Assembly (NCBI GenBank): GCA_037200965.1
Contig: JBBCGK010000001.1
Coordinates: 448,001 to 512,000 of the forward strand
Source: a bacterium
Lineage (GTDB): Bacteria > Patescibacteriota > Minisyncoccia > Phycocordibacterales > Phycocordibacteraceae
Reading direction: 5' to 3'
Length of the DNA stretch: 64,000 bases
Part shown: positions 1-64,000 of the stretch, piece after piece
Layout of the letters: each line of letters opens with the position of its first letter
How positions within the stretch are numbered: the stretch's first letter is position 1
Translations under genes and position numbers: made by a program
Notes under the pieces: model-generated
The model's input: the letters and a program-made list of their open reading frames with translations, nothing else
Databases searched by the model: none
Told to the model about the DNA's origin: nothing

Positions 1-375
1 CTTCGGCGGGAGGTCAACCGTACCGTTCGAGCTCGCGATGATCACATTCCCCGCTCCGTAGAGATCGATGCGATACGGGGCGCTGCGGGCGGCAGCGGAT
101 GGATTCTGATTCTCGACGTACGCGATCACATCGGTACGGCCCGCGCGAGGCGAGAGCGCCCTGACGAATTGCACCACCGGAGCTTCGGTCTTGACCGCAC
201 AAAGGTACGGACAGGGTCCGCCGCAGTCCACGCCTTCTTCGCCCTGGTTCTGCTTCGTGTCGGTACATGAAGGCGCCCTATACACCGCGGCAAACAGAAT
301 GGCCGCCGCGAGCACAGCCGCAAGGGCGATAAGCCCCCCGAGTATCCAGAATCTTCGTCGCGCTGCCCAGGACAT
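1..375 (-). CDS. hypothetical membrane-anchored protein, N-terminal part (3' end beyond window start)
   Basis: Own translation of the minus strand from ATG at 373-375: MSWAARRRFWILGGLIALAAVLAAAILFAAVYRAPSCTDTKQNQGEEGVDCGGPCPYLCAVKTEAPVVQF... It stays open to position 1 and has an N-terminal TM helix. It is absent from the ORF track because no stop lies inside the window. Confidence 0.5.
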   Translation of the reverse strand, partial: MSWAARRRFWILGGLIALAAVLAAAILFAAVYRAPSCTDTKQNQGEEGVDCGGPCPYLCAVKTEAPVVQFVRALSPRAGRTDVIAYVENQNPSAAARSAPYRIDLYGAGNVIIASSNGTVDLPPK

Positions 376-743
376 ATCTCTAGTATAAACGAATGCAGCC
401 AACTCAACGAGTCGGCCGCAAACTCACCTTATGATCTCTTATCGTCTGAAAAGCACGCGGTCGACCGAAGCTTGGAATCGGCGTTTGCAGAAAGCGCATC
501 CGCTTCCCGCGAACATATGTTCGTAGATAGCAGCAAGCGATGCATGCGGGTCCGCCGACGCTCCTAAACAGGTAGCGTAGGTGCCCACAAAAGGAACTTC
601 CCATTCATCAATTGCCGCGATGTGCGGATATTTGTTCGCTAACGCCAAAACTTCTGCCGATTCTTGTCCCGAAGTTCTCATGGGCCTTACTCCTTCTCTC
701 CTTTACCGGGAACTCGTAAATACGGTGCAAGGTTACGAAAACA

Positions 744-870
744 CGCCCGCAGTGCTGGCGACTACCTACTCTCCCCCTTGCGGAGTACCATCGGTTCAAG
801 AGGGCTTGACTGCCGAGTTCGGAATGAGATCGGGTATGACCCCTCCGACAAATCACCAGCACCGCGGGCG
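744..870 (-). rRNA. rrf: 5S ribosomal RNA
   Basis: The reverse complement reads CGCCCGCGGUGCUGG...CCGAUCUCAUUCCGAACUCGGCAGUCAAGCCCUCUUGAACCGAUGGUACUCCGCAAGGGGGAGAGUAGGUAGUCGCCAGCACUGCGGGCG. The terminal helix I pairing and the loop C / GAAC / AGUAGG motifs are conserved. Confidence 0.8.
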
Positions 871-1250
871 CGTTTTATAAAACGGCACGCACGATGCAAA
901 CGAGATACGTATAGATGGAAAATGCGAGCGCGCGCAGATTGTGGCACGCAGAGTTCCGCACAGTAGACTCGGCATATTAGTATTCCTCCGCTCCGGCAAT
1001 TGCTTGCCTTCCACGTAGAACCTATCAACCTGGTAATCTCCCAGGTGCCTGATAACGATTTCTAATCTTGGAGCACGCTTCCCGCTTATATGCTTTCAGC
1101 GGTTATCGCAACCCGACATAGCTACCCAGCGGTGCCCTTGGCAGGACAGCTGGCAGACCAGAGGTCAGTTCATCCCGGTCCTCTCGTACTAGGGACGACC
1201 CTCCTCAAAAATCAACGCCTGTAGTAGATAGGAGACCAACCTGTCTCACG

Positions 1251-1925
1251 CATGTTCTCACGCATTACTGCGTGCATCGGACTGTAACTTCATCGGTTCT
1301 CGATGTTCAACGTTCAGTCTCTACGGGCGATATACCTCCGTATCCGCTTCTTGGAGTAGTTCAGTTCTCCGAAAGCGTTTACGAGTTCGAGCAATTTCTT
1401 GAATGCTGCCTGATTCTGTTCGCGCTTCTTGCAGTCCAGGACCTTCTTCAGGAGAGCGATCTGTTTCTTCTTCAACCGAACGAAAGGTTCGACGAGTCGG
1501 ATCATCTCTTCTAAGTCGTCAAGACGCTGCACCGTGTACTCGCACACGCCATCCTTGCGTTCCCGAAGGGAACCGAACGGCATAAGCGTACACATCTTCT
1601 CGAAAGAATCCTTCGACTTGGCGGACTGGAAGAACACTATCGCTGGTGCAATCTGGTATCCGAACCGATAGGTTGAATTAGGTTTTGCACGAACGTAGAT
1701 GCTTCCATCCCCATCGAGGAATCCTGCGAGATAAGCCCTGTCAGTGTCAGATAGGCGAATTTGCTTCATATCTTCCCTCGGTATTATCCTACCATATGAC
1801 AGGTTAGGACTTCACCGATATAAGTTGAATTGTCGTACTGCATTCCTGCAATACGCCGCCGTGATCATGTCTTCTGCCTCGGGGCTCAGACCGTTCAGTG
1901 GCCGATGCTTTCATCTAGCCGCTGA
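1251..1925 (-). mobile_element. group I intron in 23S rRNA (insertion near E. coli position ~2593)
   Basis: The 5' exon ends ...GGGUUCAGACCGU (U before the splice site). The 3' exon resumes CGUGAGACAGG directly after an intron-terminal G. E. coli has a contiguous ...AGAACGUCGUGAGACAG here. The intervening 675 nt contains a LAGLIDADG ORF. Confidence 0.7.
1314..1769 (-). CDS. LAGLIDADG homing endonuclease (single-motif type), intron-encoded
   Basis: 151 aa with the motif [13 protein letters not shown] near the N-terminus, wholly inside 23S intron 1. Confidence 0.8.
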
Positions 1926-2894
1926 ACGGTCTGAACCCAACTCACGTAACATTTTAATTGGCGAACAGCCAAACGCTTGGGACCTTCTCCAGCCCCGCGC
2001 TATGTTGAGTCGACATCGAGGTGCCGAACTCCGCCGTCGCTATGGACGCTTGGGCGGAACTAGCCTGTTATCCCCAGAGTAACTTTTATCCGTTGAGCTC
2101 TGGCCGCATCTAAGGCGTACCATCGGATCACTATGCTCTGCTTTCGCATCTGCTCGGGATGTACCCCTTGCAGTTAAGCTCTCTTATGCCATTACACTAT
2201 CGGCACGGTTTCCATTCGCGCCTAGAGAACCTTAATAGACTCCTCCGTTACTTTTTAGGCGTGTGGTACTCAATCGCTTGAGCGCGCGATCACGGAATCG
2301 CACCTCTATGTCGCCATAGAGATCGGACTATATCTTCATCACCTTGCGGTGAGATCGGCGTGTAGTCTCTGAGGGTTCTCTTACGAGTCTTCCCTGCTGA
2401 TTGTCCGCACCGGACGGATTTTCACTCTTTCGAGTACCGCCGGATACCCGGATGTTCCAGCATTTGGCCGATTTGCTTGTACCGGTTGCCCGGCACAGTC
2501 CCCCTTTTTTATATTTATCGGTTTTCGGATGATGGTCGAACGGGCGCCGCTTTCGAGGATAGCGCCCCACCAAAACTGCCTACCACGCACGGTCCCGAGG
2601 AGGATCCCTCCTCGGTTAGGAACTGCACAATTCAAGAGTGGTATTTCACTGACGAGTCCACGGGAGCCGAAACCCCCGCTTCAACCTCTCCCACCTATGC
2701 TACGCAGGAATCACGCAGCCCCAATACGAAGCTGCAGTAAAGCTTCTGGGGTCTTTTCGTCTAACTACAGGTAACCGGCATCTTCACCGGTAATGCATTT
2801 TCACCGAGCGAGTCCTCGAGACAGTTCCCCAGTCATTACGCCATTCGTGCACGTCGGAATTTACCCGACAAGGAATTGCGCTCTTCTATTCCTC

Positions 2895-3858
2895 TACGAA
2901 GGACCATTTCTTCACCCCCGAAGGGGTGCGCGGCGTATGGCCTCTCTTGTGAGCCGCGGATCTGCTATGCGTTGCCGCATAACGAGGTAGCTTGTCATGA
3001 CGTAATCTTTCGAACTGTTTACGGTCTCCTACAATCGTCCCAATCCGTTCCGCGCTCGATCGCTCGAACGCGGAACCTTAGGCATATCTCCTTCCTGTCG
3101 CCAGGAGGTTGGACTTTATCATCTCGCGTCTCAAGCGAGTCCGACGTAAAGTCTCTGAGGATTCATGTGTTCAATTACTAATCCGGGAGCGTCGCGAGCA
3201 TCTCTTGTAGAGCGTGCTTGCGGCCCTTTCCTTGTTGATTCATCGAGTATGCGAGTGTTGCTATCCTCACAAACCCTTCCTTCGTCCAGTGCTCCCGCTT
3301 CTCCATTGCCGCGACGATCTCCTTGAAGATCACGAATGTCTCGGCTTTGACGAGAAGCGGGTATCGCTCGAAGAACGGTATAACCCGCTCGACGATTGAA
3401 CGTCTCGAATCGATGCTGAAGTTGAGGACGGGATGAGTTCCGGATTTTCGATATATCGACCCTGTCCCGAAGGTTTCCTTCATGAGTTCAAGCACCTCGC
3501 GGTGCTTCTCATGCTGGTATACCTGGAAACAAGGATTGATCATCCATCCGAACTTTTGGGTCGGATGCTTGATGATCGATACCGAGAAGCTTCCCTCTCC
3601 GTCCACGAATCCTGCTACATAGTAGTTGCGCTGATGTCGCTTGCCACGGAAGTAGCTCATGACATCAGCCGAGTTATTCAGTCTCATGGCTAAGTTTGTT
3701 AGTTGTGAGACGAACACATGTCTTTCCTGCTGATTGACTGCACCGCGCGCATTGTTACCTGCTCGGTAGCGGCGGATACACCAGTTATTCCAGCATTTGG
3801 TCGGATTTTATAATCGCCCGACTTTTGACCTACTTGCGCAGGTTTGTAGGGTCCACGA
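2895..3858 (-). mobile_element. group I intron in 23S rRNA (helix 69 region, E. coli ~1917-1931)
   Basis: The exon sequence ...GUCGGCGAUAACUAUAA (E. coli ...GGCCGUAACUAUAACGG) stops at ~3859. The exon ...CGCAAUUCCUUGUCGGGUAAAUUCCGAC resumes at ~2880-2905. About 960 nt lie between them and contain a LAGLIDADG ORF. Boundaries are +/-30 nt. Confidence 0.6.
3178..3717 (-). CDS. LAGLIDADG homing endonuclease, intron-encoded
   Basis: 179 aa with the motif YVAGFVDGEGSFS, inside 23S intron 2. Confidence 0.8.
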   Translation of the reverse strand: MFVSQLTNLAMRLNNSADVMSYFRGKRHQRNYYVAGFVDGEGSFSVSIIKHPTQKFGWMINPCFQVYQHEKHREVLELMKETFGTGSIYRKSGTHPVLNFSIDSRRSIVERVIPFFERYPLLVKAETFVIFKEIVAAMEKREHWTKEGFVRIATLAYSMNQQGKGRKHALQEMLATLPD

Positions 3859-4029
3859 TTATAGTTATCGCCGACATTCACCAGGGCATATACAGCCCAG
3901 CACTATATCCGAAGACATAGCACCCTCCGTACTTAACCTTCTGGCATCGGTCAGGCGTCACCCCCTATACATCCTCTTACGAGTTCGCAGGGAGCTGTGT
4001 TTTTGGTAAACAGTTGCCAGGGAATCTTT

Positions 4030-4407
4030 CGCTGCGGCCCGCGCACCACTTTAGCCTCAACTCTTTTGGAAGGAGCGGAAACTAAAGTACTCGACGATCA
4101 AGACATGTTGTGAATCCGGATATCCGTTCCGATCTTCGTGGAATTATCCACAAAGAAAAGTCGGGGGCGTCTCCGTTCTACAACGTCATCCATCAGCTGG
4201 CCCAGGTCTTCCGGGCCGCAGATGTATTTCTGATCATCGTTCACGAACTCTAACGTGCACTCGGAAGCACTCGGATAACGATACTTGAACGACCTCAACT
4301 CTCTGGTCGTGAGCATCGTATACAGTACTTCGAGGTCAAGTTTTGTTCTTTGCTGCGTCATTTTGCTCTCCATATGTTGAGGACAAAGTGGTGCGCGGGC
4401 AGGCCTT
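4030..4407 (-). other. ORF-bearing helix insertion (IVS-like expansion) in 23S rRNA domain IV
   Basis: In rRNA sense, ...GGCCUGCCCGCGCACCACUUUGUCCUCAAC is followed by ~300 nt and then GUUGAGGCUAAAGUGGUGCGCGGGCCGCAGCGAAAGAUUCCCUGGCAACUGUUUACCAAAAACACAG. The two arms are near-perfect complements (~25 bp stem). The insertion replaces the short E. coli helix near positions 1840-1900. Confidence 0.6.
4098..4373 (-). CDS. hypothetical 91-aa protein encoded inside the 23S helix insertion
   Basis: ATG (MESKMTQQRTKLDLEVLYTMLTTRELRSFKYRYPSASECTLEFVNDDQKYICGPEDLGQLMDDVVERRRPRLFFVDNSTKIGTDIRIHNMS) starts 2 nt after the 5' stem arm. The stop lies just before the 3' arm. The composition is protein-like. 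No homing-endonuclease motif was recognised. Confidence 0.35.
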   Translation of the reverse strand: MESKMTQQRTKLDLEVLYTMLTTRELRSFKYRYPSASECTLEFVNDDQKYICGPEDLGQLMDDVVERRRPRLFFVDNSTKIGTDIRIHNMS

Positions 4408-5642
4408 ATCGCTAACTTACGGCCGCTTTTTTGCCGAGTTCCTTGAGGACCTCTCACTCGTTCGTCTTGGTCTTCTCGACCTGACCACCTGTGTCGGTTT
4501 ACGGTACGGTCGTCGCACATTAAGCTTAGAAGTTTTTCTTGGAACCGCGCTCTCTACTCTCCGCTCCCCCGTGGGAGAACGTTGCGGCTACGCTCGGAAT
4601 AGCGCATGGCGGATTTACCTACCACACTTCCTCGCGCAACCGACCCAAATCCAATTATGGGCGGTAGATACAGCAGTCCGTCGCTCCATCGCATATGCGA
4701 ACGGTCACGGAATATTAACCGTGTGTCCATCGGGTTCGGCTCTCGCCTACCCCTTAGGCCCGACTAACCCAGAGTTGATCATCATGGCTCTGGAAACCTT
4801 GGTCTTTCGACGTGCGGGGTTCTCACCCGCATTGTGGTTACTTGTACCGGCATCCTCACTTCCGTACGCTCCACGACGGGTTACCCCTTACGCTTCAGCG
4901 CATACGGAACGCTCTCCTACCGCATACCTTTCCCGAAGGAAAGGTACACCCGCAGTTTCGGCACTACGCTTAACCCCGATCATCTTCGGCGCAGGAACCC
5001 TCGATGAGTGAGCTGTTACGCTTTCTTTAAATGGTGGCTGCTTCTAAGCCAACATCCTCATTGTCGAAGGATTCCCACTTCCTTAAGTCGTACTGAGCGT
5101 AGATTTTGGGGCCTTAACTTGCGATCTGGGCTCTTCCCCTCTCGACCAGTGGAGCTTCGCCCCCACGGTCTAACTGCCATATTCTTGACCCTTGGTATTC
5201 GGAGGTTGATAGGGTCAACGAGATTTCTCCCTGTTTGACCCTTCCAGTGCTCTACCCCCAAGGGGAACATATGACGCCAACCCAAAAGCTGTTTCGGAGA
5301 GAACCAGCTATTACTAGATTCGATTAGCTTTTCACTCCTTACCACAAGTCATCCGAAGACGTTGTACGATCTACCGGTTCGGGCCTCCATCCGTCTTTCG
5401 ACGAACTTCACCCTGCTCATGGCAAGCTCATCTAGCTTCGGGTCGTATGCATACTACAGGCGCGCTATTAACACTCGGTTTCCCTGAAGCTCCATCCGGT
5501 AAAGGATTTAGCTACGCAGCATGCATACACTCGCCGGCTCATTCTTCAATAGGCACGCTGTCACGGATACGGCTTGCGCCGTTCCGCTCCAACCCCTTGT
5601 AAGTGCACGGTTTCAGTTCTATTTCACTCCCCTCTCGGGGTG

Positions 5643-5682
<40 letters not shown>

Positions 5683-6355
5683 CTGCGTGATATTTAGCCT
5701 TACCGGTTAGTTCCGGCAGATTCATTCGAGCTATTCGTGTCTCGAACTACTCAGGAACGGAAGCACAAGAGAGATCTCTATTTCGCGTACGGGGCCATTA
5801 CCCTCTGGGGCGCTGCTTCCCAGCAGCTTCCGCTATAGAGACCTTTTGTAACTCCTGCCGTATAAATACGGCGCTTCCGCCCTACAACCCCGAAGATCGA
5901 AACCTTCGGTTTGGGCTCTTCCCGTTTCGCTCGCCGCTACTAAGGGAATCGCGAGAGACGTGTTCCACCCCCTCGACGAATCGAGGAGCCGGAACACGGC
6001 TCGCTGTTGTTTTCTATTCCTCCGGGTACTGAGATGTTTCACTTCCCCGGGTACGCTTCCATCCTCTGTCGAGGCGGATTCCCGATATACGGGAGGGTTT
6101 CCCCATTCGGAAATCTTCGGATCAAAGGCTATAAGCCGCCTCCCCGAAGCATATCGCTGGCTGATCGCGTCCTTCATCGCTCACGCAAGCCTAGGCATCC
6201 ACCGTGCACCCTTATGTCTCCTGTGCGGAGATCTGTTCACCACAATCTGATAGCACTTGCATTTTGCTGACCGCACGGGCTTAGCCCATACGGTTTTGCT
6301 TACCATCTATACGTATTCGTATGTCAAAGGGCGCACTATCCACGCGATTTTTCCG

Positions 6356-6384
6356 ACTAAAAAACCGCTCAGAGGAGCGGTCGC
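6356..6384 (-). terminator. hairpin plus U-run (minus sense), possible insulator or terminator upstream of the 23S promoter region
   Basis: Minus sense reads GCGACCGCUCCUCUGAGCGGUUUUUU, a 7-bp stem followed by six U. Confidence 0.3.
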
Positions 6385-6573
6385 ATTTGCATGCAAGGCC
6401 TTCCGGCCTTTATCCGCTACTCGTTGTTAGGGTTTTTCGGGTCGGTATCACGTGTAGGGAGAGTATAGGGGAGGGGGCAAAGGCTGTCAACAAGGGCATG
6501 AGTGGGTGGTTTATAAGGTCCGCCCGCAGATTTGACAAGAATATAGAACTAGTCCATAGTTATATACGAAACA

Positions 6574-6768
6574 GTGGAGAGTCGGCCTAAAGGCCGATAT
6601 GCTCATATGAAGCCAGGAGTTACGCCTCAGATGAAGGAAACAACCAGGACTGCTAAGGAGCGGCGCGAGCGGTCAAGAATTGCCATGTTGATTGTCGGCA
6701 TTCCTGTTATTTCGATCGTTCTGGCACTGATCGGGTTAGGGGTTCTTCTCTTGCATGGGCCCTTTTGA
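6574..6768 (+). CDS. small hypothetical membrane protein
   Basis: 64-aa ORF with a C-terminal TM segment (IAMLIVGIPVISIVLALIGLGVLLL). It is short, so support is weak. Confidence 0.25.
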   Translation: MESRPKGRYAHMKPGVTPQMKETTRTAKERRERSRIAMLIVGIPVISIVLALIGLGVLLLHGPF

Positions 6769-6842
6769 CGGACTGATGTGTTGGGAGTGCGAAGCGAGCA
6801 ATCGCTTCCCTCCCTGCCCATCGGTTTTTGTTTTTATAGACT

Positions 6843-6887
6843 AAAAACAAACACGCCGCGCTTCTGCGCGGCGTGTTTGTTTTAAAA
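6843..6887 (-). terminator. bidirectional rho-independent terminator
   Basis: AAAAACAAACACGCCGCGC-TTCT-GCGCGGCGTGTTTGTTTT, a 13-bp GC-rich stem flanked by an A-run and a T-run, 12 nt past the stop of the 6899..7579 gene. Confidence 0.75.
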
Positions 6888-6898
6888 CCCGAGAAACC

Positions 6899-7579
6899 TT
6901 ATCCGACCTGCTCGCGAACCTTGTCGATGTAGCGGGCAGCCGCTGCCTGGCCGCCAAGGCCGAAGGCAAGGCCCACCGCCAGGGAAACCGCGATGACGAC
7001 GCCCGTGAAGAGGGTCTGCACGAAGGCGGTCGCGACCTGAAGCTGCGCGAGCGCCGCGAGGATCGCGAAGATCCAGATCGCCCATCTTGCGACGGAGCCG
7101 AGGAAGTTCGCCGACGGCATGTTCGCCGCGCGCGCTGCGCCCGCGACGAGGTTCTGCACCACGTCCGCGATCACCGCTGCGACGAGAAGGATAAGGACGG
7201 CCACGATAACCTGCGGGAGATACCCGAGCACTACTTCGCGAAGGAAGATCGTCACGTCGGAGAGCCCGAGTACGTCGAGGGACGCGATGAGGAACACGAC
7301 GATGAAGAACCACTTGACCAGGGCGCCAAGGAACGCGCCGGAGTTAAGGGTGAATCCTGCGCGGGTGAGGACGCGCTCTACGCCCGCCGAACGGAGCGCC
7401 TGATCGACGCGGATCGAGTTAATGATCTGCGCGACCACGCGGCCGACGCCTGCGCCGATAAGCCAACCGATGACGAAGATGATGATCGCGACGACGAGCG
7501 TCGGGATGAACTGCACGAGGCCGTAGAAGAGACCCAAAAACGACTGGCTGAGCACGTCTGACCAAGTAGTGAGAAACAT
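6899..7579 (-). CDS. integral membrane protein with repeated short TM-helix modules (mechanosensitive-channel-associated TM_helix-like)
   Basis: 226 aa that is almost entirely hydrophobic helices with a recurring LxxVVxxIIxxxxG pattern. Confidence 0.6.
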   Translation of the reverse strand: MFLTTWSDVLSQSFLGLFYGLVQFIPTLVVAIIIFVIGWLIGAGVGRVVAQIINSIRVDQALRSAGVERVLTRAGFTLNSGAFLGALVKWFFIVVFLIASLDVLGLSDVTIFLREVVLGYLPQVIVAVLILLVAAVIADVVQNLVAGAARAANMPSANFLGSVARWAIWIFAILAALAQLQVATAFVQTLFTGVVIAVSLAVGLAFGLGGQAAAARYIDKVREQVG

Positions 7580-7726
7580 AGTGTGGGTAGTTTTTATAAT
7601 TGTCCCTCGAGGCTGCCTCTCTTGGAACGGTTATCCGGTAAAGCCGGCCCGGGTCTCCCCGTGTGGCCTGCTGTCTATAAGTGTAGCAGGGATGGGCAAA
7701 AACAGCCTTTCGGGTGTGGATAGTTT

Positions 7727-8293
7727 TTAGGAAGGTTTGAGCCCTATTTTATCGAAAATGGCCCGGTGCGGATAGTCGAGAACGTTCCGTATGAGGCGGT
7801 CGTAGACGCCCAGACGGTAGCGGAAGTCTTCCGTGGAGAACGAGGCGTAGCGTATCTCGCGCCCGAGCTCGGCTTCGATGCCGTGAACCGCTGCCTTAAG
7901 CGCCCGCTCGACAAGCTTGTCGCCTACGATAAGCAAGTCGATCTCGGATTCGGCGACGCCCGTGAAGAGCCCTGAAGTAACGACAAGGCGAAGAGTTCCT
8001 CCTTTTCTAAGTGCGGCCAGAACTTCGGCATTCTCCACGTTCGTCGTCGTGCGCACGAAGTCGGCAAGCGCGTCGTAATACGGGAAACGCTTCTCGGCGG
8101 CATACCCGCTTCCCCGCTTCTTGATAACGCCCGCGGCGGCAAGGGTGCTTATCTCCTTGCGCGCCGCGGCTTTTGAAAGCTTCGTCCGGAATGCCGCGTC
8201 GGAAACGGAGAACGCGGATGCGGGGTTGAAAATGAAAAGACGAAGGAGCTTGAGGCGGGCGTTCGAGCCGAAGAGTTTCGCGAGCGGATCCAT
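7727..8293 (-). CDS. hypothetical protein with N-terminal winged-HTH-like region
   Basis: ORF with likely start MDPLAKLFGSNARLKLLRLF. The helix-turn-helix-like segment is SKAAARKEISTLAAAGVIKKRG. Confidence 0.5.
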   Translation of the reverse strand: MDPLAKLFGSNARLKLLRLFIFNPASAFSVSDAAFRTKLSKAAARKEISTLAAAGVIKKRGSGYAAEKRFPYYDALADFVRTTTNVENAEVLAALRKGGTLRLVVTSGLFTGVAESEIDLLIVGDKLVERALKAAVHGIEAELGREIRYASFSTEDFRYRLGVYDRLIRNVLDYPHRAIFDKIGLKPS

Positions 8294-8400
8294 ATTCGAT
8301 TCCGCGCATTCTACCGCGCTTCGAAGTCCCGTGTCCAAGCCTTGACGAAAACAACAAAAAACGCCCTGTGGGGGCGTTTTTTGTTGTTTTCGCTTTCGGA

Positions 8401-8874
8401 TTATTTGAGCGTAACCTTCGCTCCTGCCTCCTCGAGCTTCTTCTTGAGTTCATCGGCTTCCTCCTTCTTCATGTCGGCCTTCACGACCGACGGAGCCGCG
8501 TCGACGAGATCCTTCGCCTCCTTGAGACCAAGGCCGAGCGCCTCCTTCACCACCTTGATGACGGCGATCTTCGATGCGCCGGAGTCGGTAAGTTCGACGG
8601 TTGCGGTCGACTTCCCTTCCTCGGCGGGACCCGCGGCTGCGGGACCCGCGACCGCGACTGCCGCAGCCGAGACGCCGAACTTCTTCTCGAGCACCTTCAC
8701 GAGTTCTGAGAGCTCAAGAACAGTCATGTTCTCAACTTCCTCGACAAGCTTCTTGAACTTTGCCGGTACCTCCACCTTCTCCTCTTCTTTCGGGGCTGCC
8801 GCAGGAGCCGGAGCCGCCTCCGGCGCAGCTGCCTCGGGGGCCGCCGCTTCCTCTACCTTCTTTTCTTCGTCCAT
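8401..8874 (-). CDS. rplL: 50S ribosomal protein L7/L12 with an Ala/Pro/Glu-rich N-terminal extension
   Basis: ...[17 protein letters not shown]...[56 protein letters not shown] matches the L12 C-terminal domain. The N-terminus [33 protein letters not shown] is extra. Confidence 0.9.
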
Positions 8875-8899
8875 AGTAATGAGTTAAATGGGAATAAAG

Positions 8900-9394
8900 T
8901 TATGCCGCTTTCTTTTCCGCGATCTTGTTGAGCGCGACCACGAATCCCTGGATAGGGCTATTGATCACGTTCACGAACATGCCGCGAAGCACCGGTACCG
9001 GCGGGATGGTGGCGATGGCCGTCATCTGGCCCGCATCCGCGAATGCGTTCTCGAACACGCCGCCGACAATCGCGAGCGCTTCCTTGAGCTTCTTCGCGTG
9101 CTCGTAGATCGAGCGGGCGGGAAGCGTCGCGTCTCCCTTGCCCCAGGCGATCGCGATTTCTCCGGCAAGCTCCGGAACGTCTCCGGTATAGCCTCGCTCG
9201 GCGAGCGCGCGACGGATAAGCGTCTTCTTCGCGACATAGAACCCGACGCCCTCGGCGCGAAGCGCCTTGCGCATTTTGGTCGTGTCCGCGACCGAAAGCT
9301 TGTGGAAGCGCACGAATACGACCGAAGCCGCTTCGCCAAGCGCGCCCTTGAGCTTTTCAACGATGTCTACTTTCTTTTGTTTGGTGATTGCCAT
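8900..9394 (-). CDS. rplJ: 50S ribosomal protein L10
   Basis: MAITKQKKVDIVEKLKGALGEAASVVFVRFHKLSVADTTKMRKALRAEGVGFYVAKKTLIRRA... is L10-like and sits immediately upstream of rplL on the same strand. Confidence 0.85.
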   Translation of the reverse strand: MAITKQKKVDIVEKLKGALGEAASVVFVRFHKLSVADTTKMRKALRAEGVGFYVAKKTLIRRALAERGYTGDVPELAGEIAIAWGKGDATLPARSIYEHAKKLKEALAIVGGVFENAFADAGQMTAIATIPPVPVLRGMFVNVINSPIQGFVVALNKIAEKKAA

Positions 9395-9610
9395 GTGATT
9401 TGTTAGTACGAAACGACACTGGTCCCGGAAGCTTTCGCTTCCGGGACCGAAGGAGGGCTCGACCTCTTTCACCCCGCATGAGGGGATCAAGATGTGCCTC
9501 GGCAGGGTTTACGGCCTTTCGGGCCACCTGCTGTCTTCGGTCCGTACCCGGCCACCATACTAAATGGTGGCCGATAAGGCAAGCGCCGCTTCATGAAGGT
9601 TCTTCATGAA
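9395..9610 (-). promoter_or_regulatory. structured 5' leader of rplJ-rplL (L10-leader-like autoregulatory region)
   Basis: Three strong hairpins lie upstream of the rplJ start: GGTCCCGGAAGC-TTTC-GCTTCCGGGACC, CCGGCCACCAT-ACTAA-ATGGTGGCCG and CTTCATGAAG-GTT-CTTCATGAAG. Confidence 0.5.
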
Positions 9611-9672
9611 ATCTTCGTAATCCGTAGGTTCTACTGATTGCGTTCCCCTTAGAAACCGTTACCCTCTACACT

Positions 9673-10350
9673 ATGCGCATCCTTATCGTGGAAGACGAGC
9701 CGCAGCTCGCCGAAAACCTCAAGAAGGGCCTTGAAATGAAGGGGTTCGCCGTCGACTGGGTCGCCGAGAGCGAGAAGGCGCGGACCCGGATCATGCTCTA
9801 TAAGAACGAGTACGACCTCATACTCCTTGACCTCATGCTTCCGGGCCTCGGAGGCGACGCCATCTGCCGGGAAGCCAGGGAAGCGGGGGTGAAGACGCCG
9901 ATCATTATCCTCACCGCCAAGGCCGAAGCCGAAGAGAAGGTGTCGCTCCTCAACTCGGGAGCGGACGACTACGTCGTAAAGCCGTTCTCGTTCGACGAGC
10001 TTGTCGCCCGCATAAACGCCGTGCTGCGGCGCCCCGAAAGCGCGCTTCCCGCCGCGCTTACCGTCCGCGATATCATTCTTGACCCGGCAACGAGACAAGT
10101 CACCAAAGCCGGCGAGAAAATCGCGCTTACACTCAAGGAATACTCTCTCCTCGAATACTTCATGCGCCGGCCGGGCGAAGCGCTTACCCGGGAAGACGTG
10201 CTCGATCATGTCTGGAATTTCGACTTCTCCGGGTTCAGTAACGTGCTTGACGTGCATATGAAGAATCTCCGCAAGAAGCTCGACGATTACGCGGGCGGCA
10301 CTCCCCTCTTCGAGACGGTGCGGGGCGTAGGGTACCGCCTGAATCCGTAA
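9673..10350 (+). CDS. OmpR-family two-component response regulator (REC + winged-helix DNA-binding)
   Basis: MRILIVEDEPQL...DLILLDLMLPGLGG...ILTAK (receiver) and ...TLKEYSLLEYFMRRPGEALTREDVLDHVW...VDVHMKNLRKKL...RGVGYRL (trans_reg_C). Confidence 0.9.
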   Translation: MRILIVEDEPQLAENLKKGLEMKGFAVDWVAESEKARTRIMLYKNEYDLILLDLMLPGLGGDAICREAREAGVKTPIIILTAKAEAEEKVSLLNSGADDYVVKPFSFDELVARINAVLRRPESALPAALTVRDIILDPATRQVTKAGEKIALTLKEYSLLEYFMRRPGEALTREDVLDHVWNFDFSGFSNVLDVHMKNLRKKLDDYAGGTPLFETVRGVGYRLNP

Positions 10351-10351
10351 C

Positions 10352-10519
10352 ATGGCCGATATCCCCCACGACATCCGCAGTTCCCTCGCGATCATCAAGA
10401 GCGGTACCGAACTCGCGCTCATGAATCCCGGGCTTGATCCTGAGTCGAAAAAGATATTCGATTCCACGCTTCGCGAAATCGACCGCATACACGAACTTCT
10501 GAAACAGCTTCCGAAATAA
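10352..10519 (+). pseudogene. histidine-kinase remnant: 55-aa ORF with only the H-box/DHp phosphoacceptor segment
   Basis: MADIPHDIRSSLAIIKSGTELALMNPGLDPESKKIFDSTLREIDRIHELLKQLPK matches the HisKA H-box (HDxRxPL). It starts 1 nt after the regulator stop. There is no sensor or ATPase domain, and a terminator follows. Confidence 0.55.
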
Positions 10520-10530
10520 AATCCGGGTAA

Positions 10531-10566
10531 ATCAAAACCGCCCCGTACGGGGCGGTTTTGATTTCT
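10531..10566 (+). terminator. bidirectional rho-independent terminator
   Basis: AAAACCGCCCCGTACGGGGCGGTTTTGATTT lies between convergent genes. Confidence 0.75.
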
Positions 10567-10577
10567 AGCGTGAGAAT

Positions 10578-12134
10578 TTACTTAATCCACGCACGGGTCT
10601 TCGGACCGAAGTAGCCAGCAGCAGGCGTGATGCCGACCGATGCCTGGTACTTTGCGAGCGCGGCCTGGGTAAGGGCCCCGAAGAGGTCGGTTTCCATACC
10701 AGCCGACCCTGGTCCCGTCGCGGCGACCATGAAGCCATGTGCGTTGAGCCACATCTGGAGAGCCTTCACGTCGGCTCCGCTTGAACCGATGGTGAGGTCG
10801 CGGGTGAAGGAAGCCGAAACTCCTCCCATCGCGTTTGCCTGCGCCATAAGTGCTGCGAGCTGCGCGTTGAGGGCTGCAAGCTGCGCTTCTACGCTCGTCG
10901 AGGTGGTAGTCGTGGTGGTGGTAGAACCGGAAGTGCTCGAGCTCGAAGAAGACGAGCCGCCGGAGCTGTGGTGATGGCTTCCGCCACCGCCACCGTTTGT
11001 GCTTCCCGCGCCCGCTCCCACTTCAACGTCGGTGCTGTAAGTGAAGGCGGTTCCTGCGACAGCGGCCGTACAGGTAACCATGACATCGTCTTCGGTACAG
11101 GTGACATCCGTATTCGAAGCAAGCTGCCCGTTCAGTGCTTCAACGACCTGCTGGGCAGTAACATCGGTTCCGGAGCTGTAACTATAATCAGTATCGTTGA
11201 TCGTTACCGTGTACTTCGCGCGAATGACGCTTCCCGGAGTAAAGGTAACTACCTGTGCGGTCGTGCCGTAGTTAGAATCGCCAAGGACGATTGACCCGTT
11301 CGCTCCGTTCGCCCGCGTGAAGGTCAGGTTGGCCGCGCTCGGGTTCGTTACAACGTATGCGCCCGTCGAGCCGTAGCTGGTACCGCCGGTGTACGTAGCA
11401 GCAGCGAGAGCCGCAGCAACTTGATTCGCGGTGAGCACGGACGTGCCGAGGTTGATGACGACACCGTCAACCGTCACCGAATGGTCGCCAGCGTTTGCCG
11501 GGAGACCAGCGGGAATGACGACGGTCGTCGTTGCCGGGATGGCGTTTGCGCCCCCGGCAAGCGCGGTGAGCGTAAATCCTGCGTTCGTCACGCCTTCGGC
11601 CCAATAGCCAGAGTTGACGGCAATATTTCCTGCTGCGCCAGCCGTGTCGTTTGTCAGGACCAGGATTCCCCCGCCGCTGTTAGAGGACGTAATGGTGAGT
11701 GCGGAGGTGACTCCATTGATTGCCGTGTTGATAAGTGCGGCAACGCTTGCGGCGTCGGTCGCGGCGCTAACTGCGATCTCGATGCCTCCTGCTACGCCGT
11801 TGGCATCTTTACAAGCCTGGGCCGTACCCGCATCGCTTGAAAGCGAGTTATCCACGTCGAAGTAGAAACAGACCGCGGTCGCGGCGACTCCGGTGTGCGA
11901 GAGGATGAAGTAATCGTTGTTCGCGAGGTTCGCTTTCGCGACGGCCGTCAGGGTTGACGTTGCCGCGATTGCTACGGTACCGCCGGTAAGGGCGATAGCC
12001 GGGATCGAAGCGGTCTCGGTATTGGCCACAGTTTCCTGTGCGGTCAGGGTCGGCGTGACCGCTGCAAGCCCGACCGAAGGAAGGACAAGAAGCGCGAGCG
12101 CCAGGACCGGGGTTAATAGGGCAAGCTTTTTCAT
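10578..12134 (-). CDS. secreted Thr/Ala/Gly-rich surface protein with C-terminal peptidoglycan-binding (PG_binding_1) domain
   Basis: Start MKKLALLTPVLALALLVLPSVGLAAV (signal peptide). Long low-complexity T/A/G/S region with poly-Ser/Thr and HHH. Coiled coil AQLAALNAQLAALMAQANA. C-terminus FTRDLTIGSSGADVKALQMWLNAHGF...GYFGPKTRAWIK. Confidence 0.75.
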   Translation of the reverse strand: MKKLALLTPVLALALLVLPSVGLAAVTPTLTAQETVANTETASIPAIALTGGTVAIAATSTLTAVAKANLANNDYFILSHTGVAATAVCFYFDVDNSLSSDAGTAQACKDANGVAGGIEIAVSAATDAASVAALINTAINGVTSALTITSSNSGGGILVLTNDTAGAAGNIAVNSGYWAEGVTNAGFTLTALAGGANAIPATTTVVIPAGLPANAGDHSVTVDGVVINLGTSVLTANQVAAALAAATYTGGTSYGSTGAYVVTNPSAANLTFTRANGANGSIVLGDSNYGTTAQVVTFTPGSVIRAKYTVTINDTDYSYSSGTDVTAQQVVEALNGQLASNTDVTCTEDDVMVTCTAAVAGTAFTYSTDVEVGAGAGSTNGGGGGSHHHSSGGSSSSSSSTSGSTTTTTTTSTSVEAQLAALNAQLAALMAQANAMGGVSASFTRDLTIGSSGADVKALQMWLNAHGFMVAATGPGSAGMETDLFGALTQAALAKYQASVGITPAAGYFGPKTRAWIK

Positions 12135-12234
12135 CGTTAAATTAAAGTTGAGACTAATAAATACTTCTTCAGTATACCTACGCACTCCGCATGAAGATAA
12201 GTTATCCCCCATTGGTTCTTCCCTCCCTCAAACG

Positions 12235-12264
12235 CAAAACCCCCGCTTTCGCGGGGGTTTTGCT
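12235..12264 (-). terminator. rho-independent terminator
   Basis: AAAACCCCCGCTTTCGCGGGGGTTTT lies 52 nt beyond the stop of the 12317..14293 gene. Confidence 0.7.
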
Positions 12265-12316
12265 GCCTGACAACTCGTCTGGCTAACGTGTTCCGGAACG
12301 AATCCCGGAAAGCTCG

Positions 12317-14293
12317 TTAGTCAGCCGTGATGTACACAGCGTCGGTCTCGTAGTCCGCATTGTCGAGGTCGACATTGAACTTCGAGAGCGGCGTGAGGTC
12401 ATTCTCTACAGAGTAGTTGACCTCAGCGAGCTGGATCGCGTACTGACCGGTGCCGGTCAAGGTGAGCGGATCAAGAGTGACGGTGAGCGTGAACGTTTCC
12501 GTCGCGCCTGCGTCAACCTTGAAGTTTCCGTTCTTCGTGTGCGCCGTCGAAGAAAGCGTTGCCGTCTTCGAGTCGAACGCGACCGAGGTGGTTGCACCGT
12601 TCTTGATGATGTCGTAGACCGCACCGGCAGTGTCGTTGCCAAGCGTCGAGCTTGCAGCCGTCTTACCGATGAAGATCGGATCATCCTCGTCAGCCGTCAC
12701 ATCGAACTTGATGATGAAGGTACCGTACGCATCGGAGTTGTCGGTCGAAGCCGTTACCGATTGCGAGGTGCTCTTCGGCGCGACATCGAAGCCGGTCTCC
12801 GAGACCATGTGGTCTTCAGAGGTTGCCGAGCCGGAGATGTCGGTCGATTCGACTTCGTCACCGCTTTCGACGCCCTCAGCCTCTACGCTCGAGTGATCGA
12901 TCGCGAAGGTGATGGTGTTCGGAAGGTCGGAAGCGTATCCGCTGTCCGAAGCGAACTCGACGGAGAGGGTGAAGGTCTTGGTGCTGTCACCGTCAACCTG
13001 CGCCTCAATGTCGTCAAAGTCGATGGTTCCGTCATCGTTGATGTCGCCATCGTACTCATCATCGCCGTCGGAGACGGTCGCCTTCCGGATGATATCCGAT
13101 ACATCGGCGGTGTTGAAGAGATCAGAGCTCGTCGCGACCGTGATGGTGAAGTCGGTGATGAGCGTATCCGCGTTGTCCTTGTTGCGGACATCCCATGCGA
13201 ATACGTCATATGCGTCCGAGGACTGGTCGTTCTCGACCTTAAGGGTCGTGGCATCCGGATTCTCGTCGCTTTCGCGGATCGAGAGGTCACCGTTCTCCTC
13301 GGCCTGGAAGTCGAAGCCAACCTTGTCGCTCGTCTTACCCGTGTACTGCTGGATGCCAGCGGCATCGATTGCGCGGATACCCTGGTCGGTCTCTACGGAG
13401 AGATCGAAGGATCCGTCATCGACATCGTCGTCGTCCATGTTGTCCGCGATGTCCGCTGCGAAGGTGAGCTCGGCAGTGCTGCCGTCCCTCACCATGTAAT
13501 CGAAGCCGGAAACCGAGATAGTGTAGACGCCGTCATCCTGGTCATCCCAATCGGCACGGCTGTCGGCATTGACATCGGCAAGCTTCTTGCCGTTGCCCCA
13601 TACCGAGATCGTGTCGAAGTAGTCCCAAGGGCGCTCGCTTGCGGAACCCGAACCGGTGAATTCCACCGTGAGTTCTGCGCGCTGCACGTTCACGTCACCG
13701 CCGTCAACGTCGAACTTCGCCGTTGCAAGCTTGACGTCCTGCTCGCCTTCCGCGCCGTCTCCGTCCTCCGAGCGGAGGTCGAAGTCAGTGAGGTCCGCCT
13801 CGCCGCCCTTAAGGGTCGTCGTGGTGGTCGTGGTCGAGCCGCCAGTCGTGGTGGTCGTGGTGGTCGTAGCGGACATCGAAGCGACCTTGGCGCGAGTGAT
13901 CGGACCGAAGTAGCCTGCTGCCGGGCTTACGCCGTTTGCAGCCTGCCATGCGGCGAGAGCCGCCTTGGTCTGAGCACCGAAGTAGCCGGTTGCGCCAGCT
14001 GGGATCGCGAAGCCTTTCGCGATGAGCCAGGTCTGGAGCGCGGTTACGTCTGCGCCGGTCGAACCGATGGTGAGGTCACGAGTGAACGTGGTGCTCGTCG
14101 TGGTGGTCGTAGAGCCGTTCACCTGCGCCTGAAGCGCTGCGATGGTCTGCATGAGCGTCGCGATCTGCGCCTGGAGATCCGCCTGGCTCTGTGCGTGTGC
14201 CGGAGCAACTGCCGCAACAAAGGAAAGCGAAGCCGCCATAGCGAGACCGGCCGCAACTGCAGCGATCTTGGAGATCGAAGTTGCTTTAGTCAT
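12317..14293 (-). CDS. secreted surface protein: N-terminal coiled coil + PG_binding_1 domain, poly-Thr linkers, long acidic (D/E-rich) beta-rich region
   Basis: MTKATSISKIAAVAAGLAMAASLSFVAAVAPAHA (signal). ADLQAQIATLMQTIAALQAQV. FTRDLTIGSTGADVTALQTWLIAKGF...GYFGAQTKAALAAWQAANGV...GYFGPITRAKV. TTTTTTTTGGSTTTTTTT. Then ~450 aa that are D/E/T/S-rich. Confidence 0.8.
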   Translation of the reverse strand: MTKATSISKIAAVAAGLAMAASLSFVAAVAPAHAQSQADLQAQIATLMQTIAALQAQVNGSTTTTTSTTFTRDLTIGSTGADVTALQTWLIAKGFAIPAGATGYFGAQTKAALAAWQAANGVSPAAGYFGPITRAKVASMSATTTTTTTTGGSTTTTTTTLKGGEADLTDFDLRSEDGDGAEGEQDVKLATAKFDVDGGDVNVQRAELTVEFTGSGSASERPWDYFDTISVWGNGKKLADVNADSRADWDDQDDGVYTISVSGFDYMVRDGSTAELTFAADIADNMDDDDVDDGSFDLSVETDQGIRAIDAAGIQQYTGKTSDKVGFDFQAEENGDLSIRESDENPDATTLKVENDQSSDAYDVFAWDVRNKDNADTLITDFTITVATSSDLFNTADVSDIIRKATVSDGDDEYDGDINDDGTIDFDDIEAQVDGDSTKTFTLSVEFASDSGYASDLPNTITFAIDHSSVEAEGVESGDEVESTDISGSATSEDHMVSETGFDVAPKSTSQSVTASTDNSDAYGTFIIKFDVTADEDDPIFIGKTAASSTLGNDTAGAVYDIIKNGATTSVAFDSKTATLSSTAHTKNGNFKVDAGATETFTLTVTLDPLTLTGTGQYAIQLAEVNYSVENDLTPLSKFNVDLDNADYETDAVYITAD

Positions 14294-14831
14294 AACTTGG
14301 TGTGCTTGTTTAATTTGGAACGCATGCGTCCGCGGCGTAACTGATAAGGTGCCGCGGCGCGCATGCGCGTTTTAAGTAATGTGAGTTCGCACAAGAACTT
14401 CGCACTTTCAAACTACCCCGCGAAACGCGGTATCGACCTGCGCTCCCCGGGTTAGTTGGCAAGGTTTGGCGGAATTCGGCGGTTCTTTCGTAGAGGTAAA
14501 GCGGTCGTTCGGTACTCCGTTTTAGCAAACGGGCAAACACGCGGATGCTCCCGCGATTTTCTATGTACGCGCTTTCACGCGTTATTTCATTTTCAAAGTC
14601 CGGTCACTTCTGCCTGCTGCCCCGTATACAGTGACTGGATCAAAGTATACGGGATAGCCGCGGCGTTCTATACCGCAAGAAGCCTGTATGAATGTGGATA
14701 ACCGACTCCGCCTGGAAAACACAAAGAGGCCGTTTCCGGCCGCAGTCGTGATTACCGGTAGGTCGTCACCACATATAGAAGATACCTCCTGCGGCGGCCT
14801 AAGTCAATCTACCTCTAACTACCCAAAGAAA

Positions 14832-15617
14832 TTATGAAGGCTGCCCGGCAAGGCGATATGAGGTCCACCTGCGTTCCCCCGCTTTAATCACAACTCCTTC
14901 ATCGACAAGGGCCTGGAGCTCCCGCTGGATAGTCTTCTCGCTTACGTCTCGTATTACCATCGAAACATCCTTTATATAGAGGGGGCCTTTCCCGCGCAGT
15001 ACGGCAAGTACGGCATCGCGGCGTCCTGATTTGCGCGGTTTGTCCGATATTTGTCCTATATGTCCTATATGCTCCGGGCGGTTCGCCGGTGTCCCCGGAC
15101 GCGATTGCGGAATGGGTTTTACAAGCGTCTGAATGTTTCTTTGCGTCAGGATCTTGGCGAGTTCGGCAAGGGTCGGCGTGTTCTCAAGCATGACGCGCGG
15201 CTCCTCATAGGCAGCAACTTCCTGGAGAAGTTCCCGGGCCTCATGCGCGATTAGGTCGGCATTCATGGAAGAGAGGAGGCCTCCGGTACGGGCGATCGCC
15301 AAAACACTTGAGAGCGCAAGAAGCTCGCGGGAAAGAGCCTCGCGCGCTTCTCGCGGTGCGAGTATCGCGCCGTCTATGAGGCCGACGGCGACCGCGTCGA
15401 TCTTGTCTCTTAGAGAGGGCGCGCGGGAAAATGCCGGACTTACTAAATGCACGGCTTTCGCGAGGCGCTCCGCTTTCTTGTAAATGAATACGCGACGTAT
15501 GTCCTTATCGAATATGTTGGAGAATATGCTCTTCTCTAGGACAAAGTCAGACAAGTCGGGGTTATAAGGACGCTGTGCGCTTGACTGGATTTCTGGATGT
15601 TGTCCTTTTTCCGCCAT
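14832..15617 (-). CDS. hypothetical protein with C-terminal winged-HTH-like region
   Basis: 261-aa ORF. The C-terminus ...IKDVSMVIRDVSEKTIQRELQALVDEGVVIKAGERRWTSYRL resembles a DNA-binding wHTH. Confidence 0.5.
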   Translation of the reverse strand: MAEKGQHPEIQSSAQRPYNPDLSDFVLEKSIFSNIFDKDIRRVFIYKKAERLAKAVHLVSPAFSRAPSLRDKIDAVAVGLIDGAILAPREAREALSRELLALSSVLAIARTGGLLSSMNADLIAHEARELLQEVAAYEEPRVMLENTPTLAELAKILTQRNIQTLVKPIPQSRPGTPANRPEHIGHIGQISDKPRKSGRRDAVLAVLRGKGPLYIKDVSMVIRDVSEKTIQRELQALVDEGVVIKAGERRWTSYRLAGQPS

Positions 15618-15722
15618 AAAGTCTTTTATGTAGTTCGTCCTTGAGAAGGAGTATATGTCTTATATACCGCTCGCGCAAATGTGTATAACACCGCCAGAAA
15701 ACCTAAGTGGTACAATGCTTAA

Positions 15723-17960
15723 ATGAAGAAAGCCAAGAAGAAAAATGTCGAGACGTACGAAACGCTGTTGCGGATCGCTGCGGCCATAGTACTTCTCGCC
15801 CTTGGCGCGCTTATGGGACTTGCGGCGTTCGCGGACCTTGGCGGATCTCCTCTTGCGGGTCCAGTCGGCTCTACGATATTCGGGTTTGCGTATCTTCTCG
15901 TCGGTATCGGCGCATTTCTTCTGCCGCTCCTTATGATTTGGCTTGGAATCTATGCGGGTTTCAGGCGTCCGCGCATCGCGCCCCTTACCGCAGCCGGTAC
16001 CGCGCTCATCCTCGCTGCGGTGCTCGCTTTCGCCGGGCTGTTTTCCAAAACCGTCGGAGGCCTTGCAGGTGCTTCCCTTGGAGACGAACTTCAACAGTTC
16101 TTCGGATTTTGGGGGGCGCTTGTCCTGGTACTTGCGATAGCAGCTGCGGGGATCGTTATCGTAAGCGATGTGGCGGCCATAGTACGTGTACTGGTAAACG
16201 CGCTCGCCGCGCTTGGCCGGGCAATCGGGAACGCGTGGCTTGCGGCGATTGCGCGCAGGCGCGAACGAAGGCTTGAGCGACAGGCGCAGGAGCTTGAAGA
16301 CAACATTGCTACAGAATCTTCGGAAACGGAGGCCGAAGTGGCACCACAGGAAGTATCGGATGAGCTCGTCGAGCGAGACCCGCTCGTCACGATGTTTAAC
16401 GAAAGCCCGTCCCAAGCCCGTGCGGCGTCCCCCGGCGGCATCCCGAGCTTTGATGCCGAGTACGACGCCCCTCCCCTCTCACTCCTTGGGGGCGACAAGG
16501 GCAAGCCTGACGTAGGCGACATAAAGGCGAACGCCAATATCATCAAGCGCACGTTCCAAAATTTCGGCATTAACGTGGAGATGGACGAAGTATCGGTTGG
16601 CCCTACCGTCACGCGCTACGCGATAAAACCGGCGGAAGGAGTGCGACTTTCAAAAATAATATCGCTCCAAAACAACCTTGAGCTTGCACTCGCCGCGCAT
16701 CCCGTGCGCATCGAGGCGCCGATCCCAGGCAAGTCGCTTGTCGGTATCGAGGTCCCGAACGCCTCAAAAGCGACCGTGGGCCTCGGCGGCGTTATGGGCG
16801 CGCCGGAGTGGACCAAGAGCGCGAAGCCGCTTCTCGCGGCGCTTGGCCGTGATATCACCGGCACGCCGCACTACGTGAACATCGCGAAGATGCCGCACGG
16901 ACTTGTCGCGGGCGCGACCGGTTCCGGAAAGTCGGTTGCCATGCACGCAATCATCACTTCCCTGCTCTATCGGAACGGCCCGAACCAGCTGCGGTTCATC
17001 ATGGTCGACCCGAAGCGCGTCGAGCTCACCCTCTATAACGGCATCCCCCACCTTCTCACGCCCGTCATCACCGACTCGAAGAAGGCGATCCTTGCGCTTA
17101 AGTGGGCGGCGAAGGAAATGGAACGCCGCTACAACATCCTCGAGGCCGAGACCGTGCGCGATATTGATTCCTATCACGCGACCGTCTTTGAGCCCGCAAA
17201 GAAACTTAAGGGCGAGGCGCGCCCGGAAGCGATGCCGTTCATTGTCATCGTCATCGACGAGCTCGCCGATATTATGCAGACCTATCCGCGGGAACTCGAA
17301 GCGGCTATCGTGCGCCTTGCGCAGATGAGCCGCGCCGTGGGCATCCACCTGGTCCTTTCGACACAGCGCCCTTCGGTGAATGTCATCACCGGCCTCATCA
17401 AGGCGAACGTGCCAACGCGTATGGCGCTTCAGGTGGCCTCGCAGATCGATTCGCGCACCATTCTCGACTCGGGCGGCGCCGAAATGCTTCTTGGCGCCGG
17501 GGACATGCTCTATCTCTCGGCCGATATGCAAAAGCCGGTACGCATCCAGACCGCCTATATAGGAGAGGGTGAAGTGAAGAAGGTGGTGCAGTATATAAAA
17601 AAGAACAATGCGGGCGATCTTTCTTCGCTTGACCTTGGAGGTACAGGCGGCGCATCTGAAGGCCCGAATGACGCGATCCTCATGGCGGGAGAAGATGACG
17701 ACGTGGACGACGACCTCTACACACAGGCAAAGGCAGCGGTCGAAGAAGCGGGCCGGGCTTCCACGTCGTACCTGCAGCGCAAGCTCCGCATCGGATATTC
17801 CCGCGCGGCCCGCCTCATGGATCTCCTTGAGGCCAAGGGGGTCATCGGCACTGCCGATGGCAGTAAGCCCCGAGAGGTGCTCACGGCAGCGGGAGCCGCG
17901 GCAGCCGCGTCTTCCGCCGATCTCTCCCCTTCCGAAGATGAAGAACCGTCAGTCTTCTAG
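15723..17960 (+). CDS. ftsK: DNA translocase FtsK/SpoIIIE
   Basis: N-terminal TM segments. Walker A GATGSGKSVAMHAIITSLL. Walker B FIVIVIDELADIM. C-terminal gamma (winged-helix) domain TSYLQRKLRIGYSRAARLMDLLEAKGVIG. Confidence 0.9.
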   Translation: MKKAKKKNVETYETLLRIAAAIVLLALGALMGLAAFADLGGSPLAGPVGSTIFGFAYLLVGIGAFLLPLLMIWLGIYAGFRRPRIAPLTAAGTALILAAVLAFAGLFSKTVGGLAGASLGDELQQFFGFWGALVLVLAIAAAGIVIVSDVAAIVRVLVNALAALGRAIGNAWLAAIARRRERRLERQAQELEDNIATESSETEAEVAPQEVSDELVERDPLVTMFNESPSQARAASPGGIPSFDAEYDAPPLSLLGGDKGKPDVGDIKANANIIKRTFQNFGINVEMDEVSVGPTVTRYAIKPAEGVRLSKIISLQNNLELALAAHPVRIEAPIPGKSLVGIEVPNASKATVGLGGVMGAPEWTKSAKPLLAALGRDITGTPHYVNIAKMPHGLVAGATGSGKSVAMHAIITSLLYRNGPNQLRFIMVDPKRVELTLYNGIPHLLTPVITDSKKAILALKWAAKEMERRYNILEAETVRDIDSYHATVFEPAKKLKGEARPEAMPFIVIVIDELADIMQTYPRELEAAIVRLAQMSRAVGIHLVLSTQRPSVNVITGLIKANVPTRMALQVASQIDSRTILDSGGAEMLLGAGDMLYLSADMQKPVRIQTAYIGEGEVKKVVQYIKKNNAGDLSSLDLGGTGGASEGPNDAILMAGEDDDVDDDLYTQAKAAVEEAGRASTSYLQRKLRIGYSRAARLMDLLEAKGVIGTADGSKPREVLTAAGAAAAASSADLSPSEDEEPSVF

Positions 17961-17975
17961 GGCGCCGAAGACGCC

Positions 17976-18302
17976 ATGCTAGTCCGTATAGCTATCCCCC
18001 TGGTACTTCTCGCCATTCTTGGCTTCGGGGTCGTGAAAGGACTGCCGCTTGTCCTCGGGCCCCGCATCGTCCTTTCTTCCCCCGCAGACGGGGCCGTTAT
18101 TCCCGACGGATTCCTCGTGGTCTCCGGCACCGCGTACCGGATCGACTCGCTCACCCTCAACGGCGCAAAGATTCTCCCGGAGGCCAGCGGGCACTTCGAG
18201 AAGCTCCTGGTACTCCCTTCGGGGCATACTATACTGTCCCTGACCGCCGCCGACCGCTTCGGGAGGTCCACGATCCTTCGCCGCACGGTCGTCGTTCCGT
18301 AG
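17976..18302 (+). CDS. hypothetical membrane-anchored protein
   Basis: 108 aa with an N-terminal TM helix (IAIPLVLLAILGFGVV) directly downstream of ftsK. Confidence 0.45.
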   Translation: MLVRIAIPLVLLAILGFGVVKGLPLVLGPRIVLSSPADGAVIPDGFLVVSGTAYRIDSLTLNGAKILPEASGHFEKLLVLPSGHTILSLTAADRFGRSTILRRTVVVP

Positions 18303-18352
18303 TCCTTTGTTTCAGATTTATTTCATAACTTACCCGTTAGCCTTACGAAACC

Positions 18353-19402
18353 ATGGCCGCCAAGAAATCCGCAAAGACCGCAGAAAAAGAAAATCAGGCC
18401 GAAGGGGCCGCGCCTCAGTCCGACAAGCAGAAGTCTATCGACCGTGCGATCAAGGAAATCCAGACCAAGTTCGGCGATGAGGCCATCATGACGTATGGCT
18501 CCACTTCCCCGGCAAAAATCGCATTCGTTCCGACGGGCTCGATCGGGCTCGACGCGGCGCTCGGGATCGGCGGGCTTCCCCGCGGCCGCATCATCGAAAT
18601 ATACGGGCCAGAATCCTCAGGCAAGACGACGCTTGCGCTCCATGTGATAAGCGAAGCACAGAAGCTTGGCGGCATCTGCGCGTTCGTCGACGCCGAACAT
18701 GCGCTTGATCCGGAATACGCACGCAGGATCGGCGTACGGCTCCAAGAGCTTTTGATATCGCAGCCGGATACCGGCGAACAGGCGCTCGAGATCGTCGAGA
18801 GCCTCGTGCGCGCCGGCTCGGTCGACGTGATCGTGGTCGACTCGGTCGCCGCGCTTACCCCGAAAGACGAGATCGAGGGCGACATGGGACAGGCCCAGAT
18901 GGGCAAGCAGGCCAGACTCATGTCCCAGGCGCTCAGGAAGCTCACGGCCATCACCGCGAAGTCGAAGACCATCATCATTTTCATCAACCAGATCCGCATG
19001 CAGCTCGGCGTGATGTTCGGGAATCCCGAGACGACGACCGGCGGCAAAGCCCTCAAGTTCTATACTTCCGTGCGCCTCGACATCAGGCGCATCGCATCCA
19101 TCAAGAAGGGCGAAGAAGTTGTCGGCGGGAGGGTGCGGGTGAAGGTGGTGAAGAACAAGGTGGCGGCGCCCTTTAAGACCACCGAGTTCGATCTCCTCTA
19201 TAACGAAGGCATCAGCCGCGAAGGCGAGCTTATCGCGCTTGGTGAGAAGTATGAGCTCGTGCAGAAATCAGGCAATACGTACAAATTCGGCGAACAGAAG
19301 CTTGCCGTCGGGTACGATGCTTCGCGCACCTTCCTCAGGGAGAACAAGGCTATCGCGAACGATCTTCTGAAGCAGATCAGAGCGAAGCTTGCGGAGGGGT
19401 AA
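18353..19402 (+). CDS. recA: recombinase RecA
   Basis: ...[55 protein letters not shown]...[13 protein letters not shown]... is the canonical RecA core. Confidence 0.95.
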
Positions 19403-19408
19403 ATTCTT

Positions 19409-20149
19409 ATGAGGGAAGGATACGTCGCTCCGAAGCAATCAGGTGAGACATCGCCTGAAATGCGGATTACCGCTTGTATCGGAGCAAAGGCGGATTTCGA
19501 CCCGTACACACGAGCAGATATACACGATTTGGACGCCATCCCCGTCGACTATTACGGGAACACAAAAAAATGGAACCGCTTCAATCAACTTAATGGAGGC
19601 GAGGGTACCTATGTAATTTCGGCCATCGATGCAAGCAATAAGGAATCGAAAGATTATCTCGACTGTACCGGTCTTGCCGCCGTAGGCACGGATAAGAGAT
19701 CTGGTGAAACTGTTTCGCTTTTGACTCATCAAGACCCCAAACAGATCGTACAAGAACACCGCGATCGGTACATTGTCGATATGACATCGCGTTTAATGGA
19801 ATTGCATGACAACTGCTCCCCTCATTCAATCGATGTGATGCTTTTTGGTGGAGCGGCAAGGAATTCCGAAGATATGAAAGGGTACCGAGAATCAATTATG
19901 CTTCTAAGGAAACTGTGCGAAAAGACCCTAGGCATCGATCCGCATGTCGTAGTAGGACCGAACAATCCTGATTTTAATCAATGGGATTGGGAGGTTGGAG
20001 CGGTACTCGATACCAAGCATCGGCGACTTTATATTACTCGAGCGCCACAAGATACAGTTCGTGATGCCGAAACTAGTTTTGGATTCAAAGCTTCTGAACT
20101 CGAAAACGTCGAGAGGCGGTGGCGAAACCCTTCCAACGGAAAAACTTAA
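19409..20149 (+). CDS. hypothetical protein (AT-richer than surroundings)
   Basis: 246-aa ORF starting 7 nt after the recA stop. It has no recognisable motifs. Its composition is visibly lower-GC than recA. Confidence 0.5.
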   Translation: MREGYVAPKQSGETSPEMRITACIGAKADFDPYTRADIHDLDAIPVDYYGNTKKWNRFNQLNGGEGTYVISAIDASNKESKDYLDCTGLAAVGTDKRSGETVSLLTHQDPKQIVQEHRDRYIVDMTSRLMELHDNCSPHSIDVMLFGGAARNSEDMKGYRESIMLLRKLCEKTLGIDPHVVVGPNNPDFNQWDWEVGAVLDTKHRRLYITRAPQDTVRDAETSFGFKASELENVERRWRNPSNGKT

Positions 20150-20168
20150 TGGGTATCGTTTAGAATTT

Positions 20169-20504
20169 CTAGGCTTGTACTGAAATAGCAGCAGAAAAAA
20201 CAAACGCCCGCGCGGTCTCGCGCGCAAGATAGACAACCGCCACGAGCACGACGAGCGAAAGCAGCTGTACCGGCAGGCGTGTGTCAAGAAATGCAGAGAC
20301 CCAGAAGTGCATAAAGGCGTTTATATGCGCGAGCGACGGCGCGTTCGCAAATACCTTCGCCACCCACACTTCCCTGCCGATGCCGTAGAGCGCGAATGCG
20401 GCAAGAATAAGTGCCCCGGTCTCGAGGCTCAGGGCCATGCGCGAAGCGCGTATGATGCGCACCCGGCGCATCACGGTTTTCTGGATCGCAGAGGTTGGTT
20501 CCAT
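20169..20504 (-). CDS. putative membrane anti-sigma factor (partner of the ECF sigma)
   Basis: 111 aa with TM helices. It starts 14 nt after the stop of the ECF sigma gene on the same strand. Confidence 0.4.
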   Translation of the reverse strand: MEPTSAIQKTVMRRVRIIRASRMALSLETGALILAAFALYGIGREVWVAKVFANAPSLAHINAFMHFWVSAFLDTRLPVQLLSLVVLVAVVYLARETARAFVFSAAISVQA

Positions 20505-20517
20505 ACGGAAAAGATAA

Positions 20518-21102
20518 CTAGCGCTGCTTGTTAAAAGTTTCCCTGAAAAGCTTCTTCGCCCGGTGTACCCGCGTCTTCACGGCCGAGACGCTCGCGCCTT
20601 CTATTCGCGCCATTTCCTCTTGGTTTTTTCCTTCAAGGAATTGGAGTCTCAAAAGCCTTGCGGCGGACTCCGGAAGCTTCGCGAGCGCCTGGAGCACCTC
20701 GTCCCTAGCGGTAAGGTCAGCAACGAAATCCTCGCGGTCGGCGATGCGCTCGAAGCTTTCGGGCTCTAACTCGGTGCGCACGCCCCGCTCGGCTTTCAGT
20801 TTCTGATACTTGGTATAGGCGACCCGGTTGAGGATGGCATACGCCCAGGAAGAGAAGCTCGCGCCCTCCTGGGCCTCATAGCGGTCGGCGTAGAGGTATA
20901 TGCGGGTGAAGGCGTCCTGCACCGCCTCTTCCGCGTCCTCGTCGCTCCGGAGTATCGCTTTGGCCCGCCGGAGCAGGGGTGCCTCGTAGCGGGCGACGAG
21001 GATGGCGAAATGCTCGGGAGAACTTCGGGAAAGGACGAGTATCTCGGCGTCGGGAAGCTCGGGGGCCGCCTCTCTTGAAAAGCTCATAATAGCCTGTATC
21101 AT
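20518..21102 (-). CDS. ECF-type RNA polymerase sigma-70 factor
   Basis: Region 2 (AEEAVQDAFTRIYLYADRYEAQEGASFSSWAYAILNR). Region 4 (LPESAARLLRLQFLEGKNQEEMARIEGASVSAVKTRVHRAKKLFRE). Confidence 0.85.
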   Translation of the reverse strand: MIQAIMSFSREAAPELPDAEILVLSRSSPEHFAILVARYEAPLLRRAKAILRSDEDAEEAVQDAFTRIYLYADRYEAQEGASFSSWAYAILNRVAYTKYQKLKAERGVRTELEPESFERIADREDFVADLTARDEVLQALAKLPESAARLLRLQFLEGKNQEEMARIEGASVSAVKTRVHRAKKLFRETFNKQR

Positions 21103-21177
21103 ACGCTACATCCGCGGGTCGGACATTTTTTATAACCGCCCTTCCCCGCCGTTAGTTTCAAGCACTAATCAATCCCT

Positions 21178-21753
21178 ATGGCAGTACTCAGCTACAACGA
21201 GATAGTCCCGAAGGTCGTGATCGAATACGAAGGCGCTCCGTACGAGGTGCTCTCCTCGCACGTGTTCCGCATGCAGATGAGGAAGCCCGTGAACCAGACC
21301 AAGCTCCGAAGCATGCTCACGGGCAAGGTCACCGAGATATCCTTTCACCAGAGCGAAACGGTCAAGGAAGCCGATATCTCGACTATGGAAGCGAACTATC
21401 TCTATACCAACCGCGGCCAGTCGTGGTTTGCCGAAACCGGCAACGCGAAGAACCGTTTCTTTTTCGAGGAGGACGCCGTATCTGACAAGGTGAAATACCT
21501 GGTCCCAAATTCGGAAGTCGAGATATTCCAATACGAGGGCAAGCAGGTCTCCGTGAAGATTCCGGTCAAGATCGATCTTAAAGTCACCGACGCTCCCCCG
21601 GCCGTCAAAGGAAACACCGCCCAGGGCGGCAGCAAGCTCGTCACGCTTGAGAGCGGGGCGACCGTAAACGTTCCGCTCTTCATAAACGAGGGGGATATCC
21701 TCCGCCTCAACACGGACACGGGCGAATACGTGGAACGGGTCGAGAAAGCGTAA
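21178..21753 (+). CDS. efp: elongation factor P
   Basis: MAVLSYNEIVPKVVIEYEGAPYEVLSSHVFRMQMRKPVNQTKLRSMLTGKV... has the three-domain EF-P length and pattern. Confidence 0.9.
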   Translation: MAVLSYNEIVPKVVIEYEGAPYEVLSSHVFRMQMRKPVNQTKLRSMLTGKVTEISFHQSETVKEADISTMEANYLYTNRGQSWFAETGNAKNRFFFEEDAVSDKVKYLVPNSEVEIFQYEGKQVSVKIPVKIDLKVTDAPPAVKGNTAQGGSKLVTLESGATVNVPLFINEGDILRLNTDTGEYVERVEKA

Positions 21754-21756
21754 AGC

Positions 21757-21790
21757 GAAATGGCGGGACCCCGGGGTCCCGCCATTTACT
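21757..21790 (+). terminator. rho-independent terminator after efp
   Basis: AAATGGCGGGACCCCGGGGTCCCGCCATTT begins 4 nt after the efp stop. Confidence 0.7.
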
Positions 21791-21808
21791 GCAGCTCCGT
21801 TTCTTCGA

Positions 21809-22360
21809 TCATCGTGACCTCCGGCCGGTCCGAACGGTCACGGAAGAGTCCGAAGCGACGAACGTCAGTCCGTCAGGCGTAAGCGCGTAGGGAAGGAGGA
21901 AATATGATTTTCCCTGCGGTACGCCATATTCGCCTTCCCGTCCGAACCATTGCGAGCGAATACCAAAGACGGTGAAAACCCGCGCGACCGCGATTACGCG
22001 GCACGCTCCCGCGCCGGAGATCGCGACAAATCGCGCTCTTGCTACGCGTAGCGATACCGCATGCTCGAGCCTCTGCGTCATGTCGTGCCGAGCTACCGCT
22101 TGAACGACTGGTTCCGGCCATTTCAAACATTCAGCCGCTTTCACGCTTGCCGCCCGAATCTCGGCTACAGTCAATCGCCCGCCGACCGCTGACGGGCGAT
22201 CATACAGGTCGACAGACCAATCAAGCGCCATGATGAACATCATCCCGAGCGTGAATATGATGCTCGACCTCGGGATTGCCGCCTCTACTTCGGCAAGCAG
22301 TCTTTGCAACGTTTTGAGCCCAAGCACCGCAGCGCGCCGAGGCCAGGTTTGAATCCGCAT
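21809..22360 (-). CDS. hypothetical protein (weak call)
   Basis: 183-aa ORF in a GC-rich stretch with no recognised motif. It may be spurious. Confidence 0.25.
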   Translation of the reverse strand: MRIQTWPRRAAVLGLKTLQRLLAEVEAAIPRSSIIFTLGMMFIMALDWSVDLYDRPSAVGGRLTVAEIRAASVKAAECLKWPEPVVQAVARHDMTQRLEHAVSLRVARARFVAISGAGACRVIAVARVFTVFGIRSQWFGREGEYGVPQGKSYFLLPYALTPDGLTFVASDSSVTVRTGRRSR

Positions 22361-22445
22361 CGCTTTCGGGCCTCGTTAAGGTACGGGCGGCACCCCGTGT
22401 GCCGCCGCTTCCTGAAGCGGAGAGTGCCACAGCAAAAATGTAAAC

Positions 22446-22476
22446 GCAAGAAGGCGGTAAAAACCGCCTTCTTGTA
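22446..22476 (-). terminator. rho-independent terminator downstream of rpsR
   Basis: Minus sense reads CAAGAAGGCGGUUUUUACCGCCUUCUUG followed by a U-rich tract. Confidence 0.55.
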
Positions 22477-22492
22477 GTTTGCCTAACGAGAA

Positions 22493-22699
22493 TTACGCCG
22501 CGAGGTACGGCATGAGGGCCATGTAGCGGGCGCGCTTTATCGCCTGCGTGATATCGCGCTGCTTTCCGGCCGGAAGTCCGGTGCGCTTTCTGGGGAGCAT
22601 CTTCGCGTGCGGGCTCGTGAACTGGCGAAGATATTCCACATCCTTGTAATCGATGTGCTTCTTAAGCTCTACCTCTTCCCGTTCGGATTGATATGCCAT
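22493..22699 (-). CDS. rpsR: 30S ribosomal protein S18
   Basis: ...YKDVEYLRQFTSPHAKMLPRKRTGLPAGKQRDITQAIKRARYMALMPY is the S18 signature. Confidence 0.9.
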   Translation of the reverse strand: MAYQSEREEVELKKHIDYKDVEYLRQFTSPHAKMLPRKRTGLPAGKQRDITQAIKRARYMALMPYLAA

Positions 22700-22709
22700 A
22701 GGTGATTAT

Positions 22710-23159
22710 TTAAAACGGAATGTCTTCCGGGTTGATGTCTTCGTCCGGGTACTGGATCTCGTCGGCGGGCGCGCCCTTGTCCTGGCTTCCCTCTCCCGCG
22801 CCCTCCTGGCCGCGGGTACCTCCGCCCATTCCGGCACCCGCAGGACCGAACTGGAAGTTCTCGACGACGATCTCGGAGCGGTACTTCTTCTGCCCTTCGC
22901 TCTCCCAGGAACGGGTCTGCATGCGGCCTTCGACGAAGATCGCCTTGCCTTTCTTCATGTACTGGCCGATAACTTCCGCCTGGCGGCCGAACGCCACGAT
23001 GTTATGGAACTCGGTCGACTCCTGCTTCGCCCCCTCCTTGTTCTTGTATGTACGGTTGGTCGCGATCGAAAACGACGCGACTTGCTGGCCCGAAGGGAGC
23101 GCGCGGAGTTCCGGATCGCGGGTGAGGTTGCCGTAGACGAAAGCTTTGTTGAGATACAT
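22710..23159 (-). CDS. ssb: single-stranded DNA-binding protein
   Basis: OB-fold N-terminus (AFVYGNLTRDPELRALPSGQQVASFSIATNRTYKNKEG...). Gly-rich linker. Acidic C-terminal tail ...DEDINPEDIPF. Confidence 0.9.
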   Translation of the reverse strand: MYLNKAFVYGNLTRDPELRALPSGQQVASFSIATNRTYKNKEGAKQESTEFHNIVAFGRQAEVIGQYMKKGKAIFVEGRMQTRSWESEGQKKYRSEIVVENFQFGPAGAGMGGGTRGQEGAGEGSQDKGAPADEIQYPDEDINPEDIPF

Positions 23160-23171
23160 CTGGGTAAGGTA

Positions 23172-23660
23172 TTAGACGGTCGTAGCCGTTTCAAGCGCCG
23201 CGTCGAGCTCGACTTCGGAGATGCCCTCCTCCTTTTGCGGAACCTGCATGCGGATAGAGCGCAGATCGGCCGCATGACGAGCGGCCTCACGGTCAGTCTT
23301 CACATCGATAAAGCGAATGATGCGCTTCTCTTCCCCCGCTTTCGAGATAACTGCAGCATGTCCTTCGCCTTTCGCTTCATATGCGATCCATGCGAAGAAC
23401 GCGCTGTTGAAGTCGCGGCGTCCGCCTACATCGCTTCTTGAGATGGTGTACGCGAGCGGGATACTTTCCGGCTCTCCCTCGGCAACGATCTCGCCTGCGG
23501 CTTCTGCCGCATCGCGGATGCCCTGATAGACCTTCTTCACTTCCTCGCTTGGAAGCTCGGGGTCGATATGGAAACCAAGCTCGTATACGCGGGCCTCGCC
23601 ATCATCGATGTCGGCGTCGAATTCCGCGCTCTCCGCTGCCTGATCCTTCTTCTTGGCCAT
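23172..23660 (-). CDS. rpsF: 30S ribosomal protein S6 with extended termini
   Basis: The core YELGFHIDPELPSEEVKKVYQGIRDAAEAAGEIV...IPLAYTI...FFAWIAYEAKGEGHAAVI is S6-like. Gene order rpsF-ssb-rpsR. Confidence 0.7.
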   Translation of the reverse strand: MAKKKDQAAESAEFDADIDDGEARVYELGFHIDPELPSEEVKKVYQGIRDAAEAAGEIVAEGEPESIPLAYTISRSDVGGRRDFNSAFFAWIAYEAKGEGHAAVISKAGEEKRIIRFIDVKTDREAARHAADLRSIRMQVPQKEEGISEVELDAALETATTV

Positions 23661-23717
23661 AATAGGGGCATCCTAGCACGCTGCCCTACCCCTCGCAAGG
23701 CAGCTTTAAAGCGTAAA

Positions 23718-24515
23718 TCAGGCGAGCTTAAAGATCCGCCTGGCGTTTATAAGAAGCGCTTCGCGGACAGTTTCGACTTCCTCCCCGCGGATGCGGGCGA
23801 TGGCGGAGACGACATCCATGACGGCCAAAGGATCGTTCCTCTTCCCCCTGCGGGATGAGGGAGCGACGTAGGGAGAATCGGTTTCGGAGAGAAGGTGCGT
23901 AAGGGGCGCGGCGCGTACCACCTCGTCATAGTCGTGGGTAAAAGTGAGCACGGCCGTATAGGACGTAGTGAAATCAAGCGCGAAGAGCTTGCGCGCCTCT
24001 TCGATGCCGCCTACGAAGAAATGTACATTTCCGGTAAGGCGGTCTCCGTGCTCGCGCTTCGCGCTTTCGAGAATATCGATGAGATCGCTATATGCGTCGA
24101 CCGTTCCCTTGGAAGGCCGCGCATGAATCATCAGGGGCTTCCCGGTCTCGGCTGCAAGCACGACATGGCTCTCGAATACCGCTCGCTGTTTTTTCTTCGC
24201 TTCGTCGCTTGTATCAACGGGGCGGAAATAGTCTAGCCCGCACTCCCCTATCGAAACTACCTTCGGGTGCGCGGCAAGCGAGCGGAAGGCCGTCTCGTCG
24301 AATCTTTCTTCGGGCGTGTCGTTCGGATGGAGTCCGACAGAGGCGTAGAAGTCGGGACGGCTCTCCACGAGGACTATCGCCTGCTCGGAAGACTTCCGGT
24401 CGACGCCGACAACGATGCCGCCGACCTCATTCTCCGCAAGATTCTCGAAGAGCCTTCCTCGGTCCTCGTCGAACAGGTCGAACTGGACGTGGCAATGCGC
24501 ATCGAAATACTTCAT
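23718..24515 (-). CDS. tatD: TatD-family metal-dependent hydrolase/DNase
   Basis: MKYFDAHCHVQFDLF...SVGLHPND...SIGECGLDYF...PLMIHAR...VHFFVGG...SETDSPYVAP. Confidence 0.85.
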   Translation of the reverse strand: MKYFDAHCHVQFDLFDEDRGRLFENLAENEVGGIVVGVDRKSSEQAIVLVESRPDFYASVGLHPNDTPEERFDETAFRSLAAHPKVVSIGECGLDYFRPVDTSDEAKKKQRAVFESHVVLAAETGKPLMIHARPSKGTVDAYSDLIDILESAKREHGDRLTGNVHFFVGGIEEARKLFALDFTTSYTAVLTFTHDYDEVVRAAPLTHLLSETDSPYVAPSSRRGKRNDPLAVMDVVSAIARIRGEEVETVREALLINARRIFKLA

Positions 24516-24549
24516 GCGGTTGAACGATAGCATAAAAAGGTCTGAGTGA

Positions 24550-24585
24550 GTTGCACAACCTCCTTTTTACGAACGATCCTGCAGG
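24550..24585 (-). repeat. 36-bp array repeat, copy 1 (distal to cas genes; 34 nt from the tatD start)
   Basis: Exact match to the 36-mer. Confidence 0.95.
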
Positions 24586-24594
24586 TTAAAAGCC

Positions 24595-24903
24595 GTGACT
24601 GATTTTCATCGAAAGCACGGCTACGACGTGGGGACCGGGAACATGGCGGTCATGTCGCTCAGAATTGGACTACTCATAGAAGAACTGGGTGAACTCCACG
24701 CCGTGGTTTCAAAGGGTGTTGGCGACATTTCAGAGGAACACGCAGACCTCTTGTATCTACTTCTTGGAAACTGCGTCACGCTTGGTATTGATATAGAAAC
24801 TGCTTTCTTTGCAAAACATGCCATTAACATGCGGAGGGAAGCCAAGGTAGTGAGGGGGAACCGCCGTGTATCGGATTGGTCCCATGAAAAATCTCAGGAA
24901 TGA
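24595..24903 (+). CDS. MazG-like nucleoside triphosphate pyrophosphohydrolase (all-alpha NTP-PPase)
   Basis: 102 aa. ...RIGLLIEELGELHAVVSKGVGDISEEHADLLYLLLGNCVTLGIDIETAF is the EExxE...EExxD MazG signature. The start is 9 nt after repeat 1. Confidence 0.7.
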   Translation: MTDFHRKHGYDVGTGNMAVMSLRIGLLIEELGELHAVVSKGVGDISEEHADLLYLLLGNCVTLGIDIETAFFAKHAINMRREAKVVRGNRRVSDWSHEKSQE

Positions 24904-25931
24904 AAGCTACAGTCATCATCGGTGCGCAGTATGGCAGCGAAGGAAAAGGTAAGATTGCAGCTTATCTTTCAGATGAGTTCGCTCGTGCAGTTCGAACTGG
25001 CGGGCCAAACTCGGGGCATACCGTCGAGCGCAATGGCACGTTCTATCAAGTTCGAGCGGTCCCTAGTGCCTTCGTGAACCAACAATGTCGCCTCGCGATT
25101 GGTGCCGGGGCCATAATAAACACTGCCGTACTATTAGGAGAATTAACGGCATGTGGTATTGTCGAGGGGCGTTTGATAGTTGACCCTCAGGCTGTCATAA
25201 TTGATGAAGAATATCAAAATTCGGAACTAGATTTAATCAGTTCGATTTCGTCCACCGGACAAGGCGTTGGTGCAGCAATCGCAGCTAAGGTCTTACGTCG
25301 GAAAGTAACTCTCGCAAGAGACGTGCCCGAGTTGCGGCCACTGCTTGCCGATGTTGCTGGCACGATCAATTCCGAACTCCAACAAGGCCTAGCTGTAATG
25401 ATTGAGGGGTCGCAAGGATTTTTCTTGAGTTTGCATCATGGTTACTATCCGTTTGTAACAGGCAGGGAAACGACCGCAAGTTCATTTTGCGCCGAAGTAG
25501 GAATCGGTCCCAAAGATGTGGGTCAAGTGATTGGAGTTCTCCGCACCCACCCGATTAGAGTTGGCGGCCCTTCGGGACCTCTTCAAGACGAAATCGATTG
25601 GCAGACCGTCACCGCCGAGTCGGGCTACCCAACACCGCTGTTAGAGATAACTACCGTTACCAAACGAATTCGACGCGTCGGGAGGTTCTCAATGGCCGAA
25701 GCTAAACGATCTTTGATGATCAATTCGGCGACCCAAATTGCTTTAAACTTCGTCGACTACTTGGACCATGCAAACTTTGGACTTAGAAGCTACACCGCAC
25801 TGACTGCTTCAACAAAAAAATTCATCGACGCACTAGAGACACAAACGGGAGTTCCCGTTTCGCTGGTGGGCACGGGGCCCCGTAACAGCGATATGATAGA
25901 CTTACGACGCGAAAAGAACCTCCCCCATTAG
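24900..25931 (+). CDS. short-form adenylosuccinate synthetase homologue (PurA family; candidate PurZ-like)
   Basis: GAQYGSEGKGKI (P-loop). GGPNSGHTV. ISSTGQGVGAA. MIEGSQGFFLSLHHGYYPFVTGRETTAS. TTVTKRIRRVGRFSMAEAKRSL. GVPVSLVGTGPRNSDMIDLR. These align along E. coli PurA. The protein is 343 aa against 432 aa. Its start ATGA overlaps the MazG-like stop. Confidence 0.8.
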   Translation: MKATVIIGAQYGSEGKGKIAAYLSDEFARAVRTGGPNSGHTVERNGTFYQVRAVPSAFVNQQCRLAIGAGAIINTAVLLGELTACGIVEGRLIVDPQAVIIDEEYQNSELDLISSISSTGQGVGAAIAAKVLRRKVTLARDVPELRPLLADVAGTINSELQQGLAVMIEGSQGFFLSLHHGYYPFVTGRETTASSFCAEVGIGPKDVGQVIGVLRTHPIRVGGPSGPLQDEIDWQTVTAESGYPTPLLEITTVTKRIRRVGRFSMAEAKRSLMINSATQIALNFVDYLDHANFGLRSYTALTASTKKFIDALETQTGVPVSLVGTGPRNSDMIDLRREKNLPH

Positions 25932-25939
25932 ATACCAGC

Positions 25940-26692
25940 ATGAAAAACCAATACTTTGGCGACTTGAGCGACTATAAGAAGTACGGTTTGCTGCGCACAC
26001 TTTCGATTGAGGGTGAGTGCTCGCTCACTGTGTGTTGGATGCTGACGCGAGATGATCAAAGTACCGACGGGCGGCATACAACTTATTTGGCGGACGTAAG
26101 AGAATGGCGCAACCATGAGCCGTTGGTATTTGATCTACTCGCGGACGCAGTCTTCAAAAATTCCCGTAATCTCGAAATAGTTGAAAAGTCCGGACTAATA
26201 CCGAACTCAAACTACTTTCGTGAGGAAATCGGCGATGCTCCCTCCCAACGGGAAGCTTTTTTTGCCCGATTGGCAGATGAAGCCCGCAATTCTGATATTG
26301 TGTTCTTGGACCCCGACAACGGCCTTGAAGTGAAGTCAGTCCCCTATGGCTCCAAGGGAGCACATAAGTACATTTATCGGTCTGAAATCGAAAAGTTATC
26401 TCGGAATGGACTTTCAATCTTGCTGTATCAACATTTTGGTCGGAAAGAACGGTCTGAGTTTATCCGAGCTATTGCATTGAAACTCATCGATTGGCTGAAT
26501 GTGGAGGAAGTATTTTCACTTCGGACGACGCATACCGTATTTTTTCTTGTGCCGAAAGCTGCCCACAGGTCGCGAATAGATCGATCCCTCCAGGCAGTAA
26601 ATAGACAATGGGGAGATAAGATCTTTATCGAGATACACTCTAAGGAGTCTGTATCAACGGTTACAACGAAAAATCAGTTAGACCTACTCTAA
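25940..26692 (+). CDS. hypothetical protein
   Basis: 250-aa ORF that is AT-richer than the core genome. No confident motif was found. Confidence 0.5.
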   Translation: MKNQYFGDLSDYKKYGLLRTLSIEGECSLTVCWMLTRDDQSTDGRHTTYLADVREWRNHEPLVFDLLADAVFKNSRNLEIVEKSGLIPNSNYFREEIGDAPSQREAFFARLADEARNSDIVFLDPDNGLEVKSVPYGSKGAHKYIYRSEIEKLSRNGLSILLYQHFGRKERSEFIRAIALKLIDWLNVEEVFSLRTTHTVFFLVPKAAHRSRIDRSLQAVNRQWGDKIFIEIHSKESVSTVTTKNQLDLL

Positions 26693-26765
26693 GTAAGTGA
26701 GCAACATGGATATTGGAAAGGAGCCTGACTTCGCCTCGGATGCCTACTTTGATAATCCGCAACAA

Positions 26766-26801
26766 GTTGCACAACCTCCTTTTTACGAACGATCCTGCAG
26801 G
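26766..26801 (-). repeat. 36-bp array repeat, copy 2
   Basis: Exact match to the 36-mer. Confidence 0.95.
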
Positions 26802-26803
26802 AC

Positions 26804-27418
26804 GATATCCACAAATCACTGCTGCGCAGCGCGGGCCTCGCGCATCTCTCGGCGGATGAGATTGGGGACTTGAGGGACTTGGCAGCGCATGAGCTACGGA
26901 ATGAGACCGCGGACCGCGGTGGTCTCATGGCGGGATTGCGACTGCGCCTGCAACAATGCGACACACGGCTATCACGCCTTACAGACGCGCTCCTCGACCA
27001 CCTCATCGAAAAGCAGGAATACGAAGCCAAGAAGGCCGCGCTCCTGGGCGAGCGGCGCGAACTGCTAGACAAACTGGAAAGCCCGGAGGCTTCGCGTCAA
27101 CCCGCCGACGGCGTGCTGCAAGCATTGGAACTGCCAGATGTCGTGGAAACACGCTACGAAATGGCTTTGCCGGACCAACGGCGCCGCATTGCGTCTGCAA
27201 TCGCTTGGAACCTAACTGGTAGCGGAAAAGAGGCCGTACCTGAGCTGAAATCTCCGTACCGGGAGATCGTACAGTGGCGTCTTTCCAATCCGGTGCGCCG
27301 TAACGGGGAGCGATCGGAACCTGACATAAAGCTGCTATACGAAGCGCTCAAAGAAGTCTGCCGGCGAGAAGACAAGCCGCCGCAACGTCCCCAACGTCCT
27401 GATGTCTCCGGCATATAA
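26804..27418 (+). pseudogene. coiled-coil protein fragment entering at repeat 2 (possibly the C-terminal part of a recombinase-like protein)
   Basis: The reading frame is open from 26693 through repeat 2 (...CTTSFLRTILQDDIHKSLLRSAGLAHLSADEIGDLRDLAAHELRNE...). It then continues as LQQCDTRLSRLTDALLDHLIEKQEYEAKKAALLGERRELLDKLES. It has no credible own start. Confidence 0.35.
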
Positions 27419-28715
27419 GGCGACATACTTTTTCGAGAATTGTCGCGCCTTATGCCGCGTGAATGTCAGGCAGATGCTGTTCTGCATGGATGCGAGCATC
27501 AGCTACTTCGCCCGCACCAACTTCCGCAACCGAAACCAGCTCTTCGGTGTGAGGCAAGCCGACCGTCTTTCGCACCTGTACGTCATCGGCAAGACTGGCA
27601 CGGGCAAGTCCACCCTCCTTGAAACCCTCGCCCGGCAAGACCTTCGGGCCGGGCGCGGCTTCGCCCTCATAGACCCGCACGGCGATCTCGTGGAACGGAT
27701 CGCGAGGGACGCGCCGGAAGCCGTCTATCTGAACGCCCCCGATCCCTCCCAGCCCTTCGGCTATAATCCGCTCCGGAGGGTCAGGGACGACAAGATACCG
27801 CTTGCCGTCTCGGGCTTCCTCGAAACCCTCAAGAAGCTCTGGCCCGACGCGTGGGGCGTGCGCATGGAGCACGTCCTTAGGAATACGCTGTATGCGCTAT
27901 TCGAGCAGGAGGATGCGCGGCTTCCCGATATCCTCCGCCTCTATGCCGACGAGACATACCGGAAGGCGCTCGCCAAGGGGATTAGGAACGATACCGTCCG
28001 CCGCTTCTGGCTCCATGAGTTCGAGCACTTCCACTTTCGCCAGAGGGCGGACGCCGTGGCTCCGATACAAAACAAGATCGGGGCGCTCCTTGCCGACCCC
28101 ACGCTCTATCGCATCCTCGTCGAGCCAAAGGAGGATATCCGCTTCCGTGCCCTCATGGACGGCGGCGGGGTTCTTCTGGTCAATCTCTCGAAGGGCAAAC
28201 TTGGCGAGGACAGCTCGCACATCCTCGGCGCGCTCATCGTCTCGACCCTGGGCCTTGCTGCCTTTAGTCGGGCCGACAGTCCCCCAACCTCCCGCCGCCC
28301 TTTCTTCGTCTATATCGACGAATTCCAGTCCTTCACGACCCTTATGCTCGCCGACATGATGTCGGAGCTGCGGAAGTACGGCGTGGGCCTTACCTTGGCG
28401 CACCAATATATGCACCAGCTTGAACCCGAGATACGGCATGCGGTTCTGGGGAACGCTGGGACGCTCATATCATTCCGTGTTGGCCCCGAGGATGCGTCAA
28501 TCCTGGCGAAGGAGTTTCAGCCGACGTTTGACACACACGATCTCCTGAACCTGCCTAACCACCATATCTATCTGAAGCTGATGATTGATGGGGTGCCGGG
28601 CGGGGCGTTTAGTGCAAATACAGTCGATCATTCGACGCGGGGAGAGACAAAGCTCGCACCGCTACGAAGGACTTCAGACTTGAATGCGGGCGAAAGCGCG
28701 TCTGACTATGTGTGA
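27402..28715 (+). CDS. P-loop NTPase of the FtsK-HerA/TraG (DUF87 / AAA_10-like) superfamily
   Basis: Walker A SHLYVIGKTGTGKSTLLETL. Walker B RRPFFVYIDEFQSF. DPHGDL. Arginine-finger-like RKYGVGLTLAHQ. The real start may be the internal M at ~27474. Confidence 0.7.
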   Translation: MSPAYKATYFFENCRALCRVNVRQMLFCMDASISYFARTNFRNRNQLFGVRQADRLSHLYVIGKTGTGKSTLLETLARQDLRAGRGFALIDPHGDLVERIARDAPEAVYLNAPDPSQPFGYNPLRRVRDDKIPLAVSGFLETLKKLWPDAWGVRMEHVLRNTLYALFEQEDARLPDILRLYADETYRKALAKGIRNDTVRRFWLHEFEHFHFRQRADAVAPIQNKIGALLADPTLYRILVEPKEDIRFRALMDGGGVLLVNLSKGKLGEDSSHILGALIVSTLGLAAFSRADSPPTSRRPFFVYIDEFQSFTTLMLADMMSELRKYGVGLTLAHQYMHQLEPEIRHAVLGNAGTLISFRVGPEDASILAKEFQPTFDTHDLLNLPNHHIYLKLMIDGVPGGAFSANTVDHSTRGETKLAPLRRTSDLNAGESASDYV

Positions 28716-28850
28716 GCGGGATCACGTTTTTTTGCAGATGGCACGCCCGCGTGGGCTGTTTTGGTAATTGCCATAGCGTCTTGGCAACAACTGGGCGTCA
28801 GTACCTGGCTTCCCTCACAGGTTGAATATATTACAGTATAGCTCAACCAT

Positions 28851-29855
28851 ATGTTGAGTCGCCGCATGCCCGGTATTACCGAATTACTTTTGAAAATCGC
28901 GCCCAAGATCGGCGCAAAAGTGCTGATCGAGCCTGAGTGGGGCTACGTCGGGCAAATCGCCTTCCGAAGCGGTCGCAAGCGGTACTTCCGGTTCTCCAGC
29001 GTTGACGTGAATACGCTGGGCGCATCGGAAGTCGCGAAGGACAAAGATTTTGCGAACTTCTTCATGAAGCACATGGGTTATCCCATCGTGAAAGGAAAAA
29101 CGTTCTTCCGGGACGACTGGGCAGAGACAATCCGCTCCAAGCGAAAGATCACGGCCGCCTATCGATACGCGCGACGGCTGGGATTTCCGGTGATTGTGAA
29201 GCCTAACAGCGGCAGTCAGGGGAAAGCAGTATGCTTGGCTCGCACGAAGCGTCAATTCTATCGCGGAATGCGGGCGACCTTTGAGGTGGACAAAGTCGCG
29301 CTTGTCCAAATACCTGTTTCAGGAAAAGACTACCGCATCGTGGTCTTGGACCGAGAAATCATTTCGGCGTACTACAGGGTTCCGCTAAGCGTCGTCGGCA
29401 ATGGAAAAGCTTCCGTAGCGGCGTTGCTCAAGTCGAAGCAGAAAGAGTTTCGGCGCGCCGGGCGCGACACGGCGATCAGGGCCGACGATCCGCGCATAGC
29501 GGAAAAGCTCGAGCATCAGGGACTGAGCTTCGCTTCCGTTCTCCGAAAGGATCAAAAGGTTTTTCTTTTGGATAACGCCAACCTTTCGACGGGCGGCGAA
29601 TCGGAAGACGTAACGGAAAGCGTGCACAAGGAGTTCAGGAAAATCGCGGTGTCGCTTACGAGGGATATGGGACTGCGCCTGTGCGGCGTCGATCTCATGA
29701 TAGACGGGGATATCTCGGAGCCGCCCAAAACGTATTGGGTGCTTGAAGTCAATTCGGCCCCGGGGCTCGATCATTATGCGAAAAGCGGCGCGGCACAAAA
29801 CAAAATCGTCGAAAAGATGTATACGACGGTGCTTAAGAGCTTGGATCGTGACTAG
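28851..29855 (+). CDS. ATP-grasp family ligase (RimK / cyanophycin-synthetase-like fold)
   Basis: YRYARRLGFPVIVKPNSGSQGKAV. DYRIVVLDREIISAYYR. ANLSTGGESEDVT. CGVDLMIDGDI...YWVLEVNSAPGLDHY. Confidence 0.65.
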   Translation: MLSRRMPGITELLLKIAPKIGAKVLIEPEWGYVGQIAFRSGRKRYFRFSSVDVNTLGASEVAKDKDFANFFMKHMGYPIVKGKTFFRDDWAETIRSKRKITAAYRYARRLGFPVIVKPNSGSQGKAVCLARTKRQFYRGMRATFEVDKVALVQIPVSGKDYRIVVLDREIISAYYRVPLSVVGNGKASVAALLKSKQKEFRRAGRDTAIRADDPRIAEKLEHQGLSFASVLRKDQKVFLLDNANLSTGGESEDVTESVHKEFRKIAVSLTRDMGLRLCGVDLMIDGDISEPPKTYWVLEVNSAPGLDHYAKSGAAQNKIVEKMYTTVLKSLDRD

Positions 29856-29947
29856 CTCGTGTATAGTCCATACGACCGATCTTCCTGACACCAATAGGCA
29901 TCGGCCAAATCGTGATTGCTGACCAACGTTTTGCGCCGAGCGACCGC

Positions 29948-30238
29948 CTAGTCGGGATCGTAGGGATTATTGGTATCCGTGCCATTGCGCGAGGAACCAG
30001 ACGGCGAACTATACGGATCGACGCGCTTGTGACCTTGCTCGCCCGTATAGGGGTTCACGTTTGGATACGTCGAGTAATTGTTATAGGGATTGCTGTCAGG
30101 CGATGAGCGATGGTGTGGCGGAACATACGTGCCGTCCTTCCGCACATAGCCTCTGACACTGACGTCCTTCGCTGCCGCCTCAGCGCCAGTGGCCAGCAGG
30201 GTCGTGAAGACCAAAAGGGCGGCAAAAATCTTGCGCAT
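29948..30238 (-). CDS. small secreted hypothetical protein (Pro/Tyr/Asn-rich)
   Basis: MRKIFAALLVFTTLLATGAEAAAKDVSVRGYVRKDGTYVPPHH... has a signal peptide. Confidence 0.5.
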   Translation of the reverse strand: MRKIFAALLVFTTLLATGAEAAAKDVSVRGYVRKDGTYVPPHHRSSPDSNPYNNYSTYPNVNPYTGEQGHKRVDPYSSPSGSSRNGTDTNNPYDPD

Positions 30239-30348
30239 ATTAACTCCGATCAAAAATGCGGCTCGATGCTAGTTTAGTGGCTGGCGCAGGGCCAGAGGAA
30301 TAATCTTCGCAAGCGTGCGTCAGGCCACGCCCTACGGTAACGCGTCGA

Positions 30349-31314
30349 TCAGTTCGCCTCGTCGAAAATCCCATTCAGGATCGCCCCAAGCCGCACCCCT
30401 GCCGCCTGCAAGCGCTCTTCCACGATGGCGGCGCGGTCTTCCTTGTAGTTGCCGTCGGGCGCGAAGACGCGAACGGCGCCACCGGTATACGTCTCGCTGT
30501 CTTCGGAATAGCGGCAGGTGGTGCCGGAGAGCGTACAGTATCCGGTGTCGGGCGCGCGGGAGACGGTGAGCGATTCGTTGGCCCATACCATCGGATCGAG
30601 CGACGCCTTCCACGTTGCCCGCTGCTCGTCCGTGATTTCCTTTTGAAGAACATTGCCAAACGCCTCGCGCCCAGGGCCTGCTGGCTTCGTCTGCGCGATG
30701 TGGAGATCACGCATGACTTGTTCGGGAATGCAGGTGTCCCACACGGTATGGAGCGCGGTTTTGCCGTCATAGGCGCAGCCCGAGACGCCCTTCACGCCGA
30801 CGCTGTTGCCGCCGCGATCATCGGCATACGAAATGTGGAGCGGCTGGTGTATGTCGCCGAGCCAGTGCCCGAGGAATTTGAGGGCCGTGCGCTTCTTGTC
30901 GGTTGAGGCATTCGGGTCTTTGAGGATGGCGATATCGGCGGGGATGGCCGTGAAAAGGCACGTCGCCGCATTCACGCACTTGGCCTCGGGGAAGCTCGTC
31001 CAATCGCGCGGCATATTGATGAAGTGCTCCGCCCTCCGGCTGCTTTGCACATCGCCCTTCTCGTCCGGCCAGGTGCAGGCCCCGTGGAAGGTTCTCGGTA
31101 TCTCCTTGCCGTCAGCGTCCTTAAGCGGGGTTTCTGAGCGGATAAGCTTGTTGACCGCCTTGCGGGCCGTCGGCGTGAGCTCCTTGTATGCGATCTCGCA
31201 GACCGCCTCGTGGCCGGTGCCGCCGAAGGCGAGGGCACCGCTCGTTGTGAGACAAAGACTGACGAAGCCACCAGCTCCAAACAGCGCAAGAAGAACCCGC
31301 CGACGTCCACCCAT
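30349..31314 (-). CDS. S1/P1-family zinc-dependent secreted nuclease
   Basis: Signal peptide. FGGTGHEAVCEIAY. HFINMP. LKFLGHWLGDIHQPLH. LHTVWD. These are the S1-P1 nuclease Zn-ligand motifs. Confidence 0.8.
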   Translation of the reverse strand: MGGRRRVLLALFGAGGFVSLCLTTSGALAFGGTGHEAVCEIAYKELTPTARKAVNKLIRSETPLKDADGKEIPRTFHGACTWPDEKGDVQSSRRAEHFINMPRDWTSFPEAKCVNAATCLFTAIPADIAILKDPNASTDKKRTALKFLGHWLGDIHQPLHISYADDRGGNSVGVKGVSGCAYDGKTALHTVWDTCIPEQVMRDLHIAQTKPAGPGREAFGNVLQKEITDEQRATWKASLDPMVWANESLTVSRAPDTGYCTLSGTTCRYSEDSETYTGGAVRVFAPDGNYKEDRAAIVEERLQAAGVRLGAILNGIFDEAN

Positions 31315-31444
31315 GTACCCGCTCCCCCTCACTATTCGTGCCCAGGATGCGAGGACTCGCCCTAGCCGAAGAACGGATGATGCCCGGATGATTTCACCCG
31401 TCCAAGAGGAATGTGCGCCTTAGACTTCGTATCGGGCCGGGCCT

Positions 31445-32350
31445 ATGCTGCTTCTATTGGTGGGGTGTTTCTCAGGGGGTATTGGCATGACTAGCGGCAC
31501 GCGAGTTTTTCCGACGCGTTCGTATCGGGCATCATTTCCCATTCATGCGCTTCTTGCCGTCTTCGCGCTTCTCGTCGCGGGTGCGTATGGCCCGGCCGGT
31601 TCGGCCTTGGCCGCGACCAGCGCGGCGTCCTTCTGCCTTGACGCATGCCCCGAGGGCGCGCCGGCAAAGAACAAGACGGTCGTGCACCATGTCTATGCGC
31701 TCAGCTCGAACCCCGACACGAAATTCGCCGATTGGGTCGCGTACAAGATCTCCAAAGCGACCATCGGGTCGAACTGTTCGCGCAAGTGGGCGAAGGACCC
31801 GGACCTAGCGGCCGGCACCACGCTCAAGCCCGCCGATTACAAGGACATCAGTGCGGCGCTCCAGTCCGACCGGGGCCATCAAGCGCCCTTGGCAAGCCTA
31901 TGCGGCTCGAAGTTCAATGCCGAGGCGAACTATCTCTCGAACATCACCCCACAAAAGTCCGACCTCAATCAGGGCGCATGGGTGCGGCTCGAAACCGCCG
32001 AACGCAAGCTCATTACGGGCGGCACCGCGAAGACCGTGTATACCGTCACCGGGACGCTCTACGAAAAGAAGATGCCGCCGCTTCCCAAGGCGAGCGTCAA
32101 GCACAAAGTCCCTTCGGGCTATTGGAAGATCGTCGCCGTCGAGACGGACGACGGGATCGACGCCGTGGCGTTCGTCATGCCGCAGGATACACCCAAAGCC
32201 GCCGATTATTGCGAAACGCGCACCACCATCGGCGACGTTGAGACGCGCTCGGGCCTCAAGTTCTTCCTCGATCTCAACGAGACCGACCGCACGCAGCTTG
32301 AGGAGAGCGAGGCGAAGACCGGCCTCTATGAGGATTTGGGCTGCGAGTAG
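31445..32350 (+). CDS. secreted DNA/RNA non-specific endonuclease (Serratia nuclease / Endonuclease_NS family)
   Basis: N-terminal signal/TM. Active-site motif SDRGHQAPLAS (DRGH). Confidence 0.8.
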   Translation: MLLLLVGCFSGGIGMTSGTRVFPTRSYRASFPIHALLAVFALLVAGAYGPAGSALAATSAASFCLDACPEGAPAKNKTVVHHVYALSSNPDTKFADWVAYKISKATIGSNCSRKWAKDPDLAAGTTLKPADYKDISAALQSDRGHQAPLASLCGSKFNAEANYLSNITPQKSDLNQGAWVRLETAERKLITGGTAKTVYTVTGTLYEKKMPPLPKASVKHKVPSGYWKIVAVETDDGIDAVAFVMPQDTPKAADYCETRTTIGDVETRSGLKFFLDLNETDRTQLEESEAKTGLYEDLGCE

Positions 32351-32371
32351 CACGAGCGCGGGAAGATACGG

Positions 32372-32660
32372 CATGCGCAAGGCATTCATACTGACGCTGG
32401 TGGCGTTCTCCGCACTTGCGGCAACCCCACTCATCGCGCGGACCACGGATGCGGAAGTCCGGGGACAAATGATCCGCGAGTCCATCGCAAGCTATCCCGG
32501 CAACTGCCCGTGTCCGTACAGCACGATGCGAAACGGGCGCTCCTGCGGCGGGCGAAGCGCGTACAGTCGGCCCGGCGGATATGCTCCGCTGTGCTACCCG
32601 TCTGACGTTTCGGACGATATGGTGCGCGGCTATCGAAGCACGCATGGGCTCGGGAACTGA
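32372..32660 (+). CDS. small secreted Cys-rich hypothetical protein
   Basis: MRKAFILTLVAFSALAATPLIA (signal), then ...SYPGNCPCPYSTMRNGRSCGGRSAYSRPGGYAPLCYP. Confidence 0.45.
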
Positions 32661-32856
32661 TCGATCCGATTGATATCTGGCGAAGCGCGCAAACGCTCAT
32701 CTCGCTCTATGGCGATGAGGCGGAACAGTTCGCGCTTCGCCGCGCCGCTACCCTGCTCGGCGAAGGAGACCGGGAGGGCCATGCGGCAATGGCAAGCGTT
32801 GCGGAAGCGGTGAAGAAGCTGCGGCAGGAGCGGCCCGAAAGCGGCGATGCCGTCCA

Positions 32857-33264
32857 CTAGTCGGCGTCCGGCAGCTTATCGGAAGCCTCGGCAAACTCCC
32901 GCACCAGCGCGACGATGTGCTTGCGCCGGGCGGGCGACTTGACCTGCGCGAACGCTCTCGCAAGCGCCCGCCCGTCGGCGCTCGAAAGCAGCGGCATTTC
33001 TTCCGCGAACAGTGCCGAACGGGCTTTGTCGTATGCCTCGGAAACGAAGTATTCCCAGGGCAGATCAAGCACCACCATCATCCGCAACAGCGCTTCAAGC
33101 GGCAGCCGGTTGGTTCCCTTTTCATACTTCTGCATCTGTTGGAAACTAACGCCGAGGCGCTTTCCGAGAGCGAGTTGCGACAGGCCGCGCAGCGTCCGTG
33201 CGGCAAATATCTTTTGGCCGATAATCTTATTGATCTCTGACGAACTGTGCTTGCGCGGGGCCAT
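32857..33264 (-). CDS. XRE-family (Cro/C1-type) HTH transcriptional regulator
   Basis: IGQKIFAARTLRGLSQLALGKRLGVSFQQMQKYEKGTNR. Confidence 0.75.
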   Translation of the reverse strand: MAPRKHSSSEINKIIGQKIFAARTLRGLSQLALGKRLGVSFQQMQKYEKGTNRLPLEALLRMMVVLDLPWEYFVSEAYDKARSALFAEEMPLLSSADGRALARAFAQVKSPARRKHIVALVREFAEASDKLPDAD

Positions 33265-33340
33265 TCTCAATCCCGTTATACTATCGATCTCGCAAATTCT
33301 ATGGCGCGAAAACCCCATTGTCGCGCGCAATCTCAGCCTG

Positions 33341-34324
33341 TTACGCCTCCTTCATCCACTCCCGGTGCATGCGCTCCCATTCCGGGCGCGGCGCTTCGAA
33401 CTCTTCCCGGAACCACGGCATATGCTCTGGCACGAAGACCGTCTCGCGCAGGAACGCGAGCGTCGATTTGACGGCGGGTTTTGCGGCATGCACGCGGTTA
33501 TATGAGATGTAGAGCTTGCCGGGAAGGCGAAACGCAAGCGGAAGGGCGACGAGGTCCGGGTCGCCAAGCGCGTGGTAGGTAGGTGCGAGCGCGATGCCCG
33601 CGCCAAAATGCAGGCACCGCTCGAAGAAGCTCGTCTGGTTGGTGAGGATCGACACGTTCTTGACGACGTTTCCGCCCGACCATGCGGCCCAGGATGCCGT
33701 GCGCGTCTGATACTGGGCGAGATCGAGCAACCGGTGCTCGCTAAGCGCTTCGCTCGTCTGCGGCGTCCCGTGTTTTTGCAGATAGGACTTCGACGCGAAC
33801 AGGGCGTAATGGACGGTCGCGAGCGGCCTCGACACCTGATCCGAATTTCCCGGATCGTAGAAGTGGATGCGGATGTCGAAGCTGTCGCTTCGGGGCGCGG
33901 TGATGTCCTGATCGGGCGATACCTTGAGCTCAATGTTCGGATGCCGTTCGAGGAAGCTCGGCATGAACTGCGCCAGCCAGAGGCTCGCAACCCCGTCCGC
34001 GACCAGGATGCGGCAGTCGCCTTGAACGCTGCCTCCGCTGTCCTTCGCGTCCCTGCGAAGGAGCGCAATGCATTTGCGCGCCTCAAACGCGTTCGGAAGC
34101 AGACGTTCGCCGAGGTCGGTGAGCGCGCAGCCGTCGGTGCCGCGTATGAATACGCGCCCGCCGATCCACTGTTCGAAGCTGCGCAGCCGCTTGCTCACGG
34201 TTGCCTGCGTTGATCCGAGCATCGCCGCGGCCCGCTTGATGCTGCCGCCCTCGGCGATTGCGAGAAAATAGCGGAGATCGTTCCACTGCTCGGGCGAGGG
34301 GTCATCACTATTGGAAAGTACCAT
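33341..34324 (-). CDS. LysR-family transcriptional regulator
   Basis: N-terminal HTH LRYFLAIAEGGSIKRAAAMLGSTQATVSKRLRSFEQWIGGRVFIR, followed by a ~200-aa substrate-binding domain. Confidence 0.85.
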   Translation of the reverse strand: MVLSNSDDPSPEQWNDLRYFLAIAEGGSIKRAAAMLGSTQATVSKRLRSFEQWIGGRVFIRGTDGCALTDLGERLLPNAFEARKCIALLRRDAKDSGGSVQGDCRILVADGVASLWLAQFMPSFLERHPNIELKVSPDQDITAPRSDSFDIRIHFYDPGNSDQVSRPLATVHYALFASKSYLQKHGTPQTSEALSEHRLLDLAQYQTRTASWAAWSGGNVVKNVSILTNQTSFFERCLHFGAGIALAPTYHALGDPDLVALPLAFRLPGKLYISYNRVHAAKPAVKSTLAFLRETVFVPEHMPWFREEFEAPRPEWERMHREWMKEA

Positions 34325-34425
34325 CTTCCGTCCCTTGGCTTCCGGGCGGCGATAATCGAATGGCAATTTAAGCTCCGGCAACAAAAAAATGCATAAGGCG
34401 CCAGGCGGCGCCGTGGAGTAATTCC

Positions 34426-35592
34426 TTGGAAAAGAACGATTTTAGCGCGATACGAAGCGGTACCTACGGGCCCGAACATGCCGCAGCGCATCCCGATGGG
34501 GGAAGCGTATGGCTGCGTCCGGCCGGGGTCGGGGATATTCCGTTTGTGCATAGCCTGACCGTCTCGGACATCTCCGCCGAAACGGCACCGGAGGAGGTTA
34601 TTCGGGCTGTTCACGCCCGCAATCCCGATGCCCTGTGGCTTATCGAGCGCCAAAGAGGCGGGGAGCCACCGGCCCCTATCGGCTATTTCGGCTTCCTGCC
34701 GCTCACCGATCCCGGTCTCGACGCGCTCAAGGAAGGCGCGCTCGACCGCAAGAGCCCGCCGCTTGAGCTTGTGGCCGAGGGCGGCACGCGTCCGGCGGCG
34801 GTGTACGTGTGGGGCGTCGTGGCGCATCGCCTAGTGCGGGTCACCGCGCCGCTCCTCACCCTCGCGCTTTCGCCTTACATCGACGTTCCCTTCTACACCG
34901 TCTCCCAGACCGAAGAGGGGCTGCGCTCGGCCCGTAGGCGCGGCTTCGTGCCGGTCGATGCGCGGATCGGCGACCGGGGCGGGCTCGTGCTGCTGCCGCT
35001 TGGCAGCCTTCTTGCGCCGCCGCCAAGCAAAGTCGCGCAGCTCGACGTGATCGTGGCCTCGAACGCCGAGCACCTCATGATGTGCGCCTATGTTCGCGGC
35101 GTGGTGTTCGGCGCGGAGCAGCTCGCCCCCTACCGCGAGGAATTCGACGGCAACGACTTCTGCGGCATCCAGCTTCTGGGGTTCGTGAACAACGAGCCTG
35201 CGGCAGTGCTTCGCATCCGTCACTTCGCGTCATTCGCGAAATTCGAGCGGTATGCCGTGCTCGAGCGCTTCCGCAAAACGCGGATCAAGTACGAAATCCT
35301 GGAGTTCGGAATCGAGCTGTGCCGCCGCAAGGGATACACGAAGCTCTACGCGCACTCGCAGGTGCGCCTCGTCCGCTTCTATGAGCGGTTCGGCTTTCGT
35401 CTGTGCGCCGCGCAGCGTCCGCTCGTCTTCGCGGATCACGAATACGTCGAGATCGAAGCCGACCTCGCGCCGCATCCCGAGGCGATCACGACCGCCACCG
35501 ATCCCTACGTGATCATCCGACCCGAAGGGGCGTGGGACAGGCGCGGCGTTCTTGACCAGTCAGCGGCACGGCCCGCGACTAATCCCGTCTAG
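34426..35592 (+). CDS. GNAT-family N-acetyltransferase (tandem acetyltransferase-like domains)
   Basis: Two GNAT-like cores, one near 34.6-34.9 kb and a second ...CAYVRGVVFGAEQ...YTKLYAHSQVRLVRFYERFGF. Transcribed divergently from the LysR gene. Confidence 0.6.
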   Translation: MEKNDFSAIRSGTYGPEHAAAHPDGGSVWLRPAGVGDIPFVHSLTVSDISAETAPEEVIRAVHARNPDALWLIERQRGGEPPAPIGYFGFLPLTDPGLDALKEGALDRKSPPLELVAEGGTRPAAVYVWGVVAHRLVRVTAPLLTLALSPYIDVPFYTVSQTEEGLRSARRRGFVPVDARIGDRGGLVLLPLGSLLAPPPSKVAQLDVIVASNAEHLMMCAYVRGVVFGAEQLAPYREEFDGNDFCGIQLLGFVNNEPAAVLRIRHFASFAKFERYAVLERFRKTRIKYEILEFGIELCRRKGYTKLYAHSQVRLVRFYERFGFRLCAAQRPLVFADHEYVEIEADLAPHPEAITTATDPYVIIRPEGAWDRRGVLDQSAARPATNPV

Positions 35593-36098
35593 GAGTGCTC
35601 GACATGGCCGGAACGCTCGATTGCTTTGTCCGCCTTGTTGAACTCGACACCTGCGTGCGTGAGTTGGCACAGCGCAAGCGCGCGAATAATAGGATCAGCA
35701 TATCCGATCTTGATGACGTTCTCCTGGCGCTTGCTGAAGCTCGGGAAACGATCCAGGACGACGCGTATGACGAGATGGCGAGGCGGCGAGCGATAACAAC
35801 GGCGGACATAATGCAGTTCGCAAAAGATTAGCGAAAGCGCGCGGCTCTATTCAAAACGCGGCCTACGACAAGTTCGCAACTATTCGTCCGACAACACTCG
35901 CCCGATAACGGATCATTCGGCAACCAGAGGATAATGAGTATATCGCGGGAGCGAAGCATAGGAGACGATGCAGTGCATAGTCCGTCATAAATTCAACGGC
36001 GGCATCCTGATGGTAGCTGTATAACAGCGTGGTGCCGGAACTTCCCCTTGTAGCCAATACCGGGCTTCGTTACAAAGCTTCAAGGGGAGGCTATATGC

Positions 36099-37734
36099 AT
36101 GCTTAATCACACCTTTGGAGTGATCTCGCTGGGTCGTTTCCTCACTGCTATACGTCCTGCGCGTTATGCGGTCCGCTCTGCCAATCGAACACGCTTCGGC
36201 CAAGGGCTGGTCTCGGTCCGCACCCTAGTCGTCGCTGCGTGCGTTGCAATGAGTTGGCTAGCCGCATTGCCGCAAGCCGCCATCGCGAGCAGCGTCTTGA
36301 TGAGCGTGCCAGGCGAAAGCGACGTAAACTCGGCGGGTGCCTTCACATATTCACTTCCTATTGCAGTTCCGCCCGGGACTGCCCGCATCGTACCGCGACT
36401 GTCGCTTGATTATTCCAGTCAAAGCGGCAATGGCCTCCAAGGCCTCGGCTGGTCGCTTTCCGGATTGCCGGCAATAGGAAGATGCGCGCGCACGGTGGCG
36501 CAAGACGGCGTGCATGGCAGTGTCAATTACGACGGCAGCGACAAATTCTGCTTGGAAGGCCAGCGCCTAGTCGCCCTAAGCGGCGTCTATGGCGCGAACA
36601 ATACGGAATATCGTACCGAAATAGAGAGTTTCACCAAAATTATTTCATACGGAACGGCGGGTAACGGGCCAGCCTCGTTCAAAGCGTGGACCAAGTCCGG
36701 TCAAATCCTGGAATTCGGAAACACGGCGGATTCCCGTATCGAAGCGGTCGGCAAGACAACGGTGCGCGCGTGGGCCGTCAATAAGGTTTCCGATGCCAAA
36801 GGAAACTACGTCACGGTCGAATACACCGACGACCAAACTAACGGAGAGGCGTATCCGGTTCGGATTGATTATACCGGCAATCCCAACGCAACGCCGGTGG
36901 TTATGCCGTACAATTCCGTGCAGTTCACATACACAACGCGCGCAGATATCACGATTGCCTATCAGGCCGGTTCGCAGCAGAAGATCACAAAACTTCTCAC
37001 CAATATTAAGACTTATCAAGCCGCGAATTTGGTTTCCGACTATCGCCTTGCCTATCAAGCCGGCTCATCGCTCGCACATTCGCGTCTAACGTCCATCACG
37101 TTATGTGATGGGTCGGGTACGCCGGTATGCCTTGCCCCCACGACCTTTGGCTGGCAGGGTGGCAGCGGTAGCCTGCCGACAATGACCGGGACCGCATCCA
37201 CTATCATTCCGACGCAAAGCGGTGATTTCAACGTTGACGGATTAACAGACCCCTTTGTCAAAGCCCCGTATTTTGGAACTCAGAGCGGAACGTTCGTCGC
37301 GAGCGGCATGACTATAAGCTATACCGACCCCATATCGGGATTGCCGTGGTCGGGTCTAACGGCTTTCCCCAACACAATGGTCGGGTTTGTATTGGGTGAT
37401 ACCGACGGAGACGGGTATAGCGACGTCACCGCGATGCGGGGTATCGCACATGGCGCTTATGCCAGGTTGGTGGTTACGCGCAACGACCAGCTCGGAAATC
37501 TTGGTCAGATCGGCCTGATCGATCCGCTGCATGCTGGCGCCATATTCAGCGGCGACTTCAATGGAGACGCGCGCACGGACGTTTTCGTGACGGGTGTAGC
37601 TTCTTATAACAGTACGACGTATCTGAGCCTGGGGACCGGATCGTTCACCGCCATCAACATGAGTTCGGTATATGAACCCATCACGACCGCCGATTTTGAT
37701 GGTGACGGATGCACCGATTTCTTGGGATCGACTA
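36099..37734 (+). pseudogene. N-terminal portion of an SpvB-domain / FG-GAP-repeat polymorphic-toxin (Tc-toxin TcB / RHS-like) protein, cut at repeat 3
   Basis: SpvB-type N-terminus (RLSLDYSSQSGNGLQGLGWSLSGLPAIGRCARTVAQDGVHGSVNYDGSDKFCLEGQRLV). FG-GAP-like Ca-binding repeats (FNVDGLTD, GDTDGDGYSDV, GDFNGDARTDVF, ADFDGDGCTDFLGS). The homology ends exactly where the 36-mer begins. The 160 aa after the repeat are frame-read-through junk. Confidence 0.7.
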
Positions 37735-37770
37735 GTTGCACAACCTCCTTTTTACGAACGATCCTGCAGG
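37735..37770 (-). repeat. 36-bp array repeat, copy 3
   Basis: Exact match to the 36-mer. It cuts into the SpvB/FG-GAP ORF. Confidence 0.95.
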
Positions 37771-37784
37771 TTTCCGTTAATCTT

Positions 37785-39125
37785 CTAAGTCTCTTGTTGA
37801 GACGCAACACAGCCCCACGCCGCTTTTACCGAGTCATAGATAAAGCCTACCGTCAGAACCTTGGATATAACCGTCGTGGTTGGCAACGCCGTGCCTTCTG
37901 CCACGAACGACGCCCCCCAGGTAATCGCCCGGGCCGTACCGTCGTCTTTGATCCTGAAGATGAGCGTCTGGAAGTTCGTGGGTGTACCGGAGAGATTTGT
38001 CGTCATCGACGTGATCGCGGTCGCAAGAGCAGTAATCGTCACGGCGTCGCACCCATCGCTATTCACTGTAGGGGTTGCCGAAGAAACAATCGTCGTTATG
38101 CGTGGAGTATTTCTCTTATTTGCAAGAGTCTGTGTACCATTGTTAGTCACGACACTGTCAGCGTTTGTGCCTGCAACCGAGATTCTCAAATCTCCTGTTC
38201 CAACGGTAAGCACTCCTGAGGTGTGCGTTGCAACCCAGTTACCGTTACTAATGTTCCAGGTAAAACCAGTAGCACTAAAGAGATCGGCCCATCCAAGCGC
38301 GGTCGTCCCAAGAGCGGCAATATCATTCGTGACCGGGGAAAGAGCGGAGGAGGTAAGTTGTATCGTTCCTGTTCCGTTGATAGCCAGACCAAGCGTATTG
38401 GTTGTAGGAAGGTAGAGGCGATTACCGGTAGCAGTTGAAGAGGTAGGAGCAAAGCCAGCCGCAGTTGCCAGCGATGCCAACGTCAAAGCTCCGGCGTCGG
38501 TCAAGGTTGCATTGGTGGATGTTGCTTGTGCGCCGCGCGAAGTACCATCGGACCGAAGTATAGATTCATCTGTGGCAAAAGTGGCGGCAGCGGTGACTAC
38601 ATTACTCGGTATATCGCTTGTAAGAGCGACGGTACCCGTGGACGCCGGAAGGGTAATGGTGTTAGTTCCAGCGATTGCCGTAGGGACGAGGGCGATGGTA
38701 CCGGAAGTTGAACCCGAGAAGGTTACACCCTGGGTACCGGAAATGATGCCAGTGGTGTCAGCAATAAGCACTGCCGAGTTCTGGATCAGCTTACCAGTGG
38801 TAGTGTCGAAGCGGGCCACGGCGTTATCAGTTGCTGAAGCCGGGCCTACAACATAGGTAGCAAGGGAAGCAGTCGTAGGAATAACATAGCCGCTTTGGAG
38901 CGCTATAGCGATCGTTCCGGAAGTAGTGATCGGTACGCCGGATACCGTAAGTCCTGTCGGTACCGTAGCGTCAACGGATGTAACCGTACCTCCTCCTCCG
39001 GGGAGGTCTATAAGAAGCCTGTGCGTCGTCGGGTCTGCATATAGACGCACAGGCGTCTTGCCGTCAGCGCTTGAAGCTGCTATCAGCGTTGGAACATCGT
39101 TCTGGTCTCGGTAAGCATCAGCCAT
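37785..39125 (-). CDS. phage tail-fibre-like protein (Thr/Gly/Ala-rich beta-helical)
   Basis: MADAYRDQNDVPTLIAASSADGKTPVRLYADPTTHRLLIDL, then ~400 aa of T/G/S/A-rich repeats. The stop lies 14 nt from repeat 3. Confidence 0.55.
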   Translation of the reverse strand: MADAYRDQNDVPTLIAASSADGKTPVRLYADPTTHRLLIDLPGGGGTVTSVDATVPTGLTVSGVPITTSGTIAIALQSGYVIPTTASLATYVVGPASATDNAVARFDTTTGKLIQNSAVLIADTTGIISGTQGVTFSGSTSGTIALVPTAIAGTNTITLPASTGTVALTSDIPSNVVTAAATFATDESILRSDGTSRGAQATSTNATLTDAGALTLASLATAAGFAPTSSTATGNRLYLPTTNTLGLAINGTGTIQLTSSALSPVTNDIAALGTTALGWADLFSATGFTWNISNGNWVATHTSGVLTVGTGDLRISVAGTNADSVVTNNGTQTLANKRNTPRITTIVSSATPTVNSDGCDAVTITALATAITSMTTNLSGTPTNFQTLIFRIKDDGTARAITWGASFVAEGTALPTTTVISKVLTVGFIYDSVKAAWGCVASQQET

Positions 39126-39127
39126 AA

Positions 39128-39318
39128 TCAGGTACTTTGTACGAGTAATTCCCCGGCACTATTGGCGTAGAGCACCACAGGCGTCTTGCCGTCAGCGCTT
39201 GAGACAGCCATGAGTGCAGGAACAAAGTTTGCGTCCCGCAGATCGTCTACCGGCCCAAAGTCCGACCCGGTAGTGTCGTCGTCCGCCATAAGCGCATGTG
39301 TTGAAGGGTCAGCAACGA
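39128..39318 (-). pseudogene. partial tandem duplicate of the tail-fibre N-terminus, running into repeat 4
   Basis: ...FVPALMAVSSADGKTPVVLYANSAGELLVQ is paralogous to DVPTLIAASSADGKTPVRLYADPTTHRLLI of the downstream gene. The frame begins inside the 36-mer. Confidence 0.5.
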
Positions 39319-39354
39319 GTTGCACAACCTCCTTTTTACGAACGATCCTGCAGG
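39319..39354 (-). repeat. 36-bp array repeat, copy 4
   Basis: Exact match to the 36-mer. Confidence 0.95.
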
Positions 39355-39451
39355 AGTATGAGTACTGATACCGTCCAATCTGCCATTGAATATGCGCGAC
39401 ACTCGCCGTCGTGACGACGTTGAGTTAAGTCAATGGCGATTTATGTTACTG

Positions 39452-39973
39452 TCACCGGACCGGCACGAACCCTTCGGGAAGAAACTGCGTCGGGTCCTTC
39501 CACGGTTCAATAGCAACTGCTTTGGGGTATTTGCTTATCATGTAAGCATCGGTGCAATACACCAAACTTTCGGGATCATCGTCCGAAGGCTCAAGGCCTG
39601 AAAATTCAACCATCACAGATTTCTGGTTGGTAATTTTTCCAAAGGTGTCAATGAACCGCTTGATTTTGTCAAACTCACGCACAAAATCGTCGGGCTCAAA
39701 TAGATAGGAATACACTACTACTGTATTCTCGCCGACGATCCGTTCGGAACCGTCCTCATTTTTCACGCGGAAACGCCCAGCGGCGAGCGGCAATTGGGTT
39801 ACACCGCCATTGATCCGCACCATAATTTCCATGGCGCTATCGACCCATTTGTCAAAATTTTCAACAGGCTTCTGATCGCGATCTTGGTTAGGCAAATAAA
39901 CTGCAAACCGTTGTACCGATTCAGATGTATCGGCACCTAGCGCGGTCTTGAGGTCAAAATCTACGAGCGCCAT
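39452..39973 (-). CDS. hypothetical protein
   Basis: 173-aa ORF that is AT-richer than the core genome. No confident motif. Confidence 0.45.
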   Translation of the reverse strand: MALVDFDLKTALGADTSESVQRFAVYLPNQDRDQKPVENFDKWVDSAMEIMVRINGGVTQLPLAAGRFRVKNEDGSERIVGENTVVVYSYLFEPDDFVREFDKIKRFIDTFGKITNQKSVMVEFSGLEPSDDDPESLVYCTDAYMISKYPKAVAIEPWKDPTQFLPEGFVPVR

Positions 39974-39994
39974 GATCGCTTCCTATTAGCCATC

Positions 39995-40024
39995 AATGAA
40001 AAGGCCCCATAGCCGGGGCCTTAA
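39995..40024 (-). terminator. rho-independent terminator after the PRTase-like gene
   Basis: Minus sense reads AAGGCCCCGGCUAUGGGGCCUUUUCAUU. Confidence 0.6.
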
Positions 40025-40059
40025 AGTAGGCAAAATGCCAAATTGCAACGCTGATGCCG

Positions 40060-40695
40060 CTACCGCGGTCTTGAAGGTCTCCGAATTCCGAGCACCGTTT
40101 TAGGGTCCCGCTTGATCTTTAGAAACCGTCCAAATCCCGAACGAGCGTCTTCAGGTTTCTCCGCTTGTTGGGAAGCTGAACGAATCGCTGTCACTATCTC
40201 GTTAGCAGCTTCTGATATGGGCGGCAAATTTTGCCGGTTATAGTCGCCTGGCGGGATTCCCGCGTGCTTCTTTTTCATATGATTTTCTCCTGTTTCTTCA
40301 CAGGGTTGCGACCCATCGGTCTCAGCCCCGTGTTGATCGGGAGAAAGCCCTTCAAGAATCGGGCCGCGTACGTCGGTTTCCCAGGTTAAGGCTTCGACGC
40401 GAATATCCTGGCCACGGTCCGTCCTTATGCTTTCGCGATGGGGACCATACCCACATAGTACCACAGCGGCATGCGTAGTCGCGCCCGAAATCTCGTGGAC
40501 TATATCCGCAGCAGCGCCAATACCAGCGCCCGTTACTATCAAGTCATAGACCATCAAGATGCGATCACCGGAAAGCGGTTTGTCTGCCGTTATTGCTACG
40601 CCCTTCGCCCAACGCGTCTCGCGATAGATGCAGGCGGGCAATCCGGTTTCGGCGACGAGGGACGAGAGCATCGAAATCGCGCCGACCGGCCCCAT
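40060..40695 (-). CDS. phosphoribosyltransferase (PRTase) domain protein
   Basis: PRPP-binding motif RILMVYDLIVTGAGIGAAADIV. The start abuts repeat 5 at ~35 nt. Confidence 0.6.
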   Translation of the reverse strand: MGPVGAISMLSSLVAETGLPACIYRETRWAKGVAITADKPLSGDRILMVYDLIVTGAGIGAAADIVHEISGATTHAAVVLCGYGPHRESIRTDRGQDIRVEALTWETDVRGPILEGLSPDQHGAETDGSQPCEETGENHMKKKHAGIPPGDYNRQNLPPISEAANEIVTAIRSASQQAEKPEDARSGFGRFLKIKRDPKTVLGIRRPSRPR

Positions 40696-40729
40696 CTCTT
40701 TTTCGATAAAGCACAATCGCGTAATGCCG

Positions 40730-40765
40730 GTTGCACAACCTCCTTTTTACGAACGATCCTGCAGG
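40730..40765 (-). repeat. 36-bp array repeat, copy 5
   Basis: Exact match to the 36-mer. It cuts into the patatin-like ORF. Confidence 0.95.
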
Positions 40766-41363
40766 AAACCATGAGAGAACCCGAGTTGATCTCGGTGGCC
40801 ACGATCTTCAAAGGCGACAACTCGTTAAATTCCTCATAGTTCAGGTCAGCGAACCGAATTCGATCAGGCACTCCATCGTGATCACGACCATTTGCGGCAT
40901 ATAATTCCCGCATACGTTCTCGAAGAACTGTGTTGATGAATTCACGAATGGGCGTTGTGGTGAAAAAGCCTAAGTGCCGCCATATGCGCAGCATTCCAAA
41001 CGTAACTAGGGGAGCTGTTAAAAAAGACAATAATACACCCCCCAACGCCGTAGCGGACAATGCCCATCGAAGTCCCTGGCGGAGGCGAACAAATCTACGC
41101 CAATCATCAGCCCCCAATAACGTTACGGGGGTCAAGTTATGTAGGCTGAGAATATTTTGATCCCTAATGTCGGGATTCATCAAAGTCGAAGCACTGTATC
41201 CCGCCGCGACTAGCGTTGCCACGATCGCGCCAGCTGACGCCCCGGCTACACCTACGAAGGCGAGCCCATTCTTCGCGGCACCCTCCAAAGCACCAATATG
41301 CGCTATGCCCTTAGCACCGCCACCTTCGAATATGCCAAAGGCTGGCCTCTTAGCGTCCATCAC
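40766..41363 (-). pseudogene. patatin-like phospholipase, C-terminally truncated at repeat 5
   Basis: Oxyanion hole FEGGGAKGIAH and nucleophile elbow GASAGAIVATL are present. The reading frame runs straight into the 36-mer (…EINSGSLMVS|CRIVRKKEVVQ) before any DGG catalytic-Asp motif. Confidence 0.65.
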
Positions 41364-41496
41364 TGTATGTATCCTTTCGCAAATCAGGTCGGGGCCTGCA
41401 CAAACGACAGAACATCGGACAGGCTGGTGAAATAATGAGATACCAGCCTTCGCACATTGCTGTTCCGCATACAGATACAGCAGTTGCTAGTTCAAA

Positions 41497-43068
41497 TCAG
41501 TTCAGTTGCTCCCGCACCAACGAAAGATCGTTGAACAACGTTCTCGTAAGATTCGGGATTTTTTCCAGTTTGTCTGCTTGTATTAACTTCGCCATAAAAC
41601 GAATGCTTCCCTCCACTCGCTCGTCATAGAATATTTCGTGCAGAAACTTCCGCCCCTGCCGCAAATCCGTAGCATCAAACAGAAATTCCAGCTTGGCTTC
41701 GTTATCGACCATAGCAACTGCACGCCAAAAGAATCGAGGAAAATTCGCTGTCAGGAGGCTCTTGCGGACTATCTTGCTTAGGGAGGAGCGCGAAACAATC
41801 TCGCGTTTCAGATCGCTTGGGCCATTCAAAAATATGTCCCACTCGAAACGAGCCATATCACTATTGCTCGATAATTTTTTAAGCATCTCTAAAATATGAT
41901 CAAATGCCAGGATAGCATCGTACACGTCGTCAAATCGGACGCGAATTTTGCTATAGAGCGGCACGAGACACAAATCCGCGCGAGCACGGGTTATCTTCGT
42001 CCCACGCTTTCGAGACCAAGTTGTCGTTATGATGTTAGATGGGCCGCTCAGCTTGATCTCAGAGTATGGGCCGATGCCGTCGTCATGCGCATACAGTTTG
42101 GTTATGCGCGTCGCCCGTAGAAGAAAACCCGTGCGAGGTTCGGGTACTATGGGACCAGTTGTGGGCCCAAGGCCGCTGAGTGCGACCGCGTGAAATGCTC
42201 GTTTGCTTTTCTTGGAGCGTTCTAAGTTGAAGTCAAAACTCAGAATGATCGGAATATTGCCCCTCAAGAATGCATTTGCTGCGGCTTGGATATTGGCTCG
42301 CTCGGGCGTCATAAACAAATCCGCTTCGAGACCGACATTGCGCAAAACGCCAGCCATTTGATCGATATCCAAGCCGTCGTTCGGGAGAGCTAGGCCAGCT
42401 GTTGGCAGCGAAGCAAACGCTCGTTTGGTTATTTCAATAGGTGATAAGATTGGATTGTCATACAAATTCGCCGTGCCATGCAGTGTAGTCCACAGAGCGC
42501 TGGTAGCGCATGCGCCAACCTCTCGGTCTTGTTCTTGAAAAGGCAGCGCACGTACAGGCAGATCTATGCCGAAAAGATTTGGTACATATCCGCGCTCAGT
42601 GAGGAAGCGACTCGATGGATTACTCCCAACCGGCGCCAAACACGTTCGCCCAATGATGGTTTCGGGAAGAGGTTTGACAACTACAAAGCCGTGATATCCC
42701 AAGACGTCGAACCTACACTCACCGCGGCCCGAAACGAAAAGCGCTTCGACCATATCTTTATCGAACGGTTGCCGAAAAAAGTGAATTCGTGAACATTCTT
42801 TCGGATAGTTCGCGTGGCATCTCGCGTAGTATCCTGTATGATCTTCGGCGAAATGCTTGTCGATGTAGTCGCGCTCAAATACAAGAGTTTCGATTTTCGC
42901 GGCTTCACAGTAACGAGCTAGAAAAATGACCTGGGGCTTTTGTGCAATTTGCTCCAGTCTAGGTTTAAATGCTCCGGCAACAAAAAGCGCTACCAAGTTC
43001 TCTCGATTGTACTTGAGTACTTGGTAGCGCTCGCCCATGTGATCTAACTGAATATCCGCGTACGTCAC
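41497..43068 (-). CDS. hypothetical protein with a possible papain-like (C39-type) cysteine peptidase motif
   Basis: 523 aa, AT-richer. The segment EQDREVGACATSALWTTLHG resembles the Q...C motif of C39 peptidases. This is weak. Confidence 0.45.
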   Translation of the reverse strand: MTYADIQLDHMGERYQVLKYNRENLVALFVAGAFKPRLEQIAQKPQVIFLARYCEAAKIETLVFERDYIDKHFAEDHTGYYARCHANYPKECSRIHFFRQPFDKDMVEALFVSGRGECRFDVLGYHGFVVVKPLPETIIGRTCLAPVGSNPSSRFLTERGYVPNLFGIDLPVRALPFQEQDREVGACATSALWTTLHGTANLYDNPILSPIEITKRAFASLPTAGLALPNDGLDIDQMAGVLRNVGLEADLFMTPERANIQAAANAFLRGNIPIILSFDFNLERSKKSKRAFHAVALSGLGPTTGPIVPEPRTGFLLRATRITKLYAHDDGIGPYSEIKLSGPSNIITTTWSRKRGTKITRARADLCLVPLYSKIRVRFDDVYDAILAFDHILEMLKKLSSNSDMARFEWDIFLNGPSDLKREIVSRSSLSKIVRKSLLTANFPRFFWRAVAMVDNEAKLEFLFDATDLRQGRKFLHEIFYDERVEGSIRFMAKLIQADKLEKIPNLTRTLFNDLSLVREQLN

Positions 43069-43529
43069 ACTGTGAACGGGATACGCCGACGGTCAGGAGA
43101 AATCTGGTTGGCTTGTTCTCGACTTTCAATTGCCTTGAGCATTGGCGAAAGACGCTTAGCGACTTGCGCAGTAAGATCAGTTCTGGAGGCCGTCGCCTTG
43201 GACTTGGGCCGTGCAGAACTCTTCGTCTTTTTGTGACGCATAGCGCAACCTCCAATTTCGGTGAGCAGGATGTTGCCCTCAGTTCCAGCCCGGCGGGTAT
43301 AAACTCCAACACGGGGATCAAAATCAAGCTCATGGACTTGACTTCCTGGAACGGGGCCGCCTAGGGCTCCCCTGTAACGAATCAGCCCTGTTCTTAACGT
43401 ACCACGAGCGCCTTCGTATCCCCAATATTTTGTATGTGGATAATCCACCAACACAAGTTCTTTGAATGGTGAGGCTGGCCGTTGCCTTTCCTCAGTGGCG
43501 TCGCCGTCCGTTGACCCAATCGCCTGCAT
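43065..43529 (-). CDS. hypothetical protein
   Basis: 154-aa ORF whose stop overlaps the next gene start (ATGA). Confidence 0.4.
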   Translation of the reverse strand: MQAIGSTDGDATEERQRPASPFKELVLVDYPHTKYWGYEGARGTLRTGLIRYRGALGGPVPGSQVHELDFDPRVGVYTRRAGTEGNILLTEIGGCAMRHKKTKSSARPKSKATASRTDLTAQVAKRLSPMLKAIESREQANQISPDRRRIPFTV

Positions 43530-43668
43530 AACAATTTAATGCCTTCCTTCTGGCAGCAGACCACTAGGAGCGGCAGACGGCCGTTCATTATCAGCGTGGA
43601 TCATTGGCTGGACCGAGCCCCAATCGGTGACTGATTCGTACGGCTAAAGACCGCTCGGGTCAACTAAG

Positions 43669-43704
43669 GTTGCACAACCTCCTTTTTACGAACGATCCTG
43701 CAGG
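43669..43704 (-). repeat. 36-bp array repeat, copy 6 (cas-proximal)
   Basis: Exact match to the 36-mer, 32 nt from the cas2 stop codon. Confidence 0.95.
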
Positions 43705-43736
43705 AGTCCGTGTATATTGAGCGGTAACGCGAATTA

Positions 43737-44033
43737 CTAGACAATCTCAAAGGACTTGATCTTATAATACTCCCCGATAACGGCATCGGCAGTTGAATTA
43801 AGTGCGCATGATTTGCAGGAAGAAAATAGATGCAGCCGATCCCGTTTTCCCGTGAATAGCGATCGCATCTTCATTTCAAATTCCCGGCGCTCCTTAAAGG
43901 AAAGGCGTCCGACGTAGAGAGTCTGTTGAAGTGCGGATAAACCATAGTCCTTTGATAACTTTTCCGCGCGGATCTGGCGCTGCCGATTGGCGGTTCTCCA
44001 GGCGACTATTGCAAGGAAGCATGGATCATTCAT
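43737..44033 (-). CDS. cas2: CRISPR-associated endoribonuclease Cas2
   Basis: 98 aa. FLAIVAWRTANRQRQIRAEKLSKDYGLSALQQTLYVGRLSFKERREFEMKMRSLF..KRDRLHLF fits the Cas2 pattern (l.lv.YDi..rrr.k..k.L..yG.r.Q.Svf.c.l...). It is ATGA-coupled to cas1. Confidence 0.75.
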   Translation of the reverse strand: MNDPCFLAIVAWRTANRQRQIRAEKLSKDYGLSALQQTLYVGRLSFKERREFEMKMRSLFTGKRDRLHLFSSCKSCALNSTADAVIGEYYKIKSFEIV

Positions 44034-45085
44034 GGTGCCGCATATTCAAACGGCACATATAAGGGCGCTTTTTCAAGAAATACCCGGCTTAAGAGCTCGC
44101 TCTGTTCCGTAATGGTATTGCGGAGCGTACGGCGTTTCCCGTGATGGAGGACTTTCGACTCGAGGCGCTTAAGCACCGCCTCAACCACCTTGCTCTTTCC
44201 TTGCGCAGAAAGCCGATATTCGATCTTGCTTACCTGCTCGAAATCGCCGCGCTTGCCAAGTTCCTGAGAAATGAAGAGCGGCATGACTGCAGCGTCGACG
44301 ACGGGGACCCGAAACTCTTCGACCAGATCGAGGACGAGCGCGGGCTTGCCGTAACGCTCGGAATGATAAAGTCCGAGATACGGGTCGAGACCGATATAAA
44401 GGCACGCCCGCTCGACTTCGTTATAGAGGATGCCGTATCCGTAATTAAGAGCGCTGTTGAACTTGTCCCTGCCTTGCGGTATCCGGCCCGGGAACTTAAA
44501 AAGCGATTTCATGCCTTGCCAATAGCGCTCTGCAATGGATCCTTCAAGGCCAAGCAGTTCCTCGTTCACCCGGTTGCTCGGAAGCAGCTTCGCTATCGAC
44601 TCAAAAACCGCCTCCGCCTGCATCCGCTCCTTCGCATTCTCCGCACCGTATCGGTCGGCAAGATGGCGCATAAAGCGGATTTGGTTGCGGCACTTACCGA
44701 CAACGAAGGTACGCGCAAGTTCGAAGGATTTAGCCGGATCGGAGGAAGTCGTAAGCTGTGCGCGGCGCAATGTCGCGAGCCCCTTCGGGTCGCTTGAGAA
44801 AATGCGCCCGACGGGTTTCCCAAATGCGCCGAGATAGACGATATCGACTTCGTGCTCGAGCGCGAGTTGCACCGCATGCATGGAAATGGAGGACGGACGG
44901 AGTATGACGATCTTAGCAAGCCGCCGGACCGGATACTCCTTCTTAACCCGGAGAAGCTTTACCGCAGTTCCCCGCTTGCGACGCCTGCCACCCCCAAGCG
45001 GCTTTCGCGGAACCGGGAGACTGACCGTAATACGCTCGCCCGTCGCGCCGATGAAGCTGCCATAGGTATCTATCAGCAAATCCAT
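44030..45085 (-). CDS. cas1: CRISPR-associated integrase Cas1
   Basis: 351 aa. GRDKFNSALNYGYGILYNEVERACLYIGLDPYLGLYHSERYGKPALVLDLVEEFRVPVVD is the Cas1 catalytic-core signature. N-terminal beta domain MDLLIDTYGSFIGATGERITV. Confidence 0.9.
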   Translation of the reverse strand: MDLLIDTYGSFIGATGERITVSLPVPRKPLGGGRRRKRGTAVKLLRVKKEYPVRRLAKIVILRPSSISMHAVQLALEHEVDIVYLGAFGKPVGRIFSSDPKGLATLRRAQLTTSSDPAKSFELARTFVVGKCRNQIRFMRHLADRYGAENAKERMQAEAVFESIAKLLPSNRVNEELLGLEGSIAERYWQGMKSLFKFPGRIPQGRDKFNSALNYGYGILYNEVERACLYIGLDPYLGLYHSERYGKPALVLDLVEEFRVPVVDAAVMPLFISQELGKRGDFEQVSKIEYRLSAQGKSKVVEAVLKRLESKVLHHGKRRTLRNTITEQSELLSRVFLEKAPLYVPFEYAAP

Positions 45086-45091
45086 GGGGCG

Positions 45092-45120
45092 TATATACTA
45101 CCGCCTTGACCTAGTGTCAA
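45092..45120 (-). promoter_or_regulatory. near-consensus sigma70-type promoter immediately upstream of cas1
   Basis: Minus sense reads TTGACA-ctaggtcaaggcggtag (17 nt)-TATATA. The -10 element ends 6 nt before the cas1 ATG, giving a near-leaderless transcript. Confidence 0.5.
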
Positions 45121-45140
45121 GGATCACGCAACGCCCTCGC

Positions 45141-46571
45141 TTACCCAAGCCTCGGAAACAGATTCTCCGGTTTCTTATTTTCCGTAACCGCCTCTTTTAT
45201 TTTCTCGCTCGTCGACGGCATGAAAGGACTGAGGAAACGGGCAATCCAATAGAGCTCGGCGGCGAGCCCGGCAATGATCGCTCTTCCCTTTTCCGGATCG
45301 TTCTTCACGAGCTTGAACGGCTCTTCGGCCGTGATGCGTTCGTCGGCAGCTTGTATGCGCGCGAATATGTAATCGAGCGCCTGATCGAAACGGAAAGCTG
45401 CGAACGCATCAATATATTCTTTCGGAAACGCTTCCGACGGGGCAGGACGCGCGACCGGCTCCGGAAGGTGCGTCTCGGCAAGCTTCATCACACGCGCGAC
45501 GAGGTTCCCGAGGCCGTTCGTAAGATTCGCGGTATACCACTCATCAAGCCGCTCCCACGTGACATCGGAATCTTCAACCGGATGCACGTGCCGAAGCAGC
45601 ATGTAGCGGGTGGCGTCCGTACCGTATTTCGCAACAAGCTCGCCCGGGCTTATGACATTCCCGAGACTCTTGCTCATCCGCTGCCCGCCGGAATTTATGA
45701 ATCCGTGATAGAAGACCTGATCGGTGTTCTTAATGCCGGCCGAAAAGAGCATCGCCTGCCACATAAGCGACTGGAATCGCACCTGATCCTTCCCTGCCGT
45801 CTGGAGCGTTTGTCCTTCCTCCCAGAACTTCTTGAAATTGCCGTCCGCGTCTCCGGGCCATCCGAGCGCCGAGATGTAGTTCGTAAGAGCGTCGAACCAG
45901 ACGTACATAACCTGCGTATCGTCTCCCGGAACCGGAACCCCCCACGAAAGCCGCGCTTTCTCGCGCGAGATACTGAAATCCTCGAGCCCTCCTTTCACGA
46001 AGCTGAGCGCCTCCTCCCTCCTCCACTCAGGAATTACGACATCCGGACGGGCGAGGTACTCGATCAGGCGGTCCTGATACTTTGAATATCTAAAGAAATG
46101 ATTTTCTTCCGAAATCTCCTGGAGCTCGAGATTTGGGTGGAGCACGCAATGCCCGTCGGCCAGCTCCTTTTCCGTCTTGTACGCTTCGCATCCGACGCAA
46201 TACCAGCCAACATAGGCCTTCTTATATATATCCCCCGCTGCCTCGCACCGCTTCCACATCTCCTCGGCAGCCCTGATATGCTCGGGGCTCGTCGTCCGCA
46301 TGAACCCGTCGTTAGTGAGTGCGAGCGTCTCCCTAAGCGAGCGTACCCGTCCCGCATAGTCGTCGACGTAGGCCTGCACATCCTGTCCTACTTTTTCGGC
46401 TGACTGGAATATCTTTTGCCCGTGCTCGTCGGTTCCAGTCGAGAAAAATACTTCTTCGCCAGAAAGCCGCCAGAAACGCGCAAGCGCGTCGGCCTGCACA
46501 AGCTCGAGCGCGAAGCCGATATGCTGATCGGCATTCACGTACGGAATCGTTGTCGTTACGTATCTCGCCAT
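45141..46571 (-). CDS. metG: methionyl-tRNA synthetase
   Basis: HIGH-type motif (PYVNADQHIGFA) and KMSKS (QRMSKSLGN). CxxC knuckle (WYCVGCEAY...CVLH). Confidence 0.9.
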   Translation of the reverse strand: MARYVTTTIPYVNADQHIGFALELVQADALARFWRLSGEEVFFSTGTDEHGQKIFQSAEKVGQDVQAYVDDYAGRVRSLRETLALTNDGFMRTTSPEHIRAAEEMWKRCEAAGDIYKKAYVGWYCVGCEAYKTEKELADGHCVLHPNLELQEISEENHFFRYSKYQDRLIEYLARPDVVIPEWRREEALSFVKGGLEDFSISREKARLSWGVPVPGDDTQVMYVWFDALTNYISALGWPGDADGNFKKFWEEGQTLQTAGKDQVRFQSLMWQAMLFSAGIKNTDQVFYHGFINSGGQRMSKSLGNVISPGELVAKYGTDATRYMLLRHVHPVEDSDVTWERLDEWYTANLTNGLGNLVARVMKLAETHLPEPVARPAPSEAFPKEYIDAFAAFRFDQALDYIFARIQAADERITAEEPFKLVKNDPEKGRAIIAGLAAELYWIARFLSPFMPSTSEKIKEAVTENKKPENLFPRLG

Positions 46572-47603
46572 TTATGCCGCAAGGCGCGCGCGCTCCCTGC
46601 GCGCCTTGTCAATGTCGCTCACGAACTCCTGGAGAATCGCCGCGAGCGGGACCGAGAGGAAAACCCCGAGGAACCCGGCGAGTTCCCCGCCCGCGATAAG
46701 GGCGACGATGACGAGGAGCGGCGGCACGCCGATGATCTTCTTCACCACGAGCGGGTAGATGAGGTTCGCCTCGAACTGGTTCACGACGACGAAGAGCCCG
46801 GCGACAATGAACGCAAGGGGCGTCCCGCCGAATGTCCAGGCGACGACGATCGCCGGAACCGCCGCGATGAAGGAGCCGAAGACCGGGATGATTTCGCACA
46901 TCGCCGTGAAGATGCCAAGAAGCAGAGCATAGGGAACGCCGAGAATGAGGAGGCCGAGATAGACGAGAATGCCTGCGAGAAGCGACATGAGAAGCTGTCC
47001 CTGCATCCAGAGGCCGATCTTCTGCTGCGAACGCCGCCAGAGGCCGACGACATACTGCTCCTTCGAGACCGGCGTGATGAGGCGTATGAAATCCTCGACG
47101 CCCGACTCCTGCACGGAGAAATAAAACGAGAGGACGATAACGAGGAAGAGCGAGAACGCGCCGCCGAAGAACGCGGCAAGAAGATTGATCGCGCCTTGGG
47201 AACCGGCCGCAAGCCCGTCGCGAAGCGCGAGCAGCTCGCCAAGCACGTTGCCTCCCCCGCCCTGGTCGGTGAGCGAAGCGGGAAGATTCACGCTCTCAAG
47301 ATAGTGCGGGACGCTTGAGAAGAAGCCGCCCGCCTCGTCGAGTATCGGCGGGAAGAAGAAAAACAGCACGATGAACACCGCGCCGAACACGATGAGATAC
47401 ATGGCAAGGACCGCCAACACGCGCGGGAAGCGGTACCGCATAAAGAAATGCACGCCGGGGCGTATCGCCGAGGCGAGGACGACGGCGGTAATGAGGAGAA
47501 GCACGAGGCCCTTGAGCGTCCAGAGGGCATAGGCGCCCGCGGCGATAACGAGCGCCATGAGCATCGTTCCCGGGGTGATGGTGATCGAGAACTGCTTATC
47601 CAT
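46572..47603 (-). CDS. AI-2E family transporter (UPF0118 / PerM-like permease)
   Basis: ~8 TM helices. The conserved ...LLGIFTAMCEIIPVFGSFIAAVPAIVVAW... core. Confidence 0.7.
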   Translation of the reverse strand: MDKQFSITITPGTMLMALVIAAGAYALWTLKGLVLLLITAVVLASAIRPGVHFFMRYRFPRVLAVLAMYLIVFGAVFIVLFFFFPPILDEAGGFFSSVPHYLESVNLPASLTDQGGGGNVLGELLALRDGLAAGSQGAINLLAAFFGGAFSLFLVIVLSFYFSVQESGVEDFIRLITPVSKEQYVVGLWRRSQQKIGLWMQGQLLMSLLAGILVYLGLLILGVPYALLLGIFTAMCEIIPVFGSFIAAVPAIVVAWTFGGTPLAFIVAGLFVVVNQFEANLIYPLVVKKIIGVPPLLVIVALIAGGELAGFLGVFLSVPLAAILQEFVSDIDKARRERARLAA

Positions 47604-47668
47604 GGCGGAATAGTAACACAAAGGGCGCTCCGAATGGAGCGCCCTGAGTTTCCGTTTCCGGCACTCCT

Positions 47669-48184
47669 TCAGCGTGCCGCAGCGCCAAGCTGCTCGTCGG
47701 GGAGCCTGTCGTCGGGCGACATGAAGAGCGCAACCACCCCAAGGACGACAGACAGAAATCCGAATCCCGGATTAGCTCCGAGGCCTGCGGAGAGGAGCAC
47801 GAGCGCGGGCATGGTGAGCGAAATCGTCGTCGCCCCCAAGTGGAGGACCGGGTGTTCGATCGCGTTCACGCTGCGCGGATAGCCGAAGTCCGAGACGTAA
47901 AGCAGAAGAAGCAGTGTGGCTGCGGTACTCGCGACGCCGATCACCCAAGAACCGCCGAGGAAAAGCATGACGGTGCCCGCGGCCGCAAAGACTGCCGAAG
48001 GCGCCGCAATGGTTGCCTGCATTTTATTCATCTTTTGCAGGATGCCCATGCCGACCGCAAGCAAGAATACAATACCCATCACCCTATTCTGCTGGGCGAG
48101 CACATTGACATGAAACAGGGAGCTGGTGACGTAAAAGTACAAAGGACCGGTTGCCATGAGGGCAGCCGCGAATATCTTGTTCAT
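47669..48184 (-). CDS. hypothetical integral membrane protein
   Basis: ~170 aa with 5-6 TM helices. Confidence 0.5.
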   Translation of the reverse strand: MNKIFAAALMATGPLYFYVTSSLFHVNVLAQQNRVMGIVFLLAVGMGILQKMNKMQATIAAPSAVFAAAGTVMLFLGGSWVIGVASTAATLLLLLYVSDFGYPRSVNAIEHPVLHLGATTISLTMPALVLLSAGLGANPGFGFLSVVLGVVALFMSPDDRLPDEQLGAAAR

Positions 48185-48276
48185 GAGCAATCTCCCGATT
48201 TGGCACGCAGGATGCGGGCCGAGCCTCTGAGCAGCAGAGTAGCGCTGCTTGTAGAAAGTGCAAGAGGTTCTTCTGC

Positions 48277-49674
48277 TTATGAAAGCGTTGCCCTTAGTCT
48301 CTCGGCAACCTGCCCGACCGTAAGGCGCTCCTGCGCTCCGGTATCCCGGTCGCGAAGCGTCACGGTGTCCTTAAGTTCCGGCATCTCCCCGAGCGTATCG
48401 AAGTCGATTGTCACGCACCAGGGCGTTCCGATCTCGTCCTGCCTCCGGTAGCGCTTGCCGATGTTGCCGTTATCGTCCCAGGCGATTGCCGGATGGATCT
48501 TCTTAAGGGCCGCGCGCACTTCCCTCGCCTTTTCGACGAGTTCCGGCTTGTTTTTGAGGAGCGGAAAGACCGCCGCTTTCACCGGCGCGACCTTCGGCGA
48601 GAGCGCGAGACGTATCCGCTTTTCTCCGCCAAGTTCGTCCTCCTGATACGCATCGAGAAGAATCGCGAAGAACAGGCGCCCGACACCTCCCGAGGATTCT
48701 ATGATGTGCGGGATGAAGCGGGTGCCGCTTTCTTCGTCGAAGTAATCGAGCGACTTCCCGCTTCCTTTCGAGTGCTGCGTAAGGTCGTAATCGCCGCGCG
48801 CGTGAATACCCTCGAGCTCGTCGAACCCCCACGGGAAACGATATTCGATATCCCACGCGTCTTTCGCATAGAACACGAGATTCTCATGCCGTTTCCAGCG
48901 AAGATTGTCCGCGTCAAATCCCAGTTCGAGGATCGCATTCCATCGGTACTCCCTGAGTTTCTCGTACTCGGACATCTCCTGCTCCGGACGCGTAAAATAC
49001 TGCATTTCCATCTGTTCGAACTCGCGCCCGCGAAAGAGAAACTGCCGCGGCGATATTTCGTTCCGGAACGCCTTGCCGATCTGCGCGATGCCAAACGGCA
49101 ATTTCATGGGGTTCGAGTCGAGCACGTTCTTGTAGTCCACGTAAATGCCCTGGCATGTCTCTCCGCGAAGATATGCCGGGGCGCTGCCCTGTTCGGTGAA
49201 GTCGCCGAGATTCGACTTCACGAGCAGATTGAACTTTCGCGCCAGAGAGAAATCGTGGCTCCCGCACTTCTCGCACGCGATTTCCGCCCGGTGCGCGTCG
49301 AAGAGCTTGTTTATCTCGTCCTCGCTCATCTTCTCGTCAGCCACGATTCCTATCGATTCGAGCGCCTTATCAACCCGTATGCGCGTATTGCACACCTTGC
49401 ACTCCGCCATCGGGTCTGAGAAGCCTTTCGTATGGCCGCTCGCTTCCCAGACGCGCGGATTCATGAAGATCGCCGCATCGAGGCCGACGATATCGTCCCG
49501 ATCGTATACCATCTTTCTCCACCACTGCGCTTTCAGGTTGTTTTCGAGTTCGACGCCGAGAGGGCCGAAATCGTAGACCCCGGCGAAACCGCCGTAGATT
49601 TCGGAGCTCGGATACACGAACCCCCGGCGCTTCGCGAGCGACACGATCTTCTCCATCTTGTCCGCAGCCTCCAT
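48277..49674 (-). CDS. glyQS: glycyl-tRNA synthetase (alpha2 dimeric, class II)
   Basis: RRGFVYPSSEIYGGFAGVYDFGPLGVELENNLKAQWW..., class II motifs, C-terminal anticodon-binding domain. Confidence 0.9.
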   Translation of the reverse strand: MEAADKMEKIVSLAKRRGFVYPSSEIYGGFAGVYDFGPLGVELENNLKAQWWRKMVYDRDDIVGLDAAIFMNPRVWEASGHTKGFSDPMAECKVCNTRIRVDKALESIGIVADEKMSEDEINKLFDAHRAEIACEKCGSHDFSLARKFNLLVKSNLGDFTEQGSAPAYLRGETCQGIYVDYKNVLDSNPMKLPFGIAQIGKAFRNEISPRQFLFRGREFEQMEMQYFTRPEQEMSEYEKLREYRWNAILELGFDADNLRWKRHENLVFYAKDAWDIEYRFPWGFDELEGIHARGDYDLTQHSKGSGKSLDYFDEESGTRFIPHIIESSGGVGRLFFAILLDAYQEDELGGEKRIRLALSPKVAPVKAAVFPLLKNKPELVEKAREVRAALKKIHPAIAWDDNGNIGKRYRRQDEIGTPWCVTIDFDTLGEMPELKDTVTLRDRDTGAQERLTVGQVAERLRATLS

Positions 49675-49702
49675 ATCGAATCCGTTATAGCAAAGCCGCG
49701 GA

Positions 49703-51577
49703 TTATTGCACGTCCGACGTGTCCGGACGGTACGCCGGATCGCGGTCCATTTGCGTCGTGACGACGCTTCCCTGTCCCGTGACCGTCACCTGCGCGAAAC
49801 GGTCGACGCCCGTGATCGTCGGCGCGTTTACCAAGACCGGACTTCCCCCGCGCTGGTTGACGCTTGGCGTGAAGCCGATCTGGAACATCGCCTGAGCCGA
49901 GGCGCCTGCGGCTATGTCGCCCGCGCTCCAGGTAACGGTGCGGGACGACGGGTTATAGGAAACGGAACCGTCGGCGGGAGAGGTCGCGCCGGTGAAGCGT
50001 ACATAGGGCGGCAGCGTCGCCGAGACGCTCGCGCCCGCAAGCGCGTTCGCGCTGTTCTTCACGTTCCAGACGATCGTGTAGGTAGTCTCGCTGTTGGCCA
50101 CGGGCGGAAAGGGTCCCATGTTGAGGAACGGCCCGGCCGTGTAGAGCCCGTAGGAATCGAGCGTGAGCGCGGTCACGAGCCGTATGGTGCTCACCATCGT
50201 CGACGACACGCTTTCGGGAACCGAGGATTCCCCGACGCGCGTTCCGGCGACCGAAGTAGTGAGCGTGAGCGTCGGGTTGCGGAGATTTCCTTCCGAAAGC
50301 GTCGAGAAGCTGAACGAGCCGATACCGGATTCTCCCGGAGAAAGCGAAGAGAGCGAAGGATCGGTCTGGCCGTTGAAGACGATCGTGTTGTCGGCGGAGC
50401 GGAAGAAGCCGCGGTCGACGCGCACGCTCCCGGGATCGAGCGCGGCGCCCGAAAGCGCTATCTCGATGCTCGCGTTCGTGATCGCGGTCGACAGCGCGTT
50501 CTTCCAGGACACGCGGCCCTGTATCGGAGCTCCGGCGGACGCGGTGCTCTGGGTCGATGTGCTGCCGTTAAGCGTAAGCGTGGTCGCAAGAAACGGCGCC
50601 GCTATCTTCACCGTCGCGTCCTGCGTCATATAGGCGAGCGAGAGCGCCTGCGCGTTCGTCGGGCTTCCGGTACCGACCGTAAAGCGGAAAATGCGGGTAT
50701 CTCCCTGCCCTCCCGCGAGCATGCCGGTGATCTTGATTTCCTTCGTGTCCCCCGGCTGAAGGGTCCCGAGCGGGAATGTATTGCCTTCCGGAGCGATGCT
50801 GGTCGAGGAAACGCTGAAGCCGAACGGATAGGCGGCTTGGAGAAGCACACCCGAAACGGGAGTCGTCGCGTTCGAGCGCACGGTCACATTGAGCGTGATG
50901 GGCTTCCCTGATACCGCTTCCGAGAGCGTCGCAACCGAAACCGAGATCGGCGCCGTCGAGATGGCGAGGCTGTACGATGACTGCTTTATGAACGTCGCGT
51001 TCGAATTCTGCGCGCCGTACGAAAGCGTGACGGGCAGCGCTACCTGGTCGCCCCCTTTCCCGAAGATGACCGCCTTGACCGAGCGCGTAACGGAAGCGCC
51101 CGGGGCGAGCGCGCCCAGGTTCTCGCTGTAGCGCGGGAGCGGCGTAAGCACGTTGTCCGCGGAGCGCGTCCCTTCGGGAAAATCGATCGTGAGGATGGCG
51201 TTCGTAACCGCGACCGGGTTCCTGTTCGTGACGGTGACCGAAAGCGGAACCGTGTCTCCCCCGGCGACCGATGTGGGACCCTGGAGCGCTATCGCGATGT
51301 TATCGGCCGAGACGCTGCGGCTTCCGGAAAGGAACAGATATGCGGCGGCACCCGCAGCGACGATGAAAAAGACCAGGGCGAAGATGAAGAATTTGGTCGC
51401 GAAGCGCATAGGCCGGTGCGTATCTCTTATGACTTCGGGCGCATCTTCCCACGCGTGCGGCAGATCGCGCGCATCCCGGCCGCGAAAGTCCGGGCGCGGC
51501 GCCTCGATATCCATCTGGGGCGCATAGAGCTTCTTGCGGGCGCGCTCGAGGCTGCTTTCATCTTCTTCAGGGGGCAT
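49703..51577 (-). CDS. membrane-anchored surface protein with repeated Ig-like (DUF11/CARDB-like) domains
   Basis: N-terminal TM (FFIFALVFFIVAAGAAAYLFL), then ~550 aa of Ser/Thr/Val-rich beta repeats (…VTVTNRNPVAVTNAILTIDFPEG…). Confidence 0.6.
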   Translation of the reverse strand: MPPEEDESSLERARKKLYAPQMDIEAPRPDFRGRDARDLPHAWEDAPEVIRDTHRPMRFATKFFIFALVFFIVAAGAAAYLFLSGSRSVSADNIAIALQGPTSVAGGDTVPLSVTVTNRNPVAVTNAILTIDFPEGTRSADNVLTPLPRYSENLGALAPGASVTRSVKAVIFGKGGDQVALPVTLSYGAQNSNATFIKQSSYSLAISTAPISVSVATLSEAVSGKPITLNVTVRSNATTPVSGVLLQAAYPFGFSVSSTSIAPEGNTFPLGTLQPGDTKEIKITGMLAGGQGDTRIFRFTVGTGSPTNAQALSLAYMTQDATVKIAAPFLATTLTLNGSTSTQSTASAGAPIQGRVSWKNALSTAITNASIEIALSGAALDPGSVRVDRGFFRSADNTIVFNGQTDPSLSSLSPGESGIGSFSFSTLSEGNLRNPTLTLTTSVAGTRVGESSVPESVSSTMVSTIRLVTALTLDSYGLYTAGPFLNMGPFPPVANSETTYTIVWNVKNSANALAGASVSATLPPYVRFTGATSPADGSVSYNPSSRTVTWSAGDIAAGASAQAMFQIGFTPSVNQRGGSPVLVNAPTITGVDRFAQVTVTGQGSVVTTQMDRDPAYRPDTSDVQ

Positions 51578-51612
51578 ACGGTATGAGTATAGCGCATGCG
51601 TCCATAAGGTAC

Positions 51613-52167
51613 TTATGTAATATTTTCAAAGCTGGCAGCCCTGTTTTCAACCGGAAATGGAACCGTTGGAATTTCCTTCCCAAGAAAGGGGGCGAGCGTA
51701 TCCCATCCGTCGCCTCCGGCTATATTCATGATAAGAGAATCGCCGGACCGGTCTTTGAAATACGCATCGAGTTCTGCCTGGTATCTCCAATAGTCTTCGG
51801 CCCACGCTTTCCGGTCCACGGTCAGCCAGTCGTGCTTGTAATCCGGATCCCGCTGGTTTCGGATGACGTGTTTCTCCCTGCTATCAAGCCAGCCTTCGAG
51901 ATCACGGATAGTGAGGATAAACTTGCTTCCCGGATATTGTTCGTCCAGTTCCCTGAAATAATATTTGCCGTTGAAATCAGAAAAGAAATTATAGTCTTCC
52001 AAAGACTCGAAGAAACGCCGGTTTCGGCTCTTCTCTTCCTCAATAACATCGCACAGCCTCCTGTCCTCGTACAACCAGTGAAGAGACCGGAAACCCAGCA
52101 CCTCGCATGCGCGGGTAAGAGAGGTTGTGCCGGATTTATTGAAACCTATATTGAAAACCTTATTCAT
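51613..52167 (-). CDS. sulfotransferase-family protein
   Basis: PAPS 5'-phosphosulfate-binding loop GFNKSGTTSL. AT-richer than flanking genes. Confidence 0.55.
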   Translation of the reverse strand: MNKVFNIGFNKSGTTSLTRACEVLGFRSLHWLYEDRRLCDVIEEEKSRNRRFFESLEDYNFFSDFNGKYYFRELDEQYPGSKFILTIRDLEGWLDSREKHVIRNQRDPDYKHDWLTVDRKAWAEDYWRYQAELDAYFKDRSGDSLIMNIAGGDGWDTLAPFLGKEIPTVPFPVENRAASFENIT

Positions 52168-52713
52168 AACCCCGATGCCGTAAGGCCCCGGTTGATGCGG
52201 GACACAACGGAACTGCGATTGGCGCTAATGGCTGCCAGTTCCGCGGAGCCGAATGCGCCGGGTGCTTCGGCTCCCGCATCGAGCCCGAGCGCCCGAAGTA
52301 TGCGGAGTGCCGCAAGACACTCCGCAGCATCATGCTCGCTTTCGGGACGCGATGCGAGCGCTTCAAGAAAACCCGAGAAGACCGCGTAGAGAGCGGGGTC
52401 GGCCGACTCCCCCGCGACGAGACGGAGGATAAGGCCGGAAACGCGGGCCGCCCTAAGGCGCGCGCCGTGCGGCATGGCCTGGAAGCGGTTTTGGGACAGG
52501 ACCGCGCCCGACAACCGCCAGGCATCCTTTCCGCGAACGAGTATGACTTCGCTTTCCGAAAGAGTTTGGAGCGCGGCGGCAAGCTTCGCACCCGGCTTTC
52601 TGAGTCCCTGGGCACGGGCGCGCACGAGGCCGAGGTCGGTCGTAAGGAGGGTAACGAGGGCGCTGTCTTCGGAGAGCGGAGCGCGCGCGAGCACGATAGC
52701 GGATGTCCCGTAC

Positions 52714-52724
<11 letters not shown>
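52164..52724 (-). CDS. recO: DNA repair protein RecO (short form)
   Basis: [48 protein letters not shown]... is a RecO N-terminal OB-fold. Confidence 0.6.
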
Positions 52725-56085
<3,361 letters not shown>

Positions 56086-56119
56086 AGTCCCCTATCGTAT
56101 CATGCGGGGTTTTTTGCTT

Positions 56120-56785
56120 CTAATCCGTGACTTTCTGGGCCAGACAAATGATCGTCTTAACTTTTATTACCGCACTTTTAAACTCATAAGATGGTGCTAA
56201 GTTGCAGAACGGATGATTGATCTCTTCAAACGAGAGAATATCGAAGCCGCCCCTTACTAGGGCTTCTTGCATTTCGCTATCTGCCTTCGCAAGATTATGG
56301 ACAGTCGTATAAACCGTTTCATCTCCGAGGCGCAAAGGAATCTCGGTGTTATAAAGAACAGGATCGCTTAGTTCGAAAGTATTGAATGTTGCTAAGAAGT
56401 ATCCTCCGTTCGCAAGAACGCGCGCGACCTCCGCAATCGGGCTCTGTACATTTTTAAAATGATGGAGTACGAAATTCGCGAAAACCACTTGAAAATATCC
56501 GTCTTCAAACGGTATCGCCTCCCCGCCCGCTTCAATAAAGTTGATATCTGAGGCGGCCTCACGCGCACGGCTTATCATTTCTGCGCTCGAATCAATACCG
56601 ATGACTTCCGCCGCGCCCATGTCTCGAAAGAGAATCGCGTACCTCCCATCGCCGCACCCGAAGTCCAAGATGCGCTTACCAGAGACGCCTATTTCGTTGA
56701 GAATCTCGAGCGAACGCTTGTCCGTAACATTGAAGGAATTCTTCGCTTTGTAGTAGGAATCCGTGACTGTCTTTGAGTACTCCAT
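56120..56785 (-). CDS. class I SAM-dependent methyltransferase
   Basis: Motif I ILDFGCGDGRY. Motif post-I EVIGIDSSAEM. AT-richer than core. Confidence 0.7.
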   Translation of the reverse strand: MEYSKTVTDSYYKAKNSFNVTDKRSLEILNEIGVSGKRILDFGCGDGRYAILFRDMGAAEVIGIDSSAEMISRAREAASDINFIEAGGEAIPFEDGYFQVVFANFVLHHFKNVQSPIAEVARVLANGGYFLATFNTFELSDPVLYNTEIPLRLGDETVYTTVHNLAKADSEMQEALVRGGFDILSFEEINHPFCNLAPSYEFKSAVIKVKTIICLAQKVTD

Positions 56786-56856
56786 ATTCCAATATGGAAA
56801 GCATAACAACGCATAGAAGCATTGCAAAATGAACCTTTGGTAGTAGAGTAAATTAC

Positions 56857-57210
56857 GTGAAAATTCTCCTGAATGAGCTCGTATTCATGGTTGCCACGGC
56901 GTCTATGAAAAAGAAAGAACGTCTCCTCAGCCGTTTGAAATCGACATCGAAATCGAGCTCTGTTCGGACCTGCCCGGCACAAGCGACGATGTACGAGACA
57001 CTATTTCATTGGTTCGACCTGAAGGAAGAGATTAAAACTATCGTCGAGGAGAAGAGCTTTAATCTCGTAGAGCGGTTGGCAAGCGAAATCATGGATCTTG
57101 TGCTTGCGCACAAACAAGCATGCTCGGTTCAAGTTTCCGTCAAGAAGCCCCAGGCATGGAAAGGCAGCGGCTATCCGAGCGTTACGCTCAGGAAGGTAAA
57201 AGGAATATAA
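56857..57210 (+). CDS. dihydroneopterin-aldolase-like (FolB-fold) protein
   Basis: C-terminal ...FNLVERLASEIMDLVLAHKQACSVQVSVKKPQAWKGSGYPSVTLRKV resembles the FolB signature. Confidence 0.4.
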   Translation: MKILLNELVFMVATASMKKKERLLSRLKSTSKSSSVRTCPAQATMYETLFHWFDLKEEIKTIVEEKSFNLVERLASEIMDLVLAHKQACSVQVSVKKPQAWKGSGYPSVTLRKVKGI

Positions 57211-57791
57211 TGAACTACAAAACTCTGGTGGCGCAGATTGCGGGCCTGGATTGGACTCAGGCTGTGCCGCAGGACATCATTATTTTGTCGAAATATACTG
57301 CAGTCGAATTCGCAAGCAGCCTGCGAGAAGCGATGAGACTTTATCCAGATGACAGCCGTCTTAAGGAAATGGCAGACGGGGAGCTGAAAACGGACAATAT
57401 GTCGTTCGATGATTATTCCGGCCCCGGCGATCATTGGGAGTATCTGGCACATTTCATTAATACATTTGGCATCGTTCCATCGAATCCTGGGATAGAAGAA
57501 TCGGCGCGGCGCTATACGGGATCGGTCGAAGCATTATCCCCTTCCGATAGAGCCATGACGGTCTTCTCTCGGGAGGAAGAGCTTACGCTTATTTTCCGGA
57601 AGATAATCGATGCGCATGATTGGAACGCTCTCGGATTTGGATTTTACAGACACTACCTCGAATCGCATATCCTTTTCGATTCCGGAGAAGGCGGGCATCA
57701 CCACCTGACCGAACACTTCCCGTTGCACGAGAACGTGCTTGAAGCGTTTTACCGAAGTCGATTGGAACTTTATTCTGCTCTCTTTAAATAA
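57210..57791 (+). CDS. hypothetical protein
   Basis: ATG at 57210 overlaps the previous stop (TAATG). 193 aa. AT-richer. Confidence 0.45.
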   Translation: MNYKTLVAQIAGLDWTQAVPQDIIILSKYTAVEFASSLREAMRLYPDDSRLKEMADGELKTDNMSFDDYSGPGDHWEYLAHFINTFGIVPSNPGIEESARRYTGSVEALSPSDRAMTVFSREEELTLIFRKIIDAHDWNALGFGFYRHYLESHILFDSGEGGHHHLTEHFPLHENVLEAFYRSRLELYSALFK

Positions 57792-57794
57792 AAG

Positions 57795-58688
57795 TTATTT
57801 GCTTACAGTAATCTGCTCCGGACTCTCGATAACGATCTCGGCCTTGCCCTGGTATTCCCTGATCTCGCCCGTGAGGACGAGGGTTTTGCCCTGATATTGT
57901 TTAATGTTGGCGAACTCGCGCGCCGCGGAAGCGAATATGACCGCACTGAAGGGGCACGTCTTATAAGAAGAGCAGTAGTCGAAGAAGATCGTGCCGCTTT
58001 TTGAGGTATAGACCTTCGCGATGCGGCCGGTGACGGCGGCGTATTCCCCGATATGGTTCTTCGCCTGCGCATAATCGTACGTACCCCGTATTTCTCTCGG
58101 ATTTGAAGTACTGGCCGCGGAAACGACCGGTATCGCGCCGCCCTTATTAGCCGCGATGATCTTCTTCAAAAGCCCGAGGTACTGATCATGCACGTAGCCG
58201 TTCGTGCCGATCTCGAGCAGCTCGTCGTTCGCGTTCGTCGCGCTTGCCGTCCAGTTATAGCTGCCCGACGCATATCCCGCGTCCGTCACGATTGCCTTGA
58301 TGTGCATGATGCCGTCTTCGTGCGCCTGCGTCGCGATCAATATTCCGGCCGCAACGAGCTTTTTGATAACTCCCTGTTCGAAACTTTCGCCCGCTTGCCC
58401 TCGATCGACGATTCCCTCGACGATCAACCCCCGCTTCTTCGCGCGCACGAGCGCGTCGGCGATGTCGTCTTTGGTGAACGTATAGATGGCGAAATAGACA
58501 TATTCGGTTGCTTGGTCGATAAGCGAGATAATCTCCTTGTCGTTCTTATGCGCGTCGAGGCTATAGACCACGCGGAACTGATGCTCGGTGTACGCTTTCG
58601 CGACGAAGGCGCAGATGAGCGCAAGACAAACAGCGCTGATGAGAAGAGTTTTGTGGCGAAGAAGGTATGTGCGAAAGCCGGATGCCAT
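57795..58688 (-). CDS. phospholipase D-family protein (Nuc-like HxK nuclease/phosphodiesterase) with N-terminal membrane anchor
   Basis: HKD motif IMHIKAIVTD...GSYNWT. N-terminal TM LLISAVCLALICAFVA. Confidence 0.7.
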   Translation of the reverse strand: MASGFRTYLLRHKTLLISAVCLALICAFVAKAYTEHQFRVVYSLDAHKNDKEIISLIDQATEYVYFAIYTFTKDDIADALVRAKKRGLIVEGIVDRGQAGESFEQGVIKKLVAAGILIATQAHEDGIMHIKAIVTDAGYASGSYNWTASATNANDELLEIGTNGYVHDQYLGLLKKIIAANKGGAIPVVSAASTSNPREIRGTYDYAQAKNHIGEYAAVTGRIAKVYTSKSGTIFFDYCSSYKTCPFSAVIFASAAREFANIKQYQGKTLVLTGEIREYQGKAEIVIESPEQITVSK

Positions 58689-58912
58689 CCGGAGTTTCTA
58701 GCAAAAGCTGCTTAAGATATTTTTAAAATGACAGCGTGCGGTCTATAGGTTCTCTTGCGCTGCAAATCTACATTCCTCGCAAAAAGAGACCCGCGCCTTT
58801 GGCGCGGGTCTAAAGACTTTCCGATCTCGACGGCTGCCCCGACAACGAGATACGCTTCTAATTGATTGCCTTCCGTACGGACAAGTTCTCGATTCTTTCG
58901 GGGCCGGTGACG

Positions 58913-59245
58913 TTATCGACGGCGCAGCAGCCTAAGAAACCAGACGTTGAACTTAATCGAACAAAGCACTCCGGGAATTAACAACGCCCCCCAGGCAAAA
59001 TCCGCCAGAGATACGGGGCGCCGCAGAGCCAACCAATCGCCGGATAGAGACCATTCCGGATGCCTTGTATGGGCGATAATTAAGAACCCGAGCGCGAGGA
59101 CGAACACCGAAACCAAGGAAATAAAGAATGTTGATCGTCCGCGATTCTCGAGCATCGCTTCAAGCAAGGCAGTGAAGCACAGTGCGACAGTCGTTACCGC
59201 ACCCGTCACGAGTTGCGGCCAGTGCGCATACAGCCAACCAGACAT
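58913..59245 (-). CDS. small hypothetical membrane protein
   Basis: 110 aa with 3 TM helices. Confidence 0.4.
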   Translation of the reverse strand: MSGWLYAHWPQLVTGAVTTVALCFTALLEAMLENRGRSTFFISLVSVFVLALGFLIIAHTRHPEWSLSGDWLALRRPVSLADFAWGALLIPGVLCSIKFNVWFLRLLRRR

Positions 59246-59507
59246 TTGCGAGACTCCTTTTTGAATTTAGGCCTTGCGAACAAGGCTTTGGTTAGAGAGG
59301 CTGGGGTGGCAGGCTTTTGTTTGGCGAAAGCCAGAAACCTTAACCGCCGAAGCGGTCGTAGGGATAAACCCTAGCGTGTGTATGCCCCGTTCTTCATCAG
59401 TGACACGCAGCCTGATGAGTACTTACCGCTACTATACCTCAGGAGATCGTCGAGTCAATCTCTCAATCGCGCAGCATTCCCTTTTACAAAACTGGCCCTC
59501 CAAGCGG

Positions 59508-61154
59508 CTACATCCGCTCCGGCGCCTTGATGCCAAGAAGCCAGAGTCCCCGTTCCATGGTTTTCTCAAATACCCGCGCGACCTCGAGCTTGTACGCTTC
59601 GTGCTCGCCGCCGATGATTTGCTCCTTCGCGTAGAATGCGTTCCATGCAGATGCAAGCTCGGTGAGGTACGTTACAACCTGATTCGGAGCAAGCGCGGAG
59701 GCAGCACGGGTGACGATAGACGGGAAGCGCATGAGCAGCCGCTCGATGACGTACGGCTCCGCCGGGGCATCGCCCGTTGCAGCTGTGCCCACCTTCGCGA
59801 TGATGGATTTCGCGCGCACCAGCGCGTATTGGAGATACGGCCCCGAATCCCCCTCAAGCGACAGCGACTTCTCTTTGTCGAAAATGATGTCGGAGCCCGG
59901 CACCTGACGCAATATCATGTATTTGATTGCGCCTACAGCAACCTCGTTCGCGACAAACGGATCCTCATTCTTCTCAAATACTTTCTCGGTAACGTCCCGC
60001 AGAAAGGCATCCGCGGTTATGACATTACCCTCGCGCGATGACATCTTTCCCGCCGTAAGGCGGAGGAATCCTGTCGCTACATGCACCATCTTGCGCGCAA
60101 GCTCCGGAGCTATTTCGGAAAGCGCCGCGAGCACGGTCTTGAAGCGTCCGGTCTGCTCATTGCCCGTAAGGATGATGACCTTGTCGGAAGGCCACCGCTC
60201 TTCCTTGAGGAAAGCGAAGCCGATATCCTTCGCTTCATACGTTGGAGTATCATGCGAGGTGATGAAAACCATCGTGTGAACTCCCTTATTCTCCCCGTTG
60301 TAGATTATGGCTCCATCACTCTCTTCGAAGATTCCTTTCTTGAGACCTTCATGTACGATCTTAATGCCAAGCTGCGTTGTATCGCTATCAAAAAACTCAA
60401 AATCGAAGCGTGTCCCCAGAAGCTGCCAGATGCGGCGGAATTCTTTCATCGAAACTTCCCTCCCCTTGCGCCAGAGCTCCATGAGTTCGCGGTCGGTACC
60501 CGCATAGATTGCTTGATTGAGGGCGTCTATCTCCGCTTGCGCCCGTGGCTCGTCCTCATAAGCGCGCGACCCTTCGATATATGCCTCGCCTATCTCTTTT
60601 GCCGTCGTCGGCTCGGTAATACCCCGCTTACGCAGTCCCCAGAGCGCCTTCGCGACATTCGGGCCGACATCGCCGCCGAAGGTATCGCGCGCCACCGTCG
60701 CGCCCGCGTTCTCGATAAGGCGCGAGAGCGACTCGCCGACCACCGTGCCGACGAGATGCCCTAAGTGCATCTCTTTAAAAGGATTCGGTACAGAATATTC
60801 GATGATGACGCGCTTCCCTATTTCTTCGACTCCCTTCCCCCATCTATCCCCGGCTGCGAGCGCTCTATACACCGCTTCGGTGACCGCGCCACGAGAGAGT
60901 GTGACGTTCACGAATCCCGGTCCCGCGACTTCGACGCGGGAAGCATCGGAACCCAGTGCCGCGCGAAGCGCCTCCGCGATCTCTTCCGCGATTTCCTTCG
61001 GATTCTTCCCGAACTTCTTGGCCGCCGCCATCGCGGCGTTCACGGCGAAATCGCCGTGCGAAAGATCCGCGGGCCACTCGACCGCGAATGCGGTCTCCAC
61101 CGTTCCGAGTTCCGCAAGCTTGTCCGCCACCGCCTTCCGTATCCGTTCTTCCAT
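59508..61154 (-). CDS. argS: arginyl-tRNA synthetase
   Basis: HIGH-type (PNPFKEMHLGHLVGTVVGE), DALR anticodon-binding C-terminal domain, characteristic length. Confidence 0.9.
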   Translation of the reverse strand: MEERIRKAVADKLAELGTVETAFAVEWPADLSHGDFAVNAAMAAAKKFGKNPKEIAEEIAEALRAALGSDASRVEVAGPGFVNVTLSRGAVTEAVYRALAAGDRWGKGVEEIGKRVIIEYSVPNPFKEMHLGHLVGTVVGESLSRLIENAGATVARDTFGGDVGPNVAKALWGLRKRGITEPTTAKEIGEAYIEGSRAYEDEPRAQAEIDALNQAIYAGTDRELMELWRKGREVSMKEFRRIWQLLGTRFDFEFFDSDTTQLGIKIVHEGLKKGIFEESDGAIIYNGENKGVHTMVFITSHDTPTYEAKDIGFAFLKEERWPSDKVIILTGNEQTGRFKTVLAALSEIAPELARKMVHVATGFLRLTAGKMSSREGNVITADAFLRDVTEKVFEKNEDPFVANEVAVGAIKYMILRQVPGSDIIFDKEKSLSLEGDSGPYLQYALVRAKSIIAKVGTAATGDAPAEPYVIERLLMRFPSIVTRAASALAPNQVVTYLTELASAWNAFYAKEQIIGGEHEAYKLEVARVFEKTMERGLWLLGIKAPERM

Positions 61155-61224
61155 TGAGCCGAGTCTAGCAGAAAACCCCGCCGACGCGAGCGCGCAGGCG
61201 GGGTTTCCATAAGCACGCGCGGAA

Positions 61225-61737
61225 TTATCTGTCCTTATCGGCTTTCGCGTGCATGAAGAAGTTCATGACCGGCCACTTGTCGAGGCGATACCACGGCCAG
61301 CGCGGCCCGTCCTTCGCTTCGCCGATCGACCAATCGCGCACGGTGTCGGCGTTCACTTCAAACGCACCGTCGAGCATGCCGCTGAAGCTGACATAGTCAC
61401 CATCCGAGATCGCGCCAAGCGAAGAGCCGGAGCTGTCCGCTTCCACAAAATCAGTGTCGGCGTCGGTATCGATCCGCCAGGTGAGTGAGGTGCCGTTCAC
61501 GGCCGTAACGGCAGTGATAACATCGTCCGAGATATCGGTGACTTTCGCCCCGCGGACAAGCGTCGAGCCGTTGCCGGAAATCGAGATTGAGACGGTGGTC
61601 TTATCGATGGCCGGTATCTTGAGGTTATTGTCGGAGTTATCGTCGTGCGCAAGCGCGAAGGCCGGAAGAACGGCGAAGGCGAGTCCGGCAGCAATCGTCC
61701 CTGTCGTTCGTAAAAACGCGAGTTCGGTACGTCTCAT
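61225..61737 (-). CDS. secreted hypothetical protein
   Basis: MRRTELAFLRTTGTIAAGLAFAVLPAFALA (signal). 170 aa. The upstream M codons in the track ORF overlap glyA. Confidence 0.5.
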   Translation of the reverse strand: MRRTELAFLRTTGTIAAGLAFAVLPAFALAHDDNSDNNLKIPAIDKTTVSISISGNGSTLVRGAKVTDISDDVITAVTAVNGTSLTWRIDTDADTDFVEADSSGSSLGAISDGDYVSFSGMLDGAFEVNADTVRDWSIGEAKDGPRWPWYRLDKWPVMNFFMHAKADKDR

Positions 61738-61861
61738 GGAGGTTAAGTTTAGGGTGGGTAAGGCTATGGAGATCATAGCCGAACGCCCCGCCTGCGTTAC
61801 GCAATTCGCGGGGCGCGGCTGCGTAACAGCATACTCAGAGGAGATGAAGGGCGGATGAAAT

Positions 61862-63124
61862 CTACGGGAACGATTCTGGAATCGGGCGCAAAAGCGCGAG
61901 CGCCCGGATTTCTCCCCGCACGCGGGCGACGGTCGCCTCGTCGCGCTTGGCAAGGACCTCAAGCATGAGTTCCGCGACGCGTTTCGAGTCTGTTGCATCA
62001 AACCCACGCGTCGTGATTGCGGGCGTGCCGAAGCGGATGCCGGACGGGTCCATGGGCTTCCTGGAGTCGTCGGCGATCATATTCTTATTAAGCGTCATGC
62101 CCGCAGCATCGAGAAGTTTCTCCGCTTCCCCTCCCGAGAGGCCGAGGGAACCGGACACATCCGCCAGAAGGAGATGGTTATCAGTACCGCCCGCGATGAG
62201 GCGCATACCGCCCGACGTGAAAACCTCCGCCATCGCTTTCGCGTTGTCGACCACCTGCTTCGCGTAGGTCTTGAACGAGGGCCGGAGCGCCTCGCCAAAC
62301 GCGACCGCTTTCGCCGCGATCTGATGCATGTGCGGGCCGCCTTGAAGGCCCGGGAACACGGCCTTGTCGATTTTTTTGGCGAGCACCTCGTCTTCGCGCG
62401 TGAGGATGAGCCCGCCGCGCGGTCCCCGCAGCGTCTTGTGCGTCGTGGTCGTCATGAGGTCGAAACCGTAATCAAAGGGATTTTTTGCCGCGCCTCCGGC
62501 GATAAGCCCCGCGATATGCGACACGTCGGCGACCGCGACGGCGCCGACCTCCTTCGCCGCATCCGCGATCTTTTGCCAGTCGAGCTCGCGCGGGTACGCG
62601 GAGAACCCGGCAAGAATCACTTTCGGACGTTCCTTCTTCGCGGTCTCAAGAAGCGCGCCGTAGTCTATCTCGCCGGTGTCGGCGTTTTTCATGCCGTACC
62701 GTACGAAATTGAATATCTTCGAGATATAGGTCACGGGGCTCCCGTGCGTGAGATGTCCGCCGTGCGAGAGATCCATCCCGAGTATCGTGTCGCCCGGCTC
62801 CATAAGCGCCATGTACGCGGCGATGTTCGCGTTCGCCCCCCCGAGCGGCTGCACGTTCGCGAAGCCCGCGCCAAAGAGCTTCTTCGCCCGATCGATCGCG
62901 AGAAGCTCGATTTTATCCGTGAACTCCTGGCCGCCGTAGTAGCGCCTGCCGGGGTACCCTTCCGAGTATTTGTTGGTAAGTGCGCTTGCCATCGCCTCGC
63001 GGACGGCGCGGGAGACGTAATTCTCCGAAGGGATGAGCTCGAGGCTCTCTGTCTGCCGTTCTTCCTCAGCCAGAAGAATTGCCGCGACTGCGGTATCTTC
63101 CTTCTCGATGGTATGAAAATGCAT
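61862..63124 (-). CDS. glyA: serine hydroxymethyltransferase
   Basis: ...SENYVSRAVREAMASALTNKYSEGYPGRRYYGG...THKTLRGPRGG... PLP-lysine region. Confidence 0.9.
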   Translation of the reverse strand: MHFHTIEKEDTAVAAILLAEEERQTESLELIPSENYVSRAVREAMASALTNKYSEGYPGRRYYGGQEFTDKIELLAIDRAKKLFGAGFANVQPLGGANANIAAYMALMEPGDTILGMDLSHGGHLTHGSPVTYISKIFNFVRYGMKNADTGEIDYGALLETAKKERPKVILAGFSAYPRELDWQKIADAAKEVGAVAVADVSHIAGLIAGGAAKNPFDYGFDLMTTTTHKTLRGPRGGLILTREDEVLAKKIDKAVFPGLQGGPHMHQIAAKAVAFGEALRPSFKTYAKQVVDNAKAMAEVFTSGGMRLIAGGTDNHLLLADVSGSLGLSGGEAEKLLDAAGMTLNKNMIADDSRKPMDPSGIRFGTPAITTRGFDATDSKRVAELMLEVLAKRDEATVARVRGEIRALALLRPIPESFP

Positions 63125-63199
63125 CCTGCCATCTTGGCACAAAAGACCACGATATCAAGAAATGGAAACATTTCTTCCTTTGCTATACTTCGTACGCAT

Positions 63200-64000
63200 A
63201 TGAGCGCTATCACCCTCACGCGCATCCACTCTCCGAAGTCCACCGCGGACATGCTCCGGCAGATCGTTTTCCGCGGGGTGTATGATAGGCGCGGAAGCTC
63301 CGTACGGCCTTATGAGGACGCGCGCTTCTCCATCACGACGGTTTACCCACAAAGCTCGCCCGGAGGGTCGCCGGAAATCAAGATCGGGAAAAGACGCGAA
63401 CCCCTTTTTACCCCGCAGCCGACCATCTACGAGAATCAGACGAAGATTCTGGAGGAGGTGGATTCGTTCCTGCTCGGGCACGACGTGCGTATGAGCGAAC
63501 TGCGCGGCGCCGTCGAGTATTCGTGGGAAGGCCGGGGGGACTTCCATATCCTTCCGCCCGTCATCGAAAAGCACACCTTTCACCTCCGGGACGGATACCT
63601 TGATCTGGGGAAGTTATTGAAACGCTTCAAGGGCCTCCACGTTAAAGACGCCCGCGGAAAACTCCACCGCCTCTCGGACCGCTATCTGCGCTCGTTTTAT
63701 ATAGACGAGGTGAGCAAGATCGAACACCTCGACGTATTCAACTCGAACGTTCCGATCATCAACTACGGACTCGGGCATAACGGCGCTTTCAGCTTCTATA
63801 TCGTCTGCGACGGCGCGCACCGGCTTGACCTTATCCTCGAAAAAATAAAGAAGCCCATGAACGTGCTCCTGGTCGAGCACCTGGAAAAGGACGCGCATCT
63901 CTACCCCTATTACGCCTTTCCCGTCCCGTTCCGGCCGTCGCTCCGGCTCTCAAGCAAGCTCTCCGAAAAGATGTACCACCGCCTGGAGCGCGACAAGATT
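63200..64000 (+). CDS. hypothetical protein, N-terminal 267 codons (continues beyond window end)
   Basis: Own translation from ATG at 63200: MSAITLTRIHSPKSTADMLRQIVFRGVYDRRGSSVRPYEDARFSITTVYPQSSPGGSPEIKIGKRREPLF... No stop through 64000. High-GC third positions. Not in the ORF track because it has no in-window stop. Confidence 0.5.
   Translation, partial: MSAITLTRIHSPKSTADMLRQIVFRGVYDRRGSSVRPYEDARFSITTVYPQSSPGGSPEIKIGKRREPLFTPQPTIYENQTKILEEVDSFLLGHDVRMSELRGAVEYSWEGRGDFHILPPVIEKHTFHLRDGYLDLGKLLKRFKGLHVKDARGKLHRLSDRYLRSFYIDEVSKIEHLDVFNSNVPIINYGLGHNGAFSFYIVCDGAHRLDLILEKIKKPMNVLLVEHLEKDAHLYPYYAFPVPFRPSLRLSSKLSEKMYHRLERDKI

Follow-up and report, generated by a model that had tools for sequence, protein, structure and literature searches.

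What is a 10.9-kb stretch of foreign DNA doing between two perfect copies of a short repeat in the 0.96-Mb circular genome of a tiny symbiotic bacterium of the CPR (Patescibacteria, Paceibacteria-type) recovered from deadwood? The window that we analysed is a 64-kb stretch of this genome, and within it positions 26802-37734 are exactly the interval between two copies of GTTGCACAACCTCCTTTTTACGAACGATCCTGCAGG (26766-26801 and 37735-37770). A preliminary description had listed the genes and coordinates of this segment correctly, as confirmed by Pfam and by the exact repeat borders, and had seen in it either a composite of captured pieces or a derivative of an already mosaic mobile element. It made no link between the segment and the adjacent cas1-cas2 genes, which is the main point here. 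In our reading, the segment is quite probably one very long spacer in the CRISPR-like array of an effector-less cas1-cas2 module.

The 36-mer occurs six times in the 64-kb window, always perfect and on the plus strand, and no copy appears in 100 shuffles. Read in the sense of the cas genes (minus strand) as CCTGCAGGATCGTTCGTAAAAAGGAGGTTGTGCAAC, the copies run from the cas-proximal repeat 1 (43669-43704) through repeats 2 (40730-40765) and 3 (39319-39354) to repeats 4 and 5, the right and left borders of the segment, and to the distal repeat 6 (24550-24585), 16 nt beyond which lies the TatD start codon. Together they delimit five kilobase-sized inserts of unique sequence (1375-10933 nt), and their flanks are mutually unrelated. 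The first repeat starts 32 nt past the end of cas2; a promoter scan of the leader-like stretch between them (43705-43736, minus strand) detected none. The locus thus has what is expected of CRISPR-Cas on this count, namely near-identical direct repeats of ~23-55 bp beside cas genes.

The segment, 10933 nt long, is the second of the five inserts (spacer 2). Spacer 1 (24586-26765, 2180 nt), with a truncated MazG-like gene, a PurA-like gene and a 250-aa ORF, is identical over 2180/2180 nt to positions 9687-11866 of locus L006 (JBBCBH010010880.1, 4.0 Mb, same co-assembly). There the sequence is continuous within a mobile-element island, both spacer ends fall inside genes and complete genes span them, so the transfer went from donor to array. 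Spacer 1, the one with the identical donor, is the farthest from cas2; were it the oldest entry, this identity would not be expected. Spacer 3 (37771-39318, 1548 nt) encodes a 446-aa phage-type protein (phrog_3030, E=1e-22). Spacer 4 (39355-40729, 1375 nt) holds a 173-aa ORF and a weakly phosphoribosyltransferase-like ORF of 218 aa; one frame there is open for 222 codons, as far as the boundary. Spacer 5 (40766-43668, 2903 nt) contains ORFs of 523 and 154 aa and a patatin gene cut at its 3' side by the repeat, the match covering profile positions 2-118 of 191; its tetranucleotide score of +0.23 is alphaproteobacterium-like. True spacer ends in the array mostly cut genes, and a foreign source is seen for spacers 1 (island), 2 (alphaproteobacterial) and 3 (phage protein). 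The spacers are neither short nor uniform, measuring 1375-10933 nt here and 670-4242 nt in the relatives. Nucleases and nucleotide-metabolism genes are among the inserts.

The cas1 gene (44030-45085, minus strand) encodes a 351-aa protein that matches PF01867 (E=1e-63) and reaches 221.5 bits with TIGR00287, for a cutoff of 71.7; no subtype model is passed. In an alignment of 35 family members, the catalytic residues E181, H241, D253 and E256 are invariant, and the Glu/His/Asp set of a CRISPR-Cas integrase is in place. The nearest solved structures are 7cr6 and 4n06; the match with the CRISPR Cas1 7cr6 (E=2e-31) is stronger than that with the casposase 6opm (E=8e-20). The putative cas2 gene (43737-44033, minus strand) overlaps the cas1 stop and encodes a divergent protein of 98 aa, whose match with PF09827 (E=3e-3, 18 bits) lies below the gathering score of 23.8. 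PF09827 is nonetheless the best Pfam match in 5/5 family members (best E=1e-4), PADLOC Cas2b recognizes the protein with E=9e-7, and the top three matches of a PDB profile search are all Cas2. There is no effector cas gene in the 64-kb window, no Cas4 or Cas6 gene in the window or in the related loci, and, in five related loci, no other cas gene at a distance of up to 10 kb from cas1; window and related loci alike have no interference module.

The layout of cas1, cas2 and array is repeated in three related genomes with homologous 37-nt repeats, and no effector genes were seen in these loci. L002, whose Cas1 is 85% identical (88% over a shorter gene call), has 5 repeats with spacers of 1.3-2.4 kb; L094 (63%) has spacers of 1.3 and 0.67 kb, and L096 (62%) a single spacer of 4.2 kb. 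In L003, as in these three, cas2 is adjoined by homologous repeats. The repeat co-varies with Cas1, and the adjacency of cas1 and cas2 recurs in four independent genomes. Leader-like spacing of 32-33 nt is also found in L002 and L003. Directly 5' of the first repeat, 4/5 loci have the motif G(G/A)CT and L002 has TGTC; in the five loci the motif is absent before all other repeats. The cas1-cas2-repeat unit occupies a different genomic site in every genome, in L003 with a duplication of 17-18 nt on its flanks.

It might be asked if the array is a chimeric long-read contig or a set of adapter-like joins between unrelated pieces of DNA. The deposited contig JBBCBH010010897.1 ends inside the segment, at window position 32699, and the sequence of spacer 1 recurs unchanged in another contig of the co-assembly. 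Against this, the gene order between the end of spacer 1 and the XRE gene is reproduced in a 6.6-kb contig of a separate assembly (GCA_015689235.1), which crosses the repeat as well as the 32699/32700 junction, the contig wrap point. An Illumina MAG contig (GCA_015655515.1) matches 33291-45592, 12.3 kb with four repeats, at 99.94%, and in two runs Logan contigs built from short reads terminate within the repeat. The six repeats all point the same way and the architecture is found in three unrelated assemblies as well. The array is not an assembly artefact; chimeric joins are an extremely improbable origin for it.

Both ends of the segment are intragenic and foreign DNA abuts the repeats directly. 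At the left end, in a frame that is open from and through the repeat, lie the C-terminal 204 codons of a large serine recombinase (26802-27418, plus strand). This fragment is 63% identical in amino acids to the C-terminus of a 516-aa Resolvase/Recombinase in L006 and matches positions 458-549 of 651 in the phrog_95 integrase. The next gene codes for a TrwB/TraD/HerA-like ATPase of the TrwB/DUF87 type (27402-28715, plus strand; Pfam); its closest relatives are in L099 (80%) and in Rhizomicrobium, Proteobacteria and Parvibaculum MAGs (68-76%). It is followed by a RimK-type ATP-grasp ligase (28851-29855, plus strand; Pfam); the homologue closest to it (54%) makes up the C-terminal half of a 582-aa F420_ligase-ATP-grasp protein encoded on a low-GC (0.43), non-alphaproteobacterial-looking contig.

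Two nuclease genes come next: an S1/P1 nuclease (30349-31332, minus strand; PF02265, E=4e-48) with an N-terminal signal-like segment and a best plasmid match in Bradyrhizobium (34%), and a DNA/RNA non-specific endonuclease, Endonuclease_NS (31445-32350, plus strand; PF01223, E=9e-40). By eye, both N-termini look hydrophobic, and the second nuclease has a putative lipobox-like LVGC motif. The block at 32857-35831 consists of an XRE HTH gene (32857-33330, minus strand), a LysR gene (33341-34384, minus strand), a divergent GNAT gene (34426-35592, plus strand), all three assigned by Pfam, and a small ORF on the plus strand. Alphaproteobacterial relatives of the GNAT protein are 56-71% identical, the named ones belonging to Rhizomicrobium sp. 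and Alphaproteobacteria; the best plasmid matches of LysR, GNAT and S1/P1 are all in Alphaproteobacteria. At the right end, a gene for an RHS-type toxin (36099-37734, plus strand; Pfam SpvB, FG-GAP) is cut exactly at the repeat, through which its ORF reads on as nonsense. The remaining fragment is 47% identical in amino acids to the N-terminus of a 2033-aa SpvB/RHS protein in L099. Defence cargo, of which the ATPase and ATP-grasp genes had seemed reminiscent, is not established.

A recombinase fragment together with a coupling-protein-like ATPase is typical of integrated elements, and the changing site of the cas1-cas2-repeat unit, with the duplication in L003, speaks for mobility of the locus. 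Self-insertion of a mobile element, or of part of one, by its serine recombinase, or placement of the inserts by a site-specific recombinase acting on the 36-mer in an integron- or Xer-like manner, would make cas1-cas2 incidental. We hold this to be improbable: the recombinase gene breaks off precisely where the repeat begins and has lost the catalytic N-terminal two thirds, and at its other end the segment interrupts a toxin gene. The segment has no att-like or inverted terminal sequences, and besides Cas1 no intact recombinase lies in or beside the array; neither the intact recombinase gene nor the two ends of an integrative element are found. Spacer 1, moreover, is an arbitrary 2180-nt excerpt of its donor island with both ends intragenic, and the cas1-cas2 adjacency and the co-variation of repeat and Cas1 hold in four independent genomes.

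The GC content of the segment is 0.595 for the recombinase and ATPase, 0.545 for the ATP-grasp gene, the lowest of the blocks, 0.623 for 30.3-35.9 kb (500-nt maximum 0.688) and 0.554 for SpvB. The GC swing noted earlier is real but smaller than had been estimated, the ATP-grasp block having been put at ~0.50, and it does not exceed that of the host. Over 500 nt, the segment ranges from 0.524 to 0.688 (sd 0.039) and the flanking host genes from 0.462 to 0.674 (sd 0.043), so that GC mosaicism alone is not beyond background. What sets the segment apart from the host is its tetranucleotide usage and the phylogeny of its genes. In an alphaproteobacterium-versus-host tetranucleotide contrast, all five sub-blocks score between +0.03 and +0.13, compared with -0.15 +/- 0.06 for host chunks; scores above zero are reached by 0/34 host chunks of 2 kb, 0/22 of 3 kb and 2/47 of 1.5 kb (maximum 0.046). 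As to the best matches of single genes, those of the ATPase and GNAT are alphaproteobacterial and that of the ATP-grasp ligase is on the 0.43-GC contig described above.

Could several independently captured spacers of ~1-3 kb, the ordinary size for this system, have fused after the intervening repeats were lost? In length the segment exceeds the other 11 spacers seen in the array and its relatives by a factor of 2.5 to 16, its blocks differ in GC, and the nearest relative of the ATP-grasp block is not that of the ATPase or the LysR-GNAT block. Such a composite, proposed in the preliminary description, is rather unlikely all the same. The segment contains no degenerate copy of the 36-mer, the best match having 17/36 mismatches as in shuffled sequence, and recombination between direct repeats removes a spacer with its repeat instead of fusing neighbours. 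The non-host tetranucleotide tendency is common to every sub-block, and all block boundaries lie between intact genes, unlike most true spacer ends in the array.

Related genes are also found together elsewhere. In the alphaproteobacterial contig L099, a resolvase, an SpvB/RHS toxin, the ATPase, LysR, GNAT and XRE occur inside 12 kb (LysR 51% and GNAT 63% identical to those of the segment), in a different order and without ATP-grasp and nuclease genes. L098, a 4.0-Mb co-assembled genome, has XRE, LysR, GNAT and the small ORF in the order and orientation of the segment (LysR 46%, GNAT 58%), and L006 has the recombinase followed by the ATPase (63% and 75%). No near-identical donor for the 10.9-kb segment was found; we infer its contiguity in the donor from these related, rearranged loci.

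The segment carries alphaproteobacterial, Rhizomicrobium-like genes and is of foreign origin. Rather than a composite, it most likely represents a single piece captured from a donor region that was mosaic beforehand. The idea of a mosaic mobile element thereby survives in modified form, upheld by the recombinase-ATPase pair and by the gene neighbourhoods in L099 and L098; some of the captured DNA is probably not cargo and stems from the donor chromosome adjoining the element. The make-up of the donor region accounts for the uneven composition of the segment, which is unremarkable in itself.

If the segment is indeed a spacer, the Cas1-Cas2 integrase would attach a double-stranded DNA fragment by its two 3' ends to both borders of the cas2-proximal repeat, and gap repair would then double the 36 bp. 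Fragment length would go unmeasured by this Cas1-Cas2 family, and kilobase pieces would be stored. The piece stored here would have been cut at arbitrary positions from a Rhizomicrobium-like alphaproteobacterial genome and would have entered as a single fragment. It would comprise the end of a serine-recombinase/TrwB-ATPase integrated element, the accessory ATP-grasp and nuclease genes, the chromosomal XRE-LysR-GNAT block and the start of the SpvB/RHS toxin gene, a donor region from which the uneven composition may be inherited.

More tentatively, a clade of Patescibacteria may use a ruler-less, effector-less Cas1-Cas2 to archive kilobase DNA of neighbouring or host bacteria and of mobile elements; we would call this possible, with the odds against it. 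Arrays beside intact cas1-cas2 genes would then store foreign excerpts of 0.7-11 kb in several Patescibacteria, and in nature Cas1-Cas2 would work as an integrase for DNA capture in general. The archive could serve a genome-reduced symbiont as a platform for gene acquisition, kilobase arrays being a possible route of gene pick-up, or as a memory working through long transcripts or homology and without crRNA-guided nucleases. Its spacers would directly name the host of the symbiont, here a Rhizomicrobium-like 4.0-Mb bacterium, and donor-identical inserts may in this way show the partner organism of an uncultivated ultra-small bacterium. We found no published description of kilobase spacers; as standard CRISPR finders limit spacer length, they would miss the whole class. 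As a living analogue, the system could also represent the step that links casposon integration with CRISPR adaptation, and would offer a testable model for the relation of adaptation modules to casposons.

Among known systems, integrons likewise have tandem kilobase gene-bearing units, a short recurring site and an adjacent integrase gene, and the array could similarly give its host access to foreign genes. Here, however, the integrase is Cas1, and no tyrosine recombinase is found within the array or next to it; the sites are identical 36-mers and not variable, imperfectly palindromic attC; and the units are multi-gene, on both strands and with intragenic ends, unlike promoterless single-ORF cassettes. 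With the serine-recombinase/TrwB-type ATPase elements of Alphaproteobacteria (a search of species-representative genomes confirmed homologues of the ATPase in 568 candidate stretches) the segment shares the order and orientation of recombinase and ATPase, as in L006, and the L099 element adjoins LysR-GNAT and carries an SpvB/RHS toxin. In contrast to them, the segment lacks a relaxase, att sites and the other end, and its recombinase is truncated; being incomplete, it is a dead excerpt and not an active element.

Casposons, too, tie a Cas1-family integrase to kilobase DNA insertion, and the cas1-cas2-repeat unit seems to have changed its genomic site, with its flanking duplication in L003. They differ in that here no family B polymerase gene lies beside cas1, the repeats are direct and not terminal inverted ones, a putative Cas2 is present, unrelated foreign pieces are stacked between the repeats, and Cas1 is nearer to CRISPR Cas1 than to the casposase. 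What defines CRISPR adaptation is the use by an effector of short spacers of measured length, usually of roughly 25-70 bp. The inserts considered here vary ~16-fold in length (0.67-10.9 kb), which argues for the absence of a molecular ruler; effector, Cas4 and Cas6 are missing from the 64 kb and the related loci, and the leader is only ~32 nt. Like a CRISPR array, on the other hand, the locus combines a Cas1 with intact catalytic residues and its putative Cas2-like partner with identical direct repeats of 36 bp, which follow the cas operon immediately and have unique inserts between them; at least one insert reproduces foreign mobile-element DNA exactly, and the repeat co-varies with Cas1.

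The segment at 26802-37734 (10,933 nt) is bounded exactly by two perfect copies of a 36-mer, GTTGCACAACCTCCTTTTTACGAACGATCCTGCAGG. Six such perfect copies lie in the window, all on the + strand (24550, 26766, 37735, 39319, 40730 and 43669), against none in 100 shuffles, and no further copy is found there when up to 12 mismatches are allowed. They delimit five intervals of 2180, 10933, 1548, 1375 and 2903 nt, hereafter spacers 1 to 5, counted from the cas-distal side; the segment is spacer 2. The sequences flanking the six copies are unrelated to one another. The exact 36-mer has no match in viral, species-representative genome or JGI metagenome collections, and the repeat is specific to this organism.

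A cas1-cas2 operon lies on the minus strand, 32 nt past the last repeat (the 43669 copy). The cas1 gene (44030-45085, minus strand) matches PF01867 with E=1e-63, and its product passes the NCBI equivalog TIGR00287 (221.5 bits, cutoff 71.7) and none of the subtype models. The catalytic Glu, His, Asp and Glu are invariant across a 35-member alignment; the closest solved structures are CRISPR Cas1 proteins, a casposase being a weaker match. The 98-aa protein encoded downstream of cas1 reads as a divergent Cas2: each of the five family members examined has PF09827 as its best Pfam match, PADLOC Cas2 models match at 9e-7, and the three best PDB profile matches are Cas2. Its structure, predicted from the single sequence, was discarded (pLDDT 48). 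The 64-kb window contains no other cas genes. Named relatives of Cas1 all belong to Paceibacterota, Parcubacteria, Nomurabacteria or the "Patescibacteria group"; a search of IMG/VR, with the single sequence or a 35-sequence profile, returned no match. The Cas1 clade counts 481 proteins at E<=1e-10.

Genes for MetRS, a transporter, a ProRS-like protein and IleRS follow beyond cas1, and those for TatD, S6, SSB, EF-P, RecA and FtsK lie beyond the far, cas-distal repeat. IleRS (52714-56085, minus strand) carries a histidine-phosphatase domain, His_Phos_1, inserted within the synthetase core at residues 502-674. The 23S rRNA gene (1882-6226, minus strand) is 4.3 kb long against 2.9 kb for the model and is interrupted by a group I intron (2304-2520); a 5S gene (753-860) lies downstream of it. 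No tRNA genes were found in the 64-kb window. A palindrome, TTGACACTAGGTCAA, at 45106-45120 (minus strand), about 20 nt upstream of the cas1 start codon, is conserved in form as TTGACTATCGGTCAA (about 9761-9775) in L002, a locus with a related Cas1; it may be an operator or promoter, and the scan for consensus promoters and terminators around cas1-cas2 reported nothing.

The sequence derives from a PacBio HiFi co-assembly of four deadwood samples, contig JBBCBH010010897.1, 960,259 bp (PMC11613949). Its host is placed, by inference, in Patescibacteria/Paceibacteria on the named Cas1 relatives, the genome size of 0.96 Mb and the intron in the 23S rRNA. The deposited contig stops inside the segment, at 32699/32700, and the window is therefore taken to run across the closing point of a circular contig. 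An array created by the assembly is excluded, as independent assemblies show the same structure. In GCA_015689235.1, a 6.6-kb contig reproduces the gene order between the end of spacer 1 and the XRE gene, spans both repeat and wrap point, and confirms continuity at 32699/32700. An Illumina MAG contig of GCA_015655515.1 matches 33291-45592 at 99.94% and includes all four repeats; of its seven differences, three fall at the contig end, two in cas1 and one each in spacers 2 and 5. In two runs, short-read contigs terminate in the repeat.

Every gene that the preliminary description had named in the segment was confirmed by Pfam. They encode a TrwB/TraD/HerA-like ATPase (27402-28715), a RimK-type ATP-grasp protein (28851-29855), an S1/P1 nuclease (30349-31332, minus strand), an Endonuclease_NS (31445-32350), an XRE regulator (32857-33330, minus strand), a LysR regulator (33341-34384, minus strand), a GNAT acetyltransferase (34426-35592) divergent from LysR, and an SpvB/FG-GAP protein starting at 36099. 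The ends of the segment are arbitrary with respect to these genes. On the left, the segment opens with 204 codons whose frame continues back through the repeat without a stop; these codons share 63% identity with the C-terminus of a 516-aa Resolvase/Recombinase in L006, a stretch of a 4.0-Mb contig from the same co-assembly (JBBCBH010010880.1). The neighbour of that recombinase is 75% identical to the segment's ATPase: the same pair occurs in the same order. On the right, the last gene encodes an SpvB/FG-GAP toxin and is cut off precisely at the repeat, after its first 545 codons.

The segment is of foreign origin, and its relatives point to Alphaproteobacteria. The best species-genome relatives of the ATPase are in a Proteobacteria MAG (76%), Rhizomicrobium spp. 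(68-76%), Parvibaculum (72%) and Caulobacteraceae (70%). Relatives of GNAT reach 71%, 63% and 60%, the last on the same 4.0-Mb contig, with named matches to Rhizomicrobium sp. and Alphaproteobacteria. L098, from that contig, carries XRE(-), LysR(-), GNAT(+) and a small ORF(+) in the order and orientation of the segment. L099 is a 47-kb metagenome contig (0.65 GC) that holds within 12 kb a resolvase, a 2033-aa SpvB/FG-GAP/RHS protein (47% to the segment's SpvB fragment), an ATPase (80%), LysR (51%), GNAT (63%) and XRE, in a cluster adjoining XerC and PriA. One alphaproteobacterial neighbourhood therefore unites gene types from the left, the centre and the right of the segment; L099 has them in another order and lacks the ATP-grasp and nuclease genes. 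The ATP-grasp protein has its best homologue (54%) on a 0.43-GC contig, in the C-terminal half of a 582-aa F420_ligase-ATP-grasp protein, and this block is probably an acquired accessory gene already present in the donor. For LysR, GNAT and S1/P1, the best plasmid matches, in Aminobacter, Aureimonas and Bradyrhizobium, reach only 31-38%. Megablast of the segment against plasmids and phages gave no match, none of its other genes occurs at the 80 ATPase loci recovered from species genomes, and relatives of the S1/P1 nuclease in JGI metagenomes reach only 36-39%. Homologues of the ATPase (44-59%) are also found in Komeilibacteria, Kerfeldbacteria and Paceibacterota (L033, L078, L082, L084, L088-L091), with neither cas1 nor family repeats nearby; the ATPase element family may thus also be resident in Patescibacteria.

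The same segment had been described as compositionally mosaic, either a composite of several captured pieces or a derivative of an already mosaic mobile element. Its GC content does swing (0.595, 0.545, 0.623 and 0.554 by block), though the ATP-grasp block, put at about 50%, is less extreme than that, and the swing does not exceed the background: over 500 nt, the segment has an s.d. of 0.039 (range 0.524-0.688) and the flanking host genes 0.043 (0.462-0.674). We rejected GC variability as a criterion of mosaicism, the host flanks being equally variable. A tetranucleotide score was defined as similarity to named alphaproteobacterial loci against similarity to host flanks. All five sub-blocks score +0.03 to +0.13, compared with -0.15 ± 0.06 for length-matched host chunks and +0.17 ± 0.07 for alphaproteobacterial chunks; no host chunk rises above 0 at 2 and 3 kb, and 2 of 47 do at 1.5 kb (maximum 0.046). 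The whole segment is therefore compositionally non-host, and its parts are not separable from one another on this measure. A fusion of several spacers is disfavoured by this uniform tendency, by the L098/L099 synteny, by the mechanism of repeat recombination and by the absence of repeat remnants: the best internal match to the 36-mer has 17/36 mismatches, the same as in shuffles. Gene by gene, an alphaproteobacterial affinity holds for the ATPase and GNAT, and the ATP-grasp gene differs. The second proposal fits better, in a modified form, and the mosaic is real but ordinary, its uneven make-up being inherited from the donor region. As no near-identical donor was found, we infer that the segment is a single excerpt of a Rhizomicrobium-like genome. 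Such an excerpt would run from the last part of an integrated element through accessory genes and a chromosomal regulator-acetyltransferase block into the beginning of a toxin gene.

For spacer 1 (24586-26765), a donor is at hand: it is identical over 2180/2180 nt to positions 9687-11866 of L006. The donor site is an island with a tyrosine integrase, a 695-aa TrwB-like protein, AlpA and a Replic_Relax protein, and the 4.0-Mb genome appears alphaproteobacterial by homology to named MAG loci. On its left, the spacer breaks off within a 297-aa MazG-like gene, leaving only 102 of the codons in the array; on its right, it ends 60 nt into a P450 gene. Gene boundaries are ignored, and since both ends lie inside L006 genes, the transfer went from the 4.0-Mb genome to the array. 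Over 21 kb, the donor region itself varies from 0.47 to 0.66 GC per kb.

The genes of spacer 1 (24595-26692) encode a truncated MazG/PRA-PH-like protein, a short PurA-like protein and a 250-aa ORF of no assigned family. Against NF003295 the PurA-like gene reaches 361.8 bits, narrowly missing the cutoff of 368; against the PurZ model, whose cutoff is 300, it reaches 219 bits. At the donor site (L006 9111-11793) the three genes form a low-GC insert (0.47-0.50) between integrase and P450; they may constitute a nucleotide-modification or defence module.

The layout is conserved together with Cas1. L002 (Cas1 85%, or 88% over a shorter gene call) has five 37-nt repeats, CCTGCACACCACCTTCGGAAAAAGGATATTGTGCAAC, the first starting 32 nt from cas2, and spacers of 1332, 1379, 1340 and 2377 nt; L094 (63%) has three repeats and spacers of 1290 and 670 nt; L096 (62%) has two repeats around one 4242-nt spacer; and L003-L005 (82%) have one repeat and no spacer. 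No effector gene lies within 10 kb in any of these loci. A mobile element that inserted itself, or placement of the segment by an integron- or Xer-like recombinase, is disfavoured: the repeat truncates the recombinase gene, there is no second recombinase, and cas1-cas2 recurs next to repeats in four genomes.

The chromosomal site of the cas1-cas2-repeat unit is different in each genome examined, which suggests that the unit is mobile. In L096 (9373-16441) the whole cas1-cas2-repeat-spacer-repeat unit sits within the ribosomal-protein operon, between rplE (L5) and rpsH (S8). In L003, as in L004 and L005, the 17-18 nt after the single repeat that follows cas2 are GGGAGTATGAGCGGGAT, duplicated 14 nt upstream of the cas1 start (L003 9970-9986 and 11420-11436); the upstream copy is preceded by a degenerate repeat end (GTTTTGCCCG vs GTTGTGCAAC). 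The arrangement resembles a target duplication flanking the unit. Recombination or repair genes occur within 10 kb of cas1-cas2 in 5/6 loci (SSB, RecA and TatD at 18353-24533 of the window; RuvA in L002; RuvB, RuvC and PolA in L003; PolA in L094; ComEC, RecJ and RNase H at the P0084 locus), a nearness that may be chance in such small genomes.

Read in the cas sense, the window repeat is CCTGCAGGATCGTTCGTAAAAAGGAGGTTGTGCAAC, homologous to the repeats of the related loci. TGCA is invariant near both ends and an AAAAGGA..TTGTGCA stretch is conserved. Folding of the cas-sense strand in this genome gives -10.4 kcal/mol (z = -2.5); a crRNA hairpin was dropped, as the five family repeats show no covariation support for an RNA structure, only the invariant terminal TGCA...TGCA forming pairs. 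G(G/A)CT is conserved just before the first repeat in 4/5 loci, L002 having TGTC there; as it is confined to the first repeat, the cas2-proximal end is the likely leader side. Spacer termini share no common motif; the search for a PAM was limited to the one known protospacer, that of spacer 1. By analogy with established Cas1-Cas2 chemistry, the integrase would use the 3' ends of a DNA fragment to attack the cas2-proximal repeat at its two borders, and the repeat would then be duplicated on repair; nothing would limit fragment length in this family.

So far, the sources have been mobile elements and the DNA around them: an integrase/relaxase island for spacer 1, the start of a recombinase-ATPase element for spacer 2, a phage protein (phrog_3030) in spacer 3, and an integrase fragment in spacer 4 of L002. 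That L002 spacer (15374-17750) belongs to a second Patescibacteria array; the fragment comes from a tyrosine integrase and shares 50-62% identity with integrases located next to these same ATPase-bearing elements, in Rhizomicrobium and further alphaproteobacterial loci, and 46% with the one adjoining the spacer-1 donor site; the two arrays have sampled one element family. Long reading frames are open at many spacer borders in the window array and its relatives, and the patatin gene of spacer 5 is cut, its match spanning only profile positions 2-118 of 191. Genes in spacers 3-5 are in sense with the cas operon, those in spacer 1 and most of L002 and L096 antisense. With orientation thus mixed, a simple "expression platform" or "antisense" rule was dropped.

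What makes the locus remarkable is that an effector-less Cas1-Cas2 array in a Patescibacteria genome contains a spacer of 10.9 kb, and that another of its spacers is identical to part of a co-occurring 4.0-Mb genome. In the full-text literature open to search, with many subscription papers outside it, we found no description of kilobase or giant spacers, of stand-alone Cas1-Cas2 or of a Patescibacteria Cas1. Arrays with kilobase spacers would have escaped notice because standard CRISPR finders limit the length of spacers. Unlike a casposon, the locus has neither a polymerase nor inverted repeats; unlike an integron, it has neither IntI nor attC, and its units cut genes. It departs from CRISPR in spacer length and uniformity and in having no effector, but shares with it Cas1, repeats and foreign spacers, and resembles CRISPR adaptation in the bias of its sources towards mobile elements, seen both in the window array and in L002.

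Follow-up and report, generated by a model that had tools for sequence, protein, structure and literature searches.

A truncated SpvB-type toxin gene probably marks the end of a 10.9-kb 'spacer' in a CRISPR-like array of stand-alone Cas1-Cas2

In canonical CRISPR adaptation, Cas1-Cas2 measures the prespacers, and Cas2 forms part of the ruler. The Cas1-only 'mini-integrases' of types V-C and V-D work without Cas2 and have a Cas12 effector, and their spacers are 17–19 bp long. Our literature search, which was not exhaustive, yielded casposons and stand-alone adaptation modules, and no description of Cas1 arrays with kilobase-sized intervals. The locus analysed here has such intervals. Our data suggest that a broken SpvB-type toxin gene probably lies at the end of a 10.9-kb, apparently foreign piece of DNA, and that five 'spacers', this DNA among them, make up a CRISPR-like array of stand-alone Cas1-Cas2 in a Patescibacteria genome of ~0.96 Mb. 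The window, that is, the whole 64-kb stretch of DNA that was analysed, contains six identical copies of a 36-mer with 0 mismatches (expected 0 from 100 shuffles). The five intervals between them measure 1375–10,933 nt (Table 1).

Table 1. Features of the repeat array and its surroundings, in window coordinates.
Feature	Coordinates	Strand	Remarks
tatD	23718..24533	-	left flank; overlaps metG in the relative L155
Repeat 1	24550..24585	-	distal, beside tatD start
Interval S1	24586..26765		2.2 kb, phage-like; PurZ-like gene 24900-25931 (phrog_1211, 6e-72)
Repeat 2	26766..26801	-	
Interval S2	26802..37734		10.9 kb; bounded by repeats 2 and 3
SpvB-FG-GAP 5' fragment	36099..37734	+	545 codons; from Pfam, 584 homologues, alignment A1 and tblastn
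Repeat 3	37735..37770	-	cuts SpvB gene
ORF-track continuation	37735..38219	+	non-coding; runs through repeat 3, antisense to tail-fibre-like gene 37785-39125
Interval S3	37771..39318		1.5 kb; phage tail-fibre-like gene 37785-39125 (-) and 5'-cut paralogue piece 39128-39318
Repeat 4	39319..39354	-	
Interval S4	39355..40729		1.4 kb; two minus-strand ORFs of families without assignment
Repeat 5	40730..40765	-	cuts patatin gene
Interval S5	40766..43668		2.9 kb; two ORFs without known family and patatin gene
Repeat 6	43669..43704	-	leader-proximal; cas-strand sequence CCTGCAGGATCGTTCGTAAAAAGGAGGTTGTGCAAC
Leader	43705..43736	-	32 nt, from cas2 stop codon to first repeat
cas2	43737..44033	-	divergent, 98 aa; 4-nt overlap with cas1 stop
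cas1	44030..45085	-	351 aa; Pfam Cas_Cas1 1e-63
metG	45141..46571	-	right flank; host gene, Patescibacteria type

The toxin fragment is contained in an ORF track at 36099-38219 (+). The first-pass annotation had read its N-terminal 545 aa as an SpvB-type domain with four FG-GAP-like Ca-binding repeats, colinear up to repeat 3, and both readings hold. The fragment consists of a signal-like N-terminus, the SpvB domain and four FG-GAP blades. Pfam places SpvB (PF03534, E 2e-17) at residues 79–251 and FG-GAP_3/FG-GAP at residues 486–542, and four DxDxDG Ca-binding motifs (residues ~376–384, 432–442, 484–491 and 530–540) line up with those of the homologues. In alignment A1, the homology with full-length relatives ends at ...ADFDGDGCTDFLGS (residue 544, base 37730), and nothing beyond residue 544/545 can be aligned; the tblastn end points fall at 37718–37751. 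Repeat 3 starts at the second base of codon 546. The claimed truncation at the repeat edge stands, with the repeat start 1–4 bases from where it had been placed. The commonest full-length homologues are 890–950 aa long and are built of SpvB, 7–8 FG-GAP repeats and TcdB_toxin_midN (PF12256), a domain that Pfam finds in the homologues and not in the fragment. Judged against them, ~350–400 aa of the gene are certainly missing. The RHS/YD shell and the toxin, also listed earlier as lost, are indeed absent from the window, but in the commonest homologues the ORF stops after TcdB_midN, and other genes of the locus encode the RHS shell and the toxin. L070 has shell and toxin tip in downstream ORFs; in L071 they belong to the same ORF, which is split by IS66. 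The midN and RHS parts of these two loci gave no tblastn match anywhere in the 64-kb window. An in-frame remainder past the repeat was likewise looked for by tblastn and was absent there and from the whole 64 kb.

Past residue 545, neither alignment A1 nor tblastn gave any homology for the ORF, in agreement with the earlier view that this part is junk. The stretch 37735-38219 is an ORF-calling artefact that lies antisense to a real minus-strand gene; NCBI annotates it as part of a 706-aa protein. Compared with TcB/SpvB-FG-GAP-RHS toxins, the fragment shares the SpvB N-terminal domain followed by FG-GAP β-propeller blades, but it has 4 of ~7–8 blades and lacks TcdB_midN, the RHS shell and the toxin tip. 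Therefore, it cannot make a functional toxin. To judge from these homologies, what remains is a dead 5' portion, a third to half of a TcB/RHS-family toxin gene of proteobacterial type. The named homologues belong to Bradyrhizobium, Rhizomicrobium and Thiobacillus (Proteobacteria), and the identity to Bradyrhizobium- and Rhizomicrobium-type proteins is 45–51%. No donor sequence (protospacer) for the fragment was found, the closest homologue being just 51% identical. As a non-functional stub, the toxin gene is of little importance in itself.

Genes are also cut at further interval edges of the window. In S2, repeat 2 interrupts an open frame, and the right end is the SpvB fragment that stops at repeat 3; the interval also contains genes for ATP-grasp, S1/P1 nuclease, EndoNS, XRE, LysR and GNAT proteins and for a TrwB-like ATPase. 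A search for degenerate or half repeat copies inside S2, made to see if it is composite, found none with <13 mismatches. In S5, the patatin gene (41363 down to 40766) stops at repeat 5, short of the catalytic Asp, and covers positions 2–118 of the 191-position profile, and in S4 the frame 40060-40716 stays open to the edge of the same repeat. Phage genes are found in S1 (PurZ-like) and S3 (tail-fibre-like); relatives of the latter are encoded on 379 IMG/VR contigs, and the gene itself matches phrog_3030. The tetranucleotide signatures of S1 (r 0.37), S3 (r 0.42), S4 and S5 are foreign. That of S2 (r 0.913) is nearly host-like, differing marginally from the host (2.5th percentile 0.917), so that the foreign origin of S2 rests on the empty site described below, on its gene content and on a look-up of the EndoNS protein, which found this place only and can detect exact protein copies alone.

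The host is a Patescibacteria genome, whose 960-kb contig appears to be circular. The named MetG homologues are all from Patescibacteria (70–77% identity), with a best match overall of 81%. In the closest relative found, L155, AI-2E, metG, tatD, S6, SSB and S18 correspond to the flanks of the window; metG and tatD overlap, and the site is empty. By this comparison, the whole repeat region, an island of 20.6 kb making up 2% of the chromosome, is an insertion between metG and tatD. In the window, the island as a whole is not flanked by a target-site duplication. The earlier proposal that the interval is a captured fragment gains support from the lengths of the homologues, the missing remainder, the empty metG/tatD site, the mismatch between host and cargo, and the other cut edges. 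That proposal named no capturing agent; the adjacent Cas1-Cas2 pair is the most likely candidate.

Cas1 scores 221 bits against TIGR00287 (cutoff 71.7), and all subtype-specific models fail. Its residues E181, H241, D253 and E256, aligned to PDB 7cr6, are invariant in the 31 sequences of alignment A2. In Cas2, β1 carries W-x-T in place of Y-D. Comparison with canonical Cas2 by hhalign gives a probability of 96.9% (E 1.4e-10), and Cas2 proteins in the PDB match too. The Pfam Cas2 family is matched by 21 of the 26 members, single sequences staying below the gathering score. There are no other cas genes in the 64-kb window. Across 36 loci (±10 kb), no linked effector or crRNA-processing gene was found, and besides Cas1 no protein of at least 120 aa is common to more than 5 of them. 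In addition, these 36 loci show no conserved tyrosine or serine recombinase within 10 kb on each side of the arrays.

The architecture recurs throughout a clade. We surveyed loci with a Cas1 at least 38% identical and at least two repeats, and all 19 that were found have the same kind of array. Their 52 intervals span 140–10,932 nt with a median of 1.5 kb, and none of the 52 is shorter than 100 nt or of CRISPR spacer size. S2 is a 2.6-fold outlier in size, the next largest interval of the clade measuring 4.2 kb. Where Cas1 identity is ≤34%, the relatives carry ordinary arrays with a ~73-nt period. The repeats of the 19 loci are 36–37 nt long; they are identical inside one array and differ between lineages, which favours duplication of the repeat over its import. 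As single sequences they fold on the cas strand, with z −1.9 to −3.1 in most, and RNAalifold found neither a consensus structure nor covariation among them. They have no match in Rfam, CRISPR-DR families included. Scanning JGI metagenomes with a 30-mer of the repeat, for sister arrays or donors, gave 0 hits.

The edges of the intervals appear arbitrary. No PAM-like motif or transposon end was found at the 52 interval starts and ends, and the best open frame at the left edge is co-directional with cas1 in 30 of the 52, which equals random orientation. Open frames of at least 60 codons occur at 65% of interval edges and at 81% of random genomic positions; this statistic is noisy in GC-rich DNA, and therefore we relied on Pfam domains cut at the edges. 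These include Pkinase (from 157/263), Cas1 (from 95/283), SBP_bac_8 (from 85/279), ArdcN (from 64/123), FAD_binding_3 (up to 220/349) and patatin (up to 118/191), and in L030 a relative of the TrwB-like gene of the window is cut at a repeat edge. Strains of one population diverge at the first repeat: L003–L005 are 99.96–100% identical to L001 to the last base of this repeat and unrelated to it beyond, which speaks for polarity and for activity of the system.

On comparative evidence, we propose a mechanism in which Cas1-Cas2 acts as the integrase. The complex would take up long double-stranded DNA fragments with arbitrary ends and join their 3' ends to both borders of the leader-proximal 36-bp repeat, and gap repair would then duplicate the repeat. 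The chemistry would be that of CRISPR spacer and casposon integration, minus the length ruler. Without a ruler, stored fragments could range from 0.14 to 11 kb, and genes would be cut wherever the fragment ended. Integration may be polar, at the leader end. The presence of Cas2 counts against a ruler-free reading, since Cas2 is part of the canonical ruler. For the clade as a whole, we lean towards the view that these Cas1-Cas2 proteins, centred on Patescibacteria (CPR) and present also in DPANN archaea and other MAGs, may integrate kilobase-sized, sequence-arbitrary DNA into repeat arrays without a linked effector. As to the purpose of the arrays, we would prefer a defence store of phage and mobile-element DNA, working independently of an effector or in trans, to opportunistic gene capture, and the latter to a by-product of a selfish cas1-cas2-repeat element. 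With no linked effector, a defence role would be one without a known executor.

Alternatively, a small mobile cas1-cas2-repeat element, or a derived MITE, could have left the repeats as its termini or scars, and repeated nearby insertions, deletions and recombination could have trapped the intervening DNA with no capture of free fragments. Several sites share, at 97–99.9% identity, a module of ~1.5 kb that starts 100 nt upstream of cas1 and ends with the first repeat, and one MAG holds three full copies. Because the unit is multi-copy in some MAGs, part of the pattern could stem from its movement. The module in L001 is flanked by an 18-nt direct duplication, but among multi-copy modules such a TSD-like duplication is confined to L001 and L006. 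Between two repeats of L037 there is a truncated cas1-cas2-leader. Against this explanation, the site of the window is empty in L155, so that there was no inter-repeat DNA to trap. In addition, no gene resumes across a repeat and the SpvB remainder is absent; in L019 the interval after a kinase gene measures 144 nt, and in L030 an unrelated TrwB piece comes after a FAD-binding gene. We consider this explanation unlikely. A little less likely still is an integron-like system, in which the 36-mers would be recombination sites and circular cassettes would be swapped by a site-specific recombinase, either Cas1 in another mode of action or the product of a gene elsewhere. Gene-sized units parted by direct repeats do lie beside an integrase-type gene, but the arrays have no conserved tyrosine or serine recombinase in their vicinity. 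The repeat contains an SD-like AAAGGAGG that points to the downstream interval; the intervals, however, contain cut genes in random orientation and not complete promoterless ORFs. attC sites travel with their cassettes, whereas these repeats are array-specific and identical, and no identical cassette was found in more than one array; a single long match, of 2.35 kb at 87% identity, connects two loci.

Disruption of an intact, resident toxin gene by insertion of repeat 3 and the sequence beyond it is very improbable, as is a natural short isoform, and these readings are largely refuted. Orphan fragments are frequent in polymorphic-toxin loci, and the top matches P0002, P0004 and P0006 are short. 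Homologues that end naturally at the cut had been named as a possible objection, but this was refuted: each of the three short matches is explained by a frameshift, by an IS66 split or by being a fragment. In P0002 and P0006 the gene is interrupted, by a frameshift and by IS66, and its remainder lies downstream in both, whereas no remainder of the SpvB gene exists within 64 kb. Two of the three were examined and both lie in proteobacteria-like contexts, whereas the host here is a CPR bacterium and the region is inserted between metG and tatD, which overlap in L155. An assembly chimera, in which a proteobacterial contig was fused to a CPR genome at a repeat, is hardly credible even for a MAG whose contig start/end is crossed within the window (32699/32700), given that the junction of SpvB and repeat 3 recurs in two NCBI assemblies (L151, 100% identical; L152, 99.95%), that the Logan contig L154 covers the S2 interior (28569-35164) at 100% and a fourth assembly holds the left part of S2, and that a false join is less likely at a 36-nt repeat, which is shorter than or near typical metagenome-assembler k-mers.

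If capture of long fragments by Cas1-Cas2 is correct, a CRISPR integrase can function without a length ruler. This would bear on the hypothesis that CRISPR originated from casposons, with an extant system that combines casposon-like cargo size and a CRISPR-like array; such a 'long-spacer' relative of CRISPR could stand between casposons and CRISPR adaptation as a living intermediate, and it could serve ultra-small symbionts as a Cas1-driven archive of genes and DNA. It would also mean that genome-reduced CPR bacteria, and apparently also DPANN archaea, acquire and retain foreign DNA by a route so far overlooked, and it would pose the question of what purpose a store of phage and host DNA has when it lacks an effector. 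In addition, the enzyme pair would be a candidate for inserting kilobase DNA, independently of its sequence, at a defined 36-bp site.

The system has features of several known ones. Like types V-C and V-D, it has a minimal adaptation apparatus and an unusual spacer length, but here the length is ~50-fold greater and there is no effector. Like integrons, it has short repeats that part gene-sized units near an integrase and hold a foreign-gene archive. It differs from integrons in having neither IntI nor attC structure, in repeats that are identical and not cassette-specific, and in cut genes in both orientations. Compared with casposons, a family-B DNA polymerase is missing beside cas1, whose neighbours are metG and the array; no TIRs are seen at the module ends, and, where casposons have a target-site duplication of 14–15 bp, an 18-nt duplication flanks the L001 and L006 modules only and none is seen in the window. 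The cargo is heterogeneous and is not the element itself, a fixed 36–37-bp repeat accumulates as an array, and Cas2 is present. With casposons it shares a Cas1-family integrase, kilobase-sized inserts and target duplication, integration being inferred here, and the cas1-cas2-repeat unit of this clade is itself multi-copy in some genomes. The differences from CRISPR adaptation modules lie in the intervals, 140–10,932 nt and non-uniform where CRISPR spacers are 20–72 nt and near-uniform, in the lack of a linked effector and crRNA processing, in a Cas2 without Y-D, in a Cas1 outside the subtype models and in repeats outside the Rfam CRISPR-DR families. In common with these modules, it has a Cas1 with an active site that is intact by sequence, a Cas2 homologue, a short leader, and 36–37-bp direct repeats that fall within the 23–55 nt of CRISPR repeats, are identical in each array and have symmetric TGCA-containing ends. 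As in CRISPR, strain variation begins at the leader-proximal repeat, and the cargo is partly phage-derived.

The SpvB-type toxin gene cut by the third repeat is an ordinary dead fragment. As the first-pass annotation had proposed, its first 545 residues hold an SpvB domain (residues 79-251, Pfam, E 2e-17) and four FG-GAP-like repeats; Pfam places FG-GAP_3/FG-GAP at residues 486-542, and four DxDxDG motifs match up with those of homologues in alignment A1. Among 5.8 billion proteins searched, 584 homologues were recovered. One of them is the 706-aa ORF itself, deposited under the title 'MAG: SpvB/TcaC N-terminal domain-containing protein [bacterium]'. No other homologue exceeds 51% identity across the bulk of the query, and shorter partial matches go up to 65%; the names carried by the homologues are Bradyrhizobium, Rhizomicrobium, Thiobacillus and Pseudomonadales. 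Homologues do not naturally end at the cut: a typical one has 890-950 aa and is composed of SpvB, 7-8 FG-GAP repeats and TcdB_toxin_midN. In A1, the window protein is colinear with them until ...ADFDGDGCTDFLGS (residue 544) and unalignable beyond, where the homologues go on with 3-4 further blades and then the midN domain. The second base of codon 546 is position 37735, the start of the 36-mer GTTGCACAACCTCCTTTTTACGAACGATCCTGCAGG, so the cut at repeat 3 stands, 1-4 nt from the exact place first assigned to it. A natural short form, considered for the three short top homologues, was rejected, as the loci L070 and L071 carry the rest of the gene downstream. In L070, three separate ORFs lie downstream of P0002: one for midN, one of 1202 aa for the RHS/YD shell and one with a Colicin_E5 tip. 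In L071, an IS66 element splits the gene of P0006, which continues as a 1478-aa FG-GAP and RHS ORF. Both lie among TetR, MFS, TonB and RND genes. When five full-length homologues and the midN and RHS ORFs were compared with the whole window by tblastn, only 36183-37751 matched. The remainder of the gene, including the RHS/YD shell and C-terminal toxin, is absent from the window, although homologues do not always hold these parts in the same ORF. The ORF track past the repeat, previously called compositional junk, runs antisense to the tail-fibre-like gene. The colinearity, the repeat position, the contexts of the short homologues and the tblastn result therefore confirm the truncation, with corrections to the cut position and to the ORF organization.

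Coordinates of features in the window and, where a locus is named, in other genomes
Feature	Location	Strand	Detail
SpvB-type toxin ORF	36099-38219	+	ORF call
cas1	44030-45085	-	Pfam 1e-63
cas2 (divergent, 98 aa)	43737-44033	-	overlaps cas1 stop codon; profile and hhalign comparisons
metG	45141-46571		flank of island
tatD	23718-24533		flank of island
PurZ-like gene (S1)	24900-25931	+	phrog_1211, E 6e-72
TrwB-like ATPase (S2)	27402-28715		relative at L030, 14083-14820
ATP-grasp (S2)	28851-29855		relative at L030, 16040-16462
Tail-fibre-like gene (S3)	37785-39125	-	
23S rRNA gene	1882-6226	-	about 4.3 kb
Group I intron	2304-2520		Rfam 67.6 bits
5S rRNA gene	753-860		
Large adjacent ORFs	10578-12212; 12317-14293	-	
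Pkinase, cut at interval edge	L019		begins profile position 157 of 263 (Pfam)
FAD_binding_3, cut at interval edge	L030		stops profile position 220 of 349 (Pfam)
SBP_bac_8, cut at interval edge	L035		begins profile position 85 of 279 (Pfam)
ArdcN, cut at interval edge	L035		begins profile position 64 of 123 (Pfam)
Cas1, cut at interval edge	L037		begins profile position 95 of 283 (Pfam)

What the stub brings to light is a Cas1-Cas2 array type with kilobase-sized intervals, and this array type is well supported. Six mismatch-free copies of the 36-mer are present (starts 24550, 26766, 37735, 39319, 40730 and 43669; none expected by chance), with intervals S1-S5 of 2180, 10,933, 1548, 1375 and 2903 nt, and the last repeat lies 32 nt from the gene for a 98-aa protein. 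L155, the closest relative found, has the gene order AI-2E, metG, tatD, S6, SSB, S18 and EF-P, with a 4-nt overlap between metG and tatD. The island in the window is flanked by the same genes; therefore, 24534-45140 (20.6 kb) as a whole is an insertion. The window Cas1 scores above the NCBI generic Cas1 model (221 bits, cutoff 71.7) and fails every subtype Cas1 model; none of its catalytic residues (E, H and D/E) varies among 31 relatives. A basic insertion at about residues 24-47 (..PRKPLGGGRRRKRGTAVKLLRV..) is found in the window Cas1 and its closest relatives and in none of the clade's 333-340-aa members. Profile comparisons identify the 98-aa protein as a divergent Cas2. The profile built from 26 relatives matches three PDB Cas2 chains (E 0.003-0.015), 21 of the 26 match Pfam Cas2 below threshold, and hhalign of the family against 14 canonical Cas2 from distant loci gives a probability of 96.9% (E 1.4e-10). 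The protein has W-x-T where canonical Cas2 has an invariant Y-D.

The host is placed by MetG: every named homologue, at 70-77% identity, comes from Patescibacteria, Parcubacteria, Paceibacterota or Minisyncoccia. The best match overall, at 81%, is the L155 protein. The 23S rRNA gene is split by a group I intron, with a 5S rRNA gene nearby. Two large adjacent ORFs share paralogous segments (e.g. 10720-10808 and 13998-14086, 76% identity).

S1, S3, S4 and S5 correlate with the host flanks in tetranucleotide composition at 0.37-0.60, under the size-matched host range. The phage-type PurZ-like gene in S1, of the 2-aminoadenylosuccinate synthetase type, hints at a Z-genome phage infecting, or met by, this CPR bacterium. 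The tail-fibre-like gene in S3 has relatives on 379 IMG/VR contigs, and a 5'-cut paralogue of it stands at the start of S3. A 74-nt direct repeat (39037-39110 and 39165-39238, 74% identity) gives the fibre-like gene and the cut ORF upstream of it the N-terminal motif ..SSADGKTPV.LYA.. in common. In S5, a patatin gene stops at repeat 5, ahead of the catalytic Asp (profile positions 2-118 of 191). S2, a 2.6-fold length outlier, holds genes for a TrwB-like ATPase, ATP-grasp, S1/P1 nuclease, EndoNS, XRE, LysR and GNAT besides the SpvB stub, with no degenerate repeats inside. Its tetranucleotide correlation (0.913) is only marginally under the host 2.5th percentile (0.917); its foreign origin is argued by the empty site, by gene content unusual for CPR, where LysR regulators are rare, and by the lack of a second copy of EndoNS beyond the window site in a look-up that detects exact protein copies only. 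Relatives of the TrwB-like ATPase and the ATP-grasp (aa identity 44% and 26%) lie in the Taylorbacteria array L030, which suggests that the two arrays may share a kind of mobile-element donor.

Scanning 185,579 species genomes with a Cas1 alignment yielded 63 loci. Nineteen loci have both a Cas1 with at least 38% identity and two or more repeats found, and in every one a 36-37-nt repeat family begins directly behind cas2 and recurs at long and uneven spacing. Where Cas1 identity is 34% or less, the arrays are ordinary, their period being about 73 nt. The clade hosts are mainly Patescibacteria, along with MAGs labelled FCPU426, 'proteobacterium' and Aenigmatarchaeota. The 52 intervals in the 19 loci span 140-10,932 nt (median 1478 nt, none below 100 nt); 18 of them fall within 1.23-1.59 kb (window and L007-L040), close to the size of the cas1-cas2-leader unit itself, which measures 1381 nt in the window. 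The consensus on the cas strand is CCTGCA-N7-9-GTCGCAAAAAGGA-NN-TTGTGCAAC, with symmetric ends (C[CT]TGCA ... TGCAAC), and the leader ends in GGCT in most loci. On the cas strand, AAAGGA(G/T) is kept in every clade repeat, 11-16 nt ahead of the 3' end, with a conserved GTG behind it. The motif is Shine-Dalgarno-like, being complementary to the 3' tail of 16S rRNA; a simple expression-cassette role is disfavoured because interval orientation is random.

The simplest account of the array, by inference, is CRISPR-type integration without a length ruler, although a complex that contains Cas2 would be expected to measure length. Each border of the leader-proximal repeat would be attacked by one of the 3' ends of a long fragment, and that repeat would then be duplicated during repair. 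Such integration predicts repeats that are identical inside an array and array-specific, and repeats are identical within one array and different between lineages. It predicts motif-free interval ends and random orientation; no motif was found at the ends of the 52 intervals, and the best frame at their left edges is co-directional with cas1 in 30 of 52. Genes cut at both interval ends are also expected, as seen in several loci; in L030, a relative of the window TrwB-like gene begins at residue 268 directly past a repeat, and none of the genes seen to be cut at interval edges resumes across its repeat. Finally, strains should diverge from the first repeat onward. L003-L005 match L001 at 99.96-100% identity through the final base of the first repeat (L001:11418); past it they are unrelated to L001, and their new DNA again begins within an ORF. 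Such divergence hints at activity and polarity of the array. Six contigs, one from each of six samples, encode one identical Cas1 (P0125).

Nested insertions of a mobile cas1-cas2-repeat element fit less well than ruler-free integration, although the cas1-cas2-first-repeat unit itself seems, from its copies, to be mobile. In the FCPU426/'proteobacterium' MAGs, this unit of about 1.5 kb lies at several genomic sites with 97-99.9% identity, which again stops where the first repeat ends; its left end is hairpin-like (TCCACGACGGGGACCCTTCGTG). The pattern takes in L021-L024, L031 and L041, and MFD05512.bin.1.167 (L022, L025, L032 and L037) has three full and further partial copies at 99.7-99.9% identity. 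The 18 nt just past the single L001 repeat (AGGGAGTATGAGCGGGAT, 11419-11436) are duplicated at 9969-9986, 14 nt upstream of the cas1 start; therefore, the unit looks like an insertion with target-site duplication in L001 and in L006, which shares the duplication. It was not seen in other loci. The interval L037:10003-11083 consists of the 3' two-thirds of cas1, cas2 and the leader, ends exactly at a repeat and matches the intact L022 module at 100% identity; repeats follow within a longer array. Most simply, it is a captured piece of another array. Integron-like cassette exchange also fits less well, and integron identity was rejected; within 10 kb to the left and right, Cas1 and the short Cas2 are the only proteins that more than 5 of 36 loci share. 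In-situ disruption of a resident gene is a poorer fit as well, with no remainder of the toxin gene in the window. An assembly chimera likewise fits less well: 33291-48219, SpvB-repeat junction included, is reproduced at 99.95% identity in a second NCBI assembly. In addition, the 960,259-bp contig JBBCBH010010897.1 carries the window, its ends meet at 32699/32700 inside S2 and an independent Logan contig spans that junction with 100% identity, so that the 960,259-bp sequence reads as a closed circular genome.

Genes of phages and mobile elements (PurZ, tail fibre, ArdC, TrwB-like ATPase, RHS tips) are enriched in the cargo, which also holds cellular genes, even cas1. Among possible functions we rank first an archive related to defence that would operate with no effector linked to it, second opportunistic gene capture and third a by-product of a selfish element.

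This array type is apparently undescribed so far: full-text literature searches turned up stand-alone adaptation modules and casposons, and nothing on arrays of this kind. Like CRISPR adaptation modules, the system has Cas1, Cas2, a leader and identical repeats, but it is without their defining short regular spacers and without an effector. Like casposons, it carries kilobase cargo; unlike them, it has neither PolB nor TIRs.

What the first reader, a model, noticed from the sequence alone, without database searches (positions are those of the whole stretch)
40730..41363. Patatin-like phospholipase truncated by repeat 5 before its catalytic Asp
GGGxKG and GxSxG are intact, but the frame enters the 36-mer (…EINSGSLMVS|CRIVRKKEVVQ…) before any DGG/DGA motif. 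The fragment is therefore catalytically incomplete. This is a second independent case of a repeat junction cutting a gene. Patatins are common effectors in defence and phage-related islands, so a foreign origin for this segment is plausible.
Basis: partly seen in the sequence, partly recalled or inferred. Interest (0 to 1): 0.55.

Follow-up and report, generated by a model that had tools for sequence, protein, structure and literature searches.

The report
Patatin fragment inside kilobase-spacer CRISPR array
The cut patatin gene is real, but it is only the ragged end of a 2.9-kb piece of foreign DNA stored between CRISPR repeats next to cas1-cas2, in a group of tiny bacteria whose CRISPR arrays hold kilobase-sized rather than ~35-base spacers.

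Summary
ORF 41363→40596 (-) has GGGAKG and GASAG, matches only the first 118 of 191 Pfam Patatin positions, and leaves homology exactly at the 36-nt repeat. The catalytic Asp (DGG) of full-length relatives lies about 40 residues further on. The missing 80-120 residues are nowhere in the window.

The repeats are CRISPR repeats. Six identical copies run from cas2-cas1 (43737-45085, -) to 24550, separated by 2903, 1375, 1548, 10933 and 2180 nt. The patatin fragment is the leader-distal end of the first spacer.

- **Reproducibility:** two further assemblies and short-read unitigs show the same junctions.
- **Source:** the 2180-nt spacer is identical (0 mismatches) to part of an integrative element on a 4.0-Mb contig of the same assembly, where the gene cut in the array is whole. 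Homology ends exactly at the repeats.
- **Clade pattern:** in 21 related Patescibacteria loci (Cas1 40-88% identical) the 36-37-nt repeats are 140 nt to 12 kb apart. More distant Cas1 relatives (≤39%) have similar repeats with normal spacing of 59-87 nt.
- **Spacer ends:** they cut genes as often as random points would, in either orientation.

No effector genes were seen. Ten literature searches found no description. I infer that Cas1-Cas2 integrates long fragments. The function is unknown.

The parts
44030..45085 (-). cas1 (351 aa)
   Evidence: Pfam Cas_Cas1 1.1e-63. NCBIfam cas1 1.4e-65. Best PADLOC model is Cas1b, full length. E181, H241, D253 and E256 are invariant in 16 clade members. PDB Cas1 hits reach 1.8e-31, better than the casposase 6opm at 7.6e-20.
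43737..44033 (-). cas2 (98 aa, divergent)
   Evidence: Overlaps the cas1 stop by 4 nt. Pfam CRISPR_Cas2 E=0.0034, below cut-off. PADLOC Cas2b 9.4e-07. A profile of 12 clade members hits only Cas2 chains in the PDB, the best at 0.0069.
43705..43736 (-). short leader between the cas2 stop and the first repeat
   Evidence: The leader is about 30-45 nt in related loci. Most end in (G)GCT just before repeat 1; the window has GGACT.
   Evidence: Exact copy. Same repeat family as in related loci and canonical outgroups.
40766..43668 (-). spacer S5, 2903 nt: 154-aa ORF, complete 523-aa ORF (41497-43068), patatin N-terminal fragment
   Evidence: Bounded by exact repeats. GC 0.506. The 523-aa protein belongs to a family of ~520-aa proteins from other phyla, found next to conjugation or defence-type genes.
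40766..41363 (-). patatin-like phospholipase fragment, residues 1-199, catalytic Asp missing
40596..40765 (-). read-through tail of the patatin ORF across repeat 5 into spacer S4; not patatin sequence
40730..40765 (-). repeat 5
   Evidence: Exact copy.
39355..40729 (-). spacer S4, 1375 nt: N-terminally cut PRTase-like ORF (frame open to the repeat) and a 173-aa ORF
39319..39354 (-). repeat 4
37771..39318 (-). spacer S3, 1548 nt: phage tail-fibre-type gene(s), with the 5' ORF open to the repeat
   Evidence: phrog_3030 9.5e-23. Mycobacteriophage and Methylophilaceae phage hits. 379 relatives in viral contigs. Open frame.
37735..37770 (-). repeat 3
26802..37734 (.). spacer S2, 10933 nt: starts inside a serine-recombinase gene followed by a TrwB/DUF87 gene, and ends inside an SpvB/FG-GAP gene
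   Evidence: Window 26803-27799 is 71% identical to L002 1014-1. Pfam and PHROG hits. Open frames at both ends. Gene spacing is the same in a third assembly.
26766..26801 (-). repeat 2
24586..26765 (+). spacer S1, 2180 nt: 3' third of a MazG-like gene, a short adenylosuccinate-synthetase-type gene and a 250-aa ORF
   Evidence: Identical, 0 mismatches in 2180, to L002 9687-11866 on the 4.0-Mb contig. Homology stops at both repeats.
24550..24585 (-). repeat 1, the leader-distal end of the array, 16 nt from the tatD start

Best explanation
The patatin ORF is a dead gene fragment at the leader-distal end of the first spacer (2,903 nt) of a CRISPR array whose spacers are kilobases long. The array belongs to a small circular genome (960 kb) of a Patescibacteria bacterium related to Kaiserbacteria. 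It sits directly after a cas1-cas2 pair with no effector genes in the window.

Shown:
- Six identical 36-nt repeats lie 32 nt from cas2.
- The five inter-repeat segments are foreign DNA whose ends fall inside genes.
- One segment is a perfect 2,180-nt copy of part of an integrative element in a co-assembled 4-Mb genome, with identity ending exactly at the repeats.
- The same architecture recurs in 21 loci with related Cas1.

Inferred:
- Each segment was inserted as a linear DNA fragment by Cas1-Cas2 at the leader-proximal repeat. Staggered cuts at the two repeat ends and gap filling then duplicate the whole repeat, as in ordinary spacer acquisition but without the ~35-bp length ruler.
- Because the fragment ends are arbitrary, genes at the ends arrive already cut. 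The patatin gene lost about 80-120 C-terminal residues, including the DGG Asp, so any product (199 patatin residues plus a 55-residue nonsense tail) cannot be an active lipase.

The purpose of the array is not shown. My ranking:
1. A memory of foreign DNA used through long transcripts or homology, without a classical effector.
2. Occasional gene capture.
3. No selected function.
For: Truncation.

Repeats and cas genes. Cas1 catalytic residues are invariant.

Reality of the junctions:
- L006, from GCA_015655515.1, is 99.945% identical over window 33291-46000.
- A 6,629-bp contig of GCA_015689235.1 has the same gene spacing from 26625 to 33253.
- Logan unitigs break at or inside the repeats. L004 carries 28 nt of repeat 1 joined to S1.

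Donor: S1 matches L002 9687-11866 with 0 mismatches in 2180. There the MazG-like gene is 297 aa, against 102 aa in the array. The flanking L002 sequence is unrelated to the repeat.

Clade pattern:
- 43 spacers of 140-10,933 nt (median 1,473), plus others of 183, 549, 7,672 and 12,050 nt. None is in the normal range.
- Seven loci have a single repeat.
- The first repeat always follows cas2 and a short leader.
- Cas1 relatives at ≤39% identity have similar 37-nt repeats with spacing of 59-87 nt. One of them is a type III-A locus.

Random-fragment signature:
- The longest open frame abutting a spacer end has a median of 102 codons, against 119.5 at random chromosomal points and 46 in shuffles.
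- Orientation is 22 sense to 17 antisense (p=0.52).
- The coding fraction is 0.89.
- Most spacers have lower GC than the neighbouring chromosome.
- A protein-kinase domain is likewise cut at a spacer end in L025.
Against: - No experiment or read-level data show Cas1-Cas2 inserting long DNA. Known Cas1-Cas2 complexes measure about 30-40 bp (established knowledge), so a different mode of substrate binding has to be assumed.
- Only one donor sequence was found, so no PAM or end rule could be derived, and spacer ends show no motif.
- Only the 64-kb window and ±10-kb flanks were inspected, so effector genes elsewhere in these genomes are not excluded.
- Cas2 is assigned on weak scores.
- All three datasets of this organism show the same five spacers, so no acquisition event has been caught.
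- The 10.9-kb segment could be more than one insertion with a lost repeat.
Confidence: 0.8

Rival explanations
1. An ordinary CRISPR array was later filled by insertions of mobile elements, or by recombination inside normal short spacers. The kb segments would then be secondary and Cas1-Cas2 would have played no part in placing them.
For: IS elements and other mobile DNA do land in CRISPR arrays (established knowledge). Two window spacers come from integrative or conjugative elements.
Against: No short spacer remnant is left anywhere. Identity to the donor begins at the first base after one repeat and ends at the last base before the next. None of 43+ spacers in 21 arrays is shorter than 140 nt. 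The segments are arbitrary pieces with cut genes at both ends, not whole elements with their own ends.
Confidence: 0.07
2. The repeats are recombination sites of a cassette system, integron-like or served by another recombinase. Pieces would be exchanged by site-specific or homologous recombination between repeat copies, with cas1-cas2 merely adjacent.
For: Same-orientation repeats between gene-sized segments resemble cassette arrays. In L031 and L041, cas1-cas2 or a part of it lies between two repeats.
Against: The donor of S1 has no repeat at either end. Segment ends cut genes at the rate of random points, and orientation is random. No recombinase is conserved next to the arrays, whereas cas1-cas2 plus leader always is. 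The repeats are homologous to those of canonical arrays.
Confidence: 0.06
3. Assembly artefact: unrelated contigs were joined through a short repeat.
For: Short-read assemblies do break at these repeats. S1 is identical to another contig of the same assembly.
Against: Three assemblies agree. A unitig from another run carries the repeat 1-S1 junction. A join through a repeat needs the repeat to be present at the ends of every joined piece, which is itself the observation. The same pattern appears in many unrelated MAGs, including chromosome-level ones.
Confidence: 0.02
4. The 36-mers are dispersed regulatory cassettes (a stop codon, AGGAGG and GTG lie in the repeat) that drive expression of downstream genes.
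For: On the cas strand the repeat reads TAAAAAGGAGGTTGTG, and two cut ORFs can start at that GTG.
Against: AGGAGG is only 2 nt from the GTG. The AAGGA...TGCAAC part is shared with canonical CRISPR repeats of archaea. Genes in spacers face either way. Promoter-like sites are not enriched.
Confidence: 0.03

Closest known systems
Canonical CRISPR adaptation module (Cas1-Cas2 with leader and repeat-spacer array), of the kind linked to type I-B and III-A systems
   Same: Cas1 has the catalytic E/H/D/E set. cas2 is adjacent. A short leader is followed by identical 36-37-nt direct repeats. The number of repeats is the number of inserts plus one. The inserts are foreign DNA, one with a perfect donor match. 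The repeat sequence is related to that of a Methanospirillum type III-A locus.
   Different: Inserts are 140 nt to 12 kb (median ~1.5 kb) rather than ~30-45 nt. No Cas6, effector or Cas4 genes were found in the window or, where annotated, in the ±10-kb flanks. Insert orientation is random. Arrays are short (0-7 inserts seen).
Casposons (self-synthesising transposons moved by a Cas1-family casposase)
   Same: A Cas1-family integrase inserts kilobase-sized DNA and duplicates the target (established knowledge). In L008 the unit cas1-cas2-leader-repeat is itself flanked by an 18-nt direct repeat.
   Different: Here Cas2 is present. The inserts have no terminal inverted repeats or polB. The duplicated target is the whole 36-37-nt CRISPR repeat, not 14-15 bp. 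Cas1 is closer to CRISPR Cas1 than to the casposase 6opm.
Integrons (attC-bounded gene cassette arrays)
   Same: A tandem store of foreign, gene-sized segments separated by a recurring site next to the integrase gene.
   Different: There is no IntI tyrosine recombinase. The repeats are identical rather than variable attC hairpins. The segments are arbitrary fragments with cut genes, not whole promoterless genes.
Patatin-like phospholipases (Pfam PF01734), including defence-system effectors
   Same: The N-terminal half carries the GGGxKG oxyanion loop and the GxSxG nucleophile. There is a weak match to a PADLOC phospholipase effector model.
   Different: The C-terminal 80-120 residues with the DGG Asp are absent. 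The downstream 206-250-aa partner gene seen next to two full-length relatives is also absent.
piRNA clusters of animals (functional analogy only)
   Same: A genomic store of random fragments of mobile DNA, in either orientation, that could act through long transcripts.
   Different: There is no evolutionary relation, and no evidence here for transcription or small RNAs. This is a lead, not a test.

Membership tests
Patatin-like phospholipase (PF01734) | Glycine-rich oxyanion motif GGxR/K | tested here: met
   FEGGGAKG at residues 12-19.
Patatin-like phospholipase (PF01734) | Nucleophile elbow GxSxG | tested here: met
   GASAG at residues 41-45, with G41 and S43 near-invariant and G45 invariant in the alignment.
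Patatin-like phospholipase (PF01734) | Catalytic Asp in DG[AG] completing the Ser-Asp dyad | tested here: not met
   Relatives have (Y)ADGG about 40 residues past the junction. The window ORF has repeat-derived sequence there.
Patatin-like phospholipase (PF01734) | Full domain | tested here: not met
   Profile positions 2-118 of 191 only.
CRISPR-Cas adaptation locus | Cas1 integrase with catalytic residues | tested here: met
CRISPR-Cas adaptation locus | Cas2 next to Cas1 | tested here: met
   Scores are weak but consistent. The top 10 PDB hits of the clade profile are Cas2-family chains; three are deposited under generic names.
CRISPR-Cas adaptation locus | Array of identical direct repeats of 23-50 nt beside a leader | tested here: met
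   Six exact 36-nt copies, with a 32-nt leader whose (G)GCT end is conserved in most relatives.
CRISPR-Cas adaptation locus | Short, regular spacers (about 26-72 nt) | tested here: not met
   1375-10933 nt in the window and 140 nt-12 kb in the clade.
CRISPR-Cas adaptation locus | Spacers derived from foreign DNA | tested here: met
   S1 matches a co-assembled integrative element perfectly. S3 is phage-like. GC is lower than in the neighbouring chromosome.
CRISPR-Cas adaptation locus | Effector module and crRNA processing | tested here: inconclusive
   None in the 64-kb window or in the flanks annotated.
Casposon | Cas1 without Cas2, terminal inverted repeats, family B polymerase, 14-15-bp target duplication | tested here: not met
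   Cas2 is present. The inserts are unrelated to each other and lack polB. The duplicated unit is the 36-nt repeat.
Integron | IntI tyrosine recombinase, attI/attC sites, whole-gene cassettes | tested here: not met
   No IntI was found next to the array. Segment ends cut genes at the random rate.

The most novel reading that the evidence does not exclude
A Patescibacteria-specific clade of Cas1-Cas2 integrases has lost the spacer-length ruler. It inserts 0.14-12-kb fragments of foreign DNA at a CRISPR leader-repeat site. The result is effector-less arrays that work either as a long-sequence memory of mobile elements (antisense or homology based, needing only housekeeping RNases or RecA) or as a route of gene acquisition. 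This would be a natural, site-specific, homology-independent kilobase DNA integrase.
Probability: 0.55. Interest if true: 0.92.

Novelty: new variant of a known kind. Interest (0 to 1): 0.85.

Why it matters
For the finding as written, the result is simple: the patatin gene is an inert remnant, not a defence effector of this organism.

The context matters more, for four reasons.
- If Cas1-Cas2 of this clade really inserts gene-sized DNA at a defined site without homology, it changes what CRISPR integrases are thought able to do.
- It gives a living intermediate between casposases and spacer integrases.
- It offers an enzyme of obvious interest for inserting large DNA.
- It gives a direct genomic record of which foreign DNA reaches ultra-small episymbiotic bacteria. 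Here that record is a perfect 2.2-kb copy from an integrative element of a co-occurring 4-Mb genome, which may help link such bacteria to their hosts.

Tried and rejected
- **Exact searches for the 36-nt repeat** in genome, metagenome and viral collections found nothing.
- **Rfam** found no CRISPR-DR or other family at the repeats.
- **RNA structure of the repeat:** RNAalifold on 30 repeat variants gave no consensus structure. The terminal inverted repeat TGCA(C)/(G)TGCA is 84% paired but shows no covariation, so it says nothing about an RNA role.
- **Spacer-end motifs or a PAM:** none is visible, and only one donor is known.
- **A conserved cassette behind three spacers of ~3.5 kb** (L029, L030, L042): rejected, because the ORF layouts differ.
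- **Donors of the other spacers:** S5 has no match in plasmids. The 173-aa ORF of S4 has no relative in viral contigs. No protein above 48-49% identity to the patatin fragment or the 523-aa ORF exists in the 5.8-billion-protein collection apart from this organism's own copies.
- **Patatin plus the 523-aa protein as a conserved pair:** not supported by four neighbourhoods.
- **Taxon of the 4-Mb donor genome:** not resolved.
- **Window Cas2 against the outgroup Cas2:** BLASTP shows no similarity. The Cas2 assignment rests on profiles.
- **Literature:** ten full-text searches and four papers read gave no description of kilobase spacers or of this Cas1 clade. The library is not complete, so prior description cannot be excluded.

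Full report
**1. The observation**

The ORF on the minus strand from 41363 to 40596 (255 aa, GTG start) is in the sequence.
- Its first 199 residues carry FEGGGAKG and GASAG.
- It matches Pfam Patatin at E=3.7e-13, but only over profile positions 2-118 of 191.
- Codon 200 spans the border with a 36-nt repeat. After it the translation (CRIVRKKEVVQ...) is repeat sequence and then sequence of the next segment.

A search of 5.8 billion proteins returned the fragment itself (P0001, annotated in NCBI). Otherwise the relatives are at most 48% identical. The full-length ones are 306-337 aa.
- In the alignment they all continue past the junction through AEAVAASIAIP..FKP to (Y)ADGGL. The catalytic Asp is therefore about 40 residues beyond the point where the window ORF stops being patatin, and about 80-120 residues are missing.
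- tblastn of six full-length relatives against the whole window finds nothing for their C-termini.
- Two full-length relatives are complete genes followed by a 206-250-aa partner gene, which is also absent here.

The fragment cannot be an active Ser-Asp lipase.

**2. What the repeat is**

The 36-mer has six exact same-strand copies: 24550, 26766, 37735, 39319, 40730 and 43669. Shuffles of the window give none.
- Thirty-two nucleotides beyond the last copy lies a 98-aa gene overlapping a 351-aa gene, both on the minus strand.
- The larger gene is Cas1: Pfam 1.1e-63, NCBIfam cas1 1.4e-65, best PADLOC model Cas1b. E181, H241, D253 and E256 are invariant among 16 relatives.
- The smaller gene is a divergent Cas2: PADLOC Cas2b 9.4e-07, and a profile of 12 clade members whose top 10 PDB hits are all Cas2-family chains.

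The repeats are therefore a CRISPR array read on the minus strand (CCTGCAGGATCGTTCGTAAAAAGGAGGTTGTGCAAC). Its spacers measure 2903, 1375, 1548, 10933 and 2180 nt, counted from the leader. The patatin fragment is the leader-distal end of the first spacer. No other cas gene is present in the 64-kb window. The neighbours are tRNA ligases, a transporter, tatD, ribosomal genes and rRNA.

**3. Is the array real?**

The window comes from a 960,259-bp contig of GCA_037975565.1 and wraps its ends at window position 32699. Several independent sources agree with it.
- A 22-kb contig of another assembly (GCA_015655515.1, L006) is 99.945% identical from 33291 to 46000. It covers cas1, cas2, four repeats and the spacers between them.
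- A 6.6-kb contig of a third assembly (GCA_015689235.1) has the same genes at the same spacing from 26625 to 33253. That stretch spans repeat 2 and the wrap point.
- Short-read unitigs from two runs stop at or inside the repeats, as expected for a 36-nt repeat at k=31. One of them (L004) joins 28 nt of repeat 1 to spacer S1.

**4. A donor for one spacer**

Spacer S1 (24586-26765) is identical, with 0 mismatches in 2180 nt, to positions 9687-11866 of locus L002. L002 is part of a 4,003,360-bp contig of the same assembly.
- There the stretch lies in an element with a serine recombinase, a tyrosine integrase, a relaxase, coupling-protein homologues and AlpA.
- In that genome the MazG-like gene is 297 aa. 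In the array only its last 102 codons remain, with the frame open to the repeat.
- The L002 sequence on both sides of the match is unrelated to the repeat.

A linear piece was therefore copied out of a longer molecule and sits between two repeat copies. That is the product expected of spacer integration, not of recombination at a pre-existing repeat.

**5. The other spacers**

- **S2:** it starts in the middle of a serine-recombinase gene followed by a TrwB/DUF87 gene, 71% identical to the same gene pair of L002. It ends inside an SpvB/FG-GAP gene.
- **S3:** it carries a phage tail-fibre-type gene, with phrog_3030, mycobacteriophage and Methylophilaceae phage hits, and 379 relatives in IMG/VR.
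- **S4:** it begins with an N-terminally cut PRTase-like ORF.
- **S5:** it holds, upstream of the patatin fragment, a complete 523-aa gene. This gene belongs to a large family without a Pfam domain, found in Phycisphaerae, Armatimonadota, Pseudomonas and others, next to conjugation or defence-type genes.

Spacer GC is 0.49-0.54 for four of the five, against 0.58-0.59 for the neighbouring chromosome.

**6. The pattern is a clade trait**

Cas1 relatives of 40-88% identity come from Patescibacteria MAGs (Kaiserbacteria, Adlerbacteria, Taylorbacteria, Nomurabacteria, Paceibacterota) and from some bins labelled otherwise.
- In 21 distinct loci the 36-37-nt repeat CCTGCA...TCGCAAAAAGGAnnTTGTGCAAC begins about 30-45 nt after cas2. 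The leader usually ends in (G)GCT.
- The repeat recurs at spacings of hundreds to thousands of nucleotides. The 43 spacers measured range from 140 to 10,933 nt with a median of 1,473. Others are 183, 549, 7,672 and 12,050 nt. None is of normal size.
- Seven loci with several kb of downstream sequence have one repeat only.
- Cas1 relatives at or below 39% identity (Methanospirillum, Methanocalculus, Bacteroidales and metagenomic contigs) have a similar 37-nt repeat (...AAACAAGGACTGCAAC) with spacing of 59-87 nt. The Methanospirillum stamsii locus is type III-A, with Cas10, Csm2-5 and Cas6.

**7. Signature of the inserts**

- The longest open frame abutting a spacer end has a median of 102 codons, and 72% are at least 60 codons. 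At random points of the neighbouring chromosomes the values are 119.5 codons and 77%. In shuffled spacers they are 46 codons and 24%.
- Coding strands face either way: 22 spacers are mostly sense to the array and 17 mostly antisense (p=0.52). The coding fraction is 0.89.
- Contents include ordinary genes (a PMT_2 glycosyltransferase, polyprenyl synthetase, ATP-grasp, dCTP-deaminase-like) and a protein-kinase domain cut at a spacer end.
- Most spacers are lower in GC than the chromosome beside them.

These are arbitrary fragments of foreign coding DNA, not selected gene cassettes. The cut patatin gene is one ordinary instance.

**8. Mechanism**

Shown: the anatomy above. Inferred: Cas1-Cas2 of this clade captures the two ends of a long linear DNA and joins them to the two borders of the leader-proximal repeat. 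Repair then duplicates the repeat. The distance between the two attack sites (36-37 bp) is kept, but the length of the insert is not measured.

Two side observations fit Cas1 action at the leader-repeat border.
- In L041 one spacer is the 3' two-thirds of cas1 plus cas2 plus the leader, ending exactly at the leader-repeat junction.
- In L008 the unit cas1-cas2-leader-repeat is flanked by an 18-nt direct repeat.

Function is open. Three points argue that the integrase and its site are under selection: conservation of the catalytic residues, conservation of the leader-repeat unit across a wide clade, and the lack of effector genes in the window or in the three relatives' flanks whose gene calls were listed. 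The rest of these genomes was not scanned. Random ends and random orientation argue against cassette-type gene capture as the main role. My best guess is a long-sequence memory of foreign DNA that acts through transcripts or homology. That guess is untested.

**9. Comparison with known systems and novelty**

- It is a CRISPR adaptation locus by every criterion tested except spacer size. The effector part could not be assessed.
- It works like a casposase in inserting kilobases, but it is not a casposon. Cas2 is present, the inserts have no terminal inverted repeats or polB, and Cas1 is closer to CRISPR Cas1 in the PDB.
- It looks like an integron but fails its defining features.
- Ten full-text searches and four papers read gave no description of such arrays. 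The library is incomplete, so I rate it a new variant of a known kind rather than claim priority.

**10. Caveats**

- Only one donor is known.
- No acquisition event has been observed.
- No RNA or biochemical data exist.
- Cas2 is assigned on weak scores.
- Genomes were seen only in windows.
- Some MAG labels outside Patescibacteria may be binning errors.

Noticed in passing
window 1882-6226 (-), intron 2304-2520: The 23S rRNA gene spans 4345 nt for a 2925-nt model and contains a group I intron. Other insertions are likely.
   Followed up: no
window 52714-56085 (-): A class I tRNA ligase (Ile/Val/Leu type, 1123 aa) has a histidine-phosphatase domain (residues 502-674) inserted within its catalytic domain.
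   Followed up: no
window 32699/32700: The public record (960,259 bp) ends here, so the window wraps a circular contig. A third assembly has the same gene spacing across this point.
   Followed up: yes
L008 9969-9986 and 11419-11436: An 18-nt direct repeat, AGGGAGTATGAGCGGGAT, flanks the whole unit cas1-cas2-leader-single repeat. This may be a target duplication of a mobile adaptation module. The upstream region looks structured but has no Rfam match.
   Followed up: partly
L041 10003-11083; L031 3038-11402; L038/L041 on contig_16314: One spacer consists of the 3' two-thirds of cas1 plus cas2 plus the leader and ends exactly at the leader-repeat border. In another locus the complete cas1-cas2 lies between two repeats. 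A 12,050-nt spacer links L038 and L041.
   Followed up: partly
window 24595-26692 (spacer S1) and L002 9111-11793: A MazG-like gene sits next to a short adenylosuccinate-synthetase-type gene (PRK04293 361.8 bits against a cut-off of 368; PurZ model 219 against 300) on an integrative element. This could be a PurZ-type nucleotide-modification module.
   Followed up: no
43 spacers of 17 arrays (WIN, L013-L043): Fourteen of 43 spacers are 1.2-1.6 kb long, which suggests a preferred fragment size.
   Followed up: no
alignment A4 (clade Cas2), window Cas2 residues 73-76: The clade Cas2 has a conserved CxxC motif and lacks the usual N-terminal Asp of Cas2 (SW-T instead of YD).
   Followed up: no
L028, L031, L038, L041 (one MAG); L029, L047 (another): Several copies of this cas1-cas2-repeat module occur per genome in bins labelled FCPU426 or proteobacterium, with identical repeats.
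   Followed up: no
window 39037-39110 and 39165-39238: A 74-nt segment is repeated at 74% identity 128 nt away inside spacer S3. It corresponds to two similar N-terminal tail-fibre modules in tandem.
   Followed up: no
window 41497-43068 (-) and upstream small ORF: The 523-aa protein belongs to a family of more than 500 proteins of ~520 aa with no Pfam domain. In L006 and one relative (L062) it is preceded by a 58-aa ORF, and it lies in conjugative or defence-island-like neighbourhoods.
   Followed up: partly
L025 9849-9923: A tRNA-Arg gene ends 78 nt upstream of cas1.
   Followed up: partly
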